Part shown: positions 1 through 64,000 of the stretch, one piece after another
Layout of the letters: the number at the start of each line of letters is the position of its first letter
How positions within the stretch are numbered: the first letter of the stretch is position 1
Assembly: GCF_032444005.1 (NCBI RefSeq)
Contig: NC_091286.1
Span: 1,178,001-1,242,000, forward strand
DNA length: 64,000 nt
Direction: 5' to 3'
Source: Ranitomeya imitator
Lineage: Eukaryota
Translations under genes and position numbers: made by a program
The notes under the pieces: model-generated
The model's database searches: none
The model's input: only the letters and a program-made list of their open reading frames with translations
Told to the model about the DNA's origin: nothing

Positions 1-452
1 ATCAGGCAGAGAAAAATTTGCTGGCTCTGTGTCAGGGTCAGGATGAGGTAGAGATATATTGTCAGAAGTTTAGGAAGTGGTCTGTGCTCACTCAATGGAA
101 TGAATGTGCGCTGGCAGCAATTTTCAGAAAGGGTCTCTCTGAAGCCCTTAAGGATGTCATGGTGGGATTTCCTATGCCTGCTGGTCTGAATGAGTCTATG
201 TCTTTGGCCATTCATATCGGTCGACGCTTGCGTGAGCGTAAAACTGTGCACCATTTGGCGGTATTATCTGAGCATGGACCTGAGCCTATGCAGTGCGATA
301 GGACTTTGACCAGAGCTGAACGGCAAGAACACAGACGTCGGAATGGGCTGTGTTTTTACTGTGGTGATTCCACTCATGCCATCTCCGATTGTCCTAAGCG
401 CACTAAGCGGTTCGCTAGGTTCGCTTGGGTTGCCATGGCTACAAGTCCATAA
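1..452 (+). pseudogene. Gypsy gag C-terminus with zinc knuckle; protease region appears deleted
   Basis: CFYCGDSTHAISDC (CX2CX4HX4C). The sequence then jumps to the post-protease LGLPWLQVHNPVLDW segment with no D[ST]G motif visible. Confidence 0.8.
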
Positions 453-608
453 CCCAGTATTGGATTGGAAATCAATGTCTGTGTCCAGCTGGGGTTGTCA
501 GGGGGTACATGGTGATGTTCCATTTCTGTCTATTTCATCATCCACCCCTTCTGAGGTCCCAGAGTTCTTGTCCTACCTCCGCATAGAGATTGTGATTGTG
601 CTATCGAT

Positions 609-1748
609 TTGATTCCTGGTAGTAAGTTTCCTAAAGGTCGACTGTTTAATTTGTCTGTGCCTGAGCACGCCGCTATGCGGAGTTACGTAAAGGAATCCTT
701 GGAGAAGGGTCATATTCGCCCGTCGTCGTCGTCGCCATTGGGAGCAGGGTTCTTTTTTGTGGCCAAGAAGGATGGTTCGCTGAGACCTTGTATTGATTAC
801 CGCCTTCTAAATAAAATCACGGTCAAATTTCAGTACCCTTTGCCGCTGCTGTCTGATTTGTTTGCTCGGATTAAGGGGGCTAGTTGGTTCACCAAGATAG
901 ATCTTCGTGGTGCGTATAATCTTGTGCGTATTAAACAGGGCGATGAATGGAAAACAGCATTTAATACGCCCGAGGGCCATTTTGAGTACCTGGTTATGCC
1001 ATTCGGGCTTTCTAATGCTCCATCAGTGTTTCAGTCCTTTATGCATGACATCTTCCGAGAGTACCTGGATAAATTCCTGATTGTATACTTGGATGATATT
1101 TTGGTCTTCTCGGATGATTGGGAGTCTCACGTGAAGCAGGTCAGAATGGTGTTCCAGGTCCTGTGTGCGAATTCTTTGTTTGTGAAGGGGTCAAAGTGTC
1201 TCTTTGGTGTTCAGAATGTTTCATTTTTGGGTTTCATTTTTTCCCCTTCTACTATCGAGATGGACCCTGTTAAAGTTCAGGCCATTTATGATTGGACTCA
1301 TCCGACATCTCTGAAGAGTCTGCAAAAGTTCCTGGGCTTTGCTAATTTTTATCGTCGCTTCATCAATAATTTTTCTAGTATTGCTAAACCGTTGACTGAT
1401 TTAACCAAGAAGGGTGCTGATGTGGTCAATTGGTCTTCTGCTGCTGCGGAAGCTTTTCAAGAGTTGAAGCGTCGTTTTTCTTCTGCCCCTGTGTTGTGCC
1501 AACCAGATGTTTCGCTCCCGTTCCAGGTCGAGGTTGATGCTTCTGAGATTGGAGCAGGGGCTGTTTTGTCGCAAAGAAGTTCTGATGGCTCGGTGATGAA
1601 ACCATGCGCCTTCTTTTCCAGGAAGTTTTCGCCTGCTGAGCGTAATTATGATGTGGGCAACCAAGAGTTGCTGGCCATGAAGTGGGCATTCGAGGAGTGG
1701 CGTCATTGGCTTGAAGGAGCTAAGCATCGCCGTGGTGGTCTTGACTGA
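609..1748 (+). pseudogene. Gypsy pol: reverse transcriptase and RNase H (frameshifted into the next ORF)
   Basis: [37 protein letters not shown]; RNase H motifs [14 protein letters not shown] and [12 protein letters not shown]. Confidence 0.95.
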
Positions 1749-3378
1749 TCACAAGAATTTGACTTATCTCGAGTCTGCCAAACGGTTGAATCCTAGACAG
1801 GCTCGTTGGTCGCTGTTTTTCTCCCGTTTTGACTTTGTGGTTTCGTACCTTCCGGGTTCTAAAAATGTGAAGGCGGATGCCCTGTCTAGGAGTTTTGTGC
1901 CCGACTCTCCGGGTTTGTCTGAGCCGGCGGGTATTCTCAAAGAGGGGGTAATTTTGTCTGCCATCTCCCCTGATTTGCGGCGGGTGCTGCAAAAATTTCA
2001 GGCTAATAGACCTGACCGTTGCCCAGCGGAGAAACTGTTTGTCCCTGATAAATGGACGAGTAGAGTTATCTCTGAGGTTCATTGTTCAGTGTTGGCTGGT
2101 CATCCTGGAATCTTGGGTACCGGAGATTTGGAGGCAAGATCCTTCTGGTGGCCGTCTCTGTCGCGGGATGTGCGTTCGTTTGTGCAGTCCTGTGGGATTT
2201 GTGCTCGGGCTAAGCCCTGCTGTTCTCGTGCCAGTGGGTTGCTTTTGCCCTTGCCAGTCCCGAAGAGGCCCTGGACACATATCTCTATGGATTTTATTTC
2301 GGATCTCCCCGTCTCTCAAAAAATGTCAGTCATTTGGGTGGTTTGTGATCGCTTCTCTAAGATGGTCCATTTGGTACCCTTGTCTAAATTGCCTTCCTCC
2401 TCTGATTTGGTGCCATTGTTCTTCCAGTATGTGGTTCGTTTACATGGCATTCCGGCGAACATCGTTTCTGACAGAGGTTCCCAGTTTGTTTCGAGGTTTT
2501 GGCGAGCCTTTTGTGCTAGGATGGGCATTGATTTGTCTTTTTCCTCGGCTTTCCATCCTCAGACAAATGGCCAGACTGAACGAACCAATCAGACCTTGGA
2601 AACATATCTGAGATGTTTTGTTTCTGCTGATCAGGATGATTGGGTGTCCTTTTTGCCTTTGGCTGTGTTCGCCCTTAATAATCGGGCCAGCTCGGGTACT
2701 TTGGTTTCGCTGTTTTTCTGCAATTCTGGTTTCCATCCTCGTTTCTCTTCAGGGCAGGTTGAGTCTTCAGACTGTCCTGGTGTGGATACTGTGGTGGATA
2801 GGTTGCAGCAGATTTGGACTCATGTAGTGGACAATTTGACATTGTCCCAGGAGAAGGCTCAACGTTTTGCTAACCGCAGGCGCTGTGTGGGTCCCCGACT
2901 TCGTGTTGGGGATTTGGTTTGGTTGTCATCTCGTTATATTCCTATGAAAGTTTCCTCTCCTAAGTTTAAGCCTCGTTTCATTGGTCCGTATAGGATTTCT
3001 GAGGTTCTTAATCCTGTGTCTTTTCGTTTGACCCTTCCAGCTTCTTTTTCCATCCATAACGTATTCCATAGGTCATTGTTGCGGAGATACGTGGCACCTG
3101 TGGTTCCATCCGTTGATCCTCCTGCCCCGGTTTTGGTTGAGGGGGAGTTGCAGTATATAGTGGAGAAGATTTTGGATTCTCGTATTTCGAGACGGAAACT
3201 CCAGTACCTGGTTAAGTGGAAGGGTTATGGTCAGGAAGATAATTCCTGGGTCTTTGCCTCTGATGTTCATGCTGCCGATCTGGTTCGTGCCTTTCATTTG
3301 GCTCATCCTGGTCGGCCTGGGGGCTCTGATGAGGGTTCGGTGACCCCTCCTCAAGGGGGGGGGGGGGTACTGTTGTGA
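1711..3378 (+). pseudogene. Gypsy pol: end of RNase H, integrase, GPY/F motif and chromodomain
   Basis: HHCC (EVHCSVLAGHPG...CGIC); DDE motifs (ISMDF, VSDRGSQF, GQTERTNQ); KPRFIGPY; chromodomain YIVEKILDSR...QYLVKWKGYGQEDNSWV. Confidence 0.95.
3353..3367 (+). promoter_or_regulatory. Polypurine tract (plus-strand primer site)
   Basis: AA followed by 13 G, three bases upstream of the LTR start TGTTGTG. Confidence 0.85.
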
Positions 3379-3679
3379 ATTCTGTAGTCAAGCTCCCTCC
3401 TGTGGTCATGAGTGGTACTTCGGCTGGTTCTGTCTATGAGCTTCCTCTGGTGGATGTGAGTGGGGATGCGGCTTCTGAGTTTCCTTCCTCAGGTGACGAG
3501 ATTAAGTCGTTAGGTGCTGCTCTATTTAACTCCACCTAGTTCTTTGTTCCTGGCCTCCAGTCAATGTTCCAGTATTGGTCTTGCTCTCTCCTGGATCGTT
3601 CTTGTGGCCTGTCTGCCCTGCATAAGCTAAGTTTTGCTTGTGTTACTTTTGTTTGCTATATTTTCTGTCCAGCTTGCTA

Positions 3680-5292
3680 CAGGTCCTTCTCAAAAAATTA
3701 CCATATAGTGTTAAATTTCATTATTTACCATAATGTAATGATTACAATTAAACTTTCATATATTATAGATTCATTATCCACCAACTGAAATTTGTCAGGT
3801 CTTTTATTGTTTCAATACTGATGATTTTGGCATACAACTCCTGATAACCCAAAAAACCTGTCTCAATAAATTAGCATATTTCACCCATCCAATCAAATAA
3901 AAGTGTTTTTTAATAACAAACAAAAAAACCATCAAATAATAATGTTCAGTTATGCACTCAATACTTGGTCGGGAATCCTTTGGCAGAAATGACTGCTTCA
4001 ATGCGGCGTGGCATGGAGGCAATCAGCCTGTGACACTGCTGAGATGTTATGGAGGCCCAGGATGCTTCAATAGCGGCCTTAAGCTCATCCAGAGTGTTGG
4101 GTCTTGCGTCTCTCAACTTTCTCTTCACAATATCCCACAGATTCTCTATGGGGTTCAGGTCAGGAGAGTTGGCAGGCCAATTGAGCACAGTAATACCATG
4201 GTCAGTAAACCATTTACCAGTGGTTTTGGCACTGTGAGCAGGTGCCAGGTCGTGCTGAAAAATGAAATCTTCATCTCCATAAAGCATTTCAGCCGATGGA
4301 AGCATGAAGTGCTCCAAAATCTCCTGATAGCTAGCTGCATTGACCCTGCCCTTGATGAAACACAGTGGACCAACACCAGCAGCTGACATGGCACCCCACA
4401 CCATCACTGACTGTGGGTACTTGACACTGGACTTCAGGCATTTTGGCATTTCCTTCTCCCCAGTCTTCCTCCAGACTCTGGCACCTTGATTTCCGAATGA
4501 CATGCAAAATTTGCTTTCATCAGAAAAAAAGTACTTGGGACCACTTAGCAACAGTCCAGTGCTGCTTCTCTGTAGCCCAGGTCAGGCGCCTCTGCCGCTG
4601 TTTATGGTTCAAAAGTGGCTTTACCTGGGGAATGCGGCACCTGTAGCCCATTTCCTGCACACGCCTGTGCACGGTGGCTCTGGATGTTTCCACACCAGAC
4701 TCAGTCCACTGCTTCCTCAGGTTCCCCAAGGTCTGGAATCGGTCCTTCTCCACAATCTTCCTCAGGGTCCGGTCTCCTCTTCTCGTTGTACAGCGTTTTC
4801 TGCCACATTGTTTCCTTCCAACAGACTTACCATTGAGGTGCCTTGATACAGCACTCTGGGAACAGCCTATTTGTTGAGAAATTTCTTTCTGGGTCTTACC
4901 CTCTTGCTTGAGGGTGTCAATGATGGCCTTCTTGACATCTGTCAGGTCGCTAGTCTTACCCATGATGGGGGTTTTGAGTAATGAACCAGGCAGGGAGTTT
5001 ATAAAAGCCTCAGGTATCTTTTGCATGTGTTTAGAGTTAATTAGTTGATTCAGAAGATTAGGGTAATAGGTCGTTTAGAGAACCTTTTCTTGATATGCTA
5101 ATTTATTGAGACAGGTTTTTTGGGTTATCAGGAGTTGTATGCCAAAATCATCAGTATTAAAACAATAAAAGACCTGACAAATTTCAGTTGGTGGATAATG
5201 AATCTATAATATATGAAAGTTTAATTGTAATCATTACATTATGGTAAATAATGAAATTTAACACTATATGCTAATTTTTTGAGAAGGACCTG
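3680..5292 (-). mobile_element. Full-length Tc1 DNA transposon inserted in the Gypsy LTR
   Basis: TA duplications at 3678-3679 and 5293-5294. TIRs of about 200 bp (CAGGTCCTTCTCAAAAAATT...) differ at only 2 positions that I could see and contain inner and outer AAATTAGCATAT-type direct repeats. Confidence 0.97.
3958..4963 (-). pseudogene. Tc1 DD34E transposase with a single frameshift (334 aa if corrected)
   Basis: MGKTSDLT... paired-like HTH, GRKR linker, SDESKF, QHDLAPAH, DLNPIENLW (34 residues between D and E), C-terminal PTKY. The frameshift is at the A7 run near 4524-4530. Confidence 0.95.
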
Positions 5293-5804
5293 TATATTGG
5301 TTTTTCTTGCTTGCTGGAAGCTCTGAGACGCAGAGGGAGCACCTCCGTACCGTTAGTCGGTGTGGAGGGTCTTTTTGCCCCCTCTGCGTGGTTGTTTGTA
5401 GGTTTTTGTGCTGACCGCAAAGCTATCTTTCCTATCCTCGGTCTATTCAGCTAGTCGGGCCTCACTTTGCTAAAATCTATTTCATCTCTGTGTTTGTATT
5501 TTCATCTTTACTCACAGTCATTATATGTGGGGGGGCTGCCTTTTCCTTTGGGGAATTTCTCTGAGGCAAGGTAGGCTTATTTTTCTATCTTCAGGGCTAG
5601 CTAGTTTCTCAGGCTGTGCCCGAGGCGCCTAGGTCTGGTCAGGAGCGCTCCACGGCTACCTCTAGTGTGGTATGATAGGATTAGGGATTGCGGTCAGCAG
5701 AGTTCCCACGTCTCAGAGCTCGTCCTATGTTAGTAACTATCAGGTCACTTTGTGTGCTCTTAACCACTAGGTCCATTGTGGTTCTGAATCACCTGTTCAT
5801 AACA

Positions 5805-6209
5805 AATGTGTAATACACCCCCATAGTCATCCATATAGTACAATGCACTCCCCATAGTAAAATGCAACCCATAGTAATTAATATAGTATAATGCATTCCC
5901 AATAGTCCTCCATACAGTATAATACACTTCCCATAGTGGATATGGTATACTGCAGCACCCATATAGTATAATGCAAACCCTTAAATTATAATACAGCCAC
6001 CCTATAGTATAATACAGCTCCATATAGCATAATGCAGCCCCCATATAGTATAATGCAGCCTCCATATAGTACAATGCAGTTCCCATATGGGATAATGTAG
6101 CCCCCTCATAGTATAATGCAGACCAATATAGTATAATAGAGCCGCCATATAGTATAATGCAACCCCAATTAGGATAATGCAACCCTCACATAGTATATGC
6201 AGCCCCCAT
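5805..6209. repeat. Degenerate 22-23 bp minisatellite (CCATATAGTATAATGCAGCCCC type), segment 1
   Basis: Recurrent TATAGTATAATGCAGCCCCCA units. Confidence 0.85.
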
Positions 6210-6612
6210 ATCCCCACAGTTTTAAGCGTGCCCTAAAAACTCATTTGTTCAGACTGGCCTACCGCCTCAATGCATTAACCTAACGATCCCTGTGTGGCCT
6301 ATATTAAAAAAAAAAAAAAAAAATTAATTAACTGGTTCATGCAGCTTTACATGAACACCCAAGCCTTACACTATGGCTGGTCCGAATAACTATAGCAATT
6401 GTTACCATCCACCTCTCGTGTCTCCCCTTTTCCTCATAGTTTGTAAGCTTACGAGCAGGGCCCTCACTCCTCTTGATATCTGTTTTGAACTGTATTTCTG
6501 TTATGCTGTAATGTCTATTGTATGTACAAGTCCCCTCTATAATTTGTAAAGCACTGCGGAATATGTTGGCGCTATATAAATAAAAATTATTATTATTATT
6601 ATTATTATTATA
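6210..6612 (+). mobile_element. L2 LINE 3' fragment
   Basis: End of ORF2 (ALKTHLFRLAY), a 3' UTR matching the copy at 25335-26360, AATAAA and an (ATT)n tail. Confidence 0.85.
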
Positions 6613-6975
6613 TACTATAAAGCAGCCCAACCATACTATAATGCAGCCTCCTTAATGTATAATGCAGCCTCTATATAGTATAATGTAGACCCATGTAGTA
6701 TAATACAGCCCCCATATAGTATAGTGCAGCCCCATACAGTAAAATGTACCTTTCTTCATAAAGTATAATGCACCCCCAAAGTCCTCCAAATAGTATAATA
6801 CAACCCCCATATAGTACATATAGTATAATGCACACCCCACAATCCGTGACAGATTATATTGCAGCCCCATATAGTACATATAGTATAATGCACACCCCAT
6901 AGTCCTTGATAGAGTATAATGCAGCCCAAATATGGTACAATGCAGCCTCATATAGTATAATACAGCCCCAAAAGG
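6613..6975. repeat. 22-23 bp minisatellite, segment 2
   Basis: Same unit as 5805-6209. Confidence 0.85.
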
Positions 6976-6977
6976 TA

Positions 6978-8820
6978 CAGTTAAGTCCATATATATTTGG
7001 ACAGAGACAACATTTTTCTAATTTTGGTTCTAGACATTACCACAATGAATTTTAAACAAAACAATTCAGATGCAGTTGAAGTTCAGACTTTCAGCTTTCA
7101 TTTGAGGGTATCCACATTAAAATTGGATGAAGGGTTTAGGAATTTCAGCTCCTTAACATGTGCCACCCTGTTTTTAAAGGGACCAAAAGTAATTGGACAA
7201 TTGACTCCAAGGCTTTTTCATGGACAGGTGTGGGTAATCCCTTCGTTATGTCATTCTCAATTAAGCAGATAAAAGGCCTGGAGTTGATTTGAGGTGCGGT
7301 GCTGCATTTGGAAGGTTTTGCTGTGAAGTAAACATGCGGTAAAGGAGCTCTCTATGCAGGTGAAACAAGCCATCCTTAAGCTGCGAAAACAGAAAAAACC
7401 CATCCGAGAAATTGCTACAATATTAGGAGTGGCAAAATCTACAGTTTGGTACATCCTGAGAAAGAAAGAAAGCACTGGTGAACTCATCAATGCAAAAAGA
7501 CCTGGGCGCCCACGGGAGACAACAGTGGTGGATGATCACAGAATAATCTCCATGGTGAAGAGAAACCCCTTCACAACAGCCGACCAAGTGACCAACACTC
7601 TCCAGGAGGTCGGCGTATCAATATCCAAATCTACCATAAAGAGAAGACTGCATGAAAGTAACTACAGAGGGTTCACTGCACGGTGCAACCACTCATAAGC
7701 ATCAAGAAGAAAAAGGCTAAAAAACATCTAAAAAAGCCGCACAGTTCTGGAAGAACATTCTATAGACAGATGAAACCAACATCAACCTCTACCAGAATGA
7801 TGGAAAGAGAAAAGTATGGGGAAGGCGTGGTACAGCTCATGATCCAAAGCATACCACATCATCTGTAACACCCGGCGGAGGCAGTGTGATGGCGCGGGCA
7901 TGCATAAACCCGGCGGAGGCAGTGTGATGGCGCGGGCATGCATAAACCCGGCGGAGGCAGTGTGATGGCGCGGGCATGCATAAACCCGGCGGAGGCAGTG
8001 TGATGGCGCGGGCATGCATAAACCCGGCGGAGGCAGTGTGATGGCGCGGGCATGCATAAACCCGGCGGAGGCAGTGTGATGGCGCGGGCATGCATAAACC
8101 CGGCGGAGGCAGTGTGATCGCGCGGGCATGCATGGCTGCCAGTGGCACTGGGTCACTAGTGTTTATGGATGATGGGACAAGACAGAAGAATGAATTCTGG
8201 GGTCTTCAGAGACATACTGAGTGCTCAGATCCAGCCAAATGCAGCCAAACTGATTGGTCGTCGTTTCATACTACAGATGGACAATGACCCAAAACATAAA
8301 GCCAAAGCAACACAGGAGTTTATTAAAGCAAAGAAGTGGAATATTCTGGAATGGCCGAGTCAGTCACCTGATCTCAACCCAATTGAGCAGCATTTTACTT
8401 GTAAAAGACTAAACTTCAGACAGAAAGGCCCAGAAACAAACAGCAACTGAAAACCACCGCAGTGAAGGCCGAGCATCAAAAAGGGGGAAACACAGCGTCT
8501 GGTGATGTCCATGAGTTCAAGACTTCAGGCAGTCATTGCCAACAAAAGGTTTTCAGCCAAGTACTAGAAATGAACATTTTATTTACAATTATTGAATCTG
8601 TCCAATTACTTTTGGTCCCTTTATAAACAGGGTGGCACATGTTAAGGAGCTGAAACTCCTAAACCCTTCATCCAATTTTAATGTGGATACCCTCAAATGA
8701 AAGCTGAAAGTCTGAACTTCAACTGCATTTGAATTGTTTTGTTTAAAATTCTTTGTGGTAATGTCTGTAACCAAAATTAGAAAAATGTTGTCTCCGTCCA
8801 AATATATATGGACTTAACTG
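6978..8820 (+). mobile_element. Tc1 DNA transposon with a degenerate transposase
   Basis: TA flanks at 6976-6977 and 8821-8822. TIRs of about 220 bp (CAGTTAAGTCCATATATATTTGGAC...). Transposase fragments ELSMQVKQAIL, RPGRPRETT, LQMDNDPKH, WPSQSPDLNPIE. Confidence 0.95.
7868..8133 (+). repeat. 7 x 38-bp tandem repeat derived from the transposase coding sequence
   Basis: Unit AAACCCGGCGGAGGCAGTGTGATGGCGCGGGCATGCAT corresponds to the K(H/P)GGGSVMA(W/R)ACM segment. Confidence 0.95.
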
Positions 8821-9352
8821 TATAATACATCTCCCATATAGAATAATGCAGACTTGTATGGTATATTACAGCCTCCATATAGTATAATACAGCCTCCATA
8901 TAGTATAATGCAGCCCCCATATAGTATAATGCTGCCTCCACATATTATAATGCAGCCCCTATATAGTATAAAACAGCTCTCATATGCTATAATGCAGCCC
9001 CCATATAGTATAATACAGCTCTTATATGGTATAATACAGCCTCAATATAGTATAATACATATAATACAGCCCCCATATGGTATAATACTGCCTCTACATA
9101 GTATAATGCAGCCTCCATACAGTATAATACTGCCCCCATACGGTATAAAGTGGCCTCCACATAATATATTACAGCACCATATAGTATAATACAGTCCACA
9201 TATAGTATAATGCAGCCTCCATATAATATCATACAACCTTCATATGGTATAAAGCAGCCTCCATATAGTATAATACAGCTCCCATACAGTATAATACAGC
9301 ACACATATAGTATCATGCAGCCTCCATATGATAAAATGCAGCCTCCATAAAG
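8821..9352. repeat. 22-23 bp minisatellite, segment 3
   Basis: Same unit as the earlier segments. Confidence 0.85.
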
Positions 9353-9643
9353 TACAGGGTGAGCCATTTATATGGATATAAAGGCACAGATGATTGGCCT
9401 CGGGGAGACCAAAACATCCAACACCGCGGAGACACCATCACGTGTTTCTCAACGCAGTGATTCCAGAACACTGCCCCCATCCCTTATGGGAAATATGCAG
9501 ATGCATGTAAAGAAGCTGCGGAGACACCATCACGTGTTTCTCGACGCAAGCAGTGAATAGCCAGGCCTTTCCCCGGGAAGGAACAACCACGGGAAGGGCA
9601 GCATCCTGTGAAGGAAAGCCACCTATGCCAAGCATGGTATCCA

Positions 9644-9688
9644 TCCACAGACAGCTGTTTCGGGGTTTTTGCCCCTCATCAGTGTGGA
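9644..9688 (-). ncRNA. Minimal type I hammerhead ribozyme with an intact core
   Basis: Minus strand reads UCCACA-CUGAUGA-GGGG(CAAAAA)CCCC-GAAA-CAGCUGUC^UGUGGA: 6-bp stem I, 4-bp stem II, palindromic stem III (ACAGCUGU). The predicted GUC cleavage site lies between 9650 and 9649. Confidence 0.93.
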
Positions 9689-10124
9689 GTAGGAATCTGG
9701 CTATTAGGAGCAGTGCCTAGTAAAAAGGCTATAAAGGCACAGATGATTGGCCTCGGGGAGACCAAAACATCCAACACCGCGGAGACACCATCACGTGTTT
9801 CTCAACGCAGTGATTCCAGAACACTGCCCCCATCCCTTATGGGAAATATGCAGATGCATGTAAAGAAGCTGCGGAGACACCATCACGTGTTTCTCGACGC
9901 AAGCAGTGAATAGCCAGGCCTTTCCCCGGGAAGGAACAACCACGGGAAGGGCAGCATCCTGTGAAGGAAAGCCACCTATGCCAAGCATGTGTTCTGGAAT
10001 CACTGCGTTGAGAAACACGTGATGGTGTCTCCGCGGTGTTGGATGTTTTGGTCTCCCCGAGGCCAATCATCTGTGCCTTTATAGCCTTTTTACTAGGCAC
10101 TGCTCCTAATAGCCAGATTCCTAC

Positions 10125-10169
10125 TCCACACTGATGAGGGGCAAAAACCCCAAAACAGCTGTCTGTGGA
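10125..10169 (+). ncRNA. Hammerhead ribozyme copy with a G12A core mutation (predicted inactive)
   Basis: TCCACA CTGATGA GGGG CAAAAA CCCC AAAA CAGCTGTC TGTGGA; GAAA has become AAAA at 10152. Confidence 0.88.
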
Positions 10170-10716
10170 TGGATACCATGCTTGGCATAGGTGGCTTTCC
10201 TTCACAGGATGCTGCCCTTCCCGTGGTTGTTCCTTCCCGGGGAAAGGCCTGGCTATTCACTGCTTGCGTCGAGAAACACGTGATGGTGTCTCCGCAGCTT
10301 CTTTACATGAACCATTTATATGGATACGCATAAATGAAATGGGAATGGTGGGTGATATTAACTTCCTGTTTGCGGCAGGAGGGGAGGGGAAAACCTTTTC
10401 AGGATGGGTGGTGACCGTGGCGGACATTTTGAAGTCAGCCATTTTGGATCCAACTTTATTTTTTTCAATGGGAGGAGGATCATGGGATACATAAAACTCA
10501 TTGAGAATTTCACAAGAAACACAATGGTGTGCTTGGTTTTAACATAACTTTATTCTTTCATGAGTTATTTACAAGTTTGTGACCACTTATTGTGTTCAAA
10601 GTGCTGCCCATTGTGTGGGATTGTCAACGCAACCCTCTTCTCCCACTCATGACACACTGATAGCAACACCGCAGAAGAAATGCTAGCACAGGCTTCCAGT
10701 ATCCGCTGTTTCAGAT

Positions 10717-11074
10717 GCTGCACATCTCGTATCTTCACAGCATAGACAATTGCCTTCAGATGACCCCAACGATAAGTCTAATGGGGTCAGATCGGGAGAC
10801 CTAGGTGGCCGTTCAACTGGCCCACGACGATCAATCCACTTTCCAGGAAACTGTTCATGCACTGAAGATGGCACGTTCGCGGAGTTTTTCCAGCAAGATG
10901 GTGCCCATTATGGGTGTCAGGTCTGAGCATTCCTACATGAACAGTTTCCTGGAAAGTGGATTGGTCGTGGGCCAGAAGAATGGCCACAGTCTCCCGATCT
11001 GACCCCATTAGACTTTTATCTTTGGGGTCATCTGAAGGCAATTGTCTATGCTGTGAAGATACGAGATGTGCAGC
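10717..11074. repeat. Fold-back: inverted arms of about 140 bp made of transposase sequence
   Basis: 10717-10859 is the near reverse complement of 10936-11074, with a 76-bp spacer. Confidence 0.88.
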
Positions 11075-11112
11075 GGAATATGTCGGCGCTATAGAAATAA
11101 AATTATTATTAT

Positions 11113-12986
11113 CCCAACTTGCCATTCTACGAAAACTAACCCCCTTCTCCTGGTCCACATCCTCTATAAAGTACTTGGGTATCTGGATCACTAGGGACCC
11201 TATGGACTTATTTAGATCTAATTTTTCCCCTCTAATAAAAAAAACTAGAAGCACTAATGAAATCATATAATCTTCCCACTTTATCATGGATAGGACGTAT
11301 CAACGTATTTAAAGCTTACATTATGCCTATCCTATTGTACTCTATGAGTATGGTGCCCATTCATCTTCCCCTTACATTCTTTAAAAATATAAGGTCCTTA
11401 ATAATTAAATTTGTATGGAGAAATAAGCCAGCTAGGCTACCCTTTAAATTGTTAACATGTCCCACTTCTTATGGAGGTTTAGGATTACCTGACCCCTATA
11501 CATATTATAAAGCGATACATCTAAGTAGATGGCTGAGAATAGTAATTGGTATTGAGAGGGGCATGCTGGACATGCTGGATGTGGCTTTGCTGGATATTGG
11601 GGGAATACCAGTCTTATGGTCACGCTCGAAACCAACGACTTCATTGGGTTTGGATGACATAACTCTAGCTACCCTCCATGTTAAGCGGACAGTTTTAAAT
11701 GATCGTCCACCGGATTCACTCCCATCATCCTTGACCCCTATTGCAGTCATTCCATATCTAGTTGATCCTGATTTCAAAGATTCTTATAATTTATGGTCAA
11801 AACTCCCTAGGGATTCCCTCTCTAGCCTCTATGAAGGGAAAAATTTTAAGAACAATATTTGGCCTAGCAACGCCACGAAGTCTCCAAAAAATTTCTTGCA
11901 GGAACTTCACACTAAGCGTATTCTTACGGAATTTAGAGTGAGGTTCCCACAGAAGTCAAATTGGTCATGGTTGGACCTTATGCTTAAAACGGGTACAACT
12001 AGATATAAAACTATATCTCGCTCGTACCACCAACTTGTTACCCCCTCTCAACCCTTTAAACCATCATTTGTTTATTCCTGGGAATCTGAACTTAACTTTA
12101 ACTTCTCAGATGACCAGATCTCAAAGATGTTGAAGTCTGCCACGGGATTCTCTCGATGCATCCTGCTGCAGGAAAATGCATATAAAATATTAACCAGATG
12201 GCACCTGACGCCGGTCAAACTCCAACATTTAGGCTTGGCGGACTCTGACTTGTGCTGGCGTTGTCGGGTCGCCCAGGGGAACCATGCACACATATTCTGG
12301 GAGTGCGGAGGGATCAGGGATTTCTGGGGGGAGGTAAATTCGACACTTAAAAAGTTAAAATTAATTAAAACTGACCTACTGGCGGTTGAGGCCGTCCTCT
12401 CGTGCCCGACAAACAACTTTAAACCCACTAGGCATGGCCTTCTATCCTTGATACTCAGTGCCGCAAAGCACTTAATAACCACTCACTGGAAGAGTGTATC
12501 CCCCCCAACACTAGGTGAATGGTTCAACAAAATTGACCACATTTATAGAATGGAGGAACTATCGAGCTGGGAGACGCATGCCCATGATCGCTTTGTCCTG
12601 AACTGGCTTCCATGGAGAAATTTTCGTTCCGTTGCTCCTTAACATTGCAACTTATGTCTTCTTAATACCGAGAATTCATGCTACCATACTGTTTGCATTT
12701 TGAGTGATATAACCATGTGTACTGAAACTGTTATGTTCACTGTTTCCCCTTCCCTTTTTCCTATTTCCCCTCCTCGAACCACTACTCCGCAGGTCAACCC
12801 CCCCCCCCCTCCTAACCCCTCCTTCCCCCTCCCTTTCCCTTCCCTCTCCTACCATTTCCCAAAGTTTGTGGTCCGGAGTCACTTATAGCCATTGATATAG
12901 CAGATACGACTTATTTACTTGTCTTAACATTACTTGCATGTAACGTCTCTGACCTTTATGTTAAATAAAGAATTTACAAAAAAAAA
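11113..12986 (+). mobile_element. 5'-truncated L1-clade LINE (ORF2 C-terminal half, 3' UTR, polyA)
   Basis: IKYLGI, LSWIGRINVFK, GGLGLPD, zinc knuckle CWRC...HIFWEC. AATAAA at about 12964, then polyA. 19-bp TSD GAAATAAAATTATTATTAT (11094-11112 and 12987-13005). Confidence 0.95.
11257..12642 (+). pseudogene. L1 ORF2 C-terminal region, 461 open codons
   Basis: Post-RT region and CCHC motif of L1 ORF2; 5' truncated. Confidence 0.9.
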
Positions 12987-13007
12987 GAAATAAAATTATT
13001 ATTATTA

Positions 13008-13347
13008 TGAAGCTGCCATATAGTACAATGCAGCCCTCATATAGTCTAATGCAGCCCCCCTATGGTAAAATGCAGCCCTCATATAGTCTAAGGCAGCTCC
13101 CATGTAGTATAATGCAGCTTCCACACAGTATTATGCAGCCCCCCACATAGTATAATGCAAAACCCATATAGTACAATGAAGCACCATATAGCATAGTGCA
13201 GCCCCCATATAGTATAATGTAGTCCCCATATGGCATAATGCAGCCTCCAAATAGCATAATGCAGTCTTTATATAGTATAATGAAGACCTCATATAGTATA
13301 ATGCAGACCAATATAGTATAATGCAGCAGTATACTGCAGACCCCATA
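13008..13347. repeat. 22-23 bp minisatellite, segment 4
   Basis: Same unit; the variant order resembles that at about 20770-21000. Confidence 0.85.
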
Positions 13348-13814
13348 TACCGTATTTTCCGGGGTATAAGACGACCTCCAACTTTTCCAGTTAAAATATA
13401 GAGTTTGGGATATACTCGCCGTATAAGACTACCCCTCCCCAAAGCACATACGGAAAAATTAAAAATCATCAGAGCTTTGATTTCAATATGGTAATTTTAA
13501 TTCAAATGCTTATGACGTGCAGGAAAGCGGTCCCTTCTAACACAAGGCTGCTGATCATCAAACATGCAGAATACGGCAGTGCAAGTGGATTCAACTTCTC
13601 CAAGGAAGGATAAGACAATAAACCCACGGCAGCCGCCATCTTGTTTGTTTTCTAAGCCGTCAACCAAACTGGAACTGATAATGACAGGAGTTACTAGTAT
13701 AGAAAGGTAGGAGACAAAAAAAGCGCAAATAGGGTCTTATCCCCCGGATTGTTTCCAGTCAGTTATGAGAGAACTGCTCAGCTGGTGGTGCACAGTAAAG
13801 GCGTGTAGTGGTCA

Positions 13815-14926
13815 GCTGCTGCAGATCCACAGGCCGGCGCTGCGACCGATCAGAACCGTTATAATAGATGAATGTGGATAAAATCCGCACTGCTGCAGAT
13901 CCACAGGCCGGCGCTGCGACCGATCAGAACCGTTATAATAGATGAATGTGGATAAAATCCGCGCTGCTGCAGATCCACAGGCCGGCGCTGCGACCGATCA
14001 GAACCGTTATAATAGATGAATGTGGATAAAATCCGCGCTGCTGCAGATCCACAGGCCGGCGCTGCGACCGATCAGAACCGTTATAATAGATGAATGTGGA
14101 TAAAATCCGCGCTGCTGCAGATCCACAGGCCGGCGCTGCGACCGATCAGAACCGTTATAATAGATGAATGTGGATAAAATCCGCGCTGCTGCAGATCCAC
14201 AGACCGGCGCTGCGACCGATCAGAACCATTATAATAGATGAATGTGGATAAAATCCGCGCTGCTGCAGATCCACAGGCCGGCGCTGCGACCGATCAGAAC
14301 CGTTATAATAGATGAATGTGGATAAAATCCGCACTGCTGCAGATCCACAGGCCGGCGCTGCGACCGATCAGAACCGTTATGATAGATGAATGTGGATAAA
14401 ATCCGCACTGCTGCAGATCCACAGGCCGGCGCTGCGACCGATCAGAACCGTTATAATAGATGAATGTGGATAAAATCCGCGCTGCTGCAGATCCACAGGT
14501 CGGCGCTGCGACCGATCAGAACCGTTATAATAGATGAATGTGGATAAAATCCGCGCTGCTGCAGATCCACAGGCCGGCGCTGCGACCGATCAGAACCGTT
14601 ATAATAGATGAATGTGGATAAAATCCGCGCTGCTGCAGATCCACAGGCCGGCGCTGCGACCGATCAGAACCGTTATAATAGATGAATGTGGATAAAATCC
14701 GCACTGCTGCAGATCCACAGGCCGGCGCTGCGACCGATCAGAACCGTTATAATAGATGAATGTGGATAAAATCCGCACTGCTGCAGATCCACAGGCCGGC
14801 ACTGCGACCGATCAGAACCGTTATAATAGATGAATGTGGATAAAATCCGCGCTGCTGCAGATCCACAGGTCGGCGCTGCGACCGATCAGAACCATTATAA
14901 TAGATGAATGTGGATAAAATCCGCGC
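13815..14926. repeat. About 15 x 74-bp tandem repeat ending in a hairpin
   Basis: Unit GCTGCTGCAGATCCACAGGCCGGCGCTGCGACCGATCAGAACCGTTATAATAGATGAATGTGGATAAAATCCGC; period 74 (13867 to 13941). Confidence 0.95.
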
Positions 14927-15099
14927 TGCATTGCAGCCAGCACAGCAGAGTCTGCGCGGATTTTATCCACATTCATCTATTACAATGATAGGAGTTAGCA
15001 ACGCCCATCATAACTGCAAGCTAAGGTATTTTTACAGGGTTTGTGGCGTGAGTTTCCCTTTAAAAGCCTTCAAAATCCTCCATCATCTGATATGATAAG

Positions 15100-18000
15100 C
15101 AGATCAATGCCATCTTGTGATACATCGTATGGATCGAATTCCATATCGCTTTCTCTTCCTCTTGCCACAAGTAGTCGTCCTCCGTACCATCTAATGAATT
15201 TGATATGCCGCACTTCTTGAAAGACTTGATTACTGTTTCTGCACCAATATCATTCCAGGCTTTTAGGAGAAACTTGCACAAAACATCCAACTGTGGAGCG
15301 CGCACGTTCCCTCCTTTTGTGAATGACTTTTCGCAGCTATTCATTCCACTGTTCTCGAATGCGATCTTTGAATGTCTTGTTTGGCGCACTTCCAGTGGCT
15401 GTACCAACGATGCCCATCCTGCAGGAACGACTGCCACATTTAGTCTGCAAGCCTTTGCTTGGTGCTGGGAGTTAAATGAACATATCCCACACCAGTAGAC
15501 TACATCCACCTTGTCGCCTGCCCCATACATTATCAAGCCATAGCTTTACCCCTTCCTCATACATCCAGCCTTGAGTTTCGGCCTTGTTTTTCTTTGAACA
15601 ATAATCATTGGTCTCAGTTTGGCGCCATTAGCTGGGCATCCTAATACCACTGTAAAACTGGACTTCTCATGCCCCATTGTTTTAATTAAAATTGTTTTTT
15701 CACCTTTTTGATGGACAGTTATTTCCAACCATATCATTGGAGTTTCATCCATATTTCCAATACTACTTAACGGATAGCCATGTTTAGTGCGCTGTTGTAT
15801 TACGTATCGATGGAAACTATTCACTTTGCTATCAAGATCTGCAAGCAATGTTTGGGCATTATTCGTCTTTAGCCTCGGTCCCATATTCTGCCTTGCCATG
15901 GATCCAGTCCACCAGGGTACAGTGGCCATGAATCCAGTACACCAGGGTACAGTGCCATGAATCCAGTACACCAGGGTACAGTGCCATGAATCCAGTACAC
16001 CAGGGTACAGTGGCCATGAATCCAGTACACCAGGGTACAGTGCCATGAATCCAGTACACCAGGGTACAGTGCCATGAATCCAGTCCACCAGGGTACAGTG
16101 CCATGAATCCAGTCCACCAGGGTACAGTGGCCATGAATCCAGTACACCAGGGTACAGTGCCATGAATCCAGTCCACCAGGGTACAGTGCCATGAATCCAG
16201 TCCACCAGGGTACAGTGGCCATGAATCCAGTACACCAGGGTACAGTGCCATGAATCCAGTCCACCAGGGTACAGTGGCCATGAATCCAGTCCACCAGGGT
16301 ACAGTGGCCATGAATCCAGTCCACCAGGGTACAGTGGCCATGAATCCAGTCCACCAGGGTACAGTGGCCATGAATCCAGTCCACCAGGGTACAGTGGCCA
16401 TGAATCCAGTCCACCAGGGTACAGTGCCATGAATCCAGTACACCAGGGTACAGTGGCCATGAATCCAGTCCACCAGGGTACAGTGGCCATGAATCCAGTC
16501 CACAAAGGTACAGTGCCATGAATCCAGTCCACCAGGGTACAGTGGCCATGAATCCAGTACACCAGGGTACAGTGCCATGGATCCAGTCCACCAGGGTACA
16601 GTGGCCATGAATCCAGTCCACCAGGGTACAGTGGCCATGAATCCAGTCCACAAAGGTACAGTGCCATGAATCCAGTCCACCAGGGTACAGTGGCCATGAA
16701 TCCAGTACACCAGGGTACAGTGCCATGAATCCAGTCCACCAGGGTACAGTGGCCATGGATCCAGTCCACCAGGGTACAGTGGCCATGAATCCAGTCCACC
16801 AGGGTACAGTGGCCATGAATCCAGTCCACAAAGGTACAGTGCCATGAATCCAGTCCACCAGGGTACAGTGGCCATGAATCCAGTACACCAGGGTACAGTG
16901 CCATGGATCCAGTCCACCAGGGTACAGTGGCCATGAATCCAGTCCACCAGGGTACAGTGGCCATGAATCCAGTCCACAAAGGTACAGTGCCATGAATCCA
17001 GTCCACCAGGGTACAGTGGCCATGAATCCAGTACACCAGGGTACAGTGCCATGAATCCAGTCCACCAGGGTACAGTGGCCATGAATCCAGTACACCAGGG
17101 TACAGTGCCATGAATCCAGTCCACCAGGGTACAGTGGCCATGAATCCAGTCCACCAGGGTACAGTGCCATGAATCCAGTCCACCAGGGTACAGTGGCCAT
17201 GAATCCAGTCCACCAGGGTACAGTGCCATGAATCCAGTCCACAAAGGTACAGTGCCATGAATCCAGTCCACCAGGGTACAGTGGCCATGAATCCAGTACA
17301 CCAGGGTACAGTGCCATGAATCCAGTACACCAGGGTACAGTGCCATGAATCCAGTCCACCAGGGTACAGTGGCCATGAATCCAGTCCACCAGGGTACAGT
17401 GGCCATGAATCCAGTCCACCAGGGTACAGTGGCCATGAATCCAGTCCACCAGGGTACAGTGGCCATGAATCCAGTCCACCAGGGTACAGTGGCCATGAAT
17501 CCAGTACACCAGGGTACAGTGCCATGAATCCAGTCCACAAAGGTACAGTGCCATGAATCCAGTCCACCAGGGTACAGTGCCATGAATCCAGTCCACCAGG
17601 GTACAGTGCCATGAATCCAGTCCACCAGGGTACAGTGGCCATGAATCCAGTACACCAGGGTACAGTGCCATGAATCCAGTCCACCAGGGTACAGTGGCCA
17701 TGAATCCAGTACACCAGGGTACAGTGCCATGAATCCAGTACACCAGGGTACAGTGCCATGAATCCAGTCCACCAGGGTACAGTGCCATGAATCCAGTCCA
17801 CCAGGGTACAGTGGCCATGGATCCAGTCCACCAGGGTACAGTGCCATGAATCCAGTCCACCAGGGTACAGTGCCATGAATCCAGTCCACCAGGGTACAGT
17901 GCCATGAATCCAGTCCACCAGGGTACAGTGGCCATGAATCCAGTACACCAGGGTACAGTGCCATGGATCCAGTCCACCAGGGTACAGTGGCCATGGATCC

Positions 18001-19393
18001 AGTACACCAGGGTACAGTGCCATGAATCCAGTCCACCAGGGTACAGTGCCATGAATCCAGTCCACCAGGGTACAGTGCCATGAATTCAGTACACCAGGGT
18101 ACAGTGCCATGAATCCAGTACACCAGGGTACAGTGCCATGAATCCAGTACACCAGGGTACAGTGCCATGAATCCAGTCCACCAGGGTACAGTGCCATGAA
18201 TCCAGTCCACCAGGGTACAGTGCCATGAATCCAGTCCACCAGGGTACAGTGGCCATGAATCCAGTCCACCAGGGTACAGTGGCCATGAATCCAGTCCACC
18301 AGGGTACAGTGGCCATGGATCCAGTCCACCAGGGTACAGTGGCCATGGATCCAGTCCACCAGGGTACAGTGCCATGAATCCAGTACACCAGGGTACAGTG
18401 CCATGAATCCAGTACACCAGGGTACAGTGGCCATGAATCCAGTACACCAGGGTACAGTGCCATGAATCCAGTACACCAGGGTACAGTGCCATGAATCCAG
18501 TCCACCAGGGTACAGTGGCCATGAATCCAGTCCACCAGGGTACAGTGGCCATGGATCCAGTCCACCAGGGTACAGTGCCATGAATCCAGTCCACCAGGGT
18601 ACAATGGCCATGAATCCAGTCCACCAGGGAACAGTGGCCATGGATCCAGTCCACCAGGGTACAGTGCCATGAATCCAGTCCACCAGGGTACAGTGGCCAT
18701 GAATCCAGTACACCAGGGTACAGTGCCATGAATCCAGTCCACCAGGGTACAGTGGCCATGGATCCAGTCCACCAGGGTACAGTGCCATGAATCCAGTCCA
18801 CCAGGGTACAGTGGCCATGAATCCAGTCCACCAGGGTACAGTGGCCATGGATCCAGTCCACCAGGGTACAGTGCCATGAATCCAGTCCAGTCTACCAGGG
18901 TACAGTGGCCATGAATCCAGTCCACCAGGGTACAGTGGCCATGAATCCAGACCACCAGGGTACAGTGGCCATGAATCCAGTCCACCAGGGTACAGTGGCC
19001 ATGAATCCAGTCCAACAGGGTACAGTGGCCATGAATCCAGTCCAACAGGGTACAGTGGCCTTACATCTGTTGCTGTGATGTGCTTAGATTTTGCCCACTG
19101 AAGTGCAAACAAACATATTTGATTTGGTGTCACTACATACCCGCTTTGGCGGAGCTCACCGTGTCTGCTGCATGGTTTCCAAGTTCTGGCCAATGTGGGG
19201 TGCCTCTTCTTACTGCACACTTACCCCTTGGCACACTCTTTAATGCTTTCTCATTTGCTTTCCAGTCCCGAACCATCTTTTCTGATACTCCATATTGTCT
19301 TGCAGCAGCGCAGTTATTATGTTCCATAGCAAAGTTTACAACTTTAAGTTTGAATCTGGCTTCATATTTCTTACTTCTTGCTGGTGGAGCCAT
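15100..19393 (-). pseudogene. pogo (POGK/Passer-like) transposase: Brinker-type DBD, CENP-B HTH and DDE_1, split by a minisatellite
   Basis: MAPPARSKKYEARFKLKVV...NNCAAARQYGVSEKMVRDW; GNMDETPM; GHEKSSFTVVL; LLVWDMF; SLVQPLEV; KSFKKCGISN. Confidence 0.88.
15895..19060. repeat. 29/30-bp minisatellite, about 107 units
   Basis: Unit GCCATGAATCCAGT(C/A)CACCAGGGTACAGT(G), lying inside the pogo transposase. Confidence 0.97.
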
Positions 19394-19747
19394 GATGGGG
19401 TTTTGACTGCTGGACATTTGTATACTGTACTGTATGTACGGGTGCTATACTGTATGTACGGGTACTGTTCCGTATGTGGTATCCAGCAACCAACCAGTGT
19501 ACCTTACTGGCCATTGGCTGGTTGTTGTATACAAACCCTGCTTGGAATGGTCAGCTTTCCCTGTTTCCAAGAGCGGTAGCGCATCCCTCTGGCCCTGCCC
19601 TTGTACCTATTACTGGTACCTCCAAAGAGCACGCTGTGCCCAGAAGAACACGACTCCCAACACCCGTCTGGCAAGATCTGAGAGGCAGAGAAAGAGGGAA
19701 TAAGATACAACGGTGGGCCAGACGGGTGAAAGAGGCATATTTTTCAT

Positions 19748-19977
19748 GATTCTTTACTGTTAGGGCAGTTATAATCTGGAATTGCTTGCCTGAGGAGGTG
19801 GTGATGGCGAACTCAGTCGAGGGGTTCAAGAGAGGCCTGGATGTCTTCCCGGAGCAGAACAATATTGTATCTTACAGTTATTAGGATCTTTAGAAGGACA
19901 TAGATCTGGGGATTTATTCTGACGGAATATAGGCTGAAATGTCTTTTTTTTCGGCCTTGCTAACTGTGTTACTATGT
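19748..19977 (+). mobile_element. CR1 LINE 3' fragment
   Basis: Matches the end of ORF2 and the 3' UTR of the CR1 at 28200-30976, including the degenerate 8-bp tail. Confidence 0.88.
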
Positions 19978-21218
19978 CAAAATGCAGCCCCAATATAATA
20001 TAATGCAGCCCCATATAGTATAATGCAGCCACCATATAGTATAATGCAGCCCCATATAGTATAATGCATCCCCATATAGTATAATGCAGCCCCCATATAC
20101 TATAATGCAACATCCATATTGTATAATGCATCACCCATATAGTATAATGCAGACCCCATATAGTATAACGCAGCCCCCATATAGTATAATGCAGCCCCCA
20201 TATAGTATAATGCAGCCACCATATAGTATAACGCAGCCACCATATAGTATAATGCAGCCCCCATATAGTATAATGCAGCCCCATATAGTATAATGCAGCC
20301 ACCATACAGTATAACGCAGCCCCCATATAGTATAATGCAGTCCCCATATAGTATAATGCAGCCCAATATAGTATAATGCATCCCCATATAGTATAATGCA
20401 GCCACCATATAGTATAATGCAGCCCCCATATAGTATAATGCAGCCCCCATATAGTATAATGCAGCCCCCATATAGTATAATAGAGTTCCCATATGGTATA
20501 ATGTAGCCCCCATCAAAAATAATACAAACCTATATAGTATAATGCAACCCCCTTATGGTATAGAGCAGCCTCCATATAGTAAAATGCAGCTGAATATAGT
20601 ATAATACATCCACCATATAGTATAGTGCAGCCTCCTTATAGTATAGTGCAGTCCTCAAATAGTATAATGCAACCCCATATAGTATAATATAGCCCCCATA
20701 TAGTATAATGAAAATACCATATAGTATAATGTAGCCCCCTCATAGTATACTGCATCCACTATATAGTATAATGAATCTGCCATATAGTATAATGCAGCCC
20801 CATATCATAAAATGTAGCCCTCATATAGTTAATGCAGCTCCCATGTAGTATAATGCAGCCTCCACATAGTTTAATGCAAAACTCATATAGTATAATGCAG
20901 CGTGATATAGCATAGTGCAGCCCCCATATAGCATAATGAAGTCCCCATATAGCATAATGCAGTCTTCATATAGTATAATGCAGACCAATATAGTATAATG
21001 CACCCCCATATAAGCTAGAGTATAATAAAGCCCCCATACAGTATAATACATTCCCCATAGACCTTCAAACAGAATAATGCAGCCCCCAATATAGTGTAAT
21101 GCAGCCCCATATAGTGTAATGCAGCCCTCATATAGTATAATGCAGCCCCATATAGTATAATAGAGTTCCCATATGGTATAATGTAGCCCCCATCTAGTAT
21201 AATACAAACCTATATAGT
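19978..21218. repeat. 22-23 bp minisatellite, segment 5 (most homogeneous)
   Basis: Near-perfect ATATAGTATAATGCAGCCCCC units. Confidence 0.92.
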
Positions 21219-21537
21219 GCAAATTGTCTCTTCAGAGAGGAAGAGAACTAGAACTCTAGTGCCACCTATTGGAAGTAGCGATCCTAACAGTCAATGTCGA
21301 CCCTTTAACGAGCCTTGTCACATGACTTAGGATAATAGCCAAACCAGAATCTCAATTTGCAGACACTGTGTTTCAGGGTACTGCCCCTCATCAGTGCAAA
21401 GTGGAGATCTAATTCTAGTTCTCTTCCTCTCTGAAGAGACAATTTGCATATTTCCCAGAGGAGCATTGCGGCTTTAAGTCTCCTCACCTCGACATGCTTA
21501 TCATGTCACTCTCCGCAAGGAGAAACGATACTTCTTG
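21219..21537 (-). mobile_element. Hammerhead-ribozyme retroelement family B (319 bp, direct plus inverted segment)
   Basis: Flanked by AAACCTATA(T/C)AGT (21206-21218 and 21538-21550). Perfect 36-bp inverted repeat at 21218-21253 and 21413-21448. Hammerhead at 21356-21400. Confidence 0.85.
21356..21400 (-). ncRNA. Minimal type I hammerhead ribozyme, family B
   Basis: Minus strand reads UUUGCA-CUGAUGA-GGGG(CAGUA)CCCU-GAAA-CACAGUGUC^UGCAAA. Stem I is 6 bp, G10.1 pairs with U11.1 as a wobble, and the predicted GUC cleavage site lies between 21362 and 21361. Confidence 0.88.
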
Positions 21538-21829
21538 AAACCTATACAGTATAATGGTAAACACACCAGGGCCTGCCAGATGATAAAACCAGGCCACAAA
21601 CAATGTTCAGTTCAAGATATATATTTATTTGTACCAAAAAAAAGGAATAAAACATCCATATATTAACAATACAATCTCATAATGTGGAAAAATACCTCCG
21701 AACCAATGTCTGGTTTAAAGTGCGGTGCATACAAGCGGACCAACAACCCCTCTTAAGTACATAGTGTGGTAAGTATAAATTGATTTATTCCTGGTTGTTG
21801 CTGCTTAATTATAAATCTCTAGGTCAGCC

Positions 21830-21955
21830 TTGATGACCCCCCTTATGGTATAGAGCAGCCTCCATATAGTAAAATGCAGCCAAATATAGTATAATACATC
21901 CACCATATAGTATAGTGCAGTCCTCAAATGCAATCCCATATAGTATAATGCAGAC
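21830..21955. repeat. 22-23 bp minisatellite, segment 6
   Basis: Near copy of about 20546-20660. Confidence 0.75.
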
Positions 21956-22320
21956 CTGATTGCCCTTACAAATTTATGGTAGAGGGCTACCTGAAGGCCC
22001 TTCCAAATATTTGGTAGAGTGCCGCCTGAGGCCCCTGCCAAATTAATTGTAGAGGGCAGCTTGAAGGCCCTCCAAAATGTATGTCAACATTGTCAACCAA
22101 TGATCTGCACCAAAATTATTCCTGCAGTAATAGCAGCTTTTTAAAATATAAAAGAGCCTTGCCAAAATTGAGTGAGGGCCGCCTGATTGCAATGATAAAT
22201 TTATGGTAGAGAGACGCCTGAAGGCCCCCCAAATATATGGTAGAGGACAGCCTGAGGGACCCTCCCAAATGTATGGTGGGGACCACCTGAGGACCGTCCC
22301 AAATGTATGTCAACAGATGA

Positions 22321-22820
22321 TGTAGAGACACTAGGGGTTCAGAGGGTGCTCTGTTCCCCTAGCCGAAACCACATTGACCAGGGATCATCCCACCGAACGC
22401 CCGCTCTCCTTTCCCTGTGGGCTTAACAACATAGGGTGAGGGTAAAACTGTGTGGCAATACTTTATTGAACCACAAAACAGGCAAATAACACATAGAACA
22501 GTCCCAGAAAAATACCCAAGATGGCGCATAATTACAGAGTCTCTCCCTTCCGCTGACTTGCCGGGATAGAGCAGCTGTTACTTTAGAGTTTCCATGGCCA
22601 GCTACCCCACCTGTGACAGGCACAGAGAGTAGGTAATGACAAGCTTAGGAAGAAGACAGTCCATTGAGGTACAAGGTCAGTTGACCGGAGGTTCACAATC
22701 TGGCTTCTCCAAACATCTCCATGGAGTCAAGTGACCGATGGGTCCAAATCCCGACAACCCCAAATGTATCCATGGTTCAGCGATGGTCAATGGAACAGAT
22801 CTGTATTCTTTCAGCAGGGG
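22321..22820 (-). mobile_element. LTR fragment (3' part), same family as 24387-25327, inverted
   Basis: Reverse-complement similarity to 24790-25327, including AATAAA and the GTGTCTCTACA terminus. Confidence 0.7.
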
Positions 22821-22851
22821 CCGTGTTTCCCTAAGCTGACATCCTGTAGAA

Positions 22852-23013
22852 CAGAGGTCCCCAACTCCAGTCCTCAAGGCCCACCAACAGGTCATGTTTT
22901 CAGGATTTCCTTTGCATTGCACAGGTGATGCAATTATTACCTGGGCAAGACTAAGGAAATCCTGAAAACATGACATGTTGGTGGGCCTTGAGGACTGGAG
23001 TTGGGGACCTCTG
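22852..23013. mobile_element. Palindromic hAT-type MITE, 162 bp
   Basis: Long TIR CAGAGGTCCCCAACTCCAGTCCTCAAGGCCCACCAACA...; 8-bp TSD CTGTAGAA (22844-22851 and 23014-23021). Confidence 0.92.
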
Positions 23014-23049
23014 CTGTAGAATGTAAAATCTGTCCCTCATGATGGAGCC

Positions 23050-24379
23050 ATAATATCTTAGTTGCTGTCTTGTAGAGAGTCTCCAGTTCTTTGGATCTCT
23101 GGAATTCTAGGCTGTCTGGAGGACTCTGTCTCACTGACTTACATAAACCATCAGGGGAGGACCAAATCCCAAGCTTTAATGGACACTTCCGCCAGAATCC
23201 TCAGCTTTGCGGAGGAAAACCCTCTATCCCTTTCTACACCACATTTTTTTTTTTTTTTTGGGGGGGGGGGGTGGGGGTGGGGTAGAAAATCAAAAGGCAG
23301 ATTTTCTGAGCAGCACTCAGCTAAGACAAGGGGATTGGGTTTTAAATCAGTCCATTTTCGATCAGATTGTGAAGATGTGGGGAACCCCAGAGATAGATTT
23401 ATTTGCCGATTTCAACAACAAAACAGTAGAGGCATTTTGCTCCCTGAACCCCAAGGGGAATCCTTGAGCCCTAGATGCCTTCATGCTTTCATGGACTCAC
23501 AGCTTAACATATGCCTTTCCTCCGTTCATCCTTAATCCAGCAGTTATACGGAAAGTCAGGGAAGACAAGTATGATACATATAGCCCCTTTCTGGCCAAGA
23601 AGAACTTGGTTCTTCTGGCTGAGGATGCTATTGATGTCCGACCCCTGGATTCTACCGGACGTTTTGGACCTTCTGTCTCAAGGCCCGGTGTTACATCCGC
23701 AGGCGGCGAACCTTCATTTAACAGCATGGATTTTGAAGGGGCGCTGCTGAGAGGTAGGGGTTTTTCGGAGAACTTAGTTTCTACTCTATTAAAAGGTAGA
23801 AAAACCAGTGACTCATTCCACAAGGGCCATGGCGACCTCATGGGTGAAGAGGTCTGAGGTATCGATAGAACAAATCTGTAAAGCGGCCACTTGGTCATCA
23901 CCTTCAACCTTTTTTAAACACTATCGCCTAGATCTAACCTCCGCGTCTGACTTAACCTGCAGAAGAAGGGTTCTTCAGGCTGTGGACCCTCCCTAAACTA
24001 CAAAATGTCTGTAATTCTCTCCGTGGTGCTGACATGGGAGACTGAGAAAAGCATAGTTACTTACCGATAACTGTGATTCTCAGAGTCCATGACAGCACCA
24101 GTTTAATCCCTCCCATCACGTGGTGAGCACGTTTTACTGTTCGTAGCGTGTTTTTGTATAGGCACCGTGTTTTCTTCTGATAAACAGTATTATAATGTGT
24201 ATATATTTCTGTTGTTGTTAATAACCTGGAGGACCTCCGATGCTCTGTAAACCAACTGATGCGGGAAGAGGTATCGCCCTTTTAATCTGCAGGTTCCCTG
24301 TCCCTGAAGGGTGGATCCCCTCTCTGTGGTGCTGTCATGGGCTCTGAGAAACACCGTTATCGGTAAGTAACTATGTTTT
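23050..24379 (+). mobile_element. DIRS1 retrotransposon 3' fragment (decayed RNase H, methyltransferase and YR; ICR; right ITR)
   Basis: YINHQG, EIDLFA, YAFPP, HSTRAMATSW, ATWSSPSTFFKHYRLD. ICR at about 24010-24100 and ITR at about 24255-24375. Confidence 0.88.
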
Positions 24380-24386
24380 TTGTTTG

Positions 24387-25327
24387 TGTAAGCTTGGAAT
24401 ATTGACTTGAAAGCTGATATTTGATATAACATAGTGTGCTCTTATCCTTAATGAATAGTGAGGTCTACTGATATGCTAACTATAAATTGTTTAGCCCAGA
24501 TAGTTTGTTGATTTTGAAAACAGTAGGAAAATCTATGCAAATTACATAATCAAACAAGGCAACTTGGTCATCACCATTCTTCCCCTTATCTGTGAGGGTG
24601 GACTGAAGGACACTGGGTAAATCTAAACATTGTCTCTGAGTCTCTTTATAGAGAGGCATATAAACAGAGAGCGACACAGCCGGATACTCTGCAAAACACC
24701 CAACAGAAGAGAGACAGGACTGTAGCTAATTCATCATGGCACCATCACGAGGGACATGGATCTATCATTCTACAAGAAACAACCTAGGGGTTTTTGGCTA
24801 AAGTTGGAAGGATACAGATTTGTTCCATTGACCATTGCTGAACCATGGATACATTTAGAGAAAACCAGGATTGGGACCCACTGGTCGCCTGGCTCCAAGG
24901 ATATGTTTGGATAAGGCAGGTCACCATCACCACTCTCATGTCAACTGACTTTGGACCTGGTATGGACTCAATGGACTGTCATCTTCCTACGCTTGTCGTT
25001 ACCACCTCTGTGTGTACCAGGTGGGGTAGCCGACCCTGGAAGCTCTGACGTAACATCTGCCCTTATCCTGGCGGGTCAGCAGAAGATTGAGACTCTAATG
25101 TGCACCATCTTGGGGAATTTTGCTTTGACTGTTCTAAGTATTATCTGCCAGTTTTGTGGTTCAATAAAGCATTTTCACACTGTTTAACCCTCACCCTGTG
25201 TTGTCTGAGTTGTGTTATACCCATGTTAATGGGAGAGAGGGCGTTAGGCAGCACGATCCCTGGTCCATGTGGTTCCGGCTAGTGGACATGGGCGACCGCC
25301 AACATCCCCCTCACCAGTGTCTCCACA
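24387..25327 (+). mobile_element. Probable solo LTR (about 940 bp)
   Basis: TGTA...CA ends, TATAAA at about 24659, AATAAA at about 25162. The left boundary is inferred and no TSD was found. Confidence 0.6.
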
Positions 25328-25334
25328 ATGAGTG

Positions 25335-26360
25335 ATTGCACGCTGCCTTGGGGTCATCCTTGATTCCGAGCTTTCATTCACCCCCCACATCTGATCACTG
25401 GCTCGCTCTTCTTATCTGCATCTCAAAAACATTTCTAGAATTCGCCCTTTTCTTACTTTCGACTCTGCAAAAACTTTAACGGTTTCTCTTATTCATTCTC
25501 GTCTGGACTATTGTAACTCTCTACTAATCAGCCTCCCTCTTACCAAACTCTCCAATCTGTCCTGAATGCTGCAGCCAGGATCATATTCCTCACCAATCGT
25601 TATACCAATGAGTCTATCTTGTGCCAGTCATTACACTGGTTACCCATGCACTACAGAATCCAGTACAAACTTATTACCCTCATCCACAAAGCACTCCATG
25701 ACTCAGCACCACCCTACATCTCCTCTCTGGTCTCAGTCTACCACCCTACCTGTGCCCTCCGCTCCGCTAATGACCTGAGGTTAGCATCGTCAATAATCAG
25801 AACCTCCCACTCCCGACTCCAAGACTTTTCCCGTGCTGCGCCAATTCTCTGGAATGCACTACCCAGGTTAATACGATTAATCCCCAATCCCCACAGTTTT
25901 AACTGTGCCCTAAAAGCACATTTGTTCAGACTGGCCTACCACATCAACAGATTAACCCAACTATCCCTGTGTGGCCGATCCAAAAAACTTAAACCATAAT
26001 CAGGTTCCTCGCATCATGTTCTCATACACTTTATGCAGTTATTAGCCCTCTGTGTCTGTACTGCTACATAGTTAGGCTGATAACTGGTTCATGCAGCTTT
26101 ACATGAACACCTGAGCCTTACACTATGGCCGGTCCGAATAACTAAAGCAATTGTTACCATCCACCTCTCGTGTCTCCCCTTTTTCCTATAGATTGTAGCT
26201 TGCGAGCAGCAGGACCCTCACTCCTCTTGGTATCTGTTTTGATTTGTGTTTATTGTTAAGCTGTAATGTCTATTGTCTGTACAAGTCTCCTCTATAATGT
26301 AAAGTGCTGCGGAATATGTTGTCACTATATAAATAAAATTATTATTATTATTATTATTAT
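25335..26360 (+). mobile_element. 5'-truncated L2 LINE
   Basis: RCLGVILDSELSF, SRLDYCNSLL, LHWLP..RIQYK, FSRAAPILWNALP, 3' UTR, AATAAA and an (ATT)n tail. Confidence 0.92.
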
Positions 26361-26479
26361 AATTCTGGTTGAGGGCTACCTGATGACCCTCACAATCTTA
26401 GGGGCCAGCTGACGTTCATTGGGGGAGCCATTGTGTAATTTTAGGGTGCCAACCTCTGTGGTCAGGCAGGGACAAATCA

Positions 26480-27800
26480 GGTTTAGGGAATTCTTAGCCT
26501 GTTTAGGGTCCTTTGGTTATATCCATCCTGGTTTGCCCATCCTTGTGTGCATAAGAAACGTAGCATTCCTGTGCACAAGCACTTGTCCACATGTCGGTTC
26601 TTATGTGAACATTCACAGTAACTGCTTTGGTCAGGGCATAGGTGTTATGAGATGTGCTGGCGTAAAGCAGGGATGGAACACGGCAAAAATAGTGGCGTAT
26701 GGGGATCGAATTCCAAGGTACATATGCCGTCATGAGCTTGCGGAAACCCAAAGTGTCCACAAGCCTAAACGACCAGATTTCCAGAACAAGCTGTTTGTAA
26801 ATGTGCCCATTTGGGCCTGTGGTTTGGTAGGTGTCTGGATATTTTCTTTGTGCTTCAAGGCCTGGGGTAGGGACAACTGAACGCTGGGATGGCACCAAAA
26901 AATCAGACACGGTAGCTGATGGTGCTTGCTAATGTGCAATAAGAGGTACCGGGTGGGATGAATCCATGGCTGCGTCCTGGAGAAGGGATTGGCAAGCACG
27001 TAGCACCCTGTGTACTTTCATCCTCCATCTCCACCTTGTCCTCATGCAAACTTTCATTTTTAATTGTGAGCAGAAAGCGTTTGAGTAGACACAGAAGTAA
27101 GATGGTTACGCTGACTAAGGTGACATCGCTGCTCACCATCTTGGTTTATTCCTCAAAGCTTTTTGTGAGACATCCATGCCCGCTCGTGGGTTATGTGCAG
27201 AGGCTGACCAGAATACAGATGGACATGTTCTAGATGGTATTCAACTACTGTTCTCTGCTGCTCACAAAGCCTTGCAAAGCACATGTATAATGTGGAGTTC
27301 CAGAGCGTGGTAGGACAAGGAAATGGACGTGGTATCTGTTAGTGCTTGCGAATGTGCAACGACAACTGCAGGGCAGGACACATCCAACCCTTGCGCCCTG
27401 GACAGGGGATTGGCAAGCACCCTGTGTACTTTTTTCCTTCATCTCTGCCTCGTCCACATGTAAATGTTCCTCTGTTATATTGAGCAGCGAGAATTTGAGT
27501 AGACACAGAAGTGGAATGCTTACACTGATTATGGCGACATCGGCGCTCAACACTTTGGCTGATTCCTCACAGATGTCATATATCCATGGGCATTCATCAC
27601 TTGTGTGCGGATGCTGAGTGCAATACAACTACTACCCTCTGCTGCTCACAAAGTCTTGCCAAGTACACATCTAATGTTGAGTTCCAGCGCATGGGCAGGA
27701 CTCACACCAGTCGACACTTGCATGCGCTGCTGCAGTACCGCCAGACAAGCGACAGCTGTAGCCGACTTGTGGAAATGAGCGCAACAGTTGGCCGCTTTCT
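26480..27800 (-). pseudogene. Highly decayed hAT (Ac/ZBED-like) transposase fragments
   Basis: FRLVDTLGFRKLM..VP..SIP.RHYF, TDMWTS, RWNST...RLCEQQR, and IISVSIPLLCLLK, which is present twice. Confidence 0.75.
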
Positions 27801-28199
27801 CCCTCAGGATACCCCACTGCCCCTGGTTGTCCTCTAAAAATTGAGAGAGGGACGCATGATGACTCTGTGGATATGGTGAAGGAGAAGGACTAAAGAAAAA
27901 CAAAACATGAATCGTGCACCATTTTTTAGGTGGGAAGGGGAGCATGGGATAGGAATACACCAGCAGAGAAAGGAACACTTATAACTTGAGTAAGGAAATT
28001 GTGGTTGTTCAGGGGAATTGTTAGGTGCCTTCTCTCTCTAGCCACCCACTGCCTCTGATGGCCCTATAAAAATGATGAAGGATGGCGCCACAGCTACATA
28101 GGCAACTACCAAACACACTGGAAGAGCCATTCCGCTTTTTAAGAGTTGGATGGACGGCATAAACTCTAACAAATAGGGTCTCATAGCTGCACCCCAACA

Positions 28200-30976
28200 G
28201 ATAATAAATGGAAAATGTTTAAGAACATCCTAAATAGGCAGTGTAAGCGGTTTATACCTTGTGGGAATAAAAGGACTAGAAATAGGAAAAACCCAATGTG
28301 GCTAAACAAAGAAGTAAGACAGGCAATTAACAGTAAAAAGAAAGCATTTGCACTACTAAAGCAGGATGGCACCATTGAAGCTCTAAAAAACTATAGGGAG
28401 AAAAATACTTTATCTAAAAAACTAATTAAAGCTGCCAAAAAGGAAACAGAGAAGCACATTGCTAAGGAGAGTAAAACTAATCCCAAACTGTTCTTCAACT
28501 ATATCAATAGTAAAAGAATAAAAACTGAAAATGTAGGCCCCTTAAAAAATAGTGAGGAAAGAATGGTTGTAGATGACGAGGAAAAAGCTAACATATTAAA
28601 CACCTTCTTCTTCACGGTATTCACGGTGGAAAATGAAATGCTAGGTGAAATCCCAAGAAACAATGAAAACCCTATATTAAGGGTCACCAATCTAACCCAA
28701 GAAGAGGTGCGAAACCGGCTAAATAAGATTAAAATAGACAAATCTCCGGGTCCGGATGGCATACACCCACGAGTACTAAGAGAACTAAGTAATGTAATAG
28801 ATAAACCATTATTTCTTATTTTTAGTGACTCTATAGCGACAGGGTCTGTTCCGCAGGACTGGCGCATAGCAAATGTGGTGCCAATATTTAAAAAGGGCTC
28901 TAAAAGTAAACCTGGAAATTATAGGCCAGTAAGTCTAACCTGTTGTGAATTCCGCTCTTGGGCTCCCTCCGGTGGTTGTAAGTGGCACTTTTGTGAGTTC
29001 TGCTCTTGAGCTCCCTCTTGTGGTTTCTAGTGGTATGGCTGCTCCTTGGAGTTAGCTGTCATCAGCTGCCTCCACTTATCTTCTCTTCTGCTCGGCTATT
29101 TAGGTCTGGCTGTTCCTTCAGCTAGTGCCACTTGTAAATGGTTTCTGGTTGGATTCACATCTCTTTGGATTTCCCTGTTTTCCTGACCAGTTCAGCAAAG
29201 CTAAGTTCTTACTTGCTCTGTTCTGTTCACAGATTGTGGACTTATCCGTTCAGTGCTTTCTATGTTTATCCAGCTTATCACTATGAATTAATTCTGCCTT
29301 GTTGGAAGCTCTGGGAAGCAGATTTACCCTCCACACCTTTAGTCAGGTGTGGAGATTTTTAGTAAACTCTGCGTGGATTTTTGTAGTGTTTTATACTGAC
29401 CGCACAGTATTCCATCCTGTCCTATCTATCAAGCTAGACTGGCCTCCTGTGCTCATCCTGGTTTAATTCTGTGTATGTCTTTTTCCCTCTCCACTCACAG
29501 TCATTATTTGTGGGGGGCTAATCTATCCTTTGGGGATTTTCTCTGAGGCAAGATAGTTTTCCTGCTTCTGTCTTTAGGGGTAGTTAGCTCTTAGGCTGTG
29601 ACGAGATGCATAGGGAGAGTTAGGAGCATCCCACGGCTGCTTCTAGTGTTGTGTTGTGCTTAGGGTCTGCGGTCAGTACAGTTACCGCTTCCCTCAGAGC
29701 TCGTTCCATGTTGCTCCTAGACCACCGCATCATAACACTAACCTCTATTGTTGGTAAAATATTTGAAGGGTTTCTGAAGGACGTTATTCTGGATTATCTC
29801 AATGAGAATAACTGTTTAACTCCATATCAGCATGGGTTTATGAGAAATCGCTCCTGTCAAACCAATCTAATCAGTTTTTGTGAAGAGGTAAGCTATAGGC
29901 TGGACCACGGTGAGTCATTGGACGTGGTATATCTCGATTTTTCCAAAGCGTATGATACCGTGCCGCACAAGAGGTTGGTACACAAAATGAGACTGCTTGG
30001 TCTGGGGGAAAATGTGTGTAAATGGGTTAGTAACTGGCTTAGTGATAGAAAGCAGAGGGTGGTTATAAATGGTATAGTCTCTAACTGGGTCGCTGTGACC
30101 AGTGGGGACCGCAGGGGTCGGTATTGGGACCTGTTCTCTTCAACATATTCATTAATGATCTGGTAGAAGGTTTACACAGTAAAATATCGATATTTGCAGA
30201 TGATACAAAACTATGTAAAGCAGTTAATACAAGAGAAGATAGTATACTGCTACAGGGAGAAGGACTTGGGGATCCTAGTTAATGATAAACTTACCTGGAG
30301 CAGCCAGTGCCAGGCAGCAGCTGCCAAGGCAAACAGGATCATGGGGTGCATTAAAAGAGGTCTGGATACACATGATGAGAGCATTATACTGCCTCTGTAC
30401 AAATCCCTAGTTAGACCGCACATGGAGTACTGTGTCCAGTTTTGGGCACCGGTGCTCAGGAAGGATATAATGGAACTAGAGAGAGTACAAAGGAGGGCAA
30501 CAAAATTAATAAAGGGGATGGGAGAACTACAATACCCAGATAGATTAGCGAAATTAGGATTATTTAGTCTAGAAAAAAGACGACTGAGGGGCGATCTAAT
30601 AACCATGTATAAGTATATAAGGGGACAATACAAATATCTCCCTGAGGATCTGTTTATACCAAAGAAGGTGATGGGCACAAGGGGGCATTCTTTGCGTCTG
30701 GAGGAGAGAAGGTTTTTCCACCAACATAGAAGAGGATTCTTTACGGTTAGGGCAGTGAGAATCTGGAATTGCTTGCCTGAGGAGGTGGTGATGGCGAACA
30801 CAGTCGAGGGGTTCAAGAGAGGCCTGGATGTCTTCCTGGAGCAGAACAATATTGTATCATACAATTATTAGGTTCTGTAGAAGGACGTAGATCTGGGGAT
30901 TTATTATGATGGAATATAGGCTGAACTGGATGGACAAATGTCTTTTTTCGGCCTTACTAACTATGTTACTATGTTA
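28200..30976 (+). mobile_element. 5'-truncated CR1 LINE interrupted by a solo LTR
   Basis: ORF2 motifs KSPGPDGIHPRVL, NYRPVSLT|[40 protein letters not shown]-like; 3' tail (CTATGTTA)2. Confidence 0.95.
28941..29737 (+). mobile_element. Gypsy solo LTR, 797 bp, related to the LTR at 3371-5804
   Basis: TGTTGTG...CATAACA ends. CTAACC is duplicated at 28935-28940 and 29738-29743, and the CR1 reading frame is continuous across the insertion. Confidence 0.95.
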
Positions 30977-31148
30977 GTTTGAGCACCACTCTTAGAAGAG
31001 CCAATACCCTGAGACCACAGGGGGTGCGCAGCCCCTCACTTTGTCCCTCAGGATGATGACTCTGGAGCTGTTTTTGTGGTTGGATGCAGATCTTGACAGC
31101 TGTTCTATTAGATAGATAAGAATTAATTATGTATGTATGCTTTATTAA

Positions 31149-31459
31149 AGGGAACCTGTCACCAGAAATTTTGCTGTTAACCTGCAGATATGCAGGTAAT
31201 CTGCAGATTCACAGCCTCATGATGCTGTCTGGCGCCTGCACGTAGCCAAAGGCAGCAGGGAGAAAATGAATTCTCCTCGGCAGCATTCGGCTTCAGTCAT
31301 GGGGTTGGAGGCACCGTGGGTTTAGTCACCGCTCTGAGAATACAAAGTGGCGGCTTTAACCACACCCCGGCCCTGACTGACAGCCAGCAGCAAGGCAGGG
31401 ACAGTGTCCGTCAGGGTCGGGGCACAGGTTATAGCGCTATTTCTGGGGACAGGTTCACT
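31149..31459. mobile_element. T2-type (Kolobok) MITE, 311 bp
   Basis: TTAA|AGGGAACCTGTCACC ... GGGGACAGGTTCACT|TTAA. Confidence 0.88.
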
Positions 31460-31594
31460 TTAAAGATGGAGTGAATGCTTAGCCTAAGGGGTAAAGGAGA
31501 TGGTGCATTATTATTATTTTCACTTTTTTATTGCCTTATATACAAGTCACTAGATTGTGGTCCGATTCTAACACATCAGGTATTCTACAATATG

Positions 31595-32762
31595 TATGTA
31601 TGTATATAGCAGCCACATAGTATATAGCACAGGCCACGTAGTATATAGGAATACTACGTGGCCTGTGGTATATACCATGTGACTGCTATATACATACATA
31701 CATATTGTAGAATACCCGATGTGTTAATATAGGCCACGCAGTAAATAACACAGCCCACACAGTATATAGCAGCCACGCAGTATATAGCAGCCACGTAGTA
31801 TATAACACAGCCCACGTAGTATGTAACACTGGCCACGTAATATATAACACAGCCCACGTAATATATAGCACAGCCCACATAGTATCTAACAGTGGCCACG
31901 TAGTATATAGCAAGCAATATAGAACACTGCCACGTAGTATATAACACTACCCACGTAGTACATAGCAGCCATGTAGTATATAACGCAGCCCACGCAGTAT
32001 ATAACACTGGCCACGTAATATATAACACAGCCCACACAGTATAGAACACAGCCCACGTAGTATATAACACAGCCCACGCAGTATAGAACACTACCCACGT
32101 AGTATATAACACAGCCCACACAGTATATAGCAGCCACGTAGTATATAACACTGCCCAGACAGTATATAGCAGCCACGTAGTATATAACACAGCCCATGCA
32201 GTATATAGCAGCCACGTAGTATATAACACAGCCCATGCAGTATATAGCAGCCACGTAGTATATAACACTGCCCACGCAGTATATAGCAGCCACGTAGTAT
32301 ATAACACTGCCCAGACAGTATATAGCAGCCACGTAGTATATAACACAGCCCATGCAGTACATAGCAGCCACGTAGTGTATAACACAGCCCACGCAGTATA
32401 TAGCAGCCACGTAGTATATAACACTGCCCACGCAGTATATAGCAGCCACGTAGTATATAACACTGCCCAGACAGTATATAGCAGCCACATAGTATATAAC
32501 ACTGCCCATGCAGTACATAGCAGCCACGTAGTATATAACACAGCCCACGCAGTATATAGCAGCCACGTAGTATATAACACAGCCCACGCAGTATAGAACA
32601 CAGCCCACGTAGTATATAACACAGCCCACATAGTATATAGCAGCCACGTAGTATATAACACTGCCTAGACAGTATATAGCAGCCACGTAGTACATAACAC
32701 AGCCCACGGAGTATGTCACACAGCCCACGTAGTATATAACACAGCCCACATAGTATACAGCA
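31595..32762. repeat. AT-rich 19-22 bp minisatellite inside the Helitron
   Basis: Alternating CAGCCACGTAGTATATA(A/G)CA and CACAGCCCACGCAGTATATAG units. Confidence 0.9.
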
Positions 32763-33200
32763 GTGTGTGCACCATATCCTTGTTTAAAAAATAATTAAAA
32801 TAAAAAACAGTTATACACTCACCAGGCGGAATCCAGCATAGATCCAGCGAACCTCTGGTGATGCACACGGTTGCCGCCATCTTGCGTTCCCAGGATGCAT
32901 TGCGAAATTACTCAGACCGCTTAGCGGTCTCGCGAGACCGCTAAGTCTTCTGGGTAATTTCGCAATGCATTTCTGGGACCGGAAGCTGGCGGGAGCACAT
33001 GGTCGGACTACAGAAGGTGATAATAGCAGGTTTTTTATTTTTTTTAATTATTTTTAACATTAGATCTTTTTACTATTGATGCCGCATAGGCCGCATCAAT
33101 AGTAAAAAGTTGGGGACACACAGGGTTAATAGCGACGGTAACGGAGTGAGTTACCCGCGGCGTAATGCGGTCCGTTACCGCTGGCATTAACCCTGTGTGA

Positions 33201-36200
33201 GCGGTGACTGGAGGGGAATATGGAGCGGGCGCCGGGCACTGACTGCGGGGAGTATGGAGCGGGCGCCGGGCACTGACTGCGGGGAGTATGGAGCGGGCGC
33301 CGGGCACTGACTGCGGGGAGTATGGAGCGGGCACCGGGCACTGACTGCGGGGAGTATGGAGCGGGCGCCAGGCACTGACTGCGGGGAGTATGGAGCGGGC
33401 GTCGGGCACTGACTGCGGGGAGTATGGAGCGGGCGCCGAGCACTGACTGCGGGGAGTATGGAGCGGGCACTGACTGCGGGGAGTATGGAGCGGGCACTGA
33501 CTGCGGGGAGTATGGAGCGGGCACTGACTGCGGGGAGTATGGAGCGGGCACTGACTGCGGGGAGTATGGAGCGGGCACTGACTGCGGGGAGTATGGAGCG
33601 GGCGCTGGGCACTGATTGCAGGGAGTATGGTGCAGGCACTGACTGCGCGGAGTATGGAGCGGGCACCGGGCACTGACTGCGGGGAGTATGGAGCGGGCAC
33701 TGACTGCGGGGAGTATGGAGCGGGCACTGACTGCGGGGAGTATGGAGCGGGCACTGACTGCGGGGAGTATGGAGCGGGCACTGACTGCGGGGAGTATGGA
33801 GCGGGCACTGACTGCGGGGAGTATGGAGCGGGCACTGACTGCGGGGAGTATGGAGCGGGCGCCGGGCACTGACTGCAGGGAAGTATGGAGTGGGCGCCGG
33901 GCACTGACTGCAGGGAGTATGGAGCGGGCGCCGGGCACTGACTGCAGGGAGTATGGAGTGGGCGCCGGGCACTGACTGCAGGGAGTATGGAGCGGGCACT
34001 GACTGCGGGGAGTATGGAGCGGTCGCCAGGCGCTGATTGCAGGGGAGTATGGAGCGGGCACCGGGCACTGACTGCGGGGAGTATGGAGCGGGCACTGACT
34101 GCGGGGAGTATGGAGCGGGCGCTGGGCACTGATTGCAGGGAGTATGGAGCGAGCGCCGGGCACTGACTGCAGGGAGTATGGTGCAGGCACTGACTGCGCG
34201 GAGTATGGAGCGGGCGCCGGGCGCTGACTGCAGGGAGTATGGAGCGGGCGCCGGGCGCTGACTGCAGGGAGTATGGAGCGGGCGCCGGGCGCTGACTGCA
34301 GGGAGTATGGAGCGGGCGCCGGGCGCTGACTGCAGGGAAGTATGGAGCGGGCACTGACTGCGGGGAGTATGGAGTGGGCACTGACTGCGGGGAGTATGGA
34401 GCGGGCACTGACTGTGGGGAGTATGGAGCGGGCACTGACTGCCGGGAGTATGGAGCGGGCGCCGGGCACTGACTGCGGGGAGTATGGAGCGGGCACTGAC
34501 TGTAAGGAGTATGGAGCGGGCGCTGGGCACTGACTGCGGGGAGTATGGAGCGGGCACTGACTGCGGGGAGTATGGAGCGGGCACTGGCTGCAGGGAGTAT
34601 GGAGCGGGCACTGACTTCAGGGAAGTATGGAGCGGGCGCCGGGCACTGACTGCAGGGAAGTATGGAGCGGGCGCCGGGCACTGATTGCAGGGGAGTATGG
34701 AGCGGGCACTGACTGCAGGGAGTATGGAGCGGGCGCCGGGCACTGACTGCAGGGAGTATGGAGCGGGCGCCGGGCACTGACTGCAGGGAGTATGGAGCGG
34801 GCGCCGGGCGCTGACTGCAGGGAGTATGGAGCGGGCGCCGGGCACTGATTGCAGGGGAGTATGGAGGGGGCGCCGGGCGCTGACTGCAGGGAAGTATGGA
34901 GGGGGCGCCGGGCACTGACTGTGGAGAGTATGGAGCGGGCACTGACTGCAGGGAGTATGGAGCGGGCGCCGGGCACTGACTGTGGGGAGTATGGAGCGGG
35001 CACTGACTGCGGGAGTGTGGAGCGGGCACTGACTGCAGGGAGTATGGAGCGGGCACTGACTGCGGGAGTGTGGAGCGGGCACTGACTGCGGGGAGTATGG
35101 AGCGGGCACTGACTGCGGGGAGTATGGAGCGGGCACTGACTGCGGGGAGTATGGAGCGGGCACTGACTGCGGGGAGTATGGAGCGGGCACTGACTGCGGG
35201 GAGTATGGAGCGGGCACTGACTGCGGGGAGTATGGAGCGGGCACTGACTGCGGGGAGTATGGAGCGGGCACTGACTGCGGGGAGTATGGAGCGGGCACTG
35301 ACTGCGGGGAGTATGGAGCGGGCACTGACTGCGGGGAGTATGGAGCGGGCGCTGGGCACTGATTGCAGGGAGTATGGTGCAGGCACTGACTGCGCGGAGT
35401 ATGGAGCGGGCGCCGGGCGCTGACTGCAGGGAGTATGGAGCGGGCACTGACTGCGGGGAGTATGGAGCGGGCACCGGGCACTGACTGCGGGGAGTATGGA
35501 GCGGGCACTGACTTCGGGGAGTATGGAGCGGGCACTGACTGCGGGGAGTATGGAGCGGGCACTGACTGCGGGGAGTATGGAGCGGGCACTGACTGCGGGG
35601 AGTATGGAGCGGGCGCTGGGCACTGATTGCAGGGAGTATGGAGCGGGCGCCAGGCACTGACTGCGGGGAGTATGGAGCGGGCGCCAGGCACTGACTGCGG
35701 GGAGTATGGAGCGGGCGTCGGGCACTGACTGCGGGGAGTATGGAGCGGGCGCCGAGCACTGACTGCGGGGAGTATGGAGCGGGCACTGAATGCGGGGAGT
35801 ATGGAGCGGGCACTGACTGCGGGGAGTATGGAGCGGGCACTGACTGCGGGGAGTATGGAGCGGGCACTGACTGCGGGGAGTATGGAGCGGGCACTGACTG
35901 CGGGGAGTATGGAGCGGGCACTGACTGCGGGGAGTATGGAGCGGGCACTGACTGCGGGGAGTATGGAGCGGGCACTGACTGCGGGGAGTATGGAGCGGGC
36001 GCCGGGCACTGACTGCAGGGAAGTATGGAGTGGGCGCCGGGCACTGACTGCAGGGAGTATGGAGCGGGCACTGAATGCGGGGAGTATGGAGCGGGCACTG
36101 ACTGCGGGGAGTATGGAGCGGGCACTGACTGCGGGGAGTATGGAGCGGGCACTGACTGCGGGGAGTATGGAGCGGGCACTGACTGCGGGGAGTATGGAGC

Positions 36201-39200
36201 GGGCACTGACTGCGGGGAGTATGGAGCGGGCACTGACTGCGGGGAGTATGGAGCGGGCGCCGGGCACTGACTGCAGGGAAGTATGGAGCGGGCGCCGGGC
36301 ACTGACTGCAGGGAGTATGGAGTGGGCGCCGGGCACTGACTGCAGGGAGTATGGAGCGGGCACTGACTGCGGGGAGTATGGAGCGGGCACTGACTTCGGG
36401 GAGTATGGAGCGGTCGCCAGGCGCTGATTGCAGGGGAGTATGGAGCGGGCACCGGGCACTGACTGCGGGGAGTATGGAGCGGGCACTGACTGCGGGGAGT
36501 ATGGAGCGGGCACTGACTTCGGGGAGTATGGAGCGGGCGCTGGGCACTGATTGCAGGGAGTATGGAGCGAGCGCCGGGCACTGACTGCAGGGAGTATGGT
36601 GCAGGCACTGACTGCGCGGAGTATGGAGCGGGCGCCGGGCGCTGACTGCAGGGAGTATGGAGCGGGCGCCGGGCGCTGACTGCAGGGAGTATGGAGCGGG
36701 CGCCGGGCGCTGACTGCAGGGAGTATGGAGCGGGCGCCGGGCGCTGACTGCAGGGAAGTATGGAGCGGGCACTGACTGCGGGGAGTATGGAGTGGGCACT
36801 GACTGCGGGGAGTATGGAGCGGGCACTGACTGCGGGGAGTATGGAGCGGGCACTGACTGCCGGGAGTATGGAGCGGGCGCCGGGCACTGACTGCGGGGAG
36901 TATGGAGCGGGCACTGACTGTAAGGAGTATGGAGCGGGCGCTGGGCACTGACTGCGGGGAGTATGGAGCGGGCACTGACTGCGGGGAGTATGGAGCGGGC
37001 ACTGGCTGCAGGGAGTATGGAGCGGGCACTGACTTCAGGGAAGTATGGAGCGGGCGCCGGGCACTGATTGCAGGGGAGTATGGAGCGGGCGCCGGGCACT
37101 GACTGCAGGGAAGTATGGAGCGGGCGCCGGGCACTGATTGCAGGGGAGTATGGAGCGGGCACTGACTGCAGGGAGTATGGAGCGGGCGCCGGGCACTGAC
37201 TGCAGGGAGTATGGAGCGGGCGCCGGGCACTGACTGCAGGGAGTATGGAGCGGGCGCCGGGCGCTGACTGCAGGGAAGTATGGAGGGGGCGCCGGGCACT
37301 GACTGTGGAGAGTATGGAGCGGGCACTGACTGCAGGGAGTATGGAGCGGGCGCCGGGCACTGACTGTGGGGAGTATGGAGCGGGCACTGACTGCGGGAGT
37401 GTGGAGCGGGCACTGACTGCAGGGAGTATGGAGCGGGCACTGACTGCGGGAGTGTGGAGCGGGCACTGACTGCGGGGAGTATGGAGCGGGCACTGACTGC
37501 GGGGAGTATGGAGCGGGCACTGACTGCGGGGAGTATGGAGCGGGCACTGACTGCGGGGAGTATGGAGCGGGCACTGACTGCAGGGAGTATGGAGCGGGCA
37601 CTGACTGCGGGGAGTATGGAGCGGGCACTGACTGCAGGGAAGTATGGAGCGGGCACTGACTGCGGGGAGTATGGAGCGGGCACTGACTGCGGGGAGTATG
37701 GAGCGGGCACTGACTGCGGGGAGTATGGAGCGGGCACTGATTGCGGGGAGTATGGAGCGGGCGCTGGGCACTGACTGCGGGGAGTATGGTGCAGGCACTG
37801 ACTGCGCGGAGTATGGAGCGGGCACTGACTGCGGGGAGTATGGAGCGGGCACCGGGCACTGACTGCGGGGAGTATGGAGCGGGCACTGACTGCGGGGAGT
37901 ATGGAGCGGGCACTGACTGCAGGGAAGTATGGAGCGGGCACTGACTGCGGGGAGTATGGAGCGGGCACTGACTGCGGGGAGTATGGAGCGGGCACTGACT
38001 GCGGGGAGTATGGAGCGGGCACTGACTGCAGGGAGTATGGAGCGGGCACTGACTGCGGGGAGTATGGAGCGGGCGCTGGGCACTGATTGCAGGGAGTATG
38101 GTGCAGGCACTGACTGCGGGGAGTATGGAGCGGGCACTGACTGCGGGGAGTATGGAGCGGGCACTGACTTCGGGGAGTATGGAGCGGGCGCTGGGCACTG
38201 ACTGCAGGGAGTATGGAGCGGGCGCCGGGCGCTGACTGCAGGGAGTATGGAGCGGGCGCCGGGCGCTGACTGCAGGGAGTATGGAGCGGGCGCCGGGCGC
38301 TGACTGCAGGGAGTATGGAGCGGGCGCCGGGCGCTGACTGCAGGGAGTATGGAGCGGGCGCCGGGCGCTGACTGCAGGGAGTATGGAGCGGGCGCCGGGC
38401 GCTGACTGCGGGGAGTATGGAGCGGGCGCCGGGCGCTGACTGCAGGGAGTATGGAGCGGGCGCCGGGCGCTGACTGCAGGGAGTATGGAGCGGGCGCCGG
38501 GCGCTGACTGCAGGGAGTATGGAGCGGGCACTGACTTCGGGGAGTATGGAGCGGGCGCTGGGCACTGACTGCGCGGAGTATGGAGCGGGCGCCGGGCGCT
38601 GACTGCAGGGAGTATGGAGCGGGCGCCGGGCGCTGACTGCAGGGAGTATGGAGCGGGCGCCGGGCGCTGACTGCAGGGAGTATGGAGCGGGCGCCGGGCG
38701 CTGACTGCAGGGAGTATGGAGCGGGCACTGACTTCGGGGAGTATGGAGCGGGCGCTGGGCACTGACTGCGCGGAGTATGGAGCGGGCGCCGGGCGCTGAC
38801 TGCAGGGAGTATGGAGCGGGCGCCGGGCGCTGACTGCAGGGAGTATGGAGCGGGCGCCGGGCGCTGACTGCGGGGAGTATGGAGCGGGCACTGACTTCGG
38901 GGAGTATGGAGCGGGCGCTGGGCACTGACTGCGCGGAGTATGGAGCGGGCGCCGGGCGCTGACTGCAGGGAGTATGGAGCGGGCGCCGGGCGCTGACTGC
39001 AGGGAGTATGGAGCGGGCGCCGGGCGCTGACTGCAGGGAAGTATGGAGCGGGCGTCGGGCGCTGACTGCAGGGAAGTGTGGAGCGGGCACTGACTGCGGG
39101 GAGTATGGAGTGGGCACTGACTGCGGGGAGTATGGAGCGGGCACTGACTGTGGGGAGTATGGAGCGGGCACTGACTGCCGGGAGTATGGAGCGGGCGCCG

Positions 39201-42200
39201 GGCACTAACTGCGGGGAGTATGGAGCGGGCACTGGCTGCAGGGAGTATGGAGCGGGCGCTGGGCACTGACTGCGGGGAGTATGGAGCGGGCACTGGCTGC
39301 AGGGAGTATGGAGCGGGCACTGACTTCAGGGAAGTATGGAGCGGGCGCCGGGCACTGATTGCAGGGGAGTATGGAGCGGGCAATGACTGCAGGGAGTATG
39401 GAGTGGGCGCCGGGCACTGACTGCAGGGAAGTATGGAGCGGGCGCCGGGCACTGATTGCAGGGGAGTATGGAGCGGGCACTGACTGCGGGAGAGTGGAGC
39501 GGGCACTGACTGCGGGGAAGTATGGAGCGGGCACTGACTGCGGGGAGTATGGAGCGGGCACTGACTGCGGGAGTGTGGAGCGGGCACTGACTGCGGGGAG
39601 TATGGAGCGGGCACTGACTGCGGGGAGTATGGAGCGGGCACTGACTGCGGGGAGTATGGAGCGGGCACTGACTGCGGGGAGTATGGAGCGGGCACTGACT
39701 GCAGGGAGTATGGAGCGGGCACTGACTGCGGGGAGTATGGAGCGGGCACTGACTGCAGGGAAGTATGGAGCGGGCACTGACTGCGGGGAGTATGGAGCGG
39801 GCACTGACTGCGGGGAGTATGGAGCGGGCACTGACTGCGGGGAGTATGGAGCGGGCACTGATTGCGGGGAGTATGGAGCGGGCGCTGGGCACTGACTGCG
39901 GGGAGTATGGTGCAGGCACTGACTGCGCGGAGTATGGAGCGGGCACTGACTGCGGGGAGTATGGAGCGGGCACCGGGCACTGACTGCGGGGAGTATGGAG
40001 CGGGCACTGACTGCGGGGAGTATGGAGCGGGCACTGACTGCAGGGAAGTATGGAGCGGGCACTGACTGCGGGGAGTATGGAGCGGGCACTGACTGCGGGG
40101 AGTATGGAGCGGGCACTGACTGCGGGGAGTATGGAGCGGGCACTGACTGCAGGGAGTATGGAGCGGGCACTGACTGCGGGGAGTATGGAGCGGGCGCTGG
40201 GCACTGATTGCAGGGAGTATGGTGCAGGCACTGACTGCGGGGAGTATGGAGCGGGCACTGACTGCGGGGAGTATGGAGCGGGCACTGACTGCGGGGAGTA
40301 TGGAGCGGGCGCTGGGCACTGACTGCAGGGAGTATGGAGCGGGCGCCGGGCGCTGACTGCAGGGAGTATGGAGCGGGCGCCGGGCGCTGACTGCAGGGAG
40401 TATGGAGCGGGCGCCGGGCGCTGACTGCAGGGAGTATGGAGCGGGCGCCGGGCGCTGACTGCAGGGAGTATGGAGCGGGCGCCGGGCGCTGACTGCAGGG
40501 AGTATGGAGCGGGCGCCGGGCGCTGACTGCGGGGAGTATGGAGCGGGCGCCGGGCGCTGACTGCAGGGAGTATGGAGCGGGCGCCGGGCGCTGACTGCAG
40601 GGAGTATGGAGCGGGCGCCGGGCGCTGACTGCAGGGAGTATGGAGCGGGCACTGACTTCGGGGAGTATGGAGCGGGCGCTGGGCACTGACTGCGCGGAGT
40701 ATGGAGCGGGCGCCGGGCGCTGACTGCAGGGAGTATGGAGCGGGCGCCGGGCGCTGACTGCAGGGAGTATGGAGCGGGCGCCGGGCGCTGACTGCAGGGA
40801 GTATGGAGCGGGCGCCGGGCGCTGACTGCAGGGAGTATGGAGCGGGCACTGACTTCGGGGAGTATGGAGCGGGCGCTGGGCACTGACTGCGCGGAGTATG
40901 GAGCGGGCGCCGGGCGCTGACTGCAGGGAGTATGGAGCGGGCGCCGGGCGCTGACTGCAGGGAGTATGGAGCGGGCGCCGGGCGCTGACTGCGGGGAGTA
41001 TGGAGCGGGCACTGACTTCGGGGAGTATGGAGCGGGCGCTGGGCACTGACTGCGCGGAGTATGGAGCGGGCGCCGGGCGCTGACTGCAGGGAGTATGGAG
41101 CGGGCGCCGGGCGCTGACTGCAGGGAGTATGGAGCGGGCGCCGGGCGCTGACTGCAGGGAAGTATGGAGCGGGCGTCGGGCGCTGACTGCAGGGAAGTGT
41201 GGAGCGGGCACTGACTGCGGGGAGTATGGAGTGGGCACTGACTGCGGGGAGTATGGAGCGGGCACTGACTGTGGGGAGTATGGAGCGGGCACTGACTGCC
41301 GGGAGTATGGAGCGGGCGCCGGGCACTAACTGCGGGGAGTATGGAGCGGGCACTGGCTGCAGGGAGTATGGAGCGGGCGCTGGGCACTGACTGCGGGGAG
41401 TATGGAGCGGGCACTGGCTGCAGGGAGTATGGAGCGGGCACTGACTTCAGGGAAGTATGGAGCGGGCGCCGGGCACTGATTGCAGGGGAGTATGGAGCGG
41501 GCAATGACTGCAGGGAGTATGGAGTGGGCGCCGGGCACTGACTGCAGGGAAGTATGGAGCGGGCGCCGGGCACTGATTGCAGGGGAGTATGGAGCGGGCA
41601 CTGACTGCGGGAGAGTGGAGCGGGCACTGACTGCGGGGAAGTATGGAGCGGGCACTGACTGCGGGGAGTATGGAGCGGGCACTGACTGCGGGAGTGTGGA
41701 GCGGGCACTGACTGCGGGGAGTATGGAGCGGGCACTGACTGCGGGGAGTATGGAGCGGGCACTGACTGCGGGGAGTATGGAGCGGGCACTGACTGCGGGG
41801 AGTATGGAGCGGGCACTGACTGCGGGGAGTATGGAGCGGGCACTGACTGCGGGGAGTATGGAGCGGGCACTGACTGCGGGGAGTATGGAGCGGGCACTGA
41901 CTGCGGGGAGTATGGAGCGGGCACTGACTGCAGGGAAGTATGGAGCGGGCACTGACTGCGGGGAGTATGGAGCGGGCACTGACTGCGGGGAGTATGGAGC
42001 GGGCACTGACTGCGGGGAGTATGGAGCGGGCACTGACTGCGGGGAGTATGGAGCGGGCACTGACTGCGGGGAGTATGGAGCGGGCACTGACTGCGGGGAG
42101 TATGGAGCGGGCCCTGACTGCGGGGAGTGTGGAGCGGGCACTGACTGCAGGGAGTATGGAGCGGGCACTGACTGCAGGGAGTATGGAGCGGGCACTGACT

Positions 42201-45200
42201 GCGGGGAGTATGGAGCGGGCACTGACTGCGGGGAGTATGCAGCGGGCACTGACTGCGGGGAGTGTGGAGCGGGCACTGACTGCGGGAGTGTGGAGCGGGC
42301 ACTGACTGCGGGGAGTGTGGAGCGGGCACTGACTGCGGGGAGTATGGAGCGGGCACTGACTGCGGGGAGTATGGAGCGGGCACTGACTGCGGGGAGTGTG
42401 GAGCGGGCACTGACTGCAGGGAGTATGGAGCGGGCACTGACTGCAGGGAGTATGGAGCGGGCACTGACTGCGGGGAGTATGGAGCGGGCACTGACTGCGG
42501 GGAGTGTGGAGCGGGCACTGACTGCAGGGAGTATGGAGCGGGCACTGACTGCAGGAAGTATGGAGCGGGCACTGACTGCGGGGAGTATGGAGCGGGCACT
42601 GACTGCGGGGAGTGTGGAGCGGGCACTGACTGCAGGGAGTGTGGAGCGGGCACTGACTGCAGGGAGTATGGAGCGGGCACTGACTGCAGGGAGTATGGAG
42701 CGGGCACTGACTGCGGGGAGTATGGAGCGGGCACTGACTGCGGGGAGTATGCAGCGGGCACTGACTGCGGGGAGTATGGAGCGGGCACTGACTGCGGGGA
42801 GTATGGAGCGGGCACTGATTGCGGGAGTGTGGAGCGGGCACTGACTGCGGGGAGTATGGAGCGGGCACTGACTGCGGGGAGTATGGAGCGGGCACTGACT
42901 GCAGGAAGTATGGAGCGGGCACTGACTGCGGGGAGTATGGAGCGGGCACTGACTGCGGGGAGTATGGAGCGGGCACTGATTGCGGGAGTGTGGAGCGGGC
43001 ACTGACTGCGGGAGTGTGGAGCGGGCACTGACTGCGGGGAGTGTGGAGCGGGCACTGACTGCGGGAGTGTGGAGCGGGCACTGACTGCGGGGAGTATGGA
43101 GCGGGCACAGACTGCGGGGAGTATGGAGCGGGCACTGACTGCAGGGAGTATGGAGCGGGCACTGACTGCGAGGAGTGTGGAGCGGGCACTGACTGCGGGG
43201 AGTATGGAGCGGGCACTGACTGCGGGGAGTATGGAGCGGGCACTGACTGCGGGGAGTATGGAGCGGGCACTGACTGCGGGAGTGTGGAGCGGGCACTGAC
43301 TGCGGGGAGTATGCAGCGGGCACTGACTGCGGGGAGTGTGGAGCGGGCACTGACTGCGGGAGTGTGGAGCGGGCACTGACTGTGGGGAGTATGGAGCGGG
43401 CACTGACTGCGGGGAGTATGGAGCGGGCACTGACTGCGGGGAGTATGGAGCGGGCACTGACTGCGGGGAGTATGGAGCGGGCACTGACTGCGGGAGTGTG
43501 GAGCGGGCACTGACTGCGGGGAGTATGCAGCGGGCACTGACTGCGGGGAGTGTGGAGCGGGCACTGACTGCGGGAGTGTGGAGTGGGCACTGACTGTGGG
43601 GAGTATGGAGCGGGCACTGACTGCGGGGAGTATGGAGCGGGCACTGACTGCGGGGAGTGTGGAGCGGGCACTGACTGCGGGGAGTATGGAGCGGGCACTG
43701 ACTGCGGGGAGTATGGAGCGGGCACTGACTGCAGGGAGTATGGAGCGGGCACTGACTGCAGGGAGTGTGGAGCGGGCACTGACTGCGGGAGTGTGGAGCG
43801 GGCACTGACTGCGGGGAGTATGGAGCGGGCACAGACTGCGGGGAGTATGGAGCGGGCACTGACTGCAGGGAGTATGGAGCGGGCACTGACTGTGGGGAGT
43901 GTGGAGCGGGCACTGACTGCGGGGAGTATGGAGCGGGCACTGACTGCGGGGAGTATGGAGCGGGCACTGACTGCGGGGAGTGTGGAGCGGGCGCCGGGCA
44001 CTGACTGCGGGGAGTGTGGAGCGGGCACTGAATGCGGGGAGTATGGAGCGGGCGCCGGGCACTGACTGCGGGGAGTATGGAGCGGGCGCCGGGCACTGAC
44101 TGCGGGGAGTGTGGAGCGGGCACTGACTGCGGGGAGTATGGAGCGGGCACTGACTGCGGGGAGTATGGAGCGGGCACTGACTGCGGGGAGTGTGGAGCGG
44201 GCACTGACTGCGGGGAGTGTGGAGCGGGCACTGACTGCGGGGAGTATGGAGCGGGCACTGACTGCGGGGAGTATGGAGCGGGCACTGACTGCGGGGAGTA
44301 TGGAGCGGGCACTGACTGCAGGAAGTATGGAGCGGGCACTGAATGCGGGGAGTGTGGAGCGGGCACTGACTGCGGGGAGTATGGAGCGGGCACTGACTGC
44401 GGGGAGTATGGAGCGGGCACTGACTGCAGGGAGTATGGAGCGGGCACTGACTGCAGGGAGTATGGAGCGGGCACTGACTGCGGGGAGTATGGAGCGGGCA
44501 CTGACTGCGGGGAGTATGGAGCGGGCACTGACTGCAGGGAGTATGGAGCGGGCACTGACTGCAGGGAGTATGGAGCGGGCACTGACTGCGGGAGTGTGGA
44601 GCGGGCACTGACTGCGGGGAGTATGGAGCGGGCACTGACTGCGGGGAGTATGGAGCGGGCACTGACTGCAGGGAGTATGGAGCGGGCACTGACTGCGGGG
44701 AGTGTGGAGCGGGCACTGACTGCGGGGAGTGTGGAGCGGGCACTGACTGCGGGGAGTATGGAGCGGGCACTGACTGCGGGGAGTGTGGAGCGGGCACTGA
44801 CTGCGGGGAGTGTGGAGCGGGCGCCGGGCACTGACTGCGGGGAGTGTGGAGCGGGCACTGAATGCGGGGAGTATGGAGCGGGCGCCGGGCACTGACTGCG
44901 GGGAGTGTGGAGCGGGCGCCGGGCACTGACTGCGGGGAGTGTGGAGCGGGCGCCGGGCACTGACTGCGGGGAGTGTGGAGCGGGCACTGACTGCGGGGAG
45001 TGTGGAGCGGGCGCCGGGCACTGACTGCGGGGAGTGTGGAGCGGGCACTGAATGCGGGGAGTATGGAGCGGGCGCCGGGCACTGACTGCGGGGAGTGTGG
45101 AGCGGGCGCCGGGCACTGACTGCGGGGAGTATGGAGCGGGCGCCGGGCACTGACTGCGGGGAGTGTGGAGCGGGCACTGACTGCGGGGAGTATGGAGCGG

Positions 45201-48200
45201 GCACTGACTGCGGGGAGTATGGAGCGGGCACTGACTGCGGGGAGTGTGGAGCGGGAACTGACTGCGGGGAGTGTGGAGCGGGCACTGAATGCGGGGAGTG
45301 TGGAGCGGGCACTGAATGCGGGGAGTATGCAGCGGGCACTGACTGCGGGGAGTGTGGAGCGGGCACTGACTGCGGGGAGTATGGAGCGGGCACTGACTGC
45401 GGGGAGTATGGAGCGGGCACTGACTGCGGGGAGTATGGAGCGGGCACTGACTGCGGGGAGTGTGGAGCGGGCACTGAATGCGGGGAGTATGGAGCGGGCA
45501 CTGACTGCGGGGAGTGTGGAGCGGGCACTGAATGCGGGGAGTATGGAGCGGGCACTGACTGCGGGGAGTATGGAGCGGGCACTGACTGCAGGGAGTGTGG
45601 AGCGGGCACTGACTGCGGGGAGTGTGGAGCGGGCACTGACTGCAGGGAGTATGGAGCGGGCACTGACTGCGGGAGTGTGGAGCGGGCACTGACTGCGGGG
45701 AGTATGGAGCGGGCACTGACTGCGGGGAGTATGGAGCGGGCACTGACTGCAGGGAGCATGGAGCGGGCACTGACTGCGGGGAGTGTGGAGCGGGCACTGA
45801 CTGCGGGGAGTGTGGAGCGGGCACTGACTGCGGGGAGTATGGAGCGGGCACTGACTGCGGGGAGTGTGGAGCGGGCACTGACTGCGGGGAGTGTGGAGCG
45901 GGCGCCGGGCACTGACTGCGGGGAGTGTGGAGCGGGCACTGAATGCGGGGAGTATGGAGCGGGCGCCGGGCACTGACTGCGGGGAGTATGGAGCGGGCGC
46001 CGGGCACTGACTGCGGGGAGTGTGGAGCGGGCACTGACTGCGGGGAGTATGGAGCGGGCACTGACTGCGGGGAGTATGGAGCGGGCACTGACTGCGGGGA
46101 GTGTGGAGCGGGAACTGACTGCGGGGAGTGTGGAGCGGGCACTGAATGCGGGGAGTGTGGAGCGGGCACTGAATGCGGGGAGTATGCAGCGGGCACTGAC
46201 TGCGGGGAGTGTGGAGCGGGCACTGACTGCGGGGAGTATGGAGCGGGCACTGACTGCGGGGAGTATGGAGCGGGCACTGACTGCGGGGAGTATGGAGCGG
46301 GCACTGACTGCGGGGAGTGTGGAGCGGGCACTGACTGCGGGGAGTGTGGAGCGGGCACTGAATGCGGGGAGTATGGAGCGGGCACTGACTGCGGGGAGTA
46401 TGGAGCGGGCACTGACTGCGGGGAGTATGGAGCGGGCACTGACTGCGGGGAGTATGGAGCGGGCACTGACTGCGGGGAGTATGGAGCGGGCACTGACTGC
46501 GGGGAGTATGGAGCGGGCACTGAATGCGGGGAGTGTGGAGCGGGCACTGAATGCGGGGAGTATGGAGCGGGCGCCGGGCACTGACTGCGGGGAGTATGGA
46601 GCGGGCGCCGGGCACTGACTGCGGGGAGTGTGGAGCGGGCACTGACTGCGGGGAGTATGGAGCGGGCACTGACTGCGGGGAGTATGGAGCGGGCACTGAC
46701 TGCGGGGAGTGTGGAGCGGGCACTGAATGCGGGGAGTATGGAGCGGGCGCCGGGCACTGACTGCGGGGAGTATGGAGCGGGCGCCGGGCACTGACTGCGG
46801 GGAGTGTGGAGCGGGCACTGAATGCGGGGAGTGTGGAGCGGGCACTGAATGCGGGGAGTATGCAGCGGGCACTGACTGCGGGGAGTGTGGAGCGGGCACT
46901 GACTGCGGGGAGTATGGAGCGGGCACTGACTGCGGGGAGTATGGAGCGGGCACTGACTGCGGGGAGTATGGAGCGGGCACTGACTGCGGGGAGTGTGGAG
47001 CGGGCACTGACTGCGGGGAGTGTGGAGCGGGCACTGAATGCGGGGAGTATGGAGCGGGCACTGACTGCGGGGAGTATGGAGCGGGCACTGACTGCGGGGA
47101 GTATGGAGCGGGCACTGACTGCGGGGAGTATGGAGCGGGCACTGACTGCGGGGAGTATGGAGCGGGCACTGACTGCAGGGAGTATGGAGCGGGCACTGAA
47201 TGCGGGGAGTATGGAGCGGGCGCCGGGCACTGACTGCGGGGAGTATGGAGCGGGCGCCGGGCACTGACTGCGGGGAGTGTGGAGCGGGCACTGACTGCGG
47301 GGAGTATGGAGCGGGCACTGACTGCGGGGAGTATGGAGCGGGCACTGACTGCGGGGAGTGTGGAGCGGGCACTGAATGCGGGGAGTGTGGAGCGGGCACT
47401 GAATGCGGGGAGTATGCAGCGGGCACTGACTGCGGGGAGTGTGGAGCGGGCACTGACTGCGGGGAGTATGGAGCGGGCACTGACTGCGGGGAGTATGGAG
47501 CGGGCACTGACTGCGGGGAGTATGGAGCGGGCACTGACTGCGGGGAGTGTGGAGCGGGCACTGACTGCGGGGAGTGTGGAGCGGGCACTGAATGCGGGGA
47601 GTATGGAGCGGGCACTGACTGCGGGGAGTATGGAGCGGGCACTGACTGCGGGGAGTATGGAGCGGGCACTGACTGCGGGGAGTGTGGAGCGAGAACTGAC
47701 TGCGGGGAGTGTGGAGCGGGCACTGACTGCGGGGAGTGTGGAGCGGGAACTGACTGCGGGGAGTGTGGAGCGGGCACTGAATGCGGGGAGTGTGGAGCGG
47801 GCACTGACTGCGGGGAGTGTGGAGCGGGAACTGACTGCGGGGAGTGTGGAGCGGGCACTGACTGCGGGGAGTGTGGAGCGGGAACTGACTGCGGGGAGTG
47901 TGGAGCGGGCACTGACTGCGGGGAGTATGGAGCGGGCACTGACTGCGGGGAGTATGGAGCGGGCACTGACTGCAGGAAGTATGGAGCGGGCACTGACTGC
48001 GGGGAGTGTGGAGCGGGAACTGACTGCGGGGAGTGTGGAGCGGGCACTGACTGCGGGGAGTGTGGAGCGGGAACTGACTGCGGGGAGTGTGGAGCGGGCA
48101 CTGAATGCGGGGAGTGTGGAGCGGGCACTGAATGCGGGGAGTATGCAGCGGGCACTGACTGCGGGGAGTGTGGAGCGGGCACTGACTGCGGGGAGTGTGG

Positions 48201-50082
48201 AGCGGGCACTGACTGCGGGGAGTATGGAGCGGGCACTGACTGCGGGGAGTGTGGAGCGGGCACTGACTGCGGGGAGTGTGGAGCGGGCACTGAATGCGGG
48301 GAGTATGGAGCGGGAACTGACTGCGGGGAGTATGGAGCGGGCACTGAATGCGGGGAGTGTGGAGCGGGCACTGAATGCGGGGAGTGTGGAGCGGGCGCCG
48401 GGCACTGACTGCGGGGAGTGTGGAGCGGGCACTGAATGCGGGGAGTATGGAGCGGGCGCCGGGCACTGACTGCGGGGAGTATGGAGCGGGCGCCGGGCAC
48501 TGACTGCGGGGAGTGTGGAGCGGGCACTGACTGCGGGGAGTATGGAGCGGGCACTGACTGCGGGGAGTGTGGAGCGGGCACTGACTGCGGGGAGTGTGGA
48601 GCGGGCACTGAATGCGGGGAGTGTGGAGCGGGCACTGAATGCGGGGAGTATGGAGCGGGAACTGACTGCGGGGAGTGTGGAGCGGGCACTGAATGCGGGG
48701 AGTGTGGAGCGGGCACTGACTGCGGGGAGTATGGAGCGGGCACTGACTGCGGGGAGTATGGAGCGGGCACTGACTGCGGGGAGTGTGGAGCGGGCACTGA
48801 ATGCGGGGAGTATGGAGCGGGAACTGACTGCGGGGAGTGTGGAGCGGGCACTGAATGCGGGGAGTGTGGAGCGGGCACTGAATGCGGGGAGTGTGGAGCG
48901 GGCGCCGGGCACTGACTGCGGGGAGTGTGGAGCGGGCACTGAATGCGGGGAGTATGGAGCGGGCGCCGGGCACTGACTGCGGGGAGTATGGAGCGGGCGC
49001 CGGGCACTGACTGCGGGGAGTGTGGAGCGGGCACTGACTGCGGGGAGTATGGAGCGGGCACTGACTGCGGGGAGTGTGGAGCGGGCACTGACTGCGGGGA
49101 GTATGGAGCGGGCACTGACTGCGGGGAGTATGGAGCGGGCACTGACTGCGGGGAGTATGGAGCGGGCACTGACTGCGGGGAGTATGGAGCGGGAACTGAC
49201 TGCGGGGAGTGTGGAGCGGGCACTGACTGCGGGGAGTATGGAGCGGGCACTGACTGCGGGGAGTGTGGAGCGGGCACTGACTGCGGGGAGTATGGAGCGG
49301 GCACTGACTGCGGGGAGTATGGAGCGGGCACTGACTGCGGGGAGTATGGAGCGGGCACTGACTGCGGGGAGTATGGAGCGGGAACTGACTGCGGGGAGTG
49401 TGGAGCGGGAACTGACTGCGGGGAGTGTGGAGCGGGAACTGACTGCGGGGAGTATGGAGCGGGAACTGACTGCGGGGAGTGTGGAGCGGGAACTGACTGC
49501 GGGGAGTGTGGAGCGGGCACTGAATGCGGGGAGTGTGGAGCGGGCACTGACTGCGGGGAGTATGGAGCGGGCACTGACTGCGGGGAGTATGGAGCGGGCA
49601 CTGACTGCGGGGAGTATGGAGCGGGCACTGACTGCGGGGAGTGTGGAGCGGGCACTGACTGCGGGGAGTGTGGAGCGGGCACTGAATGCGGGGAGTGTGG
49701 AGCGGGCACTGAATGCGGGGAGTGTGGAGCGGGCGCCGGGCACTGACTGCGGGGAGTGTGGAGCGGGCACTGAATGCGGGGATTATGGAGCGGGCACTGA
49801 ATGCGGGGAGTGTGGAGCGGGCACTGAATGCGGGGAGTGTGGAGCGGGCGCCGGGCACTGACTGCGGGGAGTGTGGAGCGGGCACTGAATGCGGGGAGTG
49901 TGGAGCGGGCACTGAATGCGGGGAGTATGGAGCGGGCGCCGGGCACTGACTGCGGGGAGTGTGGAGCGGGCACTGAATGCGGGGAGTGTGGAGCGGGCAC
50001 TGAATGCGGGGAGTATGGAGCGGGCGCCGGGCACTGACTGCGGGGAGTATGGAGCGGGCACTGACTGCGGGGAGTATGGAGG
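33201..50082. repeat. GC-rich 27/34-bp minisatellite, about 16.9 kb
   Basis: Unit GCACTGACTGCGGGGAGTATGGAGCGG, with or without GCGCCGG. Higher-order duplications with periods 2418 and 2121 bp are visible in the ORF track. Confidence 0.98.
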
Positions 50083-50529
50083 GACTAATTGGACTGTGCC
50101 CATCGTTGATTGGTCGCGTTAGCCATGACAGGCAGCTGGCGAGACCAATCAGCGACTTGGATTCCATGACAGACAGAGGCTGCGACCAATGAATATCTGT
50201 GACAGACAGAAGGACAGACAGACAGAAATGACCCTTAGACAATTATATAGTAGATTATACAGGAAAGAATGTTTTTTTCACATTTTTTTTGTGTAAAATC
50301 CATTTTATGTTCGGTTTTGTACATTTTCTTGTCACTCCATAAAAGTGGCATAATACTCTGACAACATTGTTCCCAGCAGTGACCTGGGAGCCAGAGACGC
50401 TTCCAGGGGTCTTCCCCATGCTGTTCCCATTCATATTCTGCACTGTTTCCATCAATTTCAGTGATTTTCATGTTCTCCAGCATCCGAGCATTTTAGTGCT
50501 CGCCCATCACTAACACTTACTACATAATA

Positions 50530-51200
50530 GTGTCTCCTCCTCTCCACCAGATCCCACATAATGTCTCCTCATCACCAGATCCCACATAATGGCTCCACAT
50601 CACCACCAGATCCCACATGTCTCCTCATCAACAGATCCAACATAATGGCTCCACATCAGCACCAGATCCCACATAATGTCTCCTCATCACCAGATCCCAC
50701 ATAATGTCTCCTCATCACCAGATCCCACATAATGGCTCCACATCACCACCATATCCCACATGTCTCCTCATCAACAGATCCAACATAATGGCTCCACATC
50801 AGCACCAGATCCCACATAATGTCTCCTCATCACCAGATCCCACATAATGTCTCCTCATCACCAGATCCCACATAATGGCTCCACATCACCACCAGATCCC
50901 ACATAATGGCTCCACATTACCACCAGATCCCACATGTCTCCTTATCATCACCAGATCCCATATAATGGCTCCACATCTCCACCAGATCCCACATAATGGC
51001 TCCACATCTCCACCAGATCCCACAGAATGTCTCCTCCTCCTCACCAGATCCCACATAATGTCTCCTCATCACCACCAGATCCCACATAATGGCTTCTCAT
51101 CACCACCAGGTTCCACATAATGGCTTCTCATCACCACCAGATCCCACATAATGGCTTCTCATCACCACCAGATCCCACATAATGCCTCGTCATCTTCTCC
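50530..51200. repeat. Degenerate 27-30 bp minisatellite
   Basis: CACCAGATCCCACATAATG(T/G)CTCC(T/A)CAT units. Confidence 0.88.
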
Positions 51201-51307
51201 AGACCCTACGGGATAATGTCTTTCTGTCACCAGGTCACAGACAATACTGACGGAGAATGAATCAATAGTGATTGCCGCTGATCTCATTTTGCTGACTCTG
51301 ATTGTAC

Positions 51308-51427
51308 CTCGGCTATGGTCCAGCTAGTTCCAAATTCCTGTGGATTTGACACCTCGAGGTCCTCCGGAGTCCTCATCTCGTTAACAGTCTTAAGGTCAAA
51401 GTTTCCACAGAGTCCTTCAAGTGCACC
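51308..51427 (-). CDS. otog: Otogelin exon (end of VWD domain), 120 bp, phase 0/0
   Basis: AG|[40 protein letters not shown]|GT. Matches my recollection of mammalian OTOG ([26 protein letters not shown]). Confidence 0.92.
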
Positions 51428-51490
51428 CTGAGAAGAGAAGAGTCGTGATGAAGGCTGCTGCATTACGACATGGGGCCGCTCATGTCTTAC

Positions 51491-51637
51491 CTGCCACTGG
51501 GGCCCAGCCTGAATATGGAGGGTTGTTCTCTGGTCCCACAGAAGTGTTATGTACTCTGAGGGAAAGTGGACGAAGGTGAAGAACCCAGCCTGCCAGACAT
51601 GGACCTCCTGGCCCTTATCAATGACACTGAATGGACT
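51491..51637 (-). CDS. otog: Otogelin exon, 147 bp, phase 0/0
   Basis: AG|[49 protein letters not shown]|GTAAG. Confidence 0.92.
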
Positions 51638-51710
51638 CTGTGAAGACCAGAAGACAGTCAGGGAACACCTACACCAGTCTCTGAAAAACATAGTAGATTT
51701 GCTACTTTAC

Positions 51711-51842
51711 CAGAGATCCTGTATGATCATCTAGGAGGATGAGTGAGCGGCCCATGCTAATAGAGATGACTTTCCGGCAGACGACCCCCACACTGTAACA
51801 CTTCACATTCTCTGCAGTCACAGAGAAGTTACCAATACGAGC
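51711..51842 (-). CDS. otog: Otogelin exon, 132 bp, phase 0/0 (not in the ORF track)
   Basis: Manual translation gives AG|ARIGNFSVTAENVKCYSVGVVCRKVISISMGRSLILLDDHTGSL|GTAAAG, which is VWD-type and in frame with its neighbours. Confidence 0.9.
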
Positions 51843-51994
51843 CTGAGAAAGAAAGAGCCAACATGAGAGGGGCTATCCTGTAGACCTCATTCAAAGCACA
51901 AGAGCTGAGAGCCACAGGAAAGAAGAGAGAGATCACAGCCTACGGGCCCAAACTAGGAGCCCTGACTGTCAGAACATCTTACAGGGGGACTCAC

Positions 51995-52133
51995 CTTTAC
52001 AAGATGAACTTTGCATGTGCCAACAAAATCAAAGGTGAAACCATCGAAAGTTCGGAAATGGCGATCCCCGTAGAAGGTGCACATCGATGGGCACGGATGG
52101 AAGCTGCACTGGAAGGCGCCATGGTGGCAAACA
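51995..52133 (-). CDS. otog: Otogelin exon (start of VWD domain), 139 bp, phase 2/0
   Basis: AG|[47 protein letters not shown]|GTGAG, containing the VWD motif C..YGD.H..TFDG. Confidence 0.93.
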
Positions 52134-52819
52134 CTAGAACACATCACCACAAAGAGGTTCCAGACAACCACAAAATGACAGCATAATAATCTCCTGTCAT
52201 GGGGCAGGCTAGGCTGGGGGTAGAGGCGCATATGCCCATCGGGTTGCTCTCCTAGCTGCTGCGCAGTGCCACGGGCTTCTCCGTTGACCTGACCGGCACT
52301 GCGCCTTTAATAGCACGTGTGCTGGCTGCAGCAATCTCTACCACTTTCCGCAGAGAGGAGCTTCGACAAAGCATGTTTGCGGGATGGGAGACAAACTGGG
52401 AGAAGGTGAGCACTGTGTAAAAACATCACTAATGAATACGAATGTCTGTGTTTGTGTAAATTCATATGTTTATTTATAGGAATCTTTTTAATGTATAAGT
52501 CTTAAAATATGTATATGCCTGTATTTGTGTATACAGCATATCACAGAAGTAAGTACACCCCTCACATTTCTGTCAATTGTGAGACAGTGACCCCTGTTAC
52601 AGCTAGGGGGTGCTGTATGGGCTCTCCAGAATGTGCATGGAAGCGTAGTGAGGCCATGAGGGCGTACTGCAGACACAGGTGTGGCTGTAATTAGAATAGT
52701 GAAGCAGTGACTGATTAAACAGCCCTGTAGTAGTGGGGGAGGTGTGTCAGTGTGTTCTTGGAAGCAGACAGGGCAGTTGTCTGCAGAGCTCTCTCTGTGT
52801 GGAGCAACACAGAGGCTAA

Positions 52820-53246
52820 AGGTACGTGTCCACGTTCAGGATGGCCGGCGGTTTTGATGGAGCTGCAAACTCACTCCGCCCAAAGCTCCGCCCCCTTCTG
52901 GAGGATGTGTTCATTGCACACATCCGGAATCATCGCACCCCACACATAGGGCCCTGTGTTATACCTTGCGGTGACGGAGCATCGCCGCAAGGTAAACGGA
53001 CATGCTGCGATCTAAAAAGATGTGCCGCATGTCCGAAATCGCAGGGCCGCCGGATGCGTGCTACCACGCATAGTGGAGACGGGATTTCATAAAATCTGCA
53101 TCTCTATGCAGCGTCAAACAGCATGTCCGAAATCGCAGGGCCGCCGGATGCGTGCTACCACGCATAGTGGAGACGGGATTTCATAAAATCTGCATCTCTA
53201 TGCAGCGTCAAACACGCAGCGTTTCCTGAACGTAGAAACATATCCT
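52820..53246. mobile_element. MITE, Harbinger-like (TAA/TTA target), with an internal 94-bp tandem duplication
   Basis: Imperfect TIR AGGTACGTGTCCACGTTCAGGA / TCCTGAACGTAGAAACATATCCT; duplication at 53027-53120 and 53121-53214. Confidence 0.65.
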
Positions 53247-53491
53247 TAAGGAACCAGAGATACTGACACCCTGCGTCTTGGGCTGTCTTATGTGAACCCG
53301 GCTGCACTCCAGAGGATAAAGAGTGCAGTGCGCTGAGTGAGTACAGAGACTTGTTACCGGCGTGCGGTCACCCAGGGAAACTGGACAGAGGGAAGTTCGG
53401 CCTGTGTATTGACTGCATCATATAGCCATGCATTATTAATGGACTGTATGAAGAAGCTGAATACTATAATGACTGTGTGAAGTAACACAAT

Positions 53492-55476
53492 CAGGGCCGG
53501 CGTCAGCACCCGGCACAGCGGGCAAATGCCGGGGCCCTGGGGAGAGAGGGGGGCCCACTTAGCTGTCATAGATACAGCTGGGAGAGCAGAGCAGGAGATA
53601 ACATGCTCTCTCCCCCCACAAAGTCACTGCTGGCTGCGTTCTCTTAACCCCTATGTGCCAGCTCTGACAAAAGCATCTTCTCACTCAGTCAGTGCAGCCA
53701 GGCAGGCACACATGGGGGTTAACAGAAGGCAGCCAGTGCGACTGTTTGTGGGCGGAGAGAGCACGGTCTCTGCTCTCCCCACTGGGTGGCTGCAGACAGT
53801 GCTGAAGTTTATCAGGCAGATTCCGGAGGAGCTCCGTCCTACCAGTGCCTGAGTGCAAAGGTATCTTGCAGTTGTGGCTCAGTCTGCTGCTGTCTGTCTC
53901 CGCTGCCTAAAAATGTGGGTGATGTCTGGAGGAGCAGCTGGTGGGGTGCAGCCTGTAGCCACCCAGCTCACCCAGAATACATGCATGCTGCACCAAACCT
54001 GCACCAGTGGGGTAGGAAGAAGCTTAACCCCTTCCCATCTGTATGAAGGTTATTGCTGAACCTTAAAGATAACAATCCGACCCGCATAAATGGGGTTAAC
54101 CAGATGCCAGGAGGAAGGGGAGCTGCTGCCATGGATAAAACTGAGCTGTGGGCTGTACGTTGGGGCCCCGTGGCCCCAGGCTGGTGACTGGAGGGACTCT
54201 GCCCAGTGCTGGCATGTGGGTGATTTCTGCTCCGGAGTCTCAGCTTCTCTCCTCCACATCACACTGTGCAGTCACAGCAACATTGGTTGTCTCTGTCCAG
54301 GTCCAGCAGCTGCCACCGCTCCCACCACGGACATGGCATCACTTAACCCTTCCCCTGCAGCCACCGGCAACAAATCCACATTATTCCTTGATTAAATCAG
54401 GTTCCAACCCAATAGAGGAGCAGACATTTCCTGCTGCCATTAGGGTCCGGGAGGGGGTGACATTGGCTGCCCTGCTACTCTGTAGTGGGGGGTGACAAGT
54501 GCAACATGGGGTAACGATGACGGAGAAATGCACAGGATAATAGTGAGCGCGACAGAGGGCAGTGTATGGTATGGAGCAATCAGGGGGTGGGCTGCAGGAT
54601 CCCCCCATACTGTACATGACTGCTCGGGACAGGGAGGCGTTTAATGACTTCTAATGACAGGGCACTAATTGGGTCATTAGGGTTTGTGGAAAGGATTCAG
54701 CATCAGGTCCCTCATTAATGCCCGAGCCGCCTGTTACTTTGTAGCACAGATCTGTTGGGGCCGCAAAACCAAACAACGTTGTTTATGTAGAAAAGTCTTT
54801 GTTTCATAGAAAGACTCAAAACAGAAAAGCACCTCTCCTGTATATATACACTGCACAGCACCTTTCCTCCTGTATATATACATTGCACAGCACCTCTCCT
54901 GTATATATACACTGCACAGCACCTTTCCTCCTGTATATATACACTGCACAGCACCTCTCCTGTATATATACACTGCACAGCACCTTTCCTCCTGTATATA
55001 TACACTGCACAGCACCTCTCCTGTATATATACACTGCACAGCACCTTTCCTCCTGTATATATACACTGCACAGCACCTCTCCTGTATATATACACTGCAC
55101 AGCACCTTTCCTCCTGTATATATACACTGCACAGCACCTCTCCTGTATATATACACTGCACAGCACCTTTCCTCCTGTATATATACACTGCACAGCACCT
55201 CTCCTGTATATATACACTGCACAGCACCTTTCCTCCTGTATATATACACTGCACAGCACCTCTCCTGTATATATACACTGCACAGCACCTTTCCTCCTGT
55301 ATATATACACTGCAGAATCTACAATAGCTGTCACTCATGTAAGAAGTGAAATCTGGCATTGTACTATACATTTCTCTGCCGTATCTGTGCATCATAAATC
55401 AGGGTATGTGTTAAAGGGGGGGGGGCCCACTGAGACTCTTTCGCCCAGGGCCCTCGAAAACCTGGAGCCGGCCCTG
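53492..55476. mobile_element. Non-autonomous hAT element, 1985 bp
   Basis: TIR CAGGGCCGGC / GCCGGCCCTG; 8-bp TSD AACACAAT (53484-53491 and 55477-55484). Confidence 0.92.
54830..55314. repeat. About 8 x 61-bp dimeric minisatellite (29 + 32 bp)
   Basis: CCTCTCCTGTATATATACACTGCACAGCA alternates with CCTTTCCTCCTGTATATATACACTGCACAGCA. Confidence 0.95.
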
Positions 55477-56352
55477 AACACAATAAAAGAACGTTTTGTT
55501 TGAACTTGCTTGGGTCACTGCCGTTTCACTCTGTATGGTCCTACTGCTGCATCACACAATATTTTATTATTTCTTTTCATGGGACAACACTGAAGAGCTG
55601 ACACTTTGATACAATGTACAGTAGTCAGTGTGCGGACTGTATAACAGTGTAAATGTTGTGCCCTCGAAAATAATTTAACACAGTCATTAATGTCTAACCT
55701 GCTGGCAGCAAAAGTGCGTACACCCCTAAATGAAAATGGCCAAATTATGCCCATATTGTCAATATTTCTCTGACGCCTGTGACGGCACCATGGAGAGGGG
55801 CGATCTGCCCACCAAGGACAGGAAACCTACAGATAAAAAGGCGGTACCTCTCTCCCACATCAGTTGGTTTCCTGTCCTTGATGGGAGACCTACAGAAGTC
55901 CTTACCTACAGAGGACGAATGTCGTGGGAGTCCGGGGCCAATCAGTCTGATCCAGGCAGCGGGGGTCCCCCTGCCTCGGCTGGTGTGGTGACCCGAAGCA
56001 CCACTGCTGGGGCTAGTGGGCGAGGAGAGGTGGCAAGGAGTTCGTGGCCACCTCTCCAGGTAAGAAGAAGCAGCAGCATCCAAGAGGGCTCCCTCTATGG
56101 ACGGGGATTCAGCATTTCTTCCCCCAAGCGTCAGTCTGTCGGCTGAAAGCCCGGAAGTTCCGGGAACCAGCGTGCACGCGTGATGATGCGCGGCGCCATC
56201 TTGTGGGCGGCATTATCTGTATGCGCGTGCGTGGGATTAGAACGCGCGGTCTCGCGAGAGCGGGCAGCGTTTACTGCGCATGCGCGGGTTCAATTAAGCG
56301 GGCGGGAATCACTGCTATTAAAGGGGGAAGCAGAAACCGGGTCATCGCTTTT

Positions 56353-57890
56353 CATGGAGCTTAACCAGCATTCCCCTAACATGAGCGACCTGGAACAGGA
56401 ATCGCCCCTATCTAGATCATCACCACCGCAGCAGCAGCAAAAGCGACGGCCGCAGAAAGGACACCAGGATGTTACCGGTAAAGGACGCTCAGGTTCACTA
56501 CACAGTAAGGAGTCCAGTACAGCGTCCGGCACAAGGGATAAGCTGATTACAGACGCAGATCATCCCCAACCGGTATTTATGGGTCCATAAGGTGGTAAGT
56601 GATCTTCGTGAAAGTCAGTGATAGTAAGGATATATATTTGTCTCTTCTTACTATAGGGGAAGAAAAGCTTAGGCAAATCTAAGCATAGAGTATGCGCCCT
56701 TTGTAGAGAGGATCTTCCTTCTACGTGGGAGAAGAGGCTTTGTAGCACATGTACACAACAGACAGTGTCCGAAGGGCTTCCCGGGTTCGCAGCAGACCTC
56801 AAAACCCTGATAAAAAAAATCAGGTGGAAGATACTTTTAAATCCCTAAAGGGGGGGAGGAAGCGGAGAAAGACCAGATCCCCATCTCCTGAGTCCAGTGA
56901 TACGGATAGCGAAGATGTGGACTCGGATACATCTAATTCTTCCTCTTCATCATCTTCTTCCTCTGGGGGTTGTAGCCGTTTTTTCTCTAGAAGAGACAGA
57001 CAGCCTCGTTAAAGCAGTTAGGAGCACTATGGGGCTAGCGGACCCTCACCCAAAAAGATCAGTACAGGACATTATGTTTGGGGGTCTCGAGCAAAAAAAG
57101 AGGAGAGCCTTTCCTCTTAATGAGAAAATATTATCATTGATTAAAAAGGAGTGGAAGAAACCTATAAGGAAAGCCTTACTAACGCTGAAAAGAAAATACC
57201 CTTTTGATGAAGAATCTTGCTCCTTCTGGGAAAAAGCCCCTAAACTAGATGTTGCCATCGCTAAGGCATCAAAAAAATATGCCCTTCCATTCGAGGACAT
57301 GGGGGTCCTGAAAGGCCCCATGGACAAAAAGGCAGATGCTTTTCTCAAAAGTTCATGGGAAGCAGCTGGGGGAGGGCTAAAACCGGCGGTTGCTGCCGCA
57401 TGTACATCCCGGTCCCTAATGGTCTGGTTAGACCAACTAGAAATCCAGCATAAGGAGAGGTCATCTCGGGACTCAATCTTAAACACCTTGCCAGTAATGC
57501 GAGGAGCTGCCGCTTTCTCAGCTGATGCCTCCGCTGATTCAATCAGACTAGCTGCTAGGTCATCAGCTTTCTCTAATGCAGCCAGGCGAGCCCTTTGGCT
57601 GAAATGTTGGCCAGGGGATCTCCAAACAAAATCTAAATTGCGTACCATCCCCTGTGAAGGAGAATTCTTATTGGGACCCACTTTAGACATCTTAGAGAAG
57701 GCAGGGGATAAAAAGAAATCATTCCCCTCCCTTGGGTTTCCATCCTGTAAGAGGCCCTTTCGGAGCAAGAGGTTCATCCAGAGGAAGCCGGGGGGAAAAA
57801 ACAAGATAAGTGGAAAGATAAGAGAAACAAGAACAAGGGATTTTTGTTCAATAAGAGCCCCACTGACAACAAAAAGCCTGCCCAATGAAT
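56353..57890 (+). pseudogene. DIRS ORF1 (gag-like), frameshifted, with a possible intron
   Basis: CALC-x13-CSTC motif, a serine/acidic tract, and PKLDVAIAKASKK..LPFED, AARRALWLKCW segments typical of DIRS1 ORF1. Confidence 0.7.
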
Positions 57891-59790
57891 GTTTGCCCCA
57901 GGTGGGGGGAAGACTGTCCCTCTTTCTCTCGACCTGGGAGAAAATTACCAGCAGCCCATGGATTTTGAACATAATAAAATCAGGACTAAAATTAAAATTT
58001 CACAAACTTCCTCGTCCCTCCTTCATTATGACATCACTGAGGTCTTCGGAGGAAGAACAACTAGCATCAGAAAAAGAAATTATGGGGCTAGTAGGCAAGG
58101 GGGTTCTCCTGGAAGTCCACCCCCCCCCCCCCCAAGAAAGGGGGAAAGGATATTACTCCCCTCTGTTCCGGAGGAAAAAACCAGATGGATCCTACAGAAC
58201 AATTATAAACTTGAAAAGCCTAAACAAATATCTGGAAGTTCAGTCGTTCAAAATGGAAACAATAAAAACATCAATAAAAATGCTGTTTCCACTTTGTTTT
58301 ATGGCAGTCCTGGATCTGAAGGATGCCTACTATCACGTTCCTATTCACAAAGACCACCAAAAATTCCTCAGGATGGCAGTCCTCATCAGGGGGGTGACAT
58401 GTCATTTTCAATTCTCAGCCCTTCCCTTCGGGCTAGCCATAGCTCCGAGAATCTTCACCAAATTAGTTGCAGAGGTGATGGCCCACCTGAGGGAACAAGA
58501 CACCCTGGTAGTGCCATACTTCGACGATTTCCTGGTAATCGGCAAATCTTCACAACATTGCAAAAGTCAGCTATAAAGAATCATGAGCTCATTAAAAAAC
58601 CTGGACTGGTTAGTAAACTTAACAAAATCCAGACTGTTGCCATGCCAAATCCAGGAGTATCAGGGTCTTACTTTGGACTCTGTAAGGCAGTAGTGCCGCC
58701 TTCCATCAGAAAGAGTGCAAAAGATGGTGGGCCTAGTATCCAGAATAAGGAATTCCCCCTGCATAACTCTCTGCCAAGCTATGTCCCTCTTGGGATCCAT
58801 GACGGTTTGCATCCCTGCAGTCCAATGGGCTCGGCTTCATTCGAGGGGCCTTCAATGGCAAATTTTGTCAGAAGTCTCTCTAGAAGGAAATTTAGAAGGT
58901 CGGTTCAGTTTATCTCCAAACACGGCTCTCTCGCTAGATTTGTGGATGTGGCAGAACAATCTCTCTCAAGGACTCCCCTGGGTAACCCCGGTCTCAAAAG
59001 TAGTCACTACAGACGCGAGCCTCAGCGGGTGGACGGCACATCTGAACGACCTGTTAGCCCAAGGGACTTTGAAACTGATCCTGGAGAATGTATCTTCCAA
59101 CATGAAGGAACTACTTGCGGTCAAGTTAGCACTCCTAGAGTTCCTAGATTCCTTTCGCTCCAACCAAGTCAGAGTTATGTCAGACAACAGAGTAGTAGAA
59201 GCGTACCTGAATCACCAGGGGGGTACCTGCTCTCAGAGTCTGATGGAAGTAACCAAATCAATCTTCCACATAGCCTAAAACAATCTTCAGTCTCTATCAG
59301 GCCTTCATATAAAGGGTGTAGACAATTACAGAGCAGACTTTCTGAGTCGTTCTCGCCTAAAACAAGGGGAATGGGAATTGAATCAGGCAGTGTTCATCCA
59401 GATCTCACAAAGGTGGGGGGTACCAAGCATAGACCTCTTCGCCAACAACTTAAACAAAAAAGTAGACACTTTTTGCTCCATAACACCATCGGGGAGTCCC
59501 GTATCACTGGATGTGTTTCTGATTCCTTGGCAGCATCAGCTAGGGTACGCCTTTCCCCCAATTGCTCTATTTCCAGCAGTTCGAGAAAGATTCGGGAAGA
59601 TGGGGCTCATGTGATATTAATAGCTCCGTTCTGGCCGAAGAGGGCATGGTTTTCTTGGATGATGAGGATGTCTATCACCGATCCCTGCGTACTCCCGCAT
59701 CTCCCAGACCTCCTCTCCCAGGGTCCAGTTCAACAGCCGCAGGTTGCAAGTTTACACTTGACAGCCTCGCATTTCAGAGGGAACTATTAG
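57889..59790 (+). pseudogene. DIRS ORF2: RT, RNase H and methyltransferase-like domain (stops and frameshift), overlapped by ORF3
   Basis: VLDLKDAYYHVPI, LPFGL..APRIFTK, PYFDDFL; TTDAS, NMKELLAV, SDN; IDLFA, YAFPP. Confidence 0.92.
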
Positions 59791-60750
59791 AAAACAGGGG
59801 GTTTTCTTCAGGGCTGTTAACTACCCTTCTACAGAGTAGAAAACTGATTACGACCAGACAATACGGGAAAATATGGAAAAAATTCCTCTCGTCCTCAGGC
59901 GCCAAAATAGGTGAGGGACTACCTCTTAATGCCATACTAAAATTTCTACAAAAAGGGTTAGAAATAGGTCTCTCCACAAGTACCCTAAAGGCCCATGTAG
60001 CAGCATTGGGGGCTCTATTAAACTACGATTTGGCATGGAATCGGCGGGTTTCCAGGTTCATCAGAGCAGCCGGGAGATCAAGACCTCTTCCTGTACGAAA
60101 CACCCCTCAGTGGGATTTAAATTTAGTCCTGACTAAACCTCCATTCGAACCCTTGGCAGATGTACCATTAAAAATCTTATCCCTCAAAACACCTCTGCTG
60201 GTTGCTCTCACCTCTGCACGTAGAGTGCAGCTCTATCTGCTACCCCACCTTTCACTCAATTCCTGAATGATAGGGTTGTTCTTAAAACAGACCCGGCCTA
60301 CCTCCCAAAAGTAGCTTCCCGATTCCATAGGACACAAGAGATATCTCTCCCTTCCTTTTGCCCTAACCCCAAAAACAAGGAGGAAGAGTCCTTACATATA
60401 TTGGATGTTAGGAGATGCCCGATGCATTACATAGAAGCCACCAGAGAGAGTAGGGAGGATGGCTCTCTTTTTGTATGCTTCCAGGGTCCCCGGAAGGGGA
60501 AGAAGGCCTCCAAGGGCACTCTGGCAAGATGGATCACGGGCGCAATCAACCTGTCATACTTGTCAAGTGGGGTACCTGTCCCGGGAAATGTCAAAGCACA
60601 CTCAACAAGAGCAGTAGCAGCCTCCTGGACAGAGAAGGCCGGAGCTTCCATTGATCAGAAATGTAGAGCTGCTACTTGGTCTTCACCGTCTACATTCTAT
60701 AAGCACTATAGATTGGACCTTATTTCCTCTTCGGTAAAAGGGTTCTGGAA
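59562..60750 (+). pseudogene. DIRS ORF3 tyrosine recombinase (frameshifted)
   Basis: STLKAHVAAL, ALTSARRV (first catalytic R), KAHSTRA (HxxR), ATWSSPSTFYKHYRLD (catalytic Y). Confidence 0.92.
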
Positions 60751-60786
60751 GCGGTGGTCCCTCCCTGAATGTACAATCTCCGCAAT

Positions 60787-60869
60787 TCTCTCCGTGGTGC
60801 CATCATGGGCGTCAGAGAAAAATATAGTTCTTACCGATAACGGTATTTCTCTGGGCCCATGACGGCACC
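60787..60869 (+). other. DIRS internal complementary region (ICR)
   Basis: Its reverse complement reads the element's 3' end joined to its 5' end: GGTAAGAACTATATT|TTTCTCTGACGCC. Confidence 0.92.
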
Positions 60870-61273
60870 TGTATATTCCCTCCCTTCACATATGGGTGTG
60901 CACATTAATAAAATGTCTTGGGTAAATACCTAAATAATAGCACACGGTATCTCGATTAAGACTTCAAGTAATGATAGACTTAGATTCTATTCTATAAGCT
61001 CCCATCATGCTCTAGTAAAGAAATGATGCGGGAGAGAGGTACCGCCTTTTTATCTGTAGCTTTCCTGTCCTTGATGGGTGGATCCCTTCTCTCCGTGGTG
61101 CCGTCATGGGCTCAGAGAAATACCGTTATCGGTAAGAACTATATTTTTTTGTGTGGCTGCCATTATTTTCAAGCACAGCGATACCTTTCATGCACCTGGA
61201 GTTCACTAGAGCATCACCTGTGGCCACTGGAATCCTCTTCCACTGCTCCATAACCAATCACAGAGCTGGTGGA

Positions 61274-61700
61274 TAGGGTTGAGCGAAATGGATCGTTCAT
61301 TTTCAAAAGTCGCCGACTTTTGGCAAAGTCGGGTTTCATGAAACCCGACCCGATCCCTGTGTGGGGTCGACCATGCGGTACGCGACTTTCGCGCCAAAGT
61401 CGCGTTTCGTATGACGCGCTTGGCGCCATTTTTTCAGCCAATGAAGAGCGTGGGCAGAGTGATGACATAGGTCTTAGGGGCGTGGACGCCTATCGCCATC
61501 TTGTCGCTTGTGCGCTGTAGCGATTTGCAATGTGTAACACCAGCTTTTCTGTTCAGGGACGGAGGGGGGAGGGAGAGGGAGAGAGAGAGAGAGAGGAGAA
61601 AAAAAAAAAATCCCATTGACTTTGCATTGGGTTTCGTGTTTCGGTCGATCCCCGACTTTTTGCTATAATCGGCCGATTTCACTCGACTCGACTTTTGAGA
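61274..61700. mobile_element. Truncated non-autonomous DNA element (TAGGGTTGAGCG terminus, internal palindromes)
   Basis: Starts TAGGGTTGAGCGA and interrupts the Tc1 relic; contains AAAAGTCG/CGACTTTT inverted motifs. The right end is lost at the CR1 junction. Confidence 0.55.
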
Positions 61701-61703
61701 TAG

Positions 61704-62577
61704 ACGCAAAGAATGCCCCCTTGTGCCCGTCACCTTCCTTGGTATAAACAGATCCTCAGCAAGATATTTGTATTGTCCCCTTATATACTTACACATGGTT
61801 ATTAGATCGCCCCTCAGTCGTCTTTTTTCTAGACTAAATAATCCTAATTTCGCTAATCTATCTGGGTATTGTAGTTCTCCCATCCCCTTTATTAATTTTG
61901 TTGCCCTCCTTTGTACTCTCTCTAGTTCCATTATATCCTTCCTGAGCACCGGTGCCCAAAACTGGACACAGTACTCCATGTGCGGTCTAACTAGGGATTT
62001 GTACAGAGGCAGTATAATGCTCTCATCATGTGTATCCAGACCTCTTTTAATGCACCCCATGATCCTGTTTGCCTTGGCAGCTGCTGCCTGGCACTGGCTG
62101 CTCCAGGTAAGTTTATCATTAACTAGGATCCCCAAGTCCTTCTCCCTGTCAGATTTACCCAGTGGTTTCCCGTTCAGTGTGTAATGGTGATATTGATTCC
62201 TTCTTCCCATGTGTATAACCTTACATTTATCATTGTTAAACCTCATCTGCCACCTTTCAGCCCAAGTTTCCAACTTATCCAGATCCATCTGTAGCAGAAT
62301 ACGATCTTCTCTTGTATTAACTGCTTTACATAGTTTTGTATCATCTGCAAATATCGATATTTTACTGTGTAAACCTTCTACCAGATCAATAATGAATATG
62401 TTGAAGAGAACAGGTCCCAATACCGACCCGTGCGGTACCCCACTGGTAACAGCGACCCAGTTAGAGACTATACCATTTATAACCACCCTCTGCTTTCTAT
62501 CACTGAGCCAGTTACTAACCCATTTACACACATTTTCCCCCAGACCAAGCATTCTCATTTTGTGTACCAACCTCTTG
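61704..62577 (-). mobile_element. Internal CR1 ORF2 fragment, same family as 28200-30976
   Basis: KRLVHKMRMLG...FADDTKLCK...REKDLGILV...RRLRGDLI, about 290 open codons, truncated at both ends. Confidence 0.95.
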
Positions 62578-63072
62578 GTTGGAGCACAGGGAATAAAACT
62601 ATGCAATGCCGTGTCGCTTCCAGGCCTGAACAAAACCCTGCACAACCAATCCGAAGGAGAGAAGTTACAGGGAATACTGAATTAGCCAGTGCTTAAAGTC
62701 CGGTGATGGTGACGAAGCCAGCCAGGGATACAAAAGGCCAGTGCACCAAAAGGGGAGATTTGGCACCATATCCCATCAAGCACTGAAGATCAGAGCTACG
62801 CAAGTCAAGGTGCAGACTACAATCATCAACAGTCAAGCACCGAAAAGCAGGACTTAGTCCCAGAAGCGTCTGCTCGCCGCTGCCCAGCACTGACTCCAAT
62901 GGCAGAAGCCGGAAAAGTTGCAGTAACTCTTTGTACAGAGTCAGACTAAGCGAGATGCTGGGACCAACGTCTCCGCTGAGCAGGCTCCACTGCGGCAGGA
63001 GAAGAATGGGAGACCGCAGCGGAGACGGCCCGAGATTCCCCCTGTGCAGAGGCGGGAACTTGACCCCTAACA
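62578..63072 (-). mobile_element. Probable LTR fragment from another family
   Basis: The minus strand begins TGTTAGGGGTCAAGTTCCCG. Non-coding; truncated at the CR1 junction. Confidence 0.5.
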
Positions 63073-64000
63073 GTAGAGACGTGAAAATAAAAAAATCTTT
63101 TTTTTCCACAAAAATGATCTTTTAGCCCCCAATTTTGTATTTTCCCAAGGGTATCTGGCAAAATTGGACCCCAAAAGCAATTTGTCCTGAGTACGCTGAT
63201 ACCCCATATGTGGGAGAAAACTACTGTTTGGGCGCATGGCAGAGCTCGGAAGGGAAGAAGTGGCATTTTGGAATGCAGACTTAGATGGATTGGTCTGCAG
63301 GCGTCACGTTGCGTTTGCAGAGCCCCTTAAGTACCTAAACAGTAGAAACCCCCCACAAGTGACCCCATATTGGAAACTAGACCCCCAAAGGAACTTATCC
63401 AGATGTGTTGTGAGAACTTTGAACCCCCAAGTGTTTCACTAAAGTTTATAATGCAGAGCCGTGAAAATGAAAAATCCTTTTTTTCCACAAAAATGTTTTT
63501 TTTAGCCCCAAGTTTTGCATTTTCCCAAGGGTAACTGGAGAAATTGGACCACAAAAGTTGTTGTCCAATTGGTCCCGAGTACGCTGATACCCCATATGTG
63601 GGGGTAAACCACTGTTTGGGCGCACGGCAGAACTCAGAAGGGAAGGAGCACCGTTTTACTTTTTCAATGCAGAATTGTAGGGATTGAGATTAGACGTCAT
63701 GTTGCATTTGCAGACCCCCTGATGTGCCTAGACAGTGGAAACCTCCCAATTCTAACTCCAACCCTAACTCCAACACATCCCTAATCCCAACCCTAACCAC
63801 ACCCATAACCCCAACACATCCCTAACCCTAATCCCAACCCTAACCATACCCTTAACCTTGACACAGCCCTAACCCAACCGTAAACGGAATCCAAACCCCA
63901 GCCCTAACTTTAGCCCCAACCCTAATGGGAAAATGGAAATAAATACTTTTTTTAATTTTATTATTTTTCCCTAACTAAGGGGGTGATAAAGAGGGGTTTG
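63073..64000. repeat. Unclassified repeat with a roughly 380-bp internal duplication and a CCCTAA-like tract; runs off the window
   Basis: The block GTGAAAAT..AAAAATC...GAGTACGCTGATACCCCATATGTG occurs at about 63080 and 63460. Degenerate CCCTAA/CCCAAC units at 63760-63925. Confidence 0.6.

What the first reader, a model, noticed from the sequence alone, without database searches (positions are those of the whole stretch)
9379..10308. Hammerhead ribozyme in a 353-bp tandem unit with a TSD: retrozyme family A
Seen: a complete minimal type I hammerhead on the minus strand (9644-9688) inside a non-coding 353-bp unit. The unit is present as about 1.7 direct copies plus a 319-bp inverted copy, all bracketed by an exact 15-bp target duplication that splits the TIR of an older mariner. 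Known: short tandem units with minimal type I hammerheads and palindromic stem III are the hallmark of newt satellite 2, Penelope-like pseudo-LTRs and non-LTR retrozymes, which yield self-cleaved monomers and circular RNAs and often cleave as dimers. Inference: this is a self-cleaving, non-autonomous retroelement family. The ORF track does not show it.
Basis: partly seen in the sequence, partly recalled or inferred. Interest (0 to 1): 0.9.

Follow-up and report, generated by a model that had tools for sequence, protein, structure and literature searches.

The report
Hammerhead retrozyme insertion, tandem plus inverted
This is a young copy of a very abundant, non-coding 353-bp mobile repeat that carries a self-cleaving hammerhead ribozyme, a kind of element (non-LTR retrozyme) already well described in amphibians; its insertion scars are unusually clean, but the element itself is ordinary for this genome.

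Summary
A complete type I hammerhead lies on the minus strand (extended 9640-9694, core 9644-9688, predicted cut 9650|9649). It sits in a 353-bp non-coding unit present as 1.73 direct copies (9379-9989) plus a 321-nt inverted copy (9989-10309). An exact 15-bp duplication (9364-9378 / 10312-10326) brackets the whole, in the terminal sequence of a Tc1/mariner-like remnant.

Public-run contigs show a very high-copy family, roughly 10^4 unit equivalents, present under three organism labels. No variant reaching 10% touches the ribozyme core or stems.

The kind is known: newt satellite 2, axolotl retrozymes, and 57 Xenopus families linked to Penelope-like elements (PLEs). Other first-reader notes report many such elements in this genome.

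Caveats:
- This locus has only one intact hammerhead, so it cannot release unit-length RNA by itself. Copy 2 is truncated before its ribozyme, and the inverted copy carries G12A.
- Expression and cleavage remain untested.

The useful extra is the architecture. Both target strands appear to have primed cDNA from ribozyme-sense RNA, each starting at one of the unit's only two TAAAG sites. This is the PLE insertion signature.

Verdict: new member of a known kind, modest interest.

The parts
9353..9378 (-). TA dinucleotide plus the terminal 24 bp of a Tc1/mariner-like remnant (CAGGGTGAGCCATTTATATGGATA). The element continues at 10327.
   Evidence: The empty-site reconstruction is continuous. Transposase-like C-terminal pieces lie downstream on the minus strand. 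Atlas lead SETMAR/DDE_3 at 0.90.
9364..9378 (.). Left copy of the 15-bp target-site duplication CCATTTATATGGATA (11 of 15 A/T).
   Evidence: only two occurrences in the window, 0.14 expected.
9379..9731 (-). Full 353-bp retrozyme unit (direct copy 1). The ribozyme-sense RNA is the minus strand. The unit starts with TAAAGG.
   Evidence: No Pfam match in its ORFs. RNA folds better than shuffles: z -3.85 sense, -4.55 antisense.
9640..9694 (-). Intact type I hammerhead with extended helix I. Core 9644-9688. Predicted self-cleavage after GUC, between 9650 and 9649. The core CpG (C11.1-G12) is at 9662/9661.
   Evidence: Only one variant of at least 10% among family contigs falls here: 9667, in loop 2.
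9426..9548 (.). Internal 31-nt duplication within the unit (9426-9456 and 9518-9548, 97% identical).
9732..9989 (-). Direct copy 2, 258 nt. It ends 8 nt before the extended hammerhead fold would begin, and 13-14 nt short of the position of a hammerhead-cleaved RNA 5' end.
   Evidence: identical to copy 1.
9989..10309 (+). Inverted copy, 321 nt, the reverse complement of 9504-9824. It spans a unit junction. It is joined to the direct part at 9989 with 1 nt (G) shared.
10119..10173 (+). Hammerhead of the inverted copy, carrying G12 to A (10152) at the core CpG. Predicted inactive.
   Evidence: the single mismatch. Not detected by Rfam.
10310..10311 (.). Two A residues between the insert and the right TSD. 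They are either untemplated filler or part of a 19-nt TSD with one mismatch.
10312..10326 (.). Right copy of the 15-bp target-site duplication.
10327..11075 (-). Rest of the Tc1/mariner-like remnant, with an internal palindromic rearrangement (10717-10860 / 10936-11074).

Best explanation
This is one recent insertion of a non-autonomous, non-coding retroelement of the metazoan non-LTR retrozyme class. It is probably mobilised in trans by a Penelope-like element (PLE) reverse transcriptase/GIY-YIG endonuclease.

Family life cycle (inferred from the published class, not shown here):
1. Tandem copies are transcribed into multimeric RNA.
2. The hammerhead cuts after GUC. Its helix III is only one base pair plus the palindromic loop AGCU, so it probably acts as a dimer through an 8-bp ACAGCUGU helix.
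3. The 353-nt monomers, with 5'-OH and 2',3'-cyclic phosphate ends, are circularised by a tRNA ligase.
4. Linear multimers or circles serve as templates for target-primed reverse transcription.

This locus (read from the sequence):
- An AT-rich site in a mariner-like terminus was nicked on both strands about 15 bp apart.
- The top-strand 3' end (...GGATA) primed a cDNA of 611 nt, 1.73 units. The template was therefore longer than a monomer, or circular.
- The bottom-strand 3' end primed a second cDNA of 321 nt.
- Both cDNAs are copies of ribozyme-sense RNA. Both start at internal positions, next to the only two TAAAG sites of the unit.
- The two cDNA ends were joined head to head at 9989 with 1 nt of microhomology.

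The result is the PLE-type 'partial tandem plus inverted 5'-truncated copy' flanked by a TSD. With only one intact hammerhead, the copy is a dead end for monomer production.
For: Ribozyme and unit:
- Hammerhead fold.
- Dimer helix: -43.9 kcal/mol against 2 x -19.2.
- 353-bp period, inverted copy and TSD.
- Youth: 1 difference in about 580 aligned nt, and a perfect TSD.

Family abundance and spread:
- 20 runs from 8 studies hold the unit, including runs of only 9-20 million letters.
- In X1, 8364 contigs were laid. Summed word depth on the unit is about 0.8-1.9 million, against 33 on the locus-specific left junction.
- An organism-C contig crosses the head-to-tail junction 9729->9377 with one mismatch.
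- No variant of at least 10% lies in the core or stems; the only one in the ribozyme is in loop 2.

RT start sites:
- TAAAG occurs only at 9379 and 9508, the two cDNA starts.
- Independent contigs with unrelated flanks end at 9378 (X16) and 9501 (X15), within 3 nt of the two starts used here (table 7).

Literature:
- Retrozyme definition, and dimer-dependent amphibian hammerheads with a 1-bp helix III: PMC7229834.
- Retrozymes in all 7 amphibians sampled, related to PLE pLTRs: 10.64898/2026.07.22.740005.
- PLE insertions as a partial tandem plus an inverted 5'-truncated copy: PMC8557442.
- A purified PLE protein nicks and extends both target strands, prefers AT-rich DNA and initiates reverse transcription internally at two sites: PMC11167929.
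Against: - No RNA evidence is secure. The 'RNA?' runs are guesses and are held as contigs. With about 10^4 genomic copies, slight DNA carry-over would explain their depth.
- Cleavage is untested. The Rfam score is below the family threshold (24.3 versus 52).
- No PLE is in the window. The RT genes present are Ty3/gypsy, DIRS-like and CR1-like, so the mobilising enzyme is inferred.
- The two RT starts are about 125 nt apart, not the 30-40 nt reported for the PLE 'tail'.
- The nick sites do not fall exactly after ATT.
- The two cDNAs do not abut on a single RNA. Depending on register they overlap by 93 nt or leave a 260-nt gap, so two templates or a template switch are needed.
- The copy-number figure comes from summed contig depth, which the tool warns is not a copy number.
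Confidence: 0.8

Rival explanations
1. Ordinary satellite DNA. The 353-bp repeat spreads and rearranges only at the DNA level, by unequal exchange, re-integration of extrachromosomal circles, or fold-back replication. The hammerhead is a passenger and no retrotransposition is involved.
For: The window is packed with satellites: 21-, 27- and 30-bp arrays. Newt satellite 2 was first described as a satellite (PMC7229834). Li et al. discuss local amplification into arrays.
Against: A short 1.7-copy block plus an inverted copy sits inside a transposon terminus, bracketed by an exact 15-bp duplication of the target. That marks a staggered-cut insertion, not exchange within an array. Both halves are oriented as cDNAs of the same RNA strand. 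Independent copies end at the same two unit positions.
Confidence: 0.08
2. A severely 5'-truncated insertion of an autonomous Penelope-like element. What is seen would be only its pseudo-LTR, not a separate non-autonomous family.
For: PLE pLTRs carry hammerheads, and PLE insertions have exactly this tandem/inverted form. Contigs in X15, X16 and X20 share the hammerhead core 9649-9684 but have other flanks, so the same ribozyme exists in other elements.
Against: The head-to-tail period is 353 bp with no ORF between copies. The junction 9726/9727 is covered about as deeply as the rest of the unit in the DNA run, and is crossed by an organism-C contig. In a PLE tandem the period would be the whole element, several kb.
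Confidence: 0.07
3. The inverted part is an assembly artefact (palindromic chimeric read), and the real locus holds only direct copies.
For: Inverted repeats of near-identical sequence are error-prone in assemblies (noted for PLEs in PMC8557442). I could not check the 9989 junction in independent deep DNA reads.
Against: The inverted copy is not a mirror of its neighbour. It is permuted (unit positions 98..1 then 353..131), carries a private substitution, and runs straight into the second TSD copy and the continuation of the mariner remnant. Other first-reader notes report the same architecture at other loci (unchecked).
Confidence: 0.05

Closest known systems
Newt satellite 2 and axolotl retrozyme Rtz_331 with HHR_Amex1 (Epstein and Gall 1987; Cervera and de la Pena 2020, PMC7229834)
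   Same: Unit of about 330-350 bp, non-coding and tandem. Type I hammerhead with loop 1-loop 2 architecture and a helix III of one base pair capped by a palindromic tetraloop, so efficient cleavage is expected only as a dimer. Tens of thousands of copies.
   Different: Sequence homology to those units was not testable here. This locus is a 1.7-mer with an inverted partner rather than a long array. Unit G+C is 52%, whereas the paper describes mostly under 50%.
Xenopus and other vertebrate non-LTR retrozyme families (Li, Clavereau, Pollet 2026, bioRxiv 10.64898/2026.07.22.740005)
   Same: Amphibian families average 316 bp. They occur as monomers, dimers and multimers, dispersed, and are related to PLE pLTRs.
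   Different: By that paper's criterion (two consecutive units with complete hammerheads) this locus is not an 'active' copy. As far as I searched, the paper does not analyse TSDs or inverted copies of non-LTR retrozymes; this locus shows both.
Penelope-like element insertions (Craig et al. 2021, PMC8557442; Frangieh et al. 2024, PMC11167929)
   Same: Partial tandem plus an inverted 5'-truncated copy at the 5' end, a hammerhead, an AT-rich target, internal initiation of reverse transcription at two sites, and extension from both target strands.
   Different: No RT/GIY-YIG ORF. The period is 353 bp. The two start sites are about 125 nt apart rather than 30-40 nt.
Rfam RF02275 Hammerhead_HH9 (intronic amniote hammerhead)
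   Same: Same core, the same CAAAAA loop 2, and an interrupted helix I with a UAC bulge.
   Different: The score of 24.3 bits is far below the gathering score of 52. Helix III is much shorter. The genomic context is a repeat, not a conserved intron.
LINE-1 twin priming (5' inversion); comparison from my own knowledge
   Same: Two cDNAs are primed from the two target strands and joined head to head inside one TSD-flanked insertion.
   Different: No poly(A). The cDNA starts are sequence-specific and internal. The two cDNAs do not abut on a single template.

Membership tests
Metazoan non-LTR retrozyme | Type I hammerhead with a complete catalytic core in the repeat unit | tested here: met
   The core CUGAUGA...GAAA...GUC is intact in copy 1.
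Metazoan non-LTR retrozyme | Short (about 170-400 bp) non-coding unit in head-to-tail copies, without LTR, PBS or PPT | tested here: met
   353 bp, 1.73 direct copies. Stops in all frames and no Pfam match. The head-to-tail junction is also seen in an organism-C contig. PBS and PPT were not searched specifically.
Metazoan non-LTR retrozyme | TSD longer than the 4 bp of LTR retrozymes, when present | tested here: met
   15 bp exact.
Metazoan non-LTR retrozyme | Multi-copy family in the genome | tested here: met
   8364 contigs in X1, and depth on the unit about 10^4 times that of the junction. Dispersal to separate loci is inferred from contigs with other flanks and from unchecked notes.
Metazoan non-LTR retrozyme | Expressed as unit-length linear and circular RNA | not testable with these tools
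   Only contigs of runs guessed to be RNA were available. They cannot show ends, strand or circularity, and DNA carry-over is not excluded.
Metazoan non-LTR retrozyme | Self-cleavage of the transcript | not testable with these tools
   Predicted from the intact core and the dimer helix. Needs in vitro transcription.
Metazoan non-LTR retrozyme ('active' locus in the sense of Li et al. 2026) | At least two consecutive units with complete hammerheads | tested here: not met
   Copy 2 ends at 9989, before its ribozyme. The inverted copy has G12A and lies on the other strand.
Metazoan non-LTR retrozyme | Co-occurrence with autonomous PLEs | not tested
   No PLE in this window. One unchecked note mentions a PLE pseudo-LTR elsewhere in the genome.
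Penelope-like element | ORF with telomerase-like RT and GIY-YIG endonuclease between pLTRs | tested here: not met
   No such ORF in or next to the insert.
Rfam Hammerhead_HH9 (RF02275) | Score at or above the curated gathering threshold (52 bits) | tested here: not met
   24.3 bits; no hit at gathering thresholds.

The most novel reading that the evidence does not exclude
The locus may be a natural record of how retrozymes are reverse-transcribed.
- Both strands of a roughly 15-bp staggered cut primed cDNA synthesis on ribozyme-sense RNA.
- Priming occurred at two sequence-specific internal start sites, each just 3' of a YCUUUA motif; these are the unit's only two TAAAG sites.
- Independent copies end at the same two sites.
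- The longer cDNA stops 13-14 nt from the 5' end that hammerhead cleavage would create.
- The read-through copy carries the G12A change that would prevent cleavage.

If this holds genome-wide, it would give in vivo support for dual-strand, internally initiated TPRT by PLE enzymes acting on retrozyme RNA. It would also tie hammerhead cleavage to the 5' boundary of the cDNA.
Probability: 0.3. Interest if true: 0.55.

Novelty: new member of a known kind. Interest (0 to 1): 0.3.

Why it matters
Hammerhead retrozymes are among the few genome-encoded sources of small ribozyme-processed circular RNAs in animals, and how they are mobilised is still inferred rather than shown. This copy adds nothing new in kind. 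It is, however, young and clean enough to read the insertion mechanism from:
- one substitution among its copies and a perfect TSD;
- both cDNA starts and the head-to-head joint visible.

A genome-wide tally of such scars could test the link to Penelope-like elements and the role of the ribozyme in defining template ends.

The locus also shows that the conserved C11.1-G12 step of the hammerhead core is a CpG. In a methylated vertebrate genome this step is therefore a likely point of decay: G12A in the inverted copy here, and C11.1 to U in the other hammerhead at 21358-21408.

Tried and rejected
- Rfam at gathering thresholds over the whole window: no hit. The permissive whole-window search lost even the HH9 hit and gave only sub-threshold miRNA-like matches on palindromic repeats. 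The second hammerhead at 21358-21408 is not recognised by any Rfam model even at E up to 10.
- Exact-pattern scans for the hammerhead in metagenome and viral contig collections: no match.
- The ribozyme string is absent from the held literature and from the one supplementary file held for PMC7229834.
- The search of earlier findings by place and by sequence: blank. By the words 'Penelope GIY-YIG reverse transcriptase': blank.
- Pfam and PDB sequence searches on the short mariner-like pieces: nothing. One call failed on a wrong reading frame and was corrected.
- Covariation within the family could not be tested, because no common variant falls in a stem.
- The lower density of common variants in the hammerhead (1 of 21 in 56 of 353 nt) is not significant; my binomial estimate is P about 0.13.
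- Reads were laid on unit 1 and its left junction, so the 9989 and right-hand junctions were not checked in reads and no silent control stretch was laid. Expression therefore stays open.
- Considered and rejected: a coding function of the 101-122-aa ORFs that run through the copies (no family match; 353 is not a multiple of 3), and two successive insertions (the second would have had to land exactly at the first one's TSD boundary without a TSD of its own).

Full report
**1. What is in the sequence**

The plus strand 9379-9989 holds 1.73 head-to-tail copies of a 353-bp unit. The stretch 9989-10309 is the reverse complement of 9504-9824, that is, unit positions 98..1 followed by 353..131. The repeat finder places the direct copies at 9374-9726 and 9727-9989, but 9374-9378 belong to the flank; the one 'mismatch' there is GGATA in the flank against GGCTA in the unit. 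Apart from that, the two direct copies are identical. The inverted copy differs from them at one base, 10152 A for G.

The 15-mer CCATTTATATGGATA stands directly before the insert (9364-9378). It stands again two bases (AA) after it (10312-10326). It occurs nowhere else in the window, where 0.14 matches are expected even with two mismatches allowed. Taking out the insert and one copy of the 15-mer restores TA|CAGGGTGAGCCATTTATATGGATACGCATAAATG....

**2. The ribozyme**

On the minus strand the RNA reads UCC-UACU-CCACA CUGAUGA GGGG-CAAAAA-CCCC GAAA C-AGCU-G UC|UGUGG-AU-GGA (9694-9640), with the cut predicted between 9650 and 9649.

- Rfam's curated thresholds report nothing.
- The permissive search aligns all 77 positions of Hammerhead_HH9 at 24.3 bits, E=0.0022.
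- The core pattern occurs twice in the window against 0.11 expected.
- My scan that requires all three helices finds the same two sites, and none in 300 simulated windows.

Helix III is A15.1-U16.1 plus one C-G pair closed by the palindromic loop AGCU. This is the form described for newt satellite 2 and axolotl HHR_Amex1, which cleave poorly alone and well as dimers (PMC7229834). In agreement, two copies cofold through an 8-bp ACAGCUGU helix at -43.9 kcal/mol, against 2 x -19.2 for monomers.

The second hammerhead in the window (21358-21408, minus strand) has a different helix I (UUUGCA/UGCAAA against CCACA/UGUGG). That gives three double, compensatory changes, which supports the fold across families. 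Within family A the stems do not vary, so covariation there is untestable.

**3. The family**

The unit is held by 20 runs of 8 studies under three organism labels, including runs of only 9-20 million letters.

In the DNA run X1, which may be the source sample, 8364 contigs were laid. The summed word depth on the unit is 0.8-1.9 million, against 33 on the locus-specific left junction. This suggests on the order of 10^4 unit equivalents. The tool warns that this is not a copy number, so I give it only as an order of magnitude.

A contig from organism C crosses the head-to-tail junction with a single mismatch.

Twenty-one positions show a variant in at least 10% of depth. Only one lies in the 56-nt ribozyme, and it is in loop 2 (CAAAAA to CAAAUA). 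None touches the core or a stem. The deficit is suggestive but not significant; my binomial estimate is P about 0.13. Only 2 of the 21 are at CpGs, so most are probably subfamily markers.

Contigs in three runs match only the ribozyme core 9649-9684 and continue into other sequence. The same hammerhead therefore sits in other elements as well.

The unit RNA folds well beyond shuffled controls on both strands, z -3.85 and -4.55, as reported for retrozyme circles. Its ORFs have stops in every frame and no Pfam match.

**4. How the insertion was probably made**

Orientation is decisive here.
- The strand extended from the top-strand end of the TSD (...GGATA-3') is 9379 onwards.
- The strand extended from the bottom-strand end (...AAATGG-3') is the complement of 10311 downwards.
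- Both are antisense to the ribozyme, so both are cDNAs of ribozyme-sense RNA.

The first cDNA is 611 nt, so its template was longer than one unit, or circular. The two meet at 9989 with one shared G.

In ribozyme-sense orientation the result is an inverted 5'-truncated copy followed by a partial tandem. That is the hallmark of PLE insertions (PMC8557442). A purified PLE protein nicks and extends both target strands, prefers AT-rich DNA, and starts reverse transcription at two internal sites that are not homologous to the target (PMC11167929).

Here the TSD is 73% A+T. Both cDNAs begin at the only two TAAAG sites of the unit: 9379, and 9508 with 4-6 extra bases. Two independent contigs with unrelated flanks end at 9378 (run X16) and 9501 (run X15), within 3 nt of the starts used here and in the same direction (table 7). 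I read these as two preferred RT start sites. That rests on few contigs and is an inference.

The direct cDNA stops 13-14 nt short of the 5' end that hammerhead cleavage would create. The inverted cDNA reads through its hammerhead, which carries G12A. Whether these two facts are connected is speculation.

Unchecked first-reader notes from other pieces of this genome describe the same architecture with 13-16-bp TSDs.

**5. What this locus can and cannot do**

Copy 2 ends at 9989, eight bases before its ribozyme would begin. The inverted ribozyme lies on the other strand and has lost G12, the general base, at the core CpG. A transcript of either strand therefore carries at most one working cleavage site, so this locus cannot release a 353-nt RNA. 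It is a recent dead-end copy of an active family.

The other hammerhead in the window has the complementary CpG decay (C11.1 to U, giving a G-U pair at the base of helix II). This points to the C11.1-G12 step as a weak point of hammerheads in methylated genomes.

**6. Surroundings**

The flank is the terminus of a Tc1/mariner-like remnant on the minus strand. It has a TA at 9353-9354 and transposase-like C-terminal pieces such as ...WPQSPDLTPLDFYLWGHLKAIVY... and ...HNGQHFEH. The family assignment rests only on an Atlas lead (SETMAR/DDE_3, 0.90), since Pfam and PDB searches were blank. No second terminus is in the window.

The region is rich in repeats:
- 21-, 27- and 30-bp satellites;
- Ty3/gypsy, DIRS-like and CR1-like elements;
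- no PLE gene.

**7. Comparison and verdict**

All testable defining features of metazoan non-LTR retrozymes are met. Expression and cleavage were not testable. The 'two consecutive hammerheads' criterion for an active locus is not met.

The kind has been known since newt satellite 2. It is described for axolotl (about 120,000 motifs) and for all seven amphibians in a 2026 survey, which ties it to PLE pLTRs. In this scan, 222 of 1004 notes on this genome mention hammerheads, and one names a 353-bp family elsewhere, so the scan has found this before on other DNA.

I file it as a new member of a known kind, with interest 0.3. The one part worth following is the readable insertion scar (section 4). 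It could be turned into a genome-wide test of dual-strand, internally initiated reverse transcription of retrozyme RNA.

Noticed in passing
window 21218-21837, hammerhead 21358-21408 (-): A second, sequence-unrelated type I hammerhead (AUCUC-CAC-UUUGCA CUGAUGA GGGG-CAGUA-CCCU GAAA CACAGUG UC UGCAAA-UU-GAGAU) lies in a roughly 620-bp insert within the 21-bp satellite. C11.1 is U (CpG decay), giving a G-U pair at the base of helix II. A 36-nt perfect inverted repeat (21218-21253 / 21413-21448) flanks it. Comparison with the uninterrupted satellite copy at 20510-20575 suggests a small target deletion rather than a clear TSD. No Rfam model recognises it.
   Followed up: partly
window 9489-9504 (+) and 21442-21457 (-): Families A and B share a GGGAAATATGCA(G/A)AT box, 15 of 16 identical, but in opposite orientation relative to their hammerheads. 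In B it contains an exact octamer ATGCAAAT. From memory, newt satellite 2 is transcribed from an snRNA-type promoter with an octamer element, so this may be a promoter or enhancer box. Untested.
   Followed up: no
window 33233-50081: A 27-bp satellite (CGGGCACTGACTGCGGGGAGTATGGAG), 583 copies at 89% match. It produces stop-free 'ORFs' of up to 4321 codons in several frames; these are artefacts of the repeat.
   Followed up: partly
window 15895-19060: A 30-bp satellite (GCCATGAATCCAGTCCACCAGGGTACAGTG), 107 copies at 94% match. It likewise gives long spurious ORFs.
   Followed up: partly
window 8820-9354, 19967-21217, 21838-21960: A 21-bp satellite (TATAATACAGCCTCCATATAG and variants) occurs in three blocks. 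The mariner-like remnant and the family B element are both inserted in or beside it. An 83-nt stretch at 21838-21920 is 98% identical to 20548-20630, which points to a segmental duplication of the array.
   Followed up: partly
window 10717-11074: The mariner-like remnant contains an internal palindrome: 10717-10860 is the inverted repeat of 10936-11074, at 97-100% in four blocks. The C-terminal part of the transposase is therefore present twice, head to head.
   Followed up: no
window 609-3378; 11257-12642; 56897-60862; 61434-62645 (-): Other retroelements in the window: Ty3/gypsy pol (RT, RNase H, integrase, chromodomain); a LINE ORF2 C-terminal part with a CCHC-like motif (no Pfam match); a DIRS-like element with RT, a LAP2alpha-like region and a tyrosine-recombinase-like C-terminus; and a CR1-like LINE RT. 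None is a Penelope-like element.
   Followed up: partly
window 22847-23018 and 31570-31725: Long near-perfect hairpins or repeats give sub-threshold Rfam hits to plant and other miRNA families: MIR477 at 45 bits on both strands, and MIR6217 at 74 bits against a 110-bit threshold. These are most likely palindromic or low-complexity repeats, not miRNA genes.
   Followed up: no
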